Shown here: piece by piece, positions 1-20,000 of the stretch | How the letters are laid out: each line of letters opens with the position of its first letter | How positions within the stretch are numbered: the stretch's first letter is position 1 | Virus record (IMG/VR): IMGVR_UViG_3300045999_005873 | DNA length: 20,000 nucleotides | Reading direction: 5' to 3' (one strand) | From: an uncultured virus (IMG/VR IMGVR_UViG_3300045999_005873) | Lineage: Duplodnaviria > Heunggongvirae > Uroviricota > Caudoviricetes | Translations under genes and position numbers: made by a program | The notes under the pieces: generated by a model | The model's database searches: none | The model's input: the letters and a program-made list of their open reading frames with translations, nothing else | Told to the model about the DNA's origin: nothing

Positions 1-3000
1 TCGGTGAATTCCTTGCGGAATCGCTCGCGATCGGTCATGCCGAGGTCGCGGCCTCGGAGGGCGCGGTCGCGCTGGTTGCGGGCGTATTGCTCGTCGTCGA
101 TGGACTTGCGTTCGTCGCGAGTACCGGCGTCGATGGCCCCCTCGTTCTCGCCGCGCATTCTGCGGTTCTCTCCCTGAATGCGTTTTCTCTCTTCTATCTC
201 AAGGTCCGTAAGCCCGCCCTTGGCTTCCTTTTCGGCCAGATCAGCCAATCGCTTGTCATTTGCTGCGATTGCCTTGTTGTTCGCCGCGACGGCTGGGTCT
301 TTCTCAATCTCCTTCCGCTTGTTGTCCAGATTGTCTTGCAACTCCTGGGCGCGCTGGCGATCGCTGCGGAGGCGAGCATCGGCTTCGTCCCGCTCCTTAC
401 GGTTCTTCTCGGTCGGATTATTGATGTACCGCTGCTGCGCCTCGTTCGCCTGCCGCTCGCTGTCGGCCATGATCTGGTTCGCCGCATCGATGCTGCGTTT
501 AAATGTCGGGTCTTCAGCGGCCCGCTGGCGACCCTTCTCAAGCTCCTTCTCGCGAGCCAGGATGCCGTTGTTGATGGCGTCAAGCTGCTTCCGCTCGGCC
601 TCAGTCAACTGCCGAGCCATCATTTCTCTTTGGCGAAGCAACTCGATCTCGCGCTTGGCCGCTGCGTCAAGCTCCGCACTCTCAGCCTGATTAAGCCCGC
701 CGCCGACCGCACTCTTTGCCTCAAGGTCTTTTCGCCTCTGCGTGATGGCCTCGAGTTCGCCGTTGATCGCCTGCATCTGCGGGTCTTGCTGAATCTCGCG
801 GCGGCGATTGCCAAGGTCGGCCTGGGCATTGCCGACCGTAGCGCGGTCATTGATCAGCCGCTCCTCGGCTGCATCCCTGGCTTCGCGGGCCCCTGCCCGC
901 AGCGGGTTTTCCTCAAACGCCCTCTGTGCGGCGTCCGCGCCCTGCTCAGACCTCTGCAACGCCGATTCGCCGACTTTGCGGATGCGGGTCAACGCGGCTT
1001 CGATGCCGGCGGTGGCCTCGGCCAGGGCAGCGGCGGTTTCGGAGGCTTTCTGGGCGAGGTCGGATGCAGCGGACGCCGCCTCTCTCGCAGCCTTCGCCTT
1101 CTCAAGATCGGCTTCCGCGGCCTTTATGTCCGCTTCCGCAATCTTCCGCTTACCGATGTCGCCACCGGCGCTGGCGGCTTCCTCTCGTTTCTTGGCGATC
1201 AGGTCAACGAGAGCTGTCTCGCGAGCCACCGCCTGAACGGCCTTTCGGCGTGCCTCCGCCTCGTCGTCGATGACTCGTTTTAAGTTCGCGATCAAGCCTG
1301 CTTGCTCGTTTGCGAACCTATCGTTCCCCTCAAGCGAAGACAAAGCCTTCGTTGTCCGCTCTCCGCCGAATGTACGGCCAAGACGCATTTCCCGCGCTCG
1401 CGACTCCACGTCGGCCCGCTGGCGGAGCACGCCGTTCACCCGCTCTTGCGCGCGCTCAATGGCTGCTGTCCTTGCCTCTGGCGTGATGTTCGCATCGTCT
1501 GGGCTTGTGCTGACAGCCGAGCGAAGGGCGTCATCCGCTGCGGCAAGCTCAGATGAAAGTGCGTCCAGCTCTGACTGAAACGCAATGGCAGATGGGACGC
1601 CTCGCCTAATTGCGTCCGCTACATCCTCCTGTGCCGCCCTAATCGAGTCAGCGGCGTCTACTGACGCTGCGTATGCCTTCGAGGCAGAATCGACTACGCC
1701 GCTTTCGACCACCTTTTGCAGCGACTTTATCAACGCCTCGAACTGTGCGATCTCCCTGTCGGCGGCAAGTGCTGCGCCAGTCTTGATGAAGCCCAAGTCA
1801 CGCTGCGACTGTTCGGGCCTCTTCATCTCCTGCGCCCTTCGTAGCGCTTGAATCTGCCCCTGAACGGATGTCGGCACCTGCGATGCAAGGTCGCGGAGCC
1901 CCTCGTTTGATGCGTTCGCTTGCACAGACCGAGCCCGATTGACTCCAAGCAGCGCAGATGCCCCCAGCGTCACAATGTTGGAAAACATCCGCTGCGTGTT
2001 GTTGCCCAGGAATCGGTCGTTGTTTACGCGATCCGACTCATTGGCCGAACCGCGGATCGACGACGCAACGACGTTCGCATCAGGCGTCACCTCCGATGCG
2101 AGGCGACCTCGTGTCGCAAAGAGTGCCCGATTTGTGTCGCGAATCCTACCCTGAATAGTCGCGCCTTCTCCGACAGTTGTCGCGGCCTCAAGCTGTTTCT
2201 GGAGTTTGTTGATCTCCGCACGCAACTCGGCCATGCCCTGAAATTCGTTTCTCCGCTCGCGGGGCGAATAGAGTTCTCGGATCATCTGCGAGATCGGCAT
2301 CGGCGCGACAGCGGCCGAGTCTGTACCGTCGCGGCGCTCGGCAGCAAGCTCTGCGGACTGCCGGCGCATCGCAGATCGGCCGAAAGCAATACTCCTGGCC
2401 TGCTCCGACGAGCTTGATGCTGTGCCTCGCAGTATCGCGTCGGCAAGTGCCTTGTGTGACTGCGCCAAATCGTCGACAAGGCTTTTCTGTCTCGCGAGGG
2501 ATTCGTTTAACGCTTTTGCCTGATCCTCGGCCGACCGTCCGCTATTGGCCCATTTGATCAACCCAATCGCCGCCTGCCCCGCGATGACGGCACCGAGGCC
2601 GACAAAAAGCCCAGTTGTGCCGCCGAGAACGAACGCCATCTGAGTGATGTTGTTGCTGACCGCGCGGAGCTTGAACTCCAGGCCCCCGGTGGATGACATG
2701 AAGTCATCGACCGCAAACGCGGCTTGATTAAGCGCTAGCGAGAACCTGTCAAATCCTTGCCTTCCAACGTCGCCTGCCCGCGACACATCGCGAGTGAGCC
2801 TTCCGACACTAATTCCTGACACGGCCGCCGCTGCCGCGATCGCCTCGGCCCGAACCTCCGCCAGCCTTCGCCGGTTTTCTGCGGAGTCGATGTTCCCCTC
2901 GTCGAAAGCGGAAGCGACGGCGTTGCGAAGCCTGTTGAAAGCCTCAATCGCTGGCCCGCGAGCCTCCGCGCTCGCCCTGCCGATAGCACCTTGCAGAATC

Positions 3001-4985
3001 TGCAACTGCGCGTTGTAGCCCTGAAGGGCGCGCTGATCCAGGCCGAGGTTTACGCCAGTTGCGCCAGCGCCACCGAACGACTGCGAGAAGTTCATCGCCT
3101 GGGCGGCGCGGGTTGCTTCTTGCGTCATGTGGACGAGGCGTTGACGAGCGGCCTCGATCTCGGCGGGGAGGGCTGCGGGGGCAGCGGAGAGCCTAATGAA
3201 CTCAGCCTCGGCCTCGCGGATGGCCGGCACGAAGCGGGCGCGGAGAGGTTCCGGCAGCGTGTCAATCTGACTCTTCAGCGAGGTGATGCTGCCAGCGAGC
3301 GTGGCGAGCTGACGGCGTGGCAGCTCAAGGTCGTCGCCCATAGCTTGGCGAGCAAGTTGCCGCCTGCGATCCTCGAGGCTGGACATCCGACCCATGTCGG
3401 AGATGTCTGTCCTCTCGCCCTGGCCTACCAGGCTCGTGCGAGCGCCGAAGCTGCCGAAGTTCCTGTCCAGCGGAGACGACCGGCCCATGCCGGAGATGTC
3501 TGTCCTCGCGCCCATAGCACCAAGGCTCGTGCGAGCGCCAATGTTTTCCGCGTTCCTGTCCATCGGCGATGAGTCGCCGATTCTGTCCGCGTTCCTGTCG
3601 GGGGCGGCGGCGGCGTAGATGCCGTCGAACTCGCGACCTAGCGCGGCCATCCTTGCCTGCAAACTCTCAAGCTGCCTCTCGGCAGAGCCCGTCGGGAGCC
3701 CGCTGGCAATCTTCGCTTGCAGCCTTGCGTAGGCCGCCGTAGCATCGTTCGACCTTGACTTATATTCCTCAAGGATTGCGGCGATTCGCGGGTTTGCTTG
3801 AATCGTTGAGGCAGGCAGGCCAGCAGCCTTGTTGCCCATTTCGACGCCGCGGTCAAGCGATGACGCAAGCGCCGGCCTTGCGAAAAGCAGCTCCTGCCCG
3901 GTCTTCATGTTGCCGATCTTGCTTGACGCCTCGGCAAGGCGGGCAACCGCGGCGGCGGCGGCGCTGGCGCGTTTCTCGACAACGTCGAATTGCTGCGCGA
4001 TCGCCGACGCAGGGAGCACGCCCTTCTCGATGTTCGATTTGAGCGATTCGATCTGCGACTGAGATCGCTTCATCGCCGGCAAGAAGCCGGCCTGAATCTC
4101 TGCCGACATCGCCGCCAGCTTCTGCGTGGCCTCGCCGAACGGCTTGTTGATCTGCTCCGCGACAGAGCGAATCCTCTGTGTTTGCGTGACGGCTTCTTTT
4201 ATTGCCGCCTCGCCCAGGACATCCAATATGACAGGAAGCCGGACGGCCTCTGCCCGCTCGCCCGCCTGAAGAATCCTGTCAACGTCGGCGTCCTTCTGAA
4301 CATTAACGCCAATAGTCGCCTTGATCGTCTGGCGGCCGACTTCCTGAAGCCGCGTCACCTCGGCAGTCGCCTCGCGGTACTGGGCGGCGAGCGCGCTGAC
4401 TCCTCCGGCTGGCGAGCTGCCGCCAATCTTTACGGAAGCAACCTCTGCCTTTAGTTCCGCGACTCGCGACTTCGCCTCTGCCAGCCTTCGCCCTAGACCT
4501 GAGTCGACGAGGTTGACGGCGAAGTCGACTCTCTTCTCAGAAGAAAGCGCCCGCAGCTCGCGAACTTTCTCGATGCCGCCGACTCTGGCGACGATGTCGA
4601 GGTCTTTCGCCCGCAGCCCGACCAGAGCCTCTCTTAGTTCCGTGACGTTCTTCATCCCGCTGGCCCGTACTGCCACCGAGACCTGCGAGTCCCTCATTGA
4701 GGTCAGTCGCTGCCGAAGGACATCAACATCTTTGATGGCACCGGCAAAGCCCTTGAACGACAGCTTCATCGACGAAGCAGCCTGGAGCGACCGCTCAAAC
4801 TTCTGGAGAGGCGTGTAGATGCCCTCGAACGACCTTGCCGCCTCTCTTGAGGCCGAAGTCAGGTTGCTCTGAACGCTCCTGGCGAACGCCTGAACATCCT
4901 TCGCAGAGGCGTTCAGCTTGCTCTGAAAGTCGGCCGTATTCGCCGAAACAACTGCACTGATTTTGCCGAGGTAGCCGTTTGCCAT
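1..4985 (-). CDS. Tail tape measure protein (3' end outside the window)
   Basis: Not in the ORF track. My manual translation from ATG at 4985 (MANGYLGKISAVVSANTADFQSKLNASAKDV...) finds no stop before position 1, giving >1660 aa. It is Ala/Glu/Arg-rich and helical, has a TMP-like N-terminus and a hydrophobic stretch (MAFVLGGTTGLFVGLGAVIAGQAAIGLIKW, ~2550-2640), and follows the tail chaperones. AAGGA lies upstream of the start. Confidence 0.88.
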   Translation of the reverse strand, partial: MANGYLGKISAVVSANTADFQSKLNASAKDVQAFARSVQSNLTSASREAARSFEGIYTPLQKFERSLQAASSMKLSFKGFAGAIKDVDVLRQRLTSMRDSQVSVAVRASGMKNVTELREALVGLRAKDLDIVARVGGIEKVRELRALSSEKRVDFAVNLVDSGLGRRLAEAKSRVAELKAEVASVKIGGSSPAGGVSALAAQYREATAEVTRLQEVGRQTIKATIGVNVQKDADVDRILQAGERAEAVRLPVILDVLGEAAIKEAVTQTQRIRSVAEQINKPFGEATQKLAAMSAEIQAGFLPAMKRSQSQIESLKSNIEKGVLPASAIAQQFDVVEKRASAAAAAVARLAEASSKIGNMKTGQELLFARPALASSLDRGVEMGNKAAGLPASTIQANPRIAAILEEYKSRSNDATAAYARLQAKIASGLPTGSAERQLESLQARMAALGREFDGIYAAAAPDRNADRIGDSSPMDRNAENIGARTSLGAMGARTDISGMGRSSPLDRNFGSFGARTSLVGQGERTDISDMGRMSSLEDRRRQLARQAMGDDLELPRRQLATLAGSITSLKSQIDTLPEPLRARFVPAIREAEAEFIRLSAAPAALPAEIEAARQRLVHMTQEATRAAQAMNFSQSFGGAGATGVNLGLDQRALQGYNAQLQILQGAIGRASAEARGPAIEAFNRLRNAVASAFDEGNIDSAENRRRLAEVRAEAIAAAAAVSGISVGRLTRDVSRAGDVGRQGFDRFSLALNQAAFAVDDFMSSTGGLEFKLRAVSNNITQMAFVLGGTTGLFVGLGAVIAGQAAIGLIKWANSGRSAEDQAKALNESLARQKSLVDDLAQSHKALADAILRGTASSSSEQARSIAFGRSAMRRQSAELAAERRDGTDSAAVAPMPISQMIRELYSPRERRNEFQGMAELRAEINKLQKQLEAATTVGEGATIQGRIRDTNRALFATRGRLASEVTPDANVVASSIRGSANESDRVNNDRFLGNNTQRMFSNIVTLGASALLGVNRARSVQANASNEGLRDLASQVPTSVQGQIQALRRAQEMKRPEQSQRDLGFIKTGAALAADREIAQFEALIKSLQKVVESGVVDSASKAYAASVDAADSIRAAQEDVADAIRRGVPSAIAFQSELDALSSELAAADDALRSAVSTSPDDANITPEARTAAIERAQERVNGVLRQRADVESRAREMRLGRTFGGERTTKALSSLEGNDRFANEQAGLIANLKRVIDDEAEARRKAVQAVARETALVDLIAKKREEAASAGGDIGKRKIAEADIKAAEADLEKAKAAREAASAASDLAQKASETAAALAEATAGIEAALTRIRKVGESALQRSEQGADAAQRAFEENPLRAGAREARDAAEERLINDRATVGNAQADLGNRRREIQQDPQMQAINGELEAITQRRKDLEAKSAVGGGLNQAESAELDAAAKREIELLRQREMMARQLTEAERKQLDAINNGILAREKELEKGRQRAAEDPTFKRSIDAANQIMADSERQANEAQQRYINNPTEKNRKERDEADARLRSDRQRAQELQDNLDNKRKEIEKDPAVAANNKAIAANDKRLADLAEKEAKGGLTDLEIEERKRIQGENRRMRGENEGAIDAGTRDERKSIDDEQYARNQRDRALRGRDLGMTDRERFRKEFT
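3391..3600 (-). repeat. In-frame 93-bp (31-aa) tandem duplication plus a partial third copy inside the tape measure gene
   Basis: cccatg-n-cggagatgtctgtcctc occurs at 3391 and 3484. The translated units are SSPMDRNAENIGARTSLGAMGARTDISGMGR and SSPLDRNFGSFGARTSLVGQGERTDISDMGR. ccgcgttcctgtc recurs at 3548 and 3587. Confidence 0.85.
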
Positions 4986-4989
4986 CGAT

Positions 4990-5313
4990 TCATCCTTGAA
5001 TTGGCGTACTCAGCTTCATCAACTCAGACATGATCTGCGACTTCGACTGCTCTGGCTTGACCACGCTCGGGATGAACGCTGACTCGTCGGGGAGGTCGTG
5101 CTTCTTGTAGTTTCCCGACGAGGCCATGATCACCCTGCACAGTCTGGCCGTCTGACCCCAGGGGTCAGGAAGCGGCCATCTCTGATCAAACGCATACCAC
5201 TCGGCGATCTCCTTGCTGTCGACTTCCGCCAGCAGACGCTTCACGCTCATGCCCAGCGTTGCCGCTAGGCGGAAGTAGAAGCGCCTTTCTGGCCGGACGG
5301 CGAATCTTCCCCC
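4990..5313 (-). CDS. Tail assembly chaperone C-terminal (gpT-like) frame, probably reached by -1 frameshift
   Basis: The 86-aa ORF (ATG 5250) extends upstream without a stop as GRFAVRPERRFYFRLAATLG-MSVKRLLAEVDSKEIAEWYAF. This is in the -1 frame of the upstream chaperone and lies directly before the tape measure gene. Confidence 0.72.
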   Translation of the reverse strand, partial: GGRFAVRPERRFYFRLAATLGMSVKRLLAEVDSKEIAEWYAFDQRWPLPDPWGQTARLCRVIMASSGNYKKHDLPDESAFIPSVVKPEQSKSQIMSELMKLSTPIQG

Positions 5314-5636
5314 AAGGCATCCACTGCCTCCTGCGTGAAGGCATTGAGCTTCCAGCCGGCCTCGAACAGGCGGTTGATTACCACCGAAGACTTCTTGCCG
5401 AGGATGTCGGCCTCATCGTCGCTGAACAACCGCTTGCCGTCGTCATCGCACAAGGCAAGCAGGAGGAAGCGGATACGAAACGCCTTCATCTTCTGGTCGG
5501 CGTAGGACTCCTCGAAACGATCGCGGTCGGTGCCAGTGAGGACACGAAGAAACACGTCGCCCTTCCACTCGGGAACGGCAAACTTCTCCTTGCGAACGTC
5601 GTCGACTGCCAGGATGCTTTTACGATCAAGTGCCAT
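5265..5636 (-). CDS. Tail assembly chaperone (gpG-like), 123 aa
   Basis: MALDRKSILAVDDVRKEKFAVPEWKGDVFLRVLTGTDRDRFE...LALCDDDGKRLF is a typical chaperone sequence. GGAG upstream favours ATG 5636 over 5672. It lies between tail tube and tape measure genes. Confidence 0.8.
   Translation of the reverse strand: MALDRKSILAVDDVRKEKFAVPEWKGDVFLRVLTGTDRDRFEESYADQKMKAFRIRFLLLALCDDDGKRLFSDDEADILGKKSSVVINRLFEAGWKLNAFTQEAVDALGEDSPSGQKGASTSA
5307..5313 (-). other. Candidate -1 programmed frameshift site G GGG GAA
   Basis: The minus strand reads TTG GGG GAA GAT near the end of the gpG-like ORF. A -1 shift enters the gpT-like frame (GGA AGA TTC GCC...). Confidence 0.6.
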
Positions 5637-5680
5637 ATCAATCTGCTCCAGAAAGTGCTTGCTGTGCGGCATCCTGCCGG

Positions 5681-6046
5681 CTATGTGCCTTGATAATCAG
5701 TCATCAGAAACTTGAACGACCCGCGAACCAGTTCGCCCGCCTGGGCGCTCACTGACGCGGACTCGCAGACCACGCGGCGGATAATGGTGTATCCAGCCGA
5801 GGAGAACTTGAGATCGCCGACCTTCCTGACGAACAACTGGGGATCGGCGTTGGTGGTCAAGAAGTCCACAGTTATGGTGCCGCCGGCCCATTCGCCGGTC
5901 GGCACCATGAACGTGTATCCAAGACTGTCCGTCGCGGCGGTCATGTTCGTGACCTCCGCCGAAGGCATCTCCACCGAGATGCCCGTCAGCTTGCCGACGA
6001 ACGTCAGGAAGGTAAACGTCGCGCCATGTGCGGTGGCCCCGGCCAT
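5681..6046 (-). CDS. Tail tube-like protein B (121 aa)
   Basis: Beta-rich and T/S/G-rich (GATFTF...GTITVDFL...SASVSAQAGELVRGSFKF), with a GGAGG SD. It lies just upstream of the chaperone and resembles its neighbour. Confidence 0.55.
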   Translation of the reverse strand: MAGATAHGATFTFLTFVGKLTGISVEMPSAEVTNMTAATDSLGYTFMVPTGEWAGGTITVDFLTTNADPQLFVRKVGDLKFSSAGYTIIRRVVCESASVSAQAGELVRGSFKFLMTDYQGT

Positions 6047-6066
6047 GTCGGGTCACCTCCAGGCGG

Positions 6067-6402
6067 TTAGGCCACCCGCCAAGTCGCATTGCCCTTGAGG
6101 AGATCGCCGACGGTGCCGCCAACGGTCGAGGCCGTGAGGGTGGCGTTGCCGGAGAAGCTGAGACCGCCGGGGCCGGTGATGCTGAGAGCAGCCGACTGAA
6201 CCGTAATGACGGTCGACGCGATGTAGTCGCAGGAGACTTCACGCTGCACGAACGTCGGGACGTACTCGCGGCGGCTGCCCACGGCCTGACCGAGGTGCGA
6301 ACCGTCGGCGTTGTCGATCTGGTCGTTGACATTGAAGCTCGTGATCGTCAGGGTCTGACCAGAGTAGTTCATGGTCACGCCCATCGCTGCAACACCGGCC
6401 AT
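6067..6402 (-). CDS. Tail tube-like protein A (111 aa), probable major tail protein
   Basis: Follows the tail terminator, has a strong AAGGAGG SD and a beta-rich sequence ending ASTVGGTVGDLLKGNATWRVA. Confidence 0.6.
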   Translation of the reverse strand: MAGVAAMGVTMNYSGQTLTITSFNVNDQIDNADGSHLGQAVGSRREYVPTFVQREVSCDYIASTVITVQSAALSITGPGGLSFSGNATLTASTVGGTVGDLLKGNATWRVA

Positions 6403-6426
6403 AGTGCGCCTCCTTGCGCTAAAGTC

Positions 6427-6852
6427 TTATTCAGTGGCTTCCGACCACCGAATCTGAAATAGTTGTCGAACCTCGTAGGCTGGCGGGAGCTGGGCTCCCA
6501 CGGCGGCTGGGTCTAGATAGTCATCCGTCTCCGACACGAGCCGTATATCACTAATTGTAACGCCCGAGAGGGTGCCGGTGCGGCCATCCAAAGCGATCCG
6601 CACCTCGTCGGCAAGCTCGCGGGCAGTGTCGTAATAGAGTGCCCAGGAGGCGATCTGGAGGTGAACAATCGGCTGGAACATCGGCCCCGCAAGATGGGCT
6701 TCGCGGGTGATGTTGTTCCGCTTGTAGACGCAGAACGGCAGAACGGCGTTCTTCGGCACCGCGATCGGGTAGACCTGAAAGCCGACCAGCCTCGCCACCG
6801 CCGGGGTGGTGGCGAGCCTCTGGAAAACGTGTTTTTCTGGCGAAATGATCAT
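6427..6852 (-). CDS. Tail terminator/completion protein (DUF3168, gp17-like), 141 aa
   Basis: The true start is MIISPEKHVFQRL at 6852, with an ATGA overlap on the upstream gene. Motifs VYPIAVP..LPFCVY and LQIASWA..Y..ARELADEVRIALDG are present. Confidence 0.78.
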   Translation of the reverse strand: MIISPEKHVFQRLATTPAVARLVGFQVYPIAVPKNAVLPFCVYKRNNITREAHLAGPMFQPIVHLQIASWALYYDTARELADEVRIALDGRTGTLSGVTISDIRLVSETDDYLDPAAVGAQLPPAYEVRQLFQIRWSEATE

Positions 6853-7586
6853 TGCGTCAGCCTCGCCAGCGTGTTTTCGATGGCGGCCTTGAGCGTGTTG
6901 AATACTGCCCCCTGCTGCTCGTCGATGGTCTGCTGCATCGCGTGCTTTGCCGGCATGGGGGCATAGTCTTCGCCAGGGTGTAGCGTGACGGGGTGCATCT
7001 TGCCGCCGGAGTAGCCGAAGTCGTGCGGGTAGCCCTTGCCCATGCCGGCCTGCCGAGTGGCCTCGTTGATGCTGCCCATCAGGAAGTAGTAGCCCTTCGA
7101 CATATTGGCAAACTGCTGGTTGTTCGCCGACGAATGACGCCGCATCTTCCCGTTGATCATCTGGTGGACGTTGAGGTACGTCCGCCGCCCCTTCGTCCCA
7201 GGCTTGCGGCGGTCGGTGCCGAATTCGACGAGCCACGCATGATTCCCCGATTCTGCCCCCTCGCGACTGCCGGCGGTGCCTGACTGCCACGGGCCGACAA
7301 TCGCGACGGCGGCTGCGTCGTAGGTTTTCGTCTTGATCCTTACCGACTTTTTGAGGTTGCCCGTGGCGTTGCCGACTTTGGCCCGGTATCCGCGCCGAAT
7401 GTGTTCGGCGGCCTTCTTGGTCGCGTCCTCGAGCGCCTTCGGCTCGCCCATCTTGATGGCGATGGCCTGCAACTGCTCCGCCAACTCGCGGACGCCAGCC
7501 GTTTTGACCGTGACGAAGCCCTCGGCGAGCGACTTGCCGGTGCTGCCGCCGAAATCTCGCGGCGATCCCTGGCCTTGCGTAATCAT
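6849..7586 (-). CDS. HK97 gp10-like neck/tail-completion protein
   Basis: Motifs GVRELAEQL, TGNLKKSV, HAWLVEFGT and MPAKHAMQQT. Located between the head closure and terminator genes, with ATGA overlaps at both ends. Confidence 0.75.
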   Translation of the reverse strand: MITQGQGSPRDFGGSTGKSLAEGFVTVKTAGVRELAEQLQAIAIKMGEPKALEDATKKAAEHIRRGYRAKVGNATGNLKKSVRIKTKTYDAAAVAIVGPWQSGTAGSREGAESGNHAWLVEFGTDRRKPGTKGRRTYLNVHQMINGKMRRHSSANNQQFANMSKGYYFLMGSINEATRQAGMGKGYPHDFGYSGGKMHPVTLHPGEDYAPMPAKHAMQQTIDEQQGAVFNTLKAAIENTLARLTQ

Positions 7587-7903
7587 GTCGCTTCCTCCCT
7601 CGCCAGTATCTCATGGATCGAGCGGGTCTCTCGCTCAAGCACGCTGGAAATCTCCATCACGCGGCCACGCCAGAGGAGGCGGTGCTGGTGCGTGATGCCA
7701 GGGAAGAATCGGATGCGAATGCGATGCGTGACCAGCGCGCCTGCCTGCTGGGCAGCGAAGTAGTCACTGGCCCTGACGCCCATGATGCTGGCGTAAACCG
7801 TGGCCTCGTCCTCCCAGGTCAACGTCGTCTCGCCGAACGAGCTTTGGCTCTCGACCGGCTTCTGGATCGTCACCCTCTCCCGCATGGTGCCGGAGTTGAT
7901 CAT
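7583..7903 (-). CDS. Head-tail adaptor / head closure protein (SPP1 gp16-like)
   Basis: MINSGTMRERVTIQKP...W...VYASI...THRIRIRF.PGIT..HRLLW.GRVMEI.SV is the family pattern. Confidence 0.88.
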   Translation of the reverse strand: MINSGTMRERVTIQKPVESQSSFGETTLTWEDEATVYASIMGVRASDYFAAQQAGALVTHRIRIRFFPGITHQHRLLWRGRVMEISSVLERETRSIHEILAREEAT

Positions 7904-7906
7904 GGA

Positions 7907-8236
7907 TCACCCCATCCAGAGTGCGGTGTAGGTGCCTGATCCCGAGGGGGCCGAGACCGTGATCGTCGCCGTCACGGGCAGGACGGCCAGCCGGCCTGCT
8001 GAGACGTTGATGCTGCCAGCCAGTCGCAGGGCGCTCGAGCCCGTGTTCTTGACCACCAGCGTCGACAGGGGCGTGGCACCGACGATCTGCACCGCCGCCG
8101 TGCCGACGCTCCCGCTGATCGTCTGGGCCGTTGTCAGGGCCGGCGAAAGGTGCTCCGCCAAGTTGCCAATCGTCAGCGACGAGTCGCTTACGTCGTGGTA
8201 GACGGCGTCAACGTCGATTCGGGCTCGCACAGTCAT
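7907..8236 (-). CDS. Hypothetical beta-rich virion protein, 109 aa
   Basis: Start MTVRARIDVDAVYHD at 8236 has an ATGA overlap with the upstream stop. It is T/S/V/G-rich and fills the gap in the operon. Confidence 0.65.
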   Translation of the reverse strand: MTVRARIDVDAVYHDVSDSSLTIGNLAEHLSPALTTAQTISGSVGTAAVQIVGATPLSTLVVKNTGSSALRLAGSINVSAGRLAVLPVTATITVSAPSGSGTYTALWMG

Positions 8237-8871
8237 CGGTAGACCCCCATGCTGGCCGCAGCCAGAAGCGTGTCGAACGTCTGCGGCACCGACTGCGGAG
8301 CCCCGGTGACGGCCGGCTGTCTCGTGTCGTACCAGTGGGCCGTCAAAAGAAGAATCAGGTGCTTCACGATGGGGGGCGCTGCCTGCCCGTCGTCGCCGTA
8401 GCCCGCCGAGTACCGCACCGTCACCGAATTCTCGTCGCCGCGGGTCGCCGGCCAGGAGCGAGCCCACTGCGGGTAGATGCGGCCTGGGATCACGCTGGCA
8501 TCGACCTGAAAGTCGGTGGCGCTCGAGAGCTGGCTATAGGTGCCGTCGCCGCTGCGGTAAGTCACCGTCACGGCACGATCCAGCATGGGCAGGCGGGGCA
8601 GGACGATCGCCCAGACGGGGAACAGGTCATACTTGACCTCCCAGACCGTCGAGCAGATCGTGATGTCCAGCACATCCTCAACGTACTGCCTCGCCACCGA
8701 GATCAACGACTGGATGTAGAGATCGTCCGCATCCGTATCGACGCGGCAGTGCTGCTTGGCGAACGCCAGACTGACCGGCTCCACGGCCGGCGGTGTGATG
8801 CGAACTAGGCTGCGAAACGGCGTGATCGACGCTGTCGGCTTCTGCGGCGTACCGAAGACAATCGTGTCCAT
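8233..8871 (-). CDS. Head-tail connector protein (gp6 / phiE125 gp8-like)
   Basis: PPAVEPVSLAFAKQHCRVD...DDLYIQSLISVARQYVE...VTVRYSAGYG...P..VKHLILLLTAHWYDTR. Confidence 0.9.
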   Translation of the reverse strand: MDTIVFGTPQKPTASITPFRSLVRITPPAVEPVSLAFAKQHCRVDTDADDLYIQSLISVARQYVEDVLDITICSTVWEVKYDLFPVWAIVLPRLPMLDRAVTVTYRSGDGTYSQLSSATDFQVDASVIPGRIYPQWARSWPATRGDENSVTVRYSAGYGDDGQAAPPIVKHLILLLTAHWYDTRQPAVTGAPQSVPQTFDTLLAAASMGVYR

Positions 8872-9063
8872 CTATCGCCTCTTTTTTGGTACTTGCTTCG
8901 TCGTTACTTCGGCTCGCTCGACGGCCACTGGAACGGCCTCGGCCGTCTCCACCTCTTCGATCAGCCCACGGCGGATGAGGATGTCGCACATCCCACCAGC
9001 CCAGTCCTCGAAGACTTGGCCTTTTTCGTAGCAGTCAAAGTTTTGGAGGACGCGAATCTTCAA
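8872..9063 (-). CDS. Small hypothetical head-associated protein (~63 aa)
   Basis: Probable TTG start overlapping the upstream TGA (TTGA). (M)KIRVLQNFDCYEKGQVFED...LIRRGLIEEV with a basic tail resembles the short proteins often found between capsid and connector genes. Confidence 0.6.
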   Translation of the reverse strand: MKIRVLQNFDCYEKGQVFEDWAGGMCDILIRRGLIEEVETAEAVPVAVERAEVTTKQVPKKRR

Positions 9064-9788
9064 TGAACCTGCCCCCAGGCGTTCTCTGGTGCCTTCTGGC
9101 CGCCGTTCCAATACTCAGTCGTGTGCTGCTGCACCTTGCCGCCCTCGGCCGTCCGAGAGGGCCATGTGACCATCAGTTCGGCGTGCCCGACGCTGACGTG
9201 CGTTGCCAGCCCGAGCTTGTTGCCGCAGGCGGCCCAGCCCTTCCAGAAGCCGATGTCTTCGTCAGTGTGCCCGCCCGTCCACTCGCCATCATCATTCGCC
9301 CTGGCGAGGAACCAGGGCTTCTTCATCTTCTTGAGGCCAGCCGTCCGCAGGAACGTCAGTCCGAAGTGAGCCGTCTCGACCGGCTGCACCACCTTCTGAA
9401 AGAAGTCGCCGTCCACCGTTGTCTTCTCGTCTGGACTGTTCCCCGGCAGGGCGAACATCACCGCATTCGCTTCCCGCTTGGTCTGGAGAGGAGCGATGGC
9501 GTCGTAGCCCGAGTGCAGGAGCAGGGCCAGGAGCGCCTCGACAGTCTTCGAGTTGAAGACCGTGTCGTAGTCGATGGTCAGGATCACGTCGTGGGTATCC
9601 ACGACAGTCTCCATCGCTCGCTGAAGGCACTGGCCCCAGAAAGCACCCGTCACCTTGATGGGACTGATGCCATGCGGGGCCAGTGCCGACGAGACGCAGA
9701 AGAAATTGTCGGTAAATCCAAGTCGCGGGGTGCTCATCACCGCCGCGACTTTGATTTCCGCTTCGACGTTACCGACTCGGATCAGCAT
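9060..9788 (-). CDS. Glycosyltransferase-like protein (GT-A/GT2-like fold)
   Basis: DXD motif after a beta strand (DVILTIDYD), HFGLTFLR, KPWF, DEDIGFW (ED motif) and a late VGH. AAGGAG SD upstream. Confidence 0.65.
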   Translation of the reverse strand: MLIRVGNVEAEIKVAAVMSTPRLGFTDNFFCVSSALAPHGISPIKVTGAFWGQCLQRAMETVVDTHDVILTIDYDTVFNSKTVEALLALLLHSGYDAIAPLQTKREANAVMFALPGNSPDEKTTVDGDFFQKVVQPVETAHFGLTFLRTAGLKKMKKPWFLARANDDGEWTGGHTDEDIGFWKGWAACGNKLGLATHVSVGHAELMVTWPSRTAEGGKVQQHTTEYWNGGQKAPENAWGQVH

Positions 9789-9864
9789 GGATCGCTCCTT
9801 GTATGGAGCGGGCGCGCATCCATGCGCCTTTGTCGGCCATCATGGCCGTCCCGCAGTTCGGGAA
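9789..9864 (-). promoter_or_regulatory. Structured intergenic leader of four tandem hairpins, one with a GGA loop and one sequestering the SD
   Basis: On the mRNA: UCCCG-aacug-CGGGA, CGGCCA-uga-UGGCCG, GCGCA-ugga-UGCGC, CGCUCC-auacaa-GGAGCG, then AUCC AUG. Confidence 0.6.
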
Positions 9865-10287
9865 TCAGCCCTTGACCCAGCCGATGCAGCCAGCTTCAGT
9901 AGCAGTCGTCGGGGCATCGCCACGAGACAGCCGAGCCGTCACCACCGTGTTCACGCTGACCGCGGGGGTCGCCGTGACCTTGAGGTAACGCTTCTTCGCC
10001 TTCGTGTCGACATCCAGCTTCACCACCGCGACGGCCGCCGTGTCGGACACGACGGGGATCGTGAAGTCGGTGCCGCCCAAGAGGCCGGTCACGTTCGAGT
10101 AGGACGAGTTGTCGTCCGACTCTTCAACCTTCAGGACGCTGGCAAACACCGTCGAGGCGTTGCTGGCCCGCATCACGGTCACGCTCGCGTGGTCATAGCC
10201 GAGCGTGTCGATCGTCAGGGTCACGGCACTCGAGCCGACCGAAGCCGGGACGGAGGCCACAACCTTTTCATTCTGGGCGTGGATCAT
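9865..10287 (-). CDS. Putative capsid decoration/cement protein (140 aa)
   Basis: Immediately after the major capsid gene. Beta-rich, with IDTLGYD, LKVEESDD and KKRYLKV motifs typical of small jelly-roll-like capsid accessory proteins. Confidence 0.55.
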   Translation of the reverse strand: MIHAQNEKVVASVPASVGSSAVTLTIDTLGYDHASVTVMRASNASTVFASVLKVEESDDNSSYSNVTGLLGGTDFTIPVVSDTAAVAVVKLDVDTKAKKRYLKVTATPAVSVNTVVTARLSRGDAPTTATEAGCIGWVKG

Positions 10288-10327
10288 GGTCTAGGGGTTC
10301 CTTTCCTTGAGGTTTTGGTTGTTAGGC

Positions 10328-11680
10328 TCAGGACGCCGCGGTCTTGAGGGCCACCACCGGGCCGGCGGTCGTGTTGTCGCCCAGCGAGTGGTGGTTAATG
10401 TCGAAGCGAAGCGTTCCCTGGAGGAGCAACTGGTCGGTCGTGGCGTACACTTGGTCGTACATCTTGACCGAGAAGTCACGGCGACGAGCGTAGATGCTCG
10501 ACAGGCCGAGGTTCGCGAACAGCACCTTCACCTTGCCAGCGTCGGCACCGAGCGTGCCGTCCATGACGTGGACGAGGTTCACCGGGTAGCCGAGGAACTG
10601 CTCGTTCACGCCGCCACCGACCTGCTCGACGGTGTTGCCACCAGCCGCGTAGCGGAGGCGGGCCATCGAGGCAGCGAAACCGGCCGGCGAGATGTAGAAG
10701 GCTGCACCCTGGCGGGCGTACAGCGGCATCCGGCCGATCAGCTTGATGAAGTCGGTCACGGTCAGGGTCTCGAAGCCCGTCGCACCCGTGCCGGCAGTCA
10801 GCACGCCAGCGGTGTGAGTGCCGTCGTTGATCTTCGGCACCACGCCGTGGATTCCGCCGAAGCTGGAGGTGCCGTCACCCAACCAACCGCACATATCCTG
10901 CTTGAGCGACAGCGAGGTGCTGAACTCCACTGCCACAGCATCAGCAATCGAAACCAGAGCGTCCTCTACGATTTCGCTCGACATCCGAGTGCCAACCGCC
11001 AGCTTTTTGGCGATAAGCTGCACATTGGAATAAGTGGGCTCGCTCTCGTTTACCGCCGTCCCTTCGCCCACGAAGTACGCTGCGGTGCCCGTAACCCGCT
11101 TGGGGATCACGAGGGTGTCGCGGGTCATCGTGACCTTCTCGACGTTGCTCGCGGCGAAGGTGCCGTAGTTTTCGACGAGACGAATCACGCGGGCCGCAAA
11201 CTCTTCGGGCACTAGAGCGCCACCCGACGAGTTGCTGCTCTCGCCCAGGGCACGGCTCTCGACGCCGTGATCCTTGCACCACCGGAGGTCTTCGGCGTTC
11301 TTGAAGATATGGGCTCGGAGCCACCGACCGCAGCGGTACGCGCTCTCGACGGCCTCGGGGCCGTCGTTGAATGCCCGCAGGCTGGTGTGGTGGGGCTGGA
11401 TCGAACGAATCTCGACCTTCTTGTCCTCGGCCTTGGCGGCCACTTCGGCAACCGGGGCAGGGGCGGGGGCGGCCTTCTCGACCACCGCACGCAGCTCGGC
11501 TTCCTTGGCGGCGATCCGCTCCTCGAAGTCGAGGGAAGTCTTCAGGTCGTCGGCCTGGGTGCCGAGCGAGATGAGTTCCTTGGTCTGCTCGGCCGAGCGA
11601 TCCTCGATACCGGACAGTTCGGTCATCCGAGCGGCGACAGCCGCGGCACGTTCCTGAAGACGCTTGAGATTCGATGCCAT
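10328..11680 (-). CDS. Major capsid protein, HK97 fold with N-terminal coiled-coil delta domain (450 aa)
   Basis: Start MASNLKRLQERAAA at 11680 with an AGGAG SD. Motifs SSGGALVPEEF, AYFVGEG, KKLAVGTRMSSEIVED, GDGT, FLGYPV and RFD. Confidence 0.93.
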   Translation of the reverse strand: MASNLKRLQERAAAVAARMTELSGIEDRSAEQTKELISLGTQADDLKTSLDFEERIAAKEAELRAVVEKAAPAPAPVAEVAAKAEDKKVEIRSIQPHHTSLRAFNDGPEAVESAYRCGRWLRAHIFKNAEDLRWCKDHGVESRALGESSNSSGGALVPEEFAARVIRLVENYGTFAASNVEKVTMTRDTLVIPKRVTGTAAYFVGEGTAVNESEPTYSNVQLIAKKLAVGTRMSSEIVEDALVSIADAVAVEFSTSLSLKQDMCGWLGDGTSSFGGIHGVVPKINDGTHTAGVLTAGTGATGFETLTVTDFIKLIGRMPLYARQGAAFYISPAGFAASMARLRYAAGGNTVEQVGGGVNEQFLGYPVNLVHVMDGTLGADAGKVKVLFANLGLSSIYARRRDFSVKMYDQVYATTDQLLLQGTLRFDINHHSLGDNTTAGPVVALKTAAS

Positions 11681-11831
11681 GTTTGGCCTGCTCCTGTGAT
11701 TGAGCCGGCCTAACGCACGATGCGGCGGCCGGCGGGTGATCCCGCTAGCGCGCCGCGTGCTTGAATCCTCAAGACGCTCGCACTGCTCTTCACGACATCC
11801 GTCGTGAAGCAATGTGTCTACTTGTAGACTA
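11681..11831 (-). promoter_or_regulatory. Highly structured 151-nt capsid leader with GGA-loop hairpins
   Basis: On the mRNA: GUCUAC-aa-GUAGAC (11816-11829), CUUCACGAC-ggau-GUCGUGAAG (11788-11809), CUUGA-ggau-UCAAG (11760-11773), GCGGG-auca-CCCGC (11732-11745), GCCGGCC...GGCCGGC (11704-11733), then CACAGGAG SD. Confidence 0.65.
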
Positions 11832-13499
11832 TCAAGCCTTCGGAAGACCGTGCAACTGAGTCCGAAGGATTGTGGCCTTCAGAGCCGCCAGCTTCACGTC
11901 GATGTCCAACTGTTCCTTGGCCGCCCGCATGTCCTCGGCGACCTTCTCGTCGACAGGTTCCGGCTTCTTCTCTTCGCTCATACGCTCCTCGGGGATGATC
12001 CACAGTTTGCACACGGCATCGGCAGCGATCTCGCCCTGCACGATGTAGCACCTGCCTTCCTCGCCCTCGAAGAAGACGCAGTTGCCGCACTTCACGCCGT
12101 CCTTGGCGAAGGGGTTTTCGGTCATGTAGTGAGCGTCGTTCTGCGAGAACGCGCCGAATTCCTCGGCGATGCCCTCATACGACTCGGCCAGGGCGAGGTT
12201 CGCGGGCGAGAGCACGGATTCGTACTCTTCCTCGATCTCCTCGCCTTCGACGATGTCTCGCTTTCCAGCGGCACGCTCCATCTGTGAGACCTTGGCCTCA
12301 CTCCACCGCCACGCCGGGTCGCCGCCCCAGAGCATCCAGGCGGTATAGCCGGGGGTCTCAGCGCCTTTCGCGCTCCAGCCGGCCTTCTTGTCGACCTTGT
12401 GACGCCGAAACCACGCCCGCATCTCGCGAACGTGCTCGGGCGTGAGTTCGTCGCGGTCGGCGATCTTGCCGGCACGCGCCACCGTCTCGGGCTTGAGCCC
12501 GTCGCCCGATCGGCCTTCCTCGTGGAGGGCCAATCCTCGCTTCGCGGCGGCTGCCATGCCCGCGGTGGGCTTCAGATTCACGTCGGAGGCGGCCCGTTCC
12601 TCGGCAGGAGCGTCGGAAACAGGGATTTCAGTGGCAGAGTCCACCGACGGGGCTGCTTCCGGCTGCGCGGAAGCAGCACGCCGATCCACCCACTTCTGCC
12701 CTGCATCTCCGCCGGCCAGTTGCCACTCGATCCAGGCCGGCGTGCCCGACCAGCCCGTCACTTTCGCCGCCAAGCAGCGTTCGTAGACTCCCGAGAGGTA
12801 CGAAACCTCCTCGACGGAGACGATTTCGCGGTTTGCGACACGTTCGGCGATGCACAGGAGGCGAGAATCGATGTTTTCTGCCTTCTGGGCGAGCTTCAGA
12901 CCGCGTTTCGCCGCGTTCGCCATCGTTTGGATGGGCCGATGGCTCTCGCCGAGGGCCATTTCGATGGCTCGACGGCTCACCACCACGCTGGACGAGTCAT
13001 ATGCAGGGCGAACCACTGGCCCAACGTCCTCGAGCAGCCCGATCGCACGCACTTCTCGCTTCCGAATGCCACGAGTATTGTCCGTAGACCACGAATCGCC
13101 ATTATCCCGACGGATTGCGAAGGCGAAACTTGACCCCACGACTGTCCTATCCTTCACCCATTCGATCACGTCGCGGCCGATGGACGTGTTTTCGTTCGGC
13201 GTGATCTCGTAACGAAGACCATAGGGGTCTTTCGTGAGCTTCATCGACCCGTTTCCGGTGCGGCCGAGGAGCAGATTGCGGTCGTGATTGAACACGCCGA
13301 TGACATCGGGGTTCTCGGCCAGCACTTCGTCGAACGCATTCGGGTGAATCGTCTCGACGAAGCCGCCCAGGTTGCGGCTCTCAGCGTTGAAGACGGCGGC
13401 GTAGCCCGAAATCACAGGCTTCTTCTCGCCGTTTCCCATGTCTCGGTACTCAATCGTCGCGTCCGAGACCGTCGTGCGCCGTTCAATTTCATTGCTCAT
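11832..13499 (-). CDS. Prohead maturation protease (HK97 family) with long multi-domain C-terminal extension
   Basis: The N-terminal ~180 aa contain ISGYAAVFN, GGFVETI, FNHDRNLLLGRT, GSSFAF and EDVGPVVRPAY. These are followed by two copies of an ~90-aa domain, a 4-Cys domain and a helical tail. Confidence 0.9.
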   Translation of the reverse strand: MSNEIERRTTVSDATIEYRDMGNGEKKPVISGYAAVFNAESRNLGGFVETIHPNAFDEVLAENPDVIGVFNHDRNLLLGRTGNGSMKLTKDPYGLRYEITPNENTSIGRDVIEWVKDRTVVGSSFAFAIRRDNGDSWSTDNTRGIRKREVRAIGLLEDVGPVVRPAYDSSSVVVSRRAIEMALGESHRPIQTMANAAKRGLKLAQKAENIDSRLLCIAERVANREIVSVEEVSYLSGVYERCLAAKVTGWSGTPAWIEWQLAGGDAGQKWVDRRAASAQPEAAPSVDSATEIPVSDAPAEERAASDVNLKPTAGMAAAAKRGLALHEEGRSGDGLKPETVARAGKIADRDELTPEHVREMRAWFRRHKVDKKAGWSAKGAETPGYTAWMLWGGDPAWRWSEAKVSQMERAAGKRDIVEGEEIEEEYESVLSPANLALAESYEGIAEEFGAFSQNDAHYMTENPFAKDGVKCGNCVFFEGEEGRCYIVQGEIAADAVCKLWIIPEERMSEEKKPEPVDEKVAEDMRAAKEQLDIDVKLAALKATILRTQLHGLPKA

Positions 13500-13969
13500 G
13501 CCGTCACCTGATTCGCGAGGTAGTTGTCCACACCGATCTGTTCGATCACACGCTGTTTTGCTTCGATCGCGGCCACCGCTTCTTCGCTGCCTTCGAGCAA
13601 CCGGGTGAAGATGACGGCGGAAATCTCGTCGCCGACGGCACGGCAGGCCGTCACGTTGGCTCGCTCGGCCTCCGCAGCGGCGGTTTCAAGTGCCAAGTTG
13701 GCCGCGAGGATGCCCTCGAAGTCGTGGCGAGGCCAGTCGGGCTGGTCGTGATCGTAGGCCGGCTGCTCGTCGTAGTATTCGAGCCTCGCCTGCACCTTGT
13801 GCAGGTGGCGGCGCTCCTCTTCGACCTCGCCGCGGGCGGCGTCGGCCAGCTTCCCGTAACCCCATCGATCGAAGTGCTCGGCCTGCGACTGATACGTCTC
13901 AATCGCGGTCATGTGCAGCCGAACGGAGGCTTGCAGGGCGTCGATCACGCCTTCAGGTGCTTGCGGCAT
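13496..13969 (-). CDS. Bacterioferritin-like protein with degenerate ferroxidase and heme sites
   Basis: 157 aa. Aligns essentially colinearly with E. coli Bfr as I recall it: AIxxY, WG..KL, EEERRH, RL, NLALE, GDEIS and the C-terminal IEQIGVDNYLANQ E-helix. Confidence 0.82.
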   Translation of the reverse strand: MPQAPEGVIDALQASVRLHMTAIETYQSQAEHFDRWGYGKLADAARGEVEEERRHLHKVQARLEYYDEQPAYDHDQPDWPRHDFEGILAANLALETAAAEAERANVTACRAVGDEISAVIFTRLLEGSEEAVAAIEAKQRVIEQIGVDNYLANQVTA

Positions 13970-15596
13970 CGGTTGTCAGGTGCTTGTCGCACCAGCCTTC
14001 AGTGACGGTTTCGTACTTCTGACCGCTGCGATGACACTCAAGCAAGAGGTCTCGCGAGCGGTTCACCCAATCTGACACAAACTTGTCGATGTCTCGTCCA
14101 GCGGCCTCTGCGGCCTCGCGAAGCTCTTCTCGCATCCGCTGGCTCGTCTGATCGAACCACGTCGCGATCTTCTCCGGCTTGCTGCGGCGCTCGAGCACGC
14201 CGGCAGCCTCGACCGCGGCGAGTCGCCGAAGGTTCGTCTTGAACAGCACCTCGGCACCGGCGAGCTGTCGGGCGTCCTCGACGGTTGCGGGGGCGTCAGG
14301 GGCCGGCGGCTCGGGCGTGGCGTCTACGCCGGCCGGCGGAGTCGGCGATGACTCGGTCTGCTTCTGGCCGGTCGGGTTGTCGGGCGTGAAAGCCTCGAGC
14401 AATTGCATATTGACCTGAACGAATCGCTTCTTGCCCAGGTCATCAGGCAGCGGGTTGTAGCCGATCTGAGCGCGGATTTCGTCGATGTCCAGGGCACCAA
14501 GGTTCGCCATCTCACGCAGGAACTGCGAACGCGCCGCATAGTCGCCGACCATCAGGGCGTTCGTGTCGAACTGGCAGAAATACTGCTTGTCGTCGACTAC
14601 GAGATCGCGGCGGCACGCCATTTCCCATCGGCGGCACCACGGGATCAGGCTGAACGTGACGAAGTCGATGGCCGATTGTTCCACCGTCGAAAAACGCACA
14701 TTCGACAAGTCGCCGATCAAATGGCCTGGGACGCGATAGGCTCGGCTGACTTCCTCGCATTGGTAGCGGCGAGTCTCAATGAGCTGGGCCGTATCGTTCC
14801 GCACCTCGATCTGCTTGCGGTGAAATCCGAACGGCATGACGACGGTCTTGTAGCTCTTGTCTGGGCCGGAATGAGCGTCATTCCACTGCTCCTTGAACCG
14901 CGACAGCACCTCGGGCTTATGAGGCTGATCGGTTTCGATATAGGTGCCGGGTGTCGCGCCGTTCCCGAAGAATGCACCAGAGTGCAATTCGGTCGCTCGG
15001 GCCAGCCCGATGGCGTCTCGGGAGAGGGTCGTGGGAACGAAGCCGGTCACGCCGTCAGATGAGAGCCAGCGAAGATGAAAAATCTCGTCCTGCCGATACT
15101 CCGTCACATTCACCTGGGGCTGGATCGGCGTCGTCGGCTCGGTGTAGTAATACCGGAGCTTGCCGTTGGTGAGCCGCTTGACCTCCATCCGCGACGGATG
15201 CAAAGGGATCAGCTCGGTCACGCCGCCCTGACGGCCGCCCTTGATATGGGCGTAGGCGTTGCCCCAGAGGAGGAGCCAACTTTGCATCAGCTCCCTGAAC
15301 TCGAAGCCCGTCATCCATGAGTTGGGCTGATAGCAGATCACCTCGTGGAGGTGCTGCTCTTCGGCGATTTCCTTGCCGCCGCCGGGGAGCCTGCGGTAGA
15401 CGTTGAACGGGAGGCTGGCGATCGACTCGGACAGCACCCGCACGCAGGCGAGAACTGCCGTGCATTCTAGGGCCGTCTCTGGCGAGACCGTGACGCCGGA
15501 TGCCGTGCGTCGAGTATTGGAAATCTCCTCGAAAATACGGGAGAGATTGCCGCGAAGCTCAATCAGATCGGAGACTTCCTCGTCGATCTTGTCCAC
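13953..15596 (-). CDS. Portal protein, HK97 family, with C-terminal extension
   Basis: AVLACVRVLSESIASLP, PNSWMTGFEFRE, LLWGNAYA, LIPLHPSRM, IFHLR, FFGNGATPG, YRVPGHLIG and DEIRAQIGYNP. Follows the terminase gene. Confidence 0.95.
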   Translation of the reverse strand: MDKIDEEVSDLIELRGNLSRIFEEISNTRRTASGVTVSPETALECTAVLACVRVLSESIASLPFNVYRRLPGGGKEIAEEQHLHEVICYQPNSWMTGFEFRELMQSWLLLWGNAYAHIKGGRQGGVTELIPLHPSRMEVKRLTNGKLRYYYTEPTTPIQPQVNVTEYRQDEIFHLRWLSSDGVTGFVPTTLSRDAIGLARATELHSGAFFGNGATPGTYIETDQPHKPEVLSRFKEQWNDAHSGPDKSYKTVVMPFGFHRKQIEVRNDTAQLIETRRYQCEEVSRAYRVPGHLIGDLSNVRFSTVEQSAIDFVTFSLIPWCRRWEMACRRDLVVDDKQYFCQFDTNALMVGDYAARSQFLREMANLGALDIDEIRAQIGYNPLPDDLGKKRFVQVNMQLLEAFTPDNPTGQKQTESSPTPPAGVDATPEPPAPDAPATVEDARQLAGAEVLFKTNLRRLAAVEAAGVLERRSKPEKIATWFDQTSQRMREELREAAEAAGRDIDKFVSDWVNRSRDLLLECHRSGQKYETVTEGWCDKHLTTDAAST

Positions 15597-15597
15597 G

Positions 15598-18177
15598 CTA
15601 GAGCACCATGAGAGTTGGTTCGTCGGTGTTGCCGTGGTTCTCGCTAGAGGAGATACCGAGGGCCATGATCAGAGAGACCGCGCCGTCGATGCGGGCCGTC
15701 GAGTGTGAGTGTTTTTTAGTAGGCTTTATGTTCCCGGCATCGTCGATCTTGACCTGAACATTCGACATCTGCCACGCCAGAACAGGGTTGCCGGCGTGTC
15801 GCAAGCGCTTAGAAACGCACAGAGTTTCAAGCAGCTTAGAAGGCGCGCTCATGCTGGCAAAACCTTGTCCAAACGGCTTAACGTCGATTCCCTCCGCTAC
15901 GAGTTGCGTCGTCAGATGCACCGCATTCCAGCGGTCGATTGCAATACCGCGAACCGCATTCTTCTCGCAAAACGAGAGAATGTAGTCTCGGACAGCGTCG
16001 TAATCCGTTATGTCGCCATCTGTTAGTGTAACAAAACCCGCGTCAGCCCAGGCTTGATACGGCACCCGGTCTTCCTTTGAACGCTTGTGCGCGTTCTCCT
16101 CGGGGATGAAGAAGTGGGCGTGAACGTCATACGTTCCATCGGCGTCAGGCCAGATCGCCACGAACGCCGTCGTGTCGAATGTGCTGGCGAGGTCAACGCC
16201 GCACCAGCATGGCCGCCCTGCCGTCGGCCGCAGCGGCTCGTTGTTGGCGTCCCAGGCACCGTGCCTGATCCACTTTGTTTCGGATTTTTGCCACTGGTCT
16301 AAGTGCAAAGTCCTGAAGACGACTTCGTCGGCCGGCGAGTCCTTTGCTTTCTGGGCGAATTGCTGGAAATACTCGGGTTTCAGCGTGATTCCGTAGTTCG
16401 GATTCGCCTTCTTCCACGTCTCCTCGATGAACGGATCGTCCTCGGGATCGGCGGCGTAGATGCACGGCAGGAACGAGTCGTCCTTCAGCACGCCATCGCG
16501 AATCTTCACTGCCCGCTGCCAGTCCTTGTAACACGGGCCGTCCATGTCGGTGCCGGCCGTCGTGATGTAGATGGTGAGCGGCTGACTCCTGGCACCAGTA
16601 CCCGTTTCTAATACGTCGACCAGCTCGCGATCGGGGAAGACGTGATATTCGTCGACCAAGACGCAGCTTGGGTTGTAGCCGTGCTTGGTTCCGGCCTCGC
16701 TCGAGATACAGAGCATCGTCGAGTTCTTCTCAGGGAACACGATGCTGTTTCGGTATATCTTGCACCGCTTCGCCAATGACGGGCAGCTTTCGACGAACTG
16801 CTTCGCCGCGGTATGGAGCAACGCCGCCTGGGAGCGGTCGCCGGCCGCGACGATCACCTCGGCCCCCTCGTCATCGCAGCAGAGCATGAACAATCCAACC
16901 GCTGCGGAAATCGCGGAGTTGTGCGTTGGGATGAGCGACCGGCCGGCAAGAAACATCCCGTCAGGAGATTCGACCTGAATGCAGCGGACGGGGACGGATG
17001 CGACTGGATCGCATGACACAATCTGCCGAGTTCGCGATCGTGCCGCCATTTTCGGTGGCGACTTCACCCTTTCCTGCTTTCGCGAAAGGCGAAACACCTT
17101 CATGGGTGCAAGTGGCGTGAACACGACTCGATACTTCGGCCCGACTGCAACGCCGCCAAGCTTGGCGACGGATTCCTTGAACGTCGCCTTCAGCCCCAAA
17201 GAAATAGCCAGCTCGGTGAATCCCTCTGCAAGCCGACGATTCGTGTTGCAGAACTCGCATTCGCCCGCCTTACTGATGGAGCCGTCTGTGTCCATTAGCC
17301 CCTGAAGCAGGGAGAGCCTCTGCGTAACACTCGCCAACAGATAGATTTCTGGGATGTGCTTGTTACCGAGAAGGCCCATTGCACGAAGCCTGCTTTGAAC
17401 AGAAGTTCGCATTTCTGCCGACAAAACGCGCGATTTTCTCCCGCCAAGGGTCACCGAGTAGTTGCCTTTGGCTTGATACACGGACACGGCAACGCCGGCT
17501 GCCTCCATGTTGACAACCGCTTCGCCAATGTCGTCCGATCCGACCGAAACTCGAGCGCATCGCGAGCTGCCATCGCCTAGCCAGACGCCGAGTATGTAGG
17601 GATCGACTGGAAGCTCATGCGAGAATGGGAACTGCACTGGCGCAGCGACCGTCACGCTGTGGTTTCTGTCTCGCCGCGGCCCTGCATGGCACGTCTCGGC
17701 GATCTCTGCTGTCGTGCGAATTCGCCACCCAGGCACGCCATCCCCGCATGGCCCGCGACCATCCCCCGGCCTGTCGATCCTCGCATTCGTGTACCAGAGG
17801 TGCTCGGCGTCGGCGACGATTGTTTCGCCCTGGCTGAAGCTCACGCCGTAGCACGGTCTGCCTCGCATCACCTCAGTGGCGGCTATGACCCTTGTCGGGC
17901 AGCCGTTGGGGTGAAATACCTCATCGCCGACATTCAGATCGCCCATCGTCGACCAGCCTGTGGTCGTCAGCACAGGCGTATCCAGGGCCAGCGCTTTTCC
18001 ATTCTTGCGGGGCAACGCAAGCAAACTCGTCCGATACTGCCGCAGGCCGTCAGCCTTCTTCGTGTTGAACAGCTTGTCGAGGTACTCGTCCTGCCAGGGT
18101 TGCAGGACAAACGGCTGCCCCGCAAAGTCACCTCGACTGTGCCGCAGTAAGCCGATGAAATCGCGGATATCAACCAC
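15598..18177 (-). CDS. terL: Terminase large subunit, intein-containing (859-aa precursor, ~500 aa spliced)
   Basis: LQPWQ Q-motif, Walker A PRKNGK|S, Walker B VLVDEYH, ITTAG, nuclease GVDLAST.D, IDRWNA and RIDGAVSLIMA. Confidence 0.96.
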   Translation of the reverse strand: MVDIRDFIGLLRHSRGDFAGQPFVLQPWQDEYLDKLFNTKKADGLRQYRTSLLALPRKNGKALALDTPVLTTTGWSTMGDLNVGDEVFHPNGCPTRVIAATEVMRGRPCYGVSFSQGETIVADAEHLWYTNARIDRPGDGRGPCGDGVPGWRIRTTAEIAETCHAGPRRDRNHSVTVAAPVQFPFSHELPVDPYILGVWLGDGSSRCARVSVGSDDIGEAVVNMEAAGVAVSVYQAKGNYSVTLGGRKSRVLSAEMRTSVQSRLRAMGLLGNKHIPEIYLLASVTQRLSLLQGLMDTDGSISKAGECEFCNTNRRLAEGFTELAISLGLKATFKESVAKLGGVAVGPKYRVVFTPLAPMKVFRLSRKQERVKSPPKMAARSRTRQIVSCDPVASVPVRCIQVESPDGMFLAGRSLIPTHNSAISAAVGLFMLCCDDEGAEVIVAAGDRSQAALLHTAAKQFVESCPSLAKRCKIYRNSIVFPEKNSTMLCISSEAGTKHGYNPSCVLVDEYHVFPDRELVDVLETGTGARSQPLTIYITTAGTDMDGPCYKDWQRAVKIRDGVLKDDSFLPCIYAADPEDDPFIEETWKKANPNYGITLKPEYFQQFAQKAKDSPADEVVFRTLHLDQWQKSETKWIRHGAWDANNEPLRPTAGRPCWCGVDLASTFDTTAFVAIWPDADGTYDVHAHFFIPEENAHKRSKEDRVPYQAWADAGFVTLTDGDITDYDAVRDYILSFCEKNAVRGIAIDRWNAVHLTTQLVAEGIDVKPFGQGFASMSAPSKLLETLCVSKRLRHAGNPVLAWQMSNVQVKIDDAGNIKPTKKHSHSTARIDGAVSLIMALGISSSENHGNTDEPTLMVL
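16918..17994 (-). mobile_element. Class 3 intein (359 aa) with LAGLIDADG homing endonuclease
   Basis: Begins ALALDTPVLTTTGW (Ala1). Block B is ADAEHLW, block F is VRCIQV, and it ends IPTHN followed by Ser+1. LAGLIDADG motifs are YILGVWLGDGS and LLQGLMDTDGS. Removing it restores PRKNGKSAISA. Confidence 0.93.
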
Positions 18178-18652
18178 GCTTGGCTAGTAGAGCGTCCATT
18201 GGGTCTTGCACGACCTTCTCGGCGTGATAGCCCATTCGGGTGCGATCAGCGGGCGTCAGGCCGAGGACAGTCTCAAGCTGTCGGAGTTGCTCGTGACAGT
18301 GATTGCTCTGCGACTGCCACTTGTTCGGCCTGCTGAAGCGGAGGGAGCCGTCGGGGGCCGATACCTCGACCCAGCCGGAGTCCAACTTGGCAAGTTGCAT
18401 CTCAGCATCTCGCCAGCGATCCCAGATGATCGAGTACCGCGAGATCACTTCGACATCGCTCTCGGCCAGCGTGCCCATCCTCTGCGTGTATCCGCAGACG
18501 AGGTTGAACATCTCCTTGGCTGCCGGCCGCATCCATGCCGGGGGCACGGGCAGCGAAGACAGGGGGGTGCCTAACTCCTCGCGGTAGTTGGCTTCCTTCG
18601 ACCCACGCAGGGCCAGGATGTGCTTCGGCGTTGGTGCTGGGCCTTTTGACAT
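18170..18652 (-). CDS. terS: Terminase small subunit (P27 family), 160 aa
   Basis: Likely start MSKGPAPTPKHILALRGS at 18652. Motifs PPAWMRPAAKEMF and LGLTPADRTRM. Overlaps the terL start. Confidence 0.9.
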   Translation of the reverse strand: MSKGPAPTPKHILALRGSKEANYREELGTPLSSLPVPPAWMRPAAKEMFNLVCGYTQRMGTLAESDVEVISRYSIIWDRWRDAEMQLAKLDSGWVEVSAPDGSLRFSRPNKWQSQSNHCHEQLRQLETVLGLTPADRTRMGYHAEKVVQDPMDALLAKRG

Positions 18653-18657
18653 GGAAG

Positions 18658-18689
18658 ATAGTATTACTGAGTAGCCTTGCGGCGTGCAA
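18658..18689 (-). promoter_or_regulatory. Possible sigma70-like promoter for a leaderless terS transcript
   Basis: The minus strand reads TTGCAC-17 nt-TAATACTAT-cttcc-ATG. It is an AT-rich patch in GC-rich DNA, and terS has no SD. Confidence 0.35.
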
Positions 18690-19920
18690 AGGAGTCTGCA
18701 TCCTCGACTCCTCGCTGCCAGTTGCACTGCCAGCAAGCAGCTTGACAGTTGTCAAGGACGTGCCCAGGCGACGAGGGGCCGAAAGACAGTGGCACGATGT
18801 GGTCGATTGTTGGCGAACGCGGGTGGGGGGTTCGCGTGCCCACGATAGTCGTGAATGACCCAAGAAGCTTTACTCCGCAGAGCTGGCACTTCCACTTGCC
18901 TCGGATCATCACCGCCTCCTTGCAGACTTTCGTGTAAGGCGCGCCGTACTTCTTGCATCGCTGGCGAAAAGTGGAGGCGTTGCCGTGCCTTCTCCTGCTG
19001 GCTCGCTTGTTCTTTCGCCTATTTTCTCTGCACCTTGTCGCGGCACATGGATCGCAGAGCCACCGGCCTTTCTTTAGCTCGCCGCCACAGTCTGGGCACT
19101 GCTTGTGTTTTTTCATCGACGCCCTCTGCGCAGCATCGCGGCAGCAGCCGCAGACGACATGAGCAGGAGACGCAGCGTTTCGCTGCGATACGAACGATCT
19201 TCCGCACGGTTGGCACACAGAAGTCAGCGGCCACTGGTCGTCGCCCCACGACAGGAACCACGTTGCAAGCTTGTTCGCGACCTCAAGCGGTCGCTCCGCG
19301 CACTTCTTCTTGAGCCGGCGAGCCTCGAAGGCACAGTCCCGAGAGCAGTATTTTGACTGAGATGAGTAGCCGCCGGCAGCGAACCTTTTTCTTCGGAACC
19401 CGACGCCACAGTTTAGGCATTCGTATAGGCGAGCCCTGGAAAAGTTCCTACAGGAACGCGAGCAGAACATACTCGACTCCCGACTCGCCTTGAATGATTT
19501 GCCGCAATACTCGCAATTCTTCTCAGTGCCGCATCTAAACGACCACCGGCACTGATCGCTGCAATACTTCTTCCCTCGCAGGCCGCAGAAATTCTTGCCG
19601 CACTTGACGCAACTACACTGAACGCCTGCCCTGCGAATCGCTTCAGCATTCTTTACGCATTCGTTCGAGCAGTATTTCCGAGTAGTCCCTCTCCCTGGCG
19701 TATGATGAACAATCGCCCCGCACGTCGCGCAGACGGCGTCATCGGCCTTGCTCTTGCGATCGCCCAGGCGGCACTTTTCGCATCGCCTGCGGACGCGCCC
19801 CGGCACGCCGACCTTCTGAGGGACGTTGCATCCGCATCCTGCGCATGCGTGCGTGCCAGACTTGACCATGCGAGCGGTCGGCACGTCGCACAGACTACCA
19901 GATAAGACTGCGAATCGCAA
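18664..19920 (-). CDS. HNH endonuclease with N-terminal array of Cys4 zinc-finger repeats (start uncertain; ATG 19869 is an alternative)
   Basis: C-terminal WKCQLCG...PTIDHIVPLS...HVLDNCQAACWQCN. Repeated CxxCG...(K/M)(Y/F)CSxxC units precede it. Confidence 0.85.
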   Translation of the reverse strand: MRFAVLSGSLCDVPTARMVKSGTHACAGCGCNVPQKVGVPGRVRRRCEKCRLGDRKSKADDAVCATCGAIVHHTPGRGTTRKYCSNECVKNAEAIRRAGVQCSCVKCGKNFCGLRGKKYCSDQCRWSFRCGTEKNCEYCGKSFKASRESSMFCSRSCRNFSRARLYECLNCGVGFRRKRFAAGGYSSQSKYCSRDCAFEARRLKKKCAERPLEVANKLATWFLSWGDDQWPLTSVCQPCGRSFVSQRNAASPAHVVCGCCRDAAQRASMKKHKQCPDCGGELKKGRWLCDPCAATRCRENRRKNKRASRRRHGNASTFRQRCKKYGAPYTKVCKEAVMIRGKWKCQLCGVKLLGSFTTIVGTRTPHPRSPTIDHIVPLSFGPSSPGHVLDNCQAACWQCNWQRGVEDADSFARRKATQ

Positions 19921-20000
19921 AAATCGCCATACCGGCGATTTGCCAGCGTTCTACCTGTACCCCCGCTCGCGGCTTCCTCTGAGGACATGCGTCTTTCTCT

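Follow-up and report, generated by a model that had tools for sequence, protein, structure and literature searches.

What would a phage gain from hairpins that display GGA in their loops ahead of the genes for its own particle, and which protein, if any, reads them? This question is raised by the window analyzed here, a 20,000-nt stretch of phage DNA from lake water, whose hairpins are read on the minus (mRNA) strand. In bacteria, CsrA, RsmA and RsmE repress mRNA leaders such as those of E. coli glgC and cstA and of P. fluorescens hcnA (with RsmE, PDB 2jpp). The SELEX consensus of CsrA is RUACARGGAUGU; well-studied sites are penta- and hexaloops, and targets have two or more sites, one of them over the SD, the reach of one dimer being about 10-63 nt.

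A preliminary description of the window listed seven such hairpins, ahead of the tape-measure, tail-chaperone, tail-tube, GT-like and decoration-position genes and, twice, of the capsid gene, and proposed that they form a CsrA/RsmA-type regulon. All seven are present on the minus strand where it placed them, and four (at 5667, 9814, 11760 and 11788) are, as it held, separate from the SD. It was also correct that the terL, portal, ferritin-like and protease starts have no GGA-loop hairpin immediately ahead of them (mRNA-strand list, stems of at least four Watson-Crick pairs); each of these genes abuts or overlaps the one before it. Conservation in relatives divides the set: the two capsid hairpins and those of the GT-like, tail-tube and tail-chaperone leaders are conserved, and those of the decoration and tape-measure genes are not. 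The five are real, conserved RNA elements, and each exposes GGA in the loop of a short hairpin, as does a CsrA-binding mRNA operator. Their loop contexts are A-N-GGA-N (GT-like), AAGGAG (tail tube), GCA-GGA-UGC (chaperone), and AC-GGAU-GU and GA-GGAU-UC (capsid P1 and P2, respectively); the match to A(N)GGA(N) or CA-GGA-UG was judged by eye against the literature consensus rather than with a scored model. The motif GCA(N)GGANGC also turns up frequently within coding sequence on both strands and is insufficient alone to define a regulon.

The capsid 5' leader, from the protease stop to the capsid AUG at 11680 (11681..11831, minus), is a conserved, highly structured non-coding RNA. Among 54 distinct leaders (78 related phage loci in total), a manually built structure of four elements, P1-P4, has 96.3% of cells paired, compared with just 36-45% in slid controls, and compensatory changes occur at 15 of 31 pairs, a level reached by 0/500 shuffles. 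Coding is excluded because the indels are not multiples of three. The MFE is -80 kcal/mol (z=-6.2); in this single-sequence fold, P2 is swapped for pairing with codons 4-7. A scan of Rfam 15 at E<=1 returned three matches (E 0.13-0.87), all below the gathering score and none in the leaders, and the capsid leader is a well-supported structured RNA that no Rfam family covers.

P1 (11788..11809, minus), CUUCACGAC-GGAU-GUCGUGAAG, is a 9-bp hairpin with a GGAU tetraloop, whose stem extends beyond what the preliminary description had seen. Its GGA (11800-11798) is kept in 78/78 loci and in all 54 distinct leaders (G54, G54, A54), followed by T33/A14/C7 and never by G, while compensatory changes are found at seven of the nine stem pairs; 34 more distinct leaders from the wider clade, read by eye, have P1 likewise. 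P2 (11755..11777, minus) is the hairpin GCG-N-CUUGA-GGAU-UCAAG-NN-CGC, with its core at 11773-11760. Here GGA is present in 69/78 loci, the remaining nine having instead a short hairpin whose loop is free of GGA; three of eight stem pairs show compensatory changes, and the base following GGA is again never G. Between P2 and the SD lies a structured spacer (11706..11745, minus) consisting of P3 (GCGGG-loop-CCCGC) and P4/P4a (CGGCC...GGCCG with an inner hairpin). P3 varies to GCGAG/CUCGC in four sequences and to GCGGA/UCCGC in one, and P4 has the double change CAGCC/GGCUG in six; the P3 and P4a loops, which have no GGA, are variable in both length and sequence, in contrast to the GGA loops of the same leaders. 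P1 and P2 are 32 nt apart and lie about 105 and 75 nt, respectively, from an SD that is apparently open. Helices sequestering the SD and AUG, as drawn by RNAalifold, were rejected, with no compensatory support and with the competing P4 carrying the double change; because of this lack of support, no switch is claimed. The tight GGAN tetraloop of P1 on its 9-bp stem is stiffer than the loops of the well-studied CsrA sites mentioned above.

A putative promoter, the promoter-like block TTGCAC-N18-TAGTCTAC, lies where the protease gene ends (11824..11858, minus). Both hexamers are conserved and the 18-nt spacer is variable; the promoter is proposed from this conservation, since the block was missed by a simple sigma-70 scan. 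In the nearest relative, G001, TAG[G/T]CTAC occurs seven times, each just upstream of a sense-oriented ORF, csrA among them. Three metatranscriptome runs contain a few read-sized contigs, which fall within the capsid and decoration-position genes at a depth of 2-3, are indistinguishable from DNA carry-over and give no 5' ends.

The leader of the GT-like gene (gene 9788-9060; leader 9789..9864, minus) combines an outer GCGGG/CCCGC pairing, a CGGCC-loop-GGCCG hairpin, the GGA hairpin and an SD hairpin, CGCUCC-N6-GGAGCG. The upstream GGA-loop hairpin (9814..9827, minus), GCGC-A-N-GGA-N-GCGC, is present in 68 of 69 loci; in the window an A-U pair closes it further, giving GCGCA-UGGA-UGCGC with the loop UGGA. 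Across 45 distinct leaders, its 5' columns are G44/A1 C45 G45 C45, A45 and A23/T18/G4, followed by G45 G45 A45, T30/A8/C4/G3 and G45 C45 G45 C45, so that both N of the loop are free and GGA is fixed in 45/45. Since the stem is invariant, this is conservation only, with no covariation. The SD GGA follows about 23 nt downstream of the hairpin GGA. Pairing of GCAUGGAU with the start-codon region, seen in a single-sequence fold, is broken in GUG-start relatives and is not conserved. Pfam and PHROG searches gave no match for the GT label; neighbors in a protein atlas include Glycos_transf_2 clusters, which serve as a lead only.

In the tail module, the first gene at the tail-tube position (6402-6067), named from position alone as it matched no family, has its SD presented in the AAGGAG hexaloop of GCGC-AAGGAG-GCGC (6406..6419, minus), the single GGA site of this leader. 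The hairpin is found in 38/39 loci, down to 41% protein identity, with the compensatory variants GCGU..ACGC (one locus) and CACGC..GCGUG (three loci: L076, L077, L086; the former is L048). The tail assembly chaperone (phrog_344, E=6.7e-27; start 5636) has the upstream hairpin CGGCA-GGA-UGCCG (5667..5679, minus), about 28 nt from its SD. It is kept in 24/42 loci, with GGA or AGGA loops and one compensatory variant, AGGCA..UGCCU (L047), and is missing in distant relatives that have short spacers. The AUG inside 5679-5667 is not a conserved start, because one relative has a stop before the downstream AUG at 5636. The two remaining hairpins were rejected as independent elements. AUUCA-AGGA-UGAAU at the tape-measure start (4988..5001, minus) is the SD itself and shares sequence with the final codons and stop of a gpT-like gene, and the hairpin is kept in just 17/34 loci, variants such as CCGGGGUGA retaining the SD and not the hairpin. 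CCU-CAAGGAA-AGG ahead of the decoration-position gene (10300..10312, minus) is a plain SD region with a 3-bp stem; among 71 loci, a GGA-loop hairpin occurs upstream in none and at the SD position in one.

No csrA lies within the window, as had been reported, and a search beyond it located the gene in relatives. The nearest one (G001), a complete 74-kb phage that is 95.7% identical over window positions 4875-16998, has a csrA with a PF02599 match of 55 bits against a cut-off of 27. The gene is present in all nine relatives with a completeness of 90% or more and in 15 of the 21 examined; the six without it are 33-73% complete. PF02599 matches reach 52-72 bits across 15 phage records and one MAG contig (cut-off 27), and the protein also corresponds to phrog_9500, 'CsrA-like regulator'. 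It aligns to E. coli CsrA 1y00 (E=4.8e-6) with LTRR and V-R-E-E kept (LCLTRR vs LILTRR; VKIVREE vs VSVHREE; seven phage copies alike), segments placed by mutagenesis work in the RNA-binding regions of CsrA. Thus csrA is a core gene of the clade, situated about 25-30 kb from the window region in relatives, and we infer that the window's own phage carries it. In six of the seven csrA loci read, the SD of csrA is itself in a GGAA-AGGA-UUCC hairpin, which fits the expectation of autoregulation; phage CsrA may control its own synthesis through this hairpin.

Because the relatives own csrA and conserved GGA hairpins in leaders, RNA-level control of the particle proteins is probable. The csrA search, the conservation in relatives and the shuffle test given below all favor the regulon first suggested in the preliminary description, and, judged from sequence comparison, the chance is somewhat better than even that a CsrA encoded by the phage controls the phage's own late mRNAs as a regulon, with the hairpins as its operators. 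In such a regulon, a phage CsrA dimer, encoded outside the window, would recognize GGA displayed in hairpin loops. At the GT-like, tail-chaperone and tail-tube genes it would bind GGA hairpins on the SD or about 23-28 nt upstream, the classical two-site ribosome-blocking layout, so repression or stoichiometry control is likely there. At the capsid gene it would meet two GGA hairpins near the putative 5' end of the 150-nt folded leader, 75-105 nt upstream of the SD. Simple ribosome occlusion fails for this gene because P1 is about 105 nt from the SD; CsrA could instead act via mRNA stability, or the folded P3/P4 spacer could bring P2 near the SD.

The strongest competing explanation, which we regard as unlikely though well worth weighing, is that the hairpins function without CsrA, as 5' stabilizers, RNase processing sites, ribosome standby or SD-presenting structures, or sites of another protein, phage CsrA then serving to manipulate host mRNAs. 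The leaders do exceed their GGA hairpins, with P3, P4 and the SD hairpin conserved too, and an SD shown in a loop, as at the tail-tube gene, aids ribosome access by itself. Structure as such needs no CsrA, because a csrA-less sister clade, with a capsid 41% identical to that of the window, also has a structured capsid leader, conserved yet different. Host targets have, moreover, been proposed for phage CsrA (PMC8450108, PMC11879866). However, this explanation gives no account of GGA frozen in loops while neighboring bases and stems vary, and the absence of G after GGA in P1 and P2 is taken to disfavor selection for extended base pairing to the 16S rRNA tail. Nor does it account for the restriction of the hairpins to the csrA-carrying clade: the sister clade has a GGA-loop hairpin in 2/75 capsid leaders and no csrA in five long contigs, three of them 97-100% complete. 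This co-occurrence is one evolutionary contrast between two clades and not many independent ones. If the host is a sphingomonad, its mRNAs would also have no history of CsrA control.

It is quite improbable that a host-encoded CsrA, and not the phage one, reads the hairpins, as the preliminary description allowed, even though phage and host CsrA tend to co-occur according to Campa et al. (PMC8450108). A Chakrabartia MAG (Sphingomonadaceae) includes a 50.8-kb contig that encodes a capsid of 80% identity, and the sole CsrA match of this MAG is on contig 18, taken as the same capsid-bearing contig, which is phage-like and may be wholly phage; PF02599 has no match in 60 other genomes of this family. 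A sister-clade relative (L096) is from a Planctomycetota bin that has four CsrA matches, yet its clade is without GGA hairpins. The weak host assignment comes from one metagenome bin, and it is through this bin that a phage-encoded CsrA is favored over a host one. We give about an even chance to the fuller form of the phage-encoded regulon, a self-contained Csr circuit in a Csr-less host lineage, in which CsrA would be devoted to regulating virion-protein synthesis through a set of conserved operators, including the capsid leader of about 150 nt as a new class of cis-regulatory RNA.

On the mRNA strand of the window, 34/316 GGA are in loops of hairpins with at least four Watson-Crick pairs. 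Within intergenic sequence (373 nt), 5 of 13 GGA are looped in this way vs 29/303 elsewhere (Fisher p=0.007), and with stems of at least 5 bp 4 of 13 vs 11/303 (p=0.002). Dinucleotide shuffling of the six intergenic segments of 20 nt or more, repeated 5000 times, gave mean counts of 0.49 (stems of at least 4 bp) and 0.12 (at least 5 bp) against the observed 5 and 4, which were reached by 1/5000 and 0/5000 shuffles, respectively. Another reading is that the hairpins are fortuitous palindromes near ribosome-binding sites, arising in a GC-rich genome. This does explain two of the seven (decoration and tape measure), and genome-wide many GGA-loop hairpins lie within coding sequence. For the five conserved sites it is refuted by this enrichment and by covarying stems and an invariant GGA across more than 100 relatives, and as a general explanation it is hardly credible.

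Compared with the bacterial CsrA/RsmA/RsmE systems, the phage leaders likewise have GGA in the loop of a short hairpin, with A-N-GGA-N hexaloops at the GT-like and tail-tube genes, GCA-GGA-UGC at the chaperone gene and AC-GGAUGU in P1. They also have an upstream and an SD site at the GT-like and chaperone genes, and the relatives' genomes encode a CsrA-family protein with conserved RNA-binding segments, whose structure-database matches include both 2jpp and 1y00. Unlike in those systems, the phage carries both regulator and targets, the latter being virion-module genes; the likely host family is without a Csr system, no sponge RNA was identified, and in the capsid leader, which is 150 nt long and folded, the sites are a long way upstream of the SD. 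This last arrangement resembles the activation of flhDC, where CsrA bound at the leader's 5' end blocks RNase E; the capsid leader similarly has two GGA sites near its 5' end and far from the SD, although that end is, unlike that of flhDC, a predicted one. Classical phage translational repressors with RNA operators are T4 RegA and the MS2 coat protein with its hairpin. As with these, a phage protein would tune phage-gene translation via short RNA operators at starts; the proteins and operators are unrelated.

Homologs of csrA are present in many phages and mobile elements, with a role described as unknown or proposed to be host manipulation (PMC8450108, PMC11879866). Reported examples, likewise small csrA genes carried by tailed phages, include those of Campa et al. 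2021 (PMC8450108) and Sobrero and Valverde 2020 (PMC7366521), gp28 of phage PTXU04 (PMC11879866) and orf23 of Burkholderia phage CSP3, which adjoins the capsid gene (PMC10269572); some csrA-bearing phages infect hosts without a chromosomal csrA (PMC7366521). As far as the accessible text of these four papers extends, CRISPR-Cas and other host targets are proposed (PMC8450108) or no definite role is assigned, that in the phage life cycle being one that 'has not been previously tested' (PMC11879866), and none of the four describes binding-site hairpins conserved in the leaders of the phage's virion genes. CsrA-type operators on such leaders were likewise not found described in the full-text literature covered, namely that outside subscription journals. 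The present clade, with more than 100 sampled members, offers conserved candidate CsrA targets in its capsid, tail-tube, chaperone and GT-like mRNAs, and its csrA-less sister clade is a natural control, so the open question of the phage csrA role becomes a simple one of binding and reporter activity. If the phage-encoded regulon is true, long-unexplained phage csrA genes would gain a general function.

Hairpins that present GGA in their loops recur in the leaders of the structural genes of the window, and the intergenic pattern is more than chance, as judged by a Fisher test and a shuffle test. The preliminary description had proposed that these hairpins constitute a CsrA/RsmA-type translational regulon; every hairpin it listed was found at its coordinates, only that at 11809-11788 having been drawn too short, with a stem that is in fact 9 bp. 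Counting hairpin loops closed by 4 or more Watson-Crick pairs, 34 of the 316 GGA triplets on the mRNA strand are loop-borne: 5 of the 13 in 373 nt of intergenic sequence versus 29 of the 303 elsewhere (Fisher p=0.007). For stems of at least 5 bp, the counts are 4/13 and 11/303 (p=0.002). Six intergenic segments, each of at least 20 nt, were dinucleotide-shuffled 5000 times, giving means of 0.49 and 0.12 versus the observed 5 and 4, values that were reached by 1 and 0 of the 5000 shuffles, respectively.

All genes of the window are on the minus strand and together make up the morphogenesis module of a tailed phage. In gene order, it begins with an HNH protein (19920-18664), the small terminase (listed as 18736-18170, its start not being fixed) and an 859-aa large terminase (18177-15598), which carries an intein-like insert: LAGLIDADG_3 and Hom_end domains at residues 275-339 lie after the start and before the ATPase domain. 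The nearest record (G001, a 74,090-bp viral contig rated complete and 95.7% identical to window 4875-16998) probably lacks the insert or has a different one, because it does not align to window 16999-17800. Then come the portal (15596-13953) and the S78 prohead protease (13499-11832), and between their genes lies that of a ferritin-like protein (13969-13496; PF00210, E=2.7e-13), an unusual passenger for a head module. Of the 555 aa of the protease, only residues 20-180 belong to the S78 domain, and the long C-terminal extension may be a fused scaffold. The HK97-type capsid protein (AUG at 11680, end at 10328), the decoration-position gene (10287-9865) and a 242-aa GT-like gene (9788-9060) follow. 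"GT" is a label from the preliminary description; the protein has no match in Pfam or PHROG, and Glycos_transf_2 clusters are among its protein-atlas neighbours. Connector, head-completion, gp10-like and gp17-like proteins separate it from two small proteins in the tail-tube position (6402-6067 and 6046-5681), which are succeeded by the tail assembly chaperone (start 5636; phrog_344), a gpT-like protein and the tape measure (from 4985).

A capsid-protein search returned 210 viral relatives, of which the best 80 loci (69-100% identity) were used; the 78 with at least 230 nt upstream provide the capsid-leader counts. When a 69%-identical member served as the query, 354 relatives came up; this search contributed 69 additional loci, 61 of which extend far enough upstream. 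The capsid leader, 150 nt from the protease stop to the capsid AUG, is strikingly conserved, and its indels are not multiples of three; therefore, it cannot be coding. Its structure, drawn by hand, consists of P1 (a 9-bp stem), P2 with an outer GCG/CGC, P3, and P4 containing an inner hairpin, P4a; P1 and P2 bear the GGA loops. Over 54 distinct leaders, 96.3% of cells are paired and 15 of 31 pairs show compensatory changes, whereas none of 500 shuffles reached any measure and slid controls were 36-45% paired. RNAalifold recovered P1 unaided, with 7 of its 9 pairs covarying. The window leader folds at -80 kcal/mol (z=-6.2), and no Rfam family matches the capsid leader. Conservation among relatives was confirmed for P1, whose loop reads G, G, A in 54/54 distinct and 78/78 total leaders, the fourth base being T33/A14/C7 and never G; by eye, 34 more distinct leaders from the wider clade keep this GGA on further stem variants. 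P2 has its GGA in 69/78, the remaining 9 carrying instead a short hairpin without a GGA loop. Judging from the alignment, the GGA loops are under special constraint, because the P3 and P4a loops, a control within the same leader, vary freely in length and sequence.

The other leaders assigned to the regulon fared unequally. The GT-like hairpin (9827-9814) is kept in 68/69 loci; its GCGC stem does not vary, and its loop, A-N-GGA-N, has GGA in 45/45 distinct sequences, with variation at the free positions (N1 A23/T18/G4, N2 T30/A8/C4/G3). Downstream of it is a conserved hairpin in which CGCUCC pairs with the Shine-Dalgarno (SD) sequence GGAGCG, and the GGA hairpin and a second hairpin are nested within GCGGG/CCCGC. 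In the window and in AUG-start relatives (9783-9827, minus strand), the GGA-hairpin segment GCAUGGAU can pair with AUCCAUGC around the GT-like start codon; this pairing is the MFE fold of the leader and is broken in GUG-start relatives. At the first tail-tube-position gene, the SD lies inside a GCGC-AAGGAG-GCGC hairpin in 38/39 loci, down to 41% protein identity, with the compensatory variants GCGU..ACGC and CACGC..GCGUG. The chaperone leader retains its hairpin in 24/42 loci, and one compensatory variant is seen. The decoration and tape-measure hairpins, found in 0 to 1 of 71 and 17/34 loci, dropped out of the set as plain ribosome-binding sites.

Control had been attributed to a host- or phage-encoded CsrA-like protein, and a search of the relatives with PF02599 located such a gene in G001. 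The encoded 62-aa protein scores 55 bits (cut-off 27), matches phrog_9500 'CsrA-like regulator' and aligns to E. coli CsrA (1y00; E=4.8e-6), with LCLTRR for LILTRR and VKIVREE for VSVHREE. Mutagenesis work places the RNA-binding segments of CsrA at these two stretches. Above the cut-off, csrA is present in 15 of the 21 clade phage records searched, including all 9 with a completeness of 90% or more; completeness is 33-73% in the six that lack it. The csrA loci of G001 (50870-50936, or 1420-1497 of locus L001) and of six relatives were read: in 6 of these 7, the SD of csrA itself lies in a GGAA-AGGA-UUCC hairpin, and the other has a 3-bp version, which suggests autoregulation. Upstream of csrA are two paralogous ORFs of 170-283 aa (G001 49443-52586, locus L001), and downstream there are ORFs that, by eye, resemble QueD- and QueE-type 7-deazaguanine synthesis enzymes.

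The csrA hairpin is preceded by the motif TAGGCTAC, also given as TAGGCTACTG, which likewise stands ahead of the capsid leader. Its core, TAG[G/T]CTAC, often extended to TAGGCTACTGRCCGAYAC, lies just upstream of ORFs in the sense orientation: at 6932, 25247, 48736, 49964 and 50870 (+) and 67591 and 67569 (-) in G001, 7 copies versus about 3 expected by chance (a hand estimate), and at 11831-11824 (-) in the window. The motif probably serves as the -10 region in a class of phage promoters common to csrA and the capsid gene; a sigma-70 scan did not call it. The candidate regulon may extend past the virion genes, because directly behind TAGGCTAC at G001 48756-48769 (+), 8 nt before an AUG, is the SD-in-hexaloop hairpin CGGA-AUGGAG-UCCG.

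Phages of a sister clade, with capsids 41% identical to that of the window, have a leader that is conserved and structured yet different (some 120 nt ahead of the capsid start in loci L171-L250: ..CUGCAUGGGUG..UAGGCGAUGCGUCCGCGUCGCC..CACUAGGAGAU..GUG), apparently an unrelated structured RNA. An upstream GGA-loop hairpin occurs there in only 2/75 loci, and csrA in 0/5 long contigs, three of which are 97-100% complete. This comparison, one evolutionary contrast and not many, is in the direction predicted if hairpins and CsrA belong together. As for the host, nearly every sequencing run that contains the stretch is labelled as a lake-water metagenome. Among cellular records, a close capsid (80% identity) occurs only on a 50.8-kb contig in the bin of a Chakrabartia (Sphingomonadaceae) MAG. 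The sole CsrA hit of this MAG is on contig 18, taken to be that capsid-bearing contig (label ctg18), and 60 other genomes of the family have no PF02599. If the bin is right, the only CsrA of the infected cell would be the phage's; the assignment is weak because the contig may be wholly phage.

Most likely, to go by these sequences, the phage CsrA binds the loop GGAs. In the GT-like, chaperone and tail-tube leaders, the GGA site is on the SD or 23-28 nt upstream. Sites so placed are classically used to keep ribosomes from entering, and repression or stoichiometry control is the likely outcome at these three genes. In the capsid leader, 32 nt separate P1 from P2; both lie close to the inferred 5' end, at a distance of 75-105 nt from the SD, and the supported structure leaves that SD open. 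This layout resembles that of flhDC, whose mRNA is stabilised by CsrA; another possibility is that folding of the P3/P4 spacer places P2 near the SD. According to the main rival, the hairpins are RNA elements that work without CsrA, and host mRNAs are the targets of the phage CsrA. Counting against it, the hairpins are confined to the clade with csrA, and the GGA of P1 and P2 is never followed by G, which speaks against selection for more extended pairing with the 16S rRNA tail; neither point is decisive.

CsrA-type operators on phage virion-gene leaders were not found described in a full-text literature search. Phage csrA homologues are documented (PMC8450108, PMC7366521), and csrA adjoins the capsid gene in Burkholderia phage CSP3 (PMC10269572). 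Knockdown of a phage csrA is reported to lead to small plaques, and its authors state that what the gene does during the phage life cycle was previously untested (PMC11879866).

Elsewhere in G001, at about 72090-72400 (12090-12400 of locus L006), there are four copies of CGAGCGUGGGAACG, three with a CGAC extension, which adjoin five or so tandem units of ~38 nt just downstream of a small plus-strand gene. Each copy gives a GCGU-GGGA-ACGC hairpin on the minus strand, and the copies could be replication iterons or, on that strand, a multi-GGA decoy RNA.

What the first reader, a model, noticed from the sequence alone, without database searches (positions are those of the whole stretch)
11990..12135. 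HiPIP-like [4Fe-4S] domain fused near the C-terminus of the prohead protease
Seen: AHY...KCGNCVFFEGEEGRCYIVQGEIAADAVCKLW, i.e. Y...C-x2-C-x-F...C-x12-C-x2-W. Established: this spacing and aromatic pattern matches small high-potential iron-sulfur proteins (Y..CxxCxxF..C..V.G.I...GWCxxW), though here AVC replaces GWC. Inference: together with the adjacent Bfr-like gene, it suggests a two-part iron/redox module attached to head maturation. Bfr iron release normally needs a partner ferredoxin (Bfd).
Basis: partly seen in the sequence, partly recalled or inferred. Interest (0 to 1): 0.8.

Follow-up and report, generated by a model that had tools for sequence, protein, structure and literature searches.

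The report
HiPIP-like iron-sulfur cassette in phage heads
The tail end of this uncultured phage's head-maturation protease carries a small four-cysteine domain that looks like a bacterial high-potential iron-sulfur protein, and the same domain is attached to many different proteins that end up inside phage heads, so it is probably a metal-cluster passenger of the capsid interior, not a partner of the neighbouring ferritin-like gene.

Summary

The HiPIP reading is supported:
- A family profile finds only HiPIPs at the top of the PDB sequences (best E 2e-4).
- hhalign against a genuine PioC-type HiPIP gives 97% probability.
- An AlphaFold model (pLDDT 93) matches HiPIPs as the top 7 of 48,161 chains.
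- The window stays under Pfam's HIPIP cut-off (17.7 against 22 bits). It has no signal peptide and lacks the Gly-Trp before the last Cys.

I therefore file it as a divergent HiPIP-fold domain, not a canonical HiPIP.

The domain is a mobile cassette with 392 cluster representatives and at least 589 IMG/VR contigs. It is fused to three protease families, portals, capsid proteins and toxin-bearing head proteins, or stands alone.

The proposed ferritin link is weak:
- Ferritin is found in 26 of 80, 0 of 79 and 0 of 14 sampled loci.
- One ferritin-bearing relative lacks the cassette.
- The ferritin-like protein lacks the haem-binding Met and one ferroxidase His of bacterioferritin.

Metal content and role remain untested.

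The parts
11832..13499 (-). Whole gene: 555-aa prohead protease with passenger domains
   Evidence: ORF, translation. Close homologues of the same architecture are named 'HK97 family phage prohead protease' by sources.
12960..13442 (-). Peptidase_S78 (HK97-type prohead serine protease) domain, aa 20-180
   Evidence: Pfam PF04586 E 1.7e-36. TIGR01543 scores 77.7 bits, over the cut-off of 59.
12681..12950 (-). 'Mid' domain, diverged first copy, aa ~184-273
   Evidence: Internal BLAST cross-match of aa 280-400 to the aa 162-271 region of the L110 homologue, E 5e-10. My mid-domain HMM hits two places in the close relatives P0077 and P0078. No Pfam family matches.
12291..12590 (-). 'Mid' domain, second copy, aa ~304-403; unannotated helical-looking domain (consensus ...RGL.L.E.G.SGDGL...AWFARH.VDK...WGG..)
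   Evidence: Alignment A4. phrog_2859 (unknown function) covers aa 307-409, E 1.5e-12. No PDB sequence relative. No Pfam family in the nearest ESM Atlas clusters.
11991..12230 (-). HiPIP-like cassette, aa ~424-503: one helix (aa ~432-448) followed by the compact Cys4 core
   Evidence: A2 conservation. AlphaFold2 model with pLDDT 93.4 and pTM 0.84. PDB profile hits to HiPIPs. VIA-align Z 5.0-6.9 to HiPIPs. hhalign 97% to a PioC-type HiPIP.
12009..12089 (-). The four putative cluster ligands: C471 (12087-12089), C474 (12078-12080), C484 (12048-12050), C497 (12009-12011). Flanking invariant residues are Y458 (12126-12128) and W500 (12000-12002).
   Evidence: Invariant in 51 of 51 sequences of A2. 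Aligned to the Cys ligands of 3h31, 1hpi and PioC and of a bacterial HiPIP.
11835..11990 (-). Charged linker and conserved C-terminal tail (…KLAALKATILRTQLHG…), aa 504-555; probable capsid-tethering end of the protease
   Evidence: The tail is conserved in the L110 homologue that lacks the cassette (13 of 20 identical) and in P0039 and P0047. The tethering role is inferred from recalled knowledge of HK97-type proteases and was not tested.
13496..13969 (-). Neighbouring ferritin-like gene (157 aa); its stop overlaps the protease start (ATGA)
   Evidence: Pfam Ferritin E 2.7e-13. TIGR00754 bfr scores 65.9 bits, under the cut-off of 125.55. End-to-end alignment to bacterioferritins. Altered metal and haem positions.
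13953..15596 (-). Portal gene (context)
   Evidence: Pfam Phage_portal E 4.3e-89.
10328..11812 (-). Major capsid protein ORF with a ~190-aa N-terminal extension (context; the true start may be an internal ATG)
   Evidence: Pfam Phage_capsid covers aa 197-472, E 2e-26.

Best explanation
Residues ~424-503 of the prohead protease form a self-contained cassette. It has one helix and a compact PioC-like HiPIP fold. Its four invariant cysteines most likely hold a buried [4Fe-4S] cubane. The cassette is a mobile passenger domain of uncultured, mostly aquatic tailed phages. It is attached to whichever protein faces the inside of the procapsid: prohead proteases of three unrelated families, the C-terminal end of portals, the N-terminal end of capsid proteins, and MuF-like or toxin-bearing internal head proteins. 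It can also be encoded as a small gene right after the protease. In this phage it sits between the protease (plus two 'mid' domains) and the conserved C-terminal tail, so every protease molecule built into a procapsid would carry one copy inside. The cassette is not needed for protease action and is not tied to the ferritin-like gene. My best guess for its role is an oxygen-tolerant cluster that serves as the structural core of an acidic head-lumen or virion-delivered accessory domain, not a link in an electron chain. Shown here: the sequence family, the HiPIP-type homology and fold, the range of fusion partners, and the natural loss of the cassette. Inferred: cluster binding, location in the capsid lumen, and the role.
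For: HiPIP homology:
- The A2 profile against 177,635 PDB sequences gives HiPIPs as its five best hits: 3h31 E 2.2e-4, 1hpi 0.048, PioC 6xyv 0.051, 1pih 0.64, 2hip 0.66. The Tyr and all four Cys align to the ligands.
- Pfam HIPIP is hit by 32 of 51 family members at E<=0.1, best 1.1e-5. One relative, P0082, reaches 23 bits, over the cut-off of 22.
- hhalign of A2 against a 94-aa bacterial HiPIP that passes Pfam's cut-off (28.5 bits) and has a twin-arginine leader gives 97.0% probability and E 1.1e-10.

Fold:
- The AlphaFold2 model has pLDDT 93.4.
- With VIA-align, the top 7 of 48,161 chains are all HiPIPs (Z 6.9 to 5.0). PioC is covered over 54 of its 54 residues at 2.5 A.
- Ranks 8-10 (benzylsuccinate synthase and a glycyl radical enzyme entry) are, from recall, small 4Fe-4S subunits of glycyl-radical enzymes. 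Only 15 chains reach Z>=2.
- In Foldseek, 14 of the 17 rows shown are HiPIPs.

Mobility and lumen-facing partners, among 94 representatives longer than 260 aa:
- Peptidase_S78 29, S78_2 6, S49/ClpP 4
- Phage_portal 4
- Phage_capsid 2, plus one protease-capsid fusion
- Zeta_toxin 9, ADP-ribosyltransferase 4, NUDIX 1
- no Pfam family 30

Further points on mobility:
- PHROG 'head morphogenesis/minor head protein' hits occur in 5 of 15 scanned proteins, and one portal of 2398 aa carries the domain.
- BFVD shows the same partners.
- A split form exists: in L133 a 227-aa S78 protease is followed directly by a small HiPIP ORF.
- On a FastTree of the domain, the fusion partner changes at least 17 times among 60 labelled rows. 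Shuffled labels give a mean of 28.6 and a minimum of 25.

Dispensability: the L110 protease is 65% identical. It keeps S78, both mid domains and the C-terminal tail, but lacks the cassette.

The domain is acidic. Median net charge is -9 over 154 domain copies and -14 in the window, which argues against DNA binding.
Against: - No metal was measured, and the model carries no cofactor. I could not read Cys-Cys distances.
- The window's own score is below Pfam's HIPIP cut-off: 13.7 bits for the whole protein and 17.7 for the domain alone, against 22. 19 of 51 members do not hit HIPIP even at E 0.1.
- Foldseek E-values are weak (0.1 or worse), and VIA Z values below 8 are in the range the tool calls 'middling'.
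- The Gly-Trp that shields the cluster before the last Cys in HiPIPs is replaced by small or aliphatic residues.
- Location inside the capsid is inferred from what is known of other phages' proteases, portals and capsid N-termini. It is not shown for this phage.
- Whether the cassette stays in the mature virion, is degraded, or is ejected is unknown.
- The partner counts rest on representatives picked by similarity to this window's domain.
- The tree of an ~85-residue domain is weakly resolved and may overcount partner changes.
Confidence: 0.55

Rival explanations
1. One reading: the HiPIP-like domain is the redox partner of the adjacent Bfr-like protein, a Bfd-like electron donor for iron release or an acceptor for iron loading. 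Together they would form a two-part iron module attached to head maturation.
For: The two genes are adjacent and co-oriented, and their stop and start overlap as ATGA. In the window's own lineage they travel together: 30 of the 35 ferritin loci with at least 2.1 kb of sequence downstream also have the cassette. Both are iron-related by homology.
Against: Ferritin-like genes were found in 26 of 80 cassette loci nearest the window. That set includes a whole sister clade whose portal directly abuts the protease. They were found in 0 of 79 loci of a second sample and in 0 of 14 MAG loci. L110 keeps the ferritin and lacks the cassette. L123-L126 carry the ferritin without head genes in their flanks, and in L123 it sits between a helicase and a DNA methylase gene. 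Compared with bacterioferritin residues (numbers recalled), the haem Met52 position is R, F or L in 40 of 40 relatives and the His130 position is A, S or G in 40 of 40. The protein scores under the bfr equivalog cut-off. From recall, Bfd is a [2Fe-2S] protein of a different fold.
Confidence: 0.08
2. The four cysteines bind zinc, or form disulfides or no metal site. The domain would then be a structural knuckle that merely descends from a HiPIP ancestor.
For: Cluster binding is untested. The Gly-Trp cluster shield before the last Cys is lost. The window is below Pfam's cut-off. From recall, Cys4 sites in viral proteins have often been assigned to one metal and later reassigned to the other.
Against: The spacing C-x2-C-x8-C-x12-C is found in 111 of 150 members, and the third gap is 12 in 149 of 150. 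This is the spacing seen in PioC and in the bacterial HiPIP, not the paired CxxC...CxxC of zinc ribbons. The aromatic residues that pack on the cubane in HiPIPs (Tyr, Phe/Tyr after Cys2, Trp after Cys4) are invariant or nearly so. No zinc-binding fold appears among the 15 chains with Z>=2 except ZntR at Z 2.4. A zinc-finger Pfam family is hit by 1 of 51 members, at E 0.055.
Confidence: 0.15
3. The cluster is a sensor of oxygen, redox state or iron supply. Its state would gate protease activation or the timing of head maturation.
For: Proteases are the most frequent fusion partners, 39 of 94 long representatives. The cassette can lie on either side of the protease domain. From recall, Fe-S clusters are common sensors.
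Against: The same cassette is fused to portals, capsid proteins, zeta toxins, ADP-ribosyltransferases and a NUDIX enzyme, and it also stands alone. Three unrelated protease folds would all have to be gated in the same way. A close relative works without it. From recall, HiPIP-type clusters are unusually inert to oxygen, which makes them poor sensors.
Confidence: 0.1

Closest known systems
PioC-type short HiPIPs (Pfam PF01355; PDB 6xyv; also 3h31, 1isu)
   Same: Same fold by model comparison: Z 5.9 over 54 of 54 residues of PioC, and Z 6.9 to 3h31. Same Cys spacing, C-x2-C-x8/9-C-x12-C. The Tyr is aligned, as are the CxNC motif and the Trp three residues after the last Cys. hhalign gives 97% probability to a bacterial member.
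   Different: The window scores below Pfam's gathering cut-off (17.7 against 22 bits). There is no twin-arginine leader; the domain is internal to a cytoplasmic phage protein. Gly-Trp before Cys4 is replaced by A/G plus I/V/L. There is an extra conserved N-terminal helix and a GAHY..NPF motif. The domain is always found in phage head-gene contexts. The redox potential is unknown.
HiPIP-like [4Fe-4S] small subunits of glycyl-radical enzymes (benzylsuccinate synthase, PDB 4pkf/9pzj; 2y8n chain B)
   Same: These are the next-best structural matches after true HiPIPs, at Z 3.6-2.6. From recall, they are accessory Fe-S subunits that support a larger protein and do not carry electrons in a chain. 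That is the kind of role I propose here.
   Different: No detectable sequence relation was found here. They are bacterial metabolic enzymes, not virion proteins.
Lambda gpL-type tail tip proteins with an iron-sulfur cluster (Tam et al. 2013, J Mol Biol 425:2450)
   Same: This is a precedent for an Fe-S cluster in a phage morphogenetic or virion protein. I saw the paper only as reference 105 of PMC13255074 and as the topic of search hits. I did not read it.
   Different: It is a tail tip protein, not a head protein, and has no HiPIP fold to my knowledge (recalled).
Polyvalent proteins of phages and conjugative elements (Iyer et al. 2017, PMC5512222)
   Same: The cassette shares polypeptides with zeta toxins, ADP-ribosyltransferases, NUDIX, ParB/sulfiredoxin-named, helicase-named and MuF-like head-morphogenesis modules. 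This is the domain repertoire that paper describes for head-packaged, injected proteins.
   Different: A term search of that paper's main text found no 'HiPIP', 'iron-sulfur', 'Fe-S', '4Fe-4S' or 'cysteine'. Its supplements were not looked at. In this window the only partner is the prohead protease.
Bacterioferritin with its ferredoxin Bfd
   Same: Here too an iron-storage-type four-helix protein is encoded next to a small Cys4 iron-sulfur-type domain.
   Different: The haem-ligand Met and one ferroxidase His are absent from the phage ferritin-like protein. From recall, Bfd is a [2Fe-2S] protein of another fold. Co-occurrence is confined to one lineage.
Encapsulin nanocompartments with ferritin-like cargo
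   Same: They have an HK97-fold shell whose lumen receives iron-handling cargo through terminal tethers. I saw only search listings; the rest is recalled.
   Different: The phage ferritin-like protein has no terminal extension beyond bacterioferritin length (157 aa, aligned 7-155 of 158). Packaging of either protein is untested.

Membership tests
HiPIP (Pfam PF01355) | Score at or above Pfam's gathering cut-off (22 bits) | tested here: not met
   Whole protein 13.7 bits, E 0.077. Domain alone 17.7 bits, E 0.0044. Of the relatives, 32 of 51 hit at E<=0.1, and one (P0082) reaches 23 bits.
HiPIP (Pfam PF01355) | Four Cys ligands spaced C-x2-C-x(8-16)-C-x(12-13)-C | tested here: met
   The window has C-x2-C-x9-C-x12-C. 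In the family, x8 occurs in 111 of 150 and the last gap is 12 in 149 of 150. All four Cys align to the ligands of 3h31, 1hpi and PioC. The range given for HiPIPs is recalled.
HiPIP (Pfam PF01355) | HiPIP fold | tested here: met
   The model has pLDDT 93.4. The top 7 of 48,161 chains are HiPIPs at Z 5.0-6.9. 14 of the 17 Foldseek rows shown are HiPIPs, but with E>=0.1.
HiPIP (Pfam PF01355) | Conserved Tyr and aromatic residues packing on the cluster, including Gly-Trp before the fourth Cys | tested here: inconclusive
   The Tyr (Y458), Phe after Cys2 and Trp after Cys4 are invariant or nearly so and align. Gly-Trp before Cys4 is absent: the position is A/G plus I/V/L in 141 of 150. The list of HiPIP core residues is recalled.
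HiPIP (Pfam PF01355) | Periplasmic soluble electron carrier exported by a twin-arginine signal | tested here: not met
   The domain lies at residues 424-503 of a 555-aa phage protein with no leader. The bacterial comparator does have an SRRNLL leader. That HiPIPs are Tat substrates is recalled.
HiPIP (Pfam PF01355) | Binds a [4Fe-4S] cluster cycling 3+/2+ at high potential | not testable with these tools
   Needs purified protein, with UV-vis, EPR, Mossbauer and voltammetry.
Bfr-Bfd iron-release pair | Bacterioferritin with a haem ligated by Met52 and a complete ferroxidase centre | tested here: not met
   The position aligned to the haem Met is R53 in the window and is R, F or L in 40 of 40 relatives. 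The position aligned to His130 is A, S or G in 40 of 40. TIGR00754 scores 65.9 bits, under the cut-off of 125.55. The Bfr residue numbers are recalled.
Bfr-Bfd iron-release pair | Partners co-occur across genomes | tested here: not met
   Ferritin was found in 26 of 80, 0 of 79 and 0 of 14 cassette loci. In the converse test, 30 of 35 ferritin loci with enough downstream sequence carry the cassette, all from one lineage; L110 and L123-L126 do not. The ferritin search used the window's protein or an HMM of its near relatives, so very distant ferritins could be missed.
Head-packaged 'polyvalent' / internal head proteins | Domain shares polypeptides with a head-anchoring module (portal, MuF-like, protease) and with effector or toxin modules | tested here: met
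   This is met at family level. In the window's own protein only the protease anchor is present.
Head-packaged 'polyvalent' / internal head proteins | Physically present in procapsids or virions and delivered to the host | not testable with these tools
   Needs virion proteomics or cryo-EM of a cultured carrier.

The most novel reading that the evidence does not exclude
The heads of a large group of uncultured aquatic phages are loaded, through their protease, portal, capsid or internal proteins, with tens to hundreds of oxygen-stable HiPIP-type [4Fe-4S] domains per particle. In this lineage these are made together with a phage ferritin-like protein that buffers the iron. The virion would then be a real sink and vehicle for iron and ready-made iron-sulfur protein, either delivered into the next host with the DNA or locked away in particles. 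This would be a head-based counterpart of the 'Ferrojan Horse' idea and a functional echo of iron-storing encapsulins.
Probability: 0.12. Interest if true: 0.85.

Novelty: new variant of a known kind. Interest (0 to 1): 0.6.

Why it matters
From recall, HiPIPs are known as exported electron carriers of photosynthetic and iron-oxidising bacteria. Here the same fold appears as an internal, cytoplasmically made domain of phage head-assembly and head-delivered proteins. The family has hundreds of sequence clusters. No curated family covers it, and it is almost absent from cultured phages: 0 and 1 hits in 50,697 records.

If it binds a cluster, it would be the first iron-sulfur module of the phage head, to set beside the tail-tip cluster of lambda gpL. 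It would add a measurable iron cost to each virion in iron-poor waters, and it would add a new cofactor-bearing domain to the repertoire of proteins that phages pack and inject.

The question is directly testable. Stand-alone members are only 76-111 residues long, and one deposited freshwater actinophage carries a related copy.

Automatic annotation has already labelled a few UniProt members as 'HiPIP profile domain-containing', so the resemblance itself is not new. The breadth of the family, its context and the negative result on the ferritin link are new.

Tried and rejected
- Single-sequence PDB search with the domain gave only chance gelsolin hits at E>=0.2. A profile was needed.
- NCBIfam has no model for the domain. 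PHROGs gave no hit for three stand-alone members.
- tblastn of the window's domain against 50,697 phage records found nothing. A second member found one weak hit at 28.6% identity and E 2e-3, in the 'capsid maturation protease' of a freshwater actinophage. That protein carries a variant Cys4 motif.
- Complex prediction with two ferritin-like chains, one 4Fe-4S and the cassette scored 0.00, with the verdict 'no answer'. This is not evidence either way.
- In the nearest complete virus record (74,090 bp), a Pfam scan at E<=1e-5 of the 60 longer ORFs picked outside the head module, out of 95 called, found no Isc/Suf/Nif-type assembly genes and only one radical-SAM gene.
- The mid domain at first looked like an obligate partner: it was in 72 of 80 nearest loci and 57 of 79 in the second sample. 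It is present in only 40 of 150 representative proteins, so I dropped that idea.
- For the mid domain, the PDB profile search gave nothing below E 0.019 and the ESM Atlas gave only unnamed viral clusters. A structure prediction of it was not accepted by the tool, so its fold is unknown.
- DNA binding by the cassette was rejected because of its strong net negative charge.
- Literature searches found no paper on a HiPIP-type domain in phage head proteins: 'HiPIP'+'phage' (20 papers, none on this topic); 'high potential iron-sulfur protein'+'bacteriophage'+'capsid' (0 papers); 'iron-sulfur'+'prohead protease' (8 papers, 7 listed; only one was opened, PMC5332604, which concerns IscU and not this domain; the rest were judged from titles and abstract starts); 'high-potential iron-sulfur'+'virus'+'auxiliary metabolic' (0 papers). 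Subscription journals and bioRxiv supplements were not searchable.
Full report
THE OBSERVATION

The minus-strand ORF 11832-13499 encodes 555 residues. Residues 20-180 are an HK97-type prohead serine protease: Pfam Peptidase_S78 has E 1.7e-36, and TIGR01543 scores 77.7 bits, above its cut-off of 59. Residues 456-500 read AHYMTENPFAKDGVKCGNCVFFEGEEGRCYIVQGEIAADAVCKLW. I checked the Cys and Trp codons on the + strand.

The gene lies in a standard head module. The order is small terminase, large terminase, portal (13953-15596), a 157-aa ferritin-like gene (13496-13969), this protease, then the major capsid protein (10328-11812). The window's own assembly is not held. The nearest record is a 74,090-bp virus contig rated complete.

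IT IS A CONSERVED DOMAIN FAMILY, NOT A CHANCE MOTIF

- A search of 1.84 billion cluster representatives with residues 440-510 found 392 proteins at E<=1e-3 and 138 at E<=1e-10.
- The four-Cys pattern is present in 222 of the 223 proteins then in hand. The exception is a fragment.
- In an alignment of the window's domain with 50 small members (A2), Y, G, the four Cys, V and W are invariant. GAH, PF, N (in CxNC), F, G, I, K and I are at least 90% conserved.
- The spacing is C-x2-C-x8-C-x12-C in 111 of 150 members, and the last gap is 12 in 149 of 150.
The cassette is therefore roughly residues 424-503.

IS IT HiPIP-LIKE?

Evidence for:
- A profile of A2 searched against all PDB sequences returns HiPIPs as its five best hits: 3h31 at E 2.2e-4, then 1hpi, PioC 6xyv, 1pih and 2hip. 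The next hits are T7 DNA polymerase at E 1.7. The alignments place the invariant Tyr and all four Cys on the HiPIP positions.
- Pfam's HIPIP model is hit by 32 of 51 members at E<=0.1, best 1.1e-5. One relative passes the gathering cut-off (P0082, 23 bits).
- I fetched two genuine bacterial HiPIPs from 201 genomes. The A2 profile aligns to the 94-aa PioC-like one, which has a twin-arginine leader, with 97.0% probability and E 1.1e-10. It aligns to the longer classical one with 47.8% probability and E 1.9e-4.
- An AlphaFold2 model built on A2 is confident (pLDDT 93.4, pTM 0.84).
- Aligned against 48,161 PDB representatives, its seven best matches are all HiPIPs (Z 6.9-5.0). PioC is covered end to end (54 of 54 residues, 2.5 A). 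Ranks 8-10 are small subunits of benzylsuccinate synthase and another glycyl-radical enzyme; from recall, these are HiPIP-like [4Fe-4S] subunits. Only 15 chains reach Z 2.
- Foldseek agrees in ranking, with 14 of the 17 rows shown being HiPIPs, but its E-values are weak at 0.1 or worse.

Evidence against full membership:
- The window itself is under Pfam's cut-off: 13.7 bits for the whole protein and 17.7 for the domain, against 22.
- There is no export signal.
- The Gly-Trp before the last Cys is replaced by A/G plus an aliphatic residue.

I therefore treat it as a divergent, PioC-like member of the HiPIP fold and do not file it as a canonical HiPIP. Whether it binds a cluster cannot be tested here.

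WHERE THE CASSETTE OCCURS

Among 94 representatives longer than 260 aa (I left out one protein of 2398 aa because of the size limit), Pfam at E<=1e-4 finds the following:
- Peptidase_S78 in 29, Peptidase_S78_2 (XkdF) in 6, S49 or ClpP proteases in 4
- Phage_portal in 4
- Phage_capsid in 2, plus one protease-capsid fusion
- Zeta_toxin in 9, ADP-ribosyltransferase in 4, NUDIX in 1, DUF5824 in 5
- nothing in 30

Further context:
- The 2398-aa protein is a portal by PHROGs. Other members carry 'head morphogenesis' or 'minor head protein' modules.
- 55 of the 150 representatives are 260 aa or shorter, down to 76 aa. Public sources call these 'hypothetical protein' or nothing; 3 of the 23 listed members of 10 clusters carry a name.
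- In locus L133 a 227-aa S78 protease is followed directly by a small cassette ORF, which is a split form.
- In L052 the cassette sits in the C-terminal extension of a 1079-aa portal.
- The cassette lies on either side of the protease domain.
- On a quick tree of the domain, the partner type changes at least 17 times among 60 labelled rows. The minimum possible is 6, and shuffled labels give a mean of 28.6. The tree of so short a domain is weak, so this is only an indication of frequent shuffling.
- BFVD shows the same picture in UniProt. All 15 matches at E<=0.001 are from 'uncultured Caudovirales phage'. They are named prohead protease, XkdF, SppA, zeta toxin, ParB/sulfiredoxin, HAD-like or helicase. 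One is auto-named 'High potential iron-sulfur proteins family profile domain-containing protein'.
- The cassette is nearly absent from deposited phage genomes (0 and 1 of 50,697 records).
- In 185,579 species genomes, a pattern-based scan found it only on 14 short contigs, 13 of them labelled MAG. These too hold portal, protease or capsid genes.

What unites the partners is, by established knowledge of HK97-like phages (recalled, not tested here), that they face the inside of the procapsid. The prohead protease, the portal's C-terminal crown, the capsid protein's N-terminal extension and MuF-type internal proteins all do so.

IT IS AN ACCESSORY

A 65%-identical protease in locus L110 keeps the S78 domain, both 'mid' domains and the C-terminal tail (…KIASLKATILRNSLHG against …KLAALKATILRTQLHG), but has no cassette. 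The cassette is flanked by Ala/Pro/Ser-rich and acidic linkers. It is itself strongly acidic: median net charge is -9 over 154 copies and -14 here. That makes DNA binding unlikely.

THE FERRITIN QUESTION

The neighbour is a full-length bacterioferritin homologue (aligned 7-155 of 158, best PDB E 3.5e-13), but it scores under the bfr equivalog cut-off (65.9 against 125.55 bits). Using Bfr residue numbers from recall:
- The position of the haem-binding Met52 is Arg here and is never Met in 40 relatives.
- The position of His130 is Ala here and is A, S or G in all 40.
- The position of Glu18 is His in all 40.
- E52, H55 and E129 are kept, and E95 is E or D.

Co-occurrence:
- Among the 80 IMG/VR loci most like the window's cassette, 26 have the ferritin-like gene. 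A sister clade (for example L029-L055) has the portal directly abutting the protease and still keeps the cassette.
- In a second sample, drawn with a stand-alone member as query, 0 of 79 new loci have it.
- 0 of the 14 MAG loci have it.
- In the converse direction, 40 loci hold a close relative of the ferritin-like gene. Of the 35 with at least 2.1 kb downstream, 30 hold the cassette. The exceptions are L110 and L123-L126. The latter four show no head genes in their flanks, and in L123, the one scanned, the gene lies between a UvrD-type helicase and a DNA methylase.

So the pairing is a feature of one lineage, and both genes move independently. The ATGA overlap of the ferritin stop with the protease start shows co-expression here, nothing more. 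The ferritin searches used the window's protein or an HMM of its near relatives, so very distant ferritin-like genes could have been missed.

HOW IT MOST LIKELY WORKS

Shown:
- a discrete, highly conserved Cys4 cassette
- of HiPIP type by sequence and predicted fold
- shuffled among head-assembly and head-delivered proteins
- dispensable for the protease

Inferred:
- It holds a [4Fe-4S] cluster. The aromatic shell and the spacing are those of HiPIPs.
- It is carried into the procapsid lumen by its host protein. In this phage that means one copy per protease molecule. From recall, HK97-like proheads contain tens to over a hundred protease molecules.
- The cluster mainly serves as an air-stable structural core of a small acidic accessory domain, much as the HiPIP-like subunits of glycyl-radical enzymes do.

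What the domain then does is open. It could be space-filling or scaffolding-type cargo removed at maturation, or a protein delivered to the next host alongside toxin domains. I put 0.55 on the composite reading.

KNOWN OR NEW

- Four literature searches found no paper on such a domain in phage head proteins.
- A term search of the polyvalent-protein survey (PMC5512222, main text only) found no HiPIP, iron-sulfur or cysteine.
- The known virion Fe-S precedent is the lambda gpL tail-tip family. I saw it only as a reference.
- The 'Ferrojan Horse' idea concerns iron in tails. I saw this only in the abstract of bioRxiv 10.1101/674382.
This agrees with the family-level picture found here.
- Automatic annotation already flags a few members as HiPIP-profile proteins.

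I rate it a new variant of a known kind. The fold is familiar, but the setting is unstudied and widespread. Its cofactor and role need bench work.

LIMITS

- No metal data exist.
- The samples of loci are similarity-ranked, not random.
- The mid domain's fold could not be predicted.
- Supplements of the cited papers were not examined.

Noticed in passing
window 13496-13969 (-): The ferritin-like gene between portal and protease is a bacterioferritin-length homologue with a changed metal site. It has His at the Bfr Glu18 position, no His at the Bfr His130 position, and Arg at the haem Met52 position. These changes are conserved in 40 of 40 phage relatives. In other phages the same gene sits in a replication module (L123-L126). 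It is probably a distinct phage ferritin-like clade without haem.
   Followed up: partly
window 12291-12590 and 12681-12950 (-): An unannotated ~100-residue 'mid' domain is present twice in the protease; the first copy is diverged. Its consensus is ...RGL.L.E.G.SGDGL...AWFARH.VDK...WGG. It has no Pfam or PDB sequence match. It is common next to the HiPIP-like cassette, in either order: 72 of 80 and 57 of 79 loci, but only 40 of 150 representative proteins.
   Followed up: partly
window 15598-18177 (-), about 17161-17355: The large terminase ORF is 859 aa. It carries LAGLIDADG_3 and Hom_end homing-endonuclease matches at aa 275-339, ahead of the ATPase and nuclease domains. This suggests an intein or an inserted homing endonuclease.
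   Followed up: no
window 18664-19920 (-): A 418-aa ORF with a C-terminal HNH endonuclease domain lies upstream of the small terminase gene.
   Followed up: no
P0076, P0082, P0083; L132:2851-3210 (Actinomycetia phage DSL-LC01): A second, more divergent subtype of the cassette ends in C(R)(F/L)A.IP instead of CKLWIIP. It occurs in tandem with the main type in three representatives. It also occurs alone at the C-terminus of an 851-aa 'capsid maturation protease' of a deposited freshwater actinophage.
   Followed up: partly
L214:11379-12107 (nearest complete virus record G001): The nearest complete relative encodes a radical-SAM protein, another [4Fe-4S] enzyme. No Isc/Suf/Nif assembly genes were found among the 60 ORFs scanned.
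   Followed up: no
BFVD hit A0A879R316 (Synechococcus phage S-SRM01): A 67-aa stand-alone protein of a cultured cyanophage, auto-named as HiPIP-profile-containing, matches the model at E 1.3e-3. It may be a separate acquisition of a true HiPIP by a phage.
   Followed up: no

Follow-up and report, generated by a model that had tools for sequence, protein, structure and literature searches.

Ferritin-superfamily genes lie beside HK97-fold shell genes in the encapsulin systems (EncFtn, IMEF, EncB/C), whose cargo is marked by a terminal targeting peptide, EncFtn itself being a two-helix decamer. Bacterioferritin (Bfr) forms a 24-mer cage with ferroxidase activity; its canonical di-iron ligands, in the numbering used below, are Glu18, Glu51, His54, Glu94, Glu127 and His130, and its haem ligand is Met52. 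Viral genes of the superfamily have so far been described as loose metabolic helpers. Phage Dps-like and Mn-catalase genes are interpreted as oxidative-stress helpers (PMC8008677, PMC6669764), and a virus-encoded bfr as an AMG (PMC10904782). Such genes are virus-carried, optional and under purifying selection, like the phage ferritin reported here, and the Dps-like gene of a Lactobacillus phage is reported to lie near replication genes, as the present family does in one phage lineage. They are, however, Dps or canonical bfr genes described as stand-alone and metabolic, whereas the gene reported here encodes a remodelled Bfr and has a fixed place between portal and protease, with which its codons overlap. 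In the literature searched, no Bfr was described as lying between portal and protease, and no prohead protease as carrying a HiPIP-like domain. The present gene is a distinct, strongly conserved Bfr offshoot with a rebuilt metal site, which overlapping codons tie to the capsid operon in a widespread lineage of lake phages.

The stretch of DNA analysed, called the window below, is 20,000 nucleotides long, and its source is an uncultured, lake-water phage. All features given here are on the minus strand. The Bfr-like gene (13496..13969, 157 aa, ATG start, PF00210) is preceded by the portal gene (13953..15596; PF04860, Phage_portal, 4.3e-89) and followed by the genes for an HK97-type prohead serine protease (11832..13499; Peptidase_S78, 1.7e-36) and an HK97-fold major capsid protein (10328..11812; Phage_capsid, 2e-26). 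The gene for the large terminase subunit (15598..18177), split by a LAGLIDADG/Hom_end (intein-like) insert, forms the upstream end of the operon that holds portal, ferritin and protease. The initial annotation had reported that the gene overlaps both of its neighbours, and this was found in the ORF coordinates: portal stop and ferritin start overlap by 17 nt (13953..13969), and the protease ATG sits in an ATGA that also contains the ferritin stop (13496..13499, read as tcat on the plus strand). The protease is 555 aa long, with the S78 domain at aa 20-180 and a C-terminal extension of 370 aa; the N-terminal region of the capsid protein is long, at about 190 aa.

That the product of 13496-13969 is a Bfr homologue with a ferritin fold, as first proposed, was borne out at the sequence and structure levels, and the family assignment is far above chance. 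The protein matched PF00210 over residues 9-140 (E 2.7e-13, 50.5 bits for a Pfam cut-off of 24.5), and all 48 matches in a PDB sequence search were bacterioferritins or ferritins (top match 5zur_A, 3.5e-13). The alignment with TIGR00754 spanned it end to end (7-155 of 157), with a score of 65.9 bits that misses the equivalog cut-off of 125.55. An AF2 model (pLDDT 94.2) had five helices (8-36, 39-65, 84-111, 115-145 and 147-152), forming a four-helix bundle plus the short C-terminal E helix which it has in common with Bfr, and Foldseek superposed it on solved Bfrs with TM scores of 0.92-0.95 and rmsd values of 1.1-1.8 A. Compared with Bfr (TIGR00754, PF00210; PDB 5zur, 5d8s, 4am2, 1bcf), the phage protein has the same length and keeps Tyr26, Trp36-Gly37, Glu52, His55, Glu95 and the C-terminal IG-x-DNYL turn; this turn, QIG(L/V)DNYL in the alignment, is the segment best conserved between the two. 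The remodelled family differs from Bfr in occurring mainly in phages. No PHROGs family was found for the protein at E<=0.01, and a tblastn search of 50,697 GenBank phage records gave no match at E<=1e-3. Aligned end to end with Bfr, the protein shows no terminal targeting extension of the encapsulin type, so that any targeting signal would have to be internal. Additions in the family are limited to 0-2 C-terminal residues and, in a few members, a 7-aa N-terminal insert; there were no longer or fused forms among 5,591 candidates, and no protein above 264 aa among the 150 best representatives.

The metal site is not that of a canonical Bfr. Residues were mapped from Bfr onto the phage protein, and the mapping was tested against canonical Bfrs, including a control (L121) whose ligand columns read E, E, H, E, E, H. 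At these six columns the window protein has H19, E52, H55, E95, S128 and A131: His replaces Glu18, Ser replaces Glu127, and Ala, Ser or Gly replaces His130, so that there is no His at position 131. The haem-binding Met52 has become Arg (R53). Throughout the remodelled family, then, other residues stand in place of three of the six di-iron ligands and of the haem methionine. Other residues are new with respect to Bfr, namely an invariant Glu102 and a WPRHD motif in a surface loop, itself invariant and specific to the family. The putative metal residues of the window protein are H19, E52, H55, E95, E102 and E129. Little or no variation was seen at H19, E52, H55, E102, S128 and E129 among 119 distinct close homologues and 18 diverse ones. 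When 1.84 billion representatives were scanned, the 33 best full-length matches all had His19, 32 had Glu102, and none had Met53 or His131; the lower-scoring matches of the scan had the EEHEEH set in 63 cases out of 106 and Met53 in 56 out of 106. In total, 37 columns were invariant among members down to 49% identity, and dN/dS was 0.14-0.30, compared to 0.00-0.25 for portal, protease and capsid. We conclude that the gene product belongs to a distinct, remodelled branch of Bfr under purifying selection. With its rebuilt site, the branch offers a natural test of how much change a ferritin centre tolerates; judged from its residues, the site could bind iron, another metal, or none.

The initial annotation had also taken the gene to be built into the head module, and the synteny survey showed it to be conserved and tightly packed in the portal-protease-capsid operon of this phage lineage. 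Among related viral contigs, 47 of 59 distinct portal/protease junctions carried the ferritin gene and 12 did not. The order portal-ferritin-protease was found in 36 of the 40 viral contigs carrying the ferritin, the insertion site was identical over portal identities from 55% to 95%, and the reading frame was intact at all loci examined. This fixed, coupled position suggests selection for co-production with head proteins, for which a generic metabolic helper would have no obvious need. Intact copies were found on contigs from three other lake runs; no joint spanning the ferritin gene was seen on the contigs of four lake runs. A natural deletion was found when two near-identical phages, L103 and L102, were compared: DNA identities of 97% and 95% flank a clean gap of 438 bp which removes the ferritin from L103. 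There, the protease ATG is changed to ACG and the first 6 ferritin codons are fused to the protease in the same frame, and the L103 record (55.9 kb, 99% complete) contained no match to PF00210 anywhere. Nor is there a ferritin gene in a sister clade whose portal, protease and capsid are the same. Since the gene has been naturally deleted, is missing from the sister clade, and has relatives at other loci (see below), it is not an essential head part: the ferritin is an optional extra.

Movement was apparent even at the operon site, where phages with flanks 85-94% identical to those of the window carry one or the other of two ferritin alleles that are only 53-55% identical. Together with the deletion variant, these swapped alleles offer ready-made experimental controls. 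Elsewhere, a second phage lineage carries the family 45 kb from its capsid gene, flanked by a UvrD-like helicase on one side and a DNA methylase or HNH gene on the other. One further member follows a GpA-type terminase (L124), another adjoins an integrase (L142), and others are found among IS, SnoaL, oxidoreductase and LRR genes that are not phage-like (L130-L132); the neighbouring genes suggest that the last three loci are cellular. Strict search patterns recovered 2 loci of the family from GTDB species genomes. Presence/absence, allele swapping, other contexts and non-phage-like relatives make up the pattern of an auxiliary, moron-type gene. The initial annotation had named homologues at random loci as evidence against its reading. 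Such dispersal was found in part, in a replication module and near the GpA-type terminase, the integrase and non-phage-like genes, but 47 of the 59 junctions showed conserved synteny.

The extension of the protease carries a four-cysteine motif resembling that of HiPIP proteins (aa 471-500; 12000..12089), beyond which the chain runs through a conserved IPEE motif and an acidic linker to a C-terminal helix. Cysteine spacing and flanking residues match those of HiPIP (PF01355; PDB 3h31, and PioC, 6xyv), and the phage motif differs in its setting, within a 555-aa prohead protease, and in scoring below the Pfam cut-off (best 16.5 bits for a cut-off of 22, with 7 of 11 members matching at E<=1). 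A profile of the domain found 3h31 in the PDB with an E-value of 0.0064, all four cysteines being aligned. These cysteines are invariant in the protease family (alignment A1), and were in frame in 31 of the 33 proteases adjoining a ferritin and in 12 of 12 at junctions devoid of it. The C-terminal 140 aa were modelled by AF2 with a pLDDT of 45, and ESM Atlas matches to the HiPIP-like part had scores of 0.75-0.77, to be taken as leads only. The domain would probably bind an Fe-S cluster. Dependence of either the ferritin or the HiPIP-like domain on the other was considered and rejected, because each occurs without the other: the ferritin is present at L017, where the domain is absent, and at G002, where no match to it was found, and the domain stands alone at the twelve ferritin-less junctions.

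What does such a protein do in a head operon? According to the initial annotation it might be a virion or prohead component, possibly akin to encapsulin cargo. A ferritin-like cage or dimer would then be enclosed in the HK97-fold shell, as a phage counterpart of an encapsulin and its ferritin-like cargo, perhaps with the Fe-S domain carried in along with the protease. The two systems share their gene neighbourhood and an iron theme; they differ in that the phage shell is a DNA-packaging capsid. Several observations go in this direction: the gene lies within the head operon, where in most relatives its start and stop codons overlap with the neighbouring genes; the WPRHD surface loop is invariant and found in this family only; the HiPIP-like domain stands upstream of a conserved C-terminal helix on the neighbouring protease, and what is known of HK97-type proteases is the basis for inferring that it would reach the prohead interior; and weak structure matches give leads to ferritin-like folds in viral proteins named prohead protease (see below). 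A ferritin-like protein, gp217, was also detected by mass spectrometry in a preparation of a Vi01-like phage (PMC10892097). Against enclosure, the phage ferritin, unlike encapsulin cargo, is a complete subunit of the Bfr type that keeps to canonical Bfr length, neither terminus being extended. Moreover, the gene is dispensable, being cleanly deleted in L103 with the protease re-coupled, and the sister clade does without it using the same portal, protease and capsid. Alleles of 53-55% identity are swapped with no matching change in the head proteins, and in another phage the same family lies a long way from the head genes, while further members have neighbours that are not phage-like. The proposal thus gained no positive support, and we consider it unlikely. 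Were a ferritin enclosed, phage capsids and encapsulins would be linked functionally as well as structurally.

The loss of half the di-iron ligands and of the haem ligand, the tight coupling to portal and protease, and the invariant family-specific surface residues could instead point to a Bfr-derived head-assembly helper that has no iron role: a chaperone, scaffold aid or regulator for portal or protease, reusing the old metal site for structure. The invariance of H19, E52, H55, E102 and E129 is rather what is expected of a working metal site, and a dispensable gene also present in replication modules and non-phage contexts, where it has no portal or protease partner, makes this improbable. 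We attach a similarly low probability to a mobile moron that benefits the phage in some way other than through virion production. It might, for instance, withhold iron or manipulate redox state in competition or counter-defence, the head operon being merely an insertion-tolerant, late-expressed site. Presence/absence polymorphism agrees with it, as do the replacement of alleles in the manner of a cassette and the movement of the gene from one phage lineage or context to another; against it, no defence or anti-defence gene was seen among the neighbours and family matches surveyed, and the insertion site is the same over portal identities from 55% to 95%. The missing catalytic and haem ligands might finally reflect a captured host gene decaying without function. 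This is contradicted by the selection data, dN/dS being like that of the neighbouring essential genes, and by the 37 invariant columns and the frames kept intact everywhere examined, including the copies in three other lake runs; we regard decay as extremely improbable.

The explanation that we favour, to which we give about an even chance, is that the gene encodes an accessory, late-expressed cage protein for metal handling or oxidative stress. This lake-phage lineage would have gained it by insertion of a cassette between the genes for portal and prohead protease, and the overlapping codons would cause it to be made together with the head proteins. The remodelled protein probably still forms a cage, since the Bfr subunit fold is kept, including the E helix and the QIG(L/V)DNYL turn. 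We infer that this cage would bind or oxidise iron or another metal late in infection, which would lower free iron and oxidative damage in the infected cell during capsid building and DNA packaging. Iron oxidation is in doubt because half of the canonical ferroxidase ligands are lost. The protein may also serve the protease, whose HiPIP-like and probably Fe-S-binding domain would need iron. If it stores or oxidises iron, phages manage iron while they build capsids. A more speculative extension, which we hold to be unlikely, is that the whole head operon is an iron-handling line, in which the protease brings a HiPIP-type Fe-S domain into the prohead, and the ferritin, produced in step with the protease, feeds or guards the iron, or is itself enclosed. 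A DNA-packaging capsid would then be transiently encapsulin-like, with a redox-active metal cargo, and the haem-free combination of two His and carboxylates would represent a ferritin metal centre of a new type.

A hint that head proteases and ferritin folds may be physically joined in other phages comes from a structure search among viral models (BFVD). Three entries named 'Prohead protease' (A0A6J7XDU5, A0A6J7WIS1, A0A6J7WPK9) were matched there, as were several long proteins, named 'Dps' and from uncultured phages, in which part of the chain is ferritin-like; the E-values were weak (5e-3 to 5e-2).

The structural operon of the window is tightly packed on the minus strand and runs from terminase to capsid, followed by connector, head-completion and tail-completion genes. 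The small terminase (18170-18736, -), the large terminase with its LAGLIDADG/Hom_end insert (15598-18177, -) and the portal (13953-15596, -) precede the ferritin-like ORF of 157 aa (13496-13969, -), a 555-aa S78 prohead protease (11832-13499, -) and the HK97-type capsid protein (10328-11812, -). The first 17 nt of the ferritin ORF overlap the end of the portal gene, and its own stop and the protease start lie within one ATGA. The initial annotation described both overlaps exactly.

The portal-bfr-protease order proved to be widely shared. Forty IMG/VR contigs encode ferritin relatives (50-96% identity), and in 36 of them its immediate neighbours are a portal and a protease like those of the window. 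A second scan, with the C-terminal region of the protease as bait, gave 80 further loci. Over both sets, the junction between portal end and protease start was visible in 94 loci, which reduce to 59 distinct sequences, 47 with ferritin and 12 without, a fraction biased upwards because the first contigs were picked by ferritin itself. Portals of the carriers are 55% to 95% identical to that of the window, and three further lake-water runs contained contigs covering the whole stretch, with the ferritin gene intact. The closest portals of cultured phages share less than 40% identity with that of the window, and tblastn against GenBank phages gave no match to the ferritin protein.

The fold of the protein is settled by concordant searches. 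It matched Pfam Ferritin (PF00210, E 2.7e-13) and aligned end to end (7-155 of 157) with the NCBIfam bacterioferritin (Bfr) model, at a score of 65.9 bits that is far below the cut-off of 125.55; all 48 matches of a PDB sequence search were bacterioferritins or Bfr-like ferritins. An AlphaFold2 model built from 18 family members (pLDDT 94.2) has five helices, the last of them short and the other four long, and Foldseek superposed it on solved Bfr chains with TM 0.92-0.95 and rmsd 1.1-1.8 A. We concluded that this is a Bfr-type subunit, as first proposed. On the same evidence, a Dps identity and that of an encapsulated two-helix ferritin were rejected.

The putative metal site is not the canonical one. 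The window protein was compared with a canonical cellular Bfr (L121) and 139 full-length representatives drawn from 1.84 billion scanned proteins, using six di-iron-ligand columns and the haem-methionine column placed by Bfr residue numbers, a mapping tested by alignment. The ligand columns read H19, E52, H55, E95, S128 and A131, and the haem-methionine column holds R53. Among the best-scoring representatives, His19 was present in 33/33 and a new Glu102 in 32/33, and neither Met53 nor His131 was found (0/33 each); the lower-scoring ones had the canonical E-E-H-E-E-H set in 63 and Met53 in 56 of 106 cases. Over 119 distinct close homologues, H19, Y26, H32, RWGY35-38, E51, E52, H55, RLE62-64, D67, WPRHD79-83, E102, GD113-114, GSE127-129 and E136 are invariant or nearly so, and the same residues recur in a further homologue alignment (A3). 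Ratios of dN/dS against seven relatives were 0.14-0.30, a range shared by portal, protease and capsid. Gene decay was rejected on these ratios and the invariant signature residues, and the protein is a remodelled Bfr whose putative metal site was rebuilt and is under selection. In Bfr, the turn and E helix make the four-fold contacts of the cage; as this segment (IG-x-DNYL) is the one best shared with canonical Bfr, cage formation is plausible.

The gene is dispensable. Between two related contigs, L103 and L102, DNA identity is 97% on one side and 95% on the other of a clean 438-bp gap by which ferritin is removed from L103 (L103:3735-3800 versus L102:3301-3775). The first six ferritin codons remain there in frame with the protease, the original start codon of the protease now reads ACG instead of ATG, and coupling to the portal stop is retained. 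No ferritin-like match was found anywhere in this 55.9-kb record (99% complete by CheckV). The locus L080 and an entire sister clade (portal 47-55% identical) are likewise ferritin-free, with 7-30 nt between portal and protease. In this clade an extra ORF of ~500 aa, coiled-coil rich and with an HExxH-type motif, lies between protease and capsid (L088:4881-6407, +; same place in L107-L119); it matched no Pfam or PHROG family.

The gene is also mobile. Two allele groups, type A (E95, E115) and type B (D95, S/A115), are 50-55% identical to each other. Type B occupies the same site in seven loci (L030, L065, L067, L068, L071-L073) whose head genes (portal, protease and capsid) share 85-94% identity with those of the window, although their ferritins (D95, S115) reach only 53-55%; this amounts to replacement of a cassette at a fixed site. 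In the tree, the 19 rows of type B group together with 99/99 support, and among them fall copies from another phage lineage (L032-L035, L146-L148), where ferritin follows Prim-Pol and UvrD-like helicase genes and precedes a DNA methylase or HNH gene. In G002, a 75.6-kb record of that replication-context lineage, 45 kb separate ferritin and the capsid gene, and neither a PF04860 portal nor a match to the HiPIP-like protease tail was found. When metagenomes were scanned with divergent members, 27 loci emerged (37-53% identity to the query), some possibly from the same assemblies as IMG/VR contigs: 13 window-like head modules, 3 replication contexts, one downstream of a GpA-type large terminase (L124), one beside an integrase (L142), 6 on short or unannotated contigs, and 3 (L130-L132) without phage hallmark. 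All 20 loci checked for signature columns had His19 and Ser128 and lacked His131 and Met53. At L130-L132, copies with the full remodelled signature, WPRHD included, lie among IS (rve), SnoaL-like, GFO/IDH/MocA oxidoreductase, LRR and glycosyltransferase genes. The phage gene may have come from such a cellular source, which could also point to the host.

The neighbouring protease has a 370-aa C-terminal extension with an invariant four-cysteine motif (aa 471-500; 12000-12089, -); beyond it come IPEE, a linker rich in acidic residues and, at the end, a conserved helix. The motif was in frame in 31 of 33 ferritin-adjacent proteases, the exceptions being one without it (L017) and one interrupted ORF (L012), and in 12/12 ferritin-free junction types. 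The sole Pfam match of the region was HiPIP, at 16.5 bits below the threshold of 22; such sub-threshold matches occurred at E<=1 in 7 of 11 members. Against PDB, the region profile found HiPIP 3h31 as best chain (E 0.0064), in an alignment that pairs all four cysteines, ahead of PioC (0.35) and 1hpi (0.5). A fold model of the protease C-terminus had low confidence (pLDDT 45). We infer a HiPIP-like domain, probably metal-binding. Because the motif occurs with and without ferritin, this domain is taken as ancestral in these proteases, ferritin having been added later in one sub-lineage, and neither depends on the other. The middle of the protease (aa ~195-420; 12240-12920, -) contains two copies of a segment with A-A-K-R-G-L; one part of this middle region matches phrog_2859, of unknown function, and no Pfam family was found at E<=10.

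Conserved site, coupling and selection indicate a functional ferritin protein that is produced along with the head proteins. From the natural deletion, sister clade, allele swaps and other contexts it follows that heads can be built without it and that it does not rely on a partner co-adapted to it. Of the initial interpretation, the Bfr fold and the conserved position in the head operon stood, and the proposed place in virion or prohead gained no positive support. Alignments with the family and canonical Bfr revealed no targeting extension. Packaging as cargo inside the prohead is improbable. The best lead for it comes from a viral-model structure search, in which three uncultured Caudovirales entries named prohead protease (BFVD A0A6J7XDU5, A0A6J7WIS1, A0A6J7WPK9) and several long Dps-named proteins showed a ferritin-like region (TMq 0.61-0.71); in these models a head protease may be joined to a ferritin-like domain. 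For the ferritin of the window, no fused form came up among 5,591 candidates, nor any protein longer than 264 aa among the 150 best representatives. Being selected and coupled, yet dispensable, mobile and without targeting extension or fusion, the protein is better seen as an accessory cage protein that would handle iron or another metal, or limit oxidative damage, late in infection, a reading to which we give an even chance. It could conceivably serve an iron need of the HiPIP-like domain. Passages in print treat virus-encoded bfr as an AMG (PMC10904782), describe phage Dps-like and Mn-catalase genes (PMC8008677, PMC6669764), list bfr in a Nitrosospira prophage (bioRxiv 10.64898/2026.05.02.722434) and identify gp217, a ferritin-like protein of a Vi01-like phage, by mass spectrometry (PMC10892097). 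Our literature search returned no account of a Bfr gene placed between those for portal and protease, of a Bfr site rebuilt in the H19/S128/A131/R53 manner, or of a prohead protease with a HiPIP-like domain.

Other features of the operon were noted. In the large terminase, an intein-like LAGLIDADG_3/Hom_end insert (aa ~275-339) separates the protein start from the ATPase domain. The best TerL match is confined to residues ~398-859 in most of the related loci, so the insert is possibly polymorphic. A 418-aa Cys-rich ORF (18664-19920, -) lies upstream of the small terminase and overlaps its annotated start; it has numerous CxxC pairs and, at the C-terminus, an HNH domain. Two ORFs 3' of the capsid gene, of 242 aa (9060-9788, -) and 140 aa (9865-10287, -), are conserved across nearly all related loci, the shorter matching phrog_5707 only.
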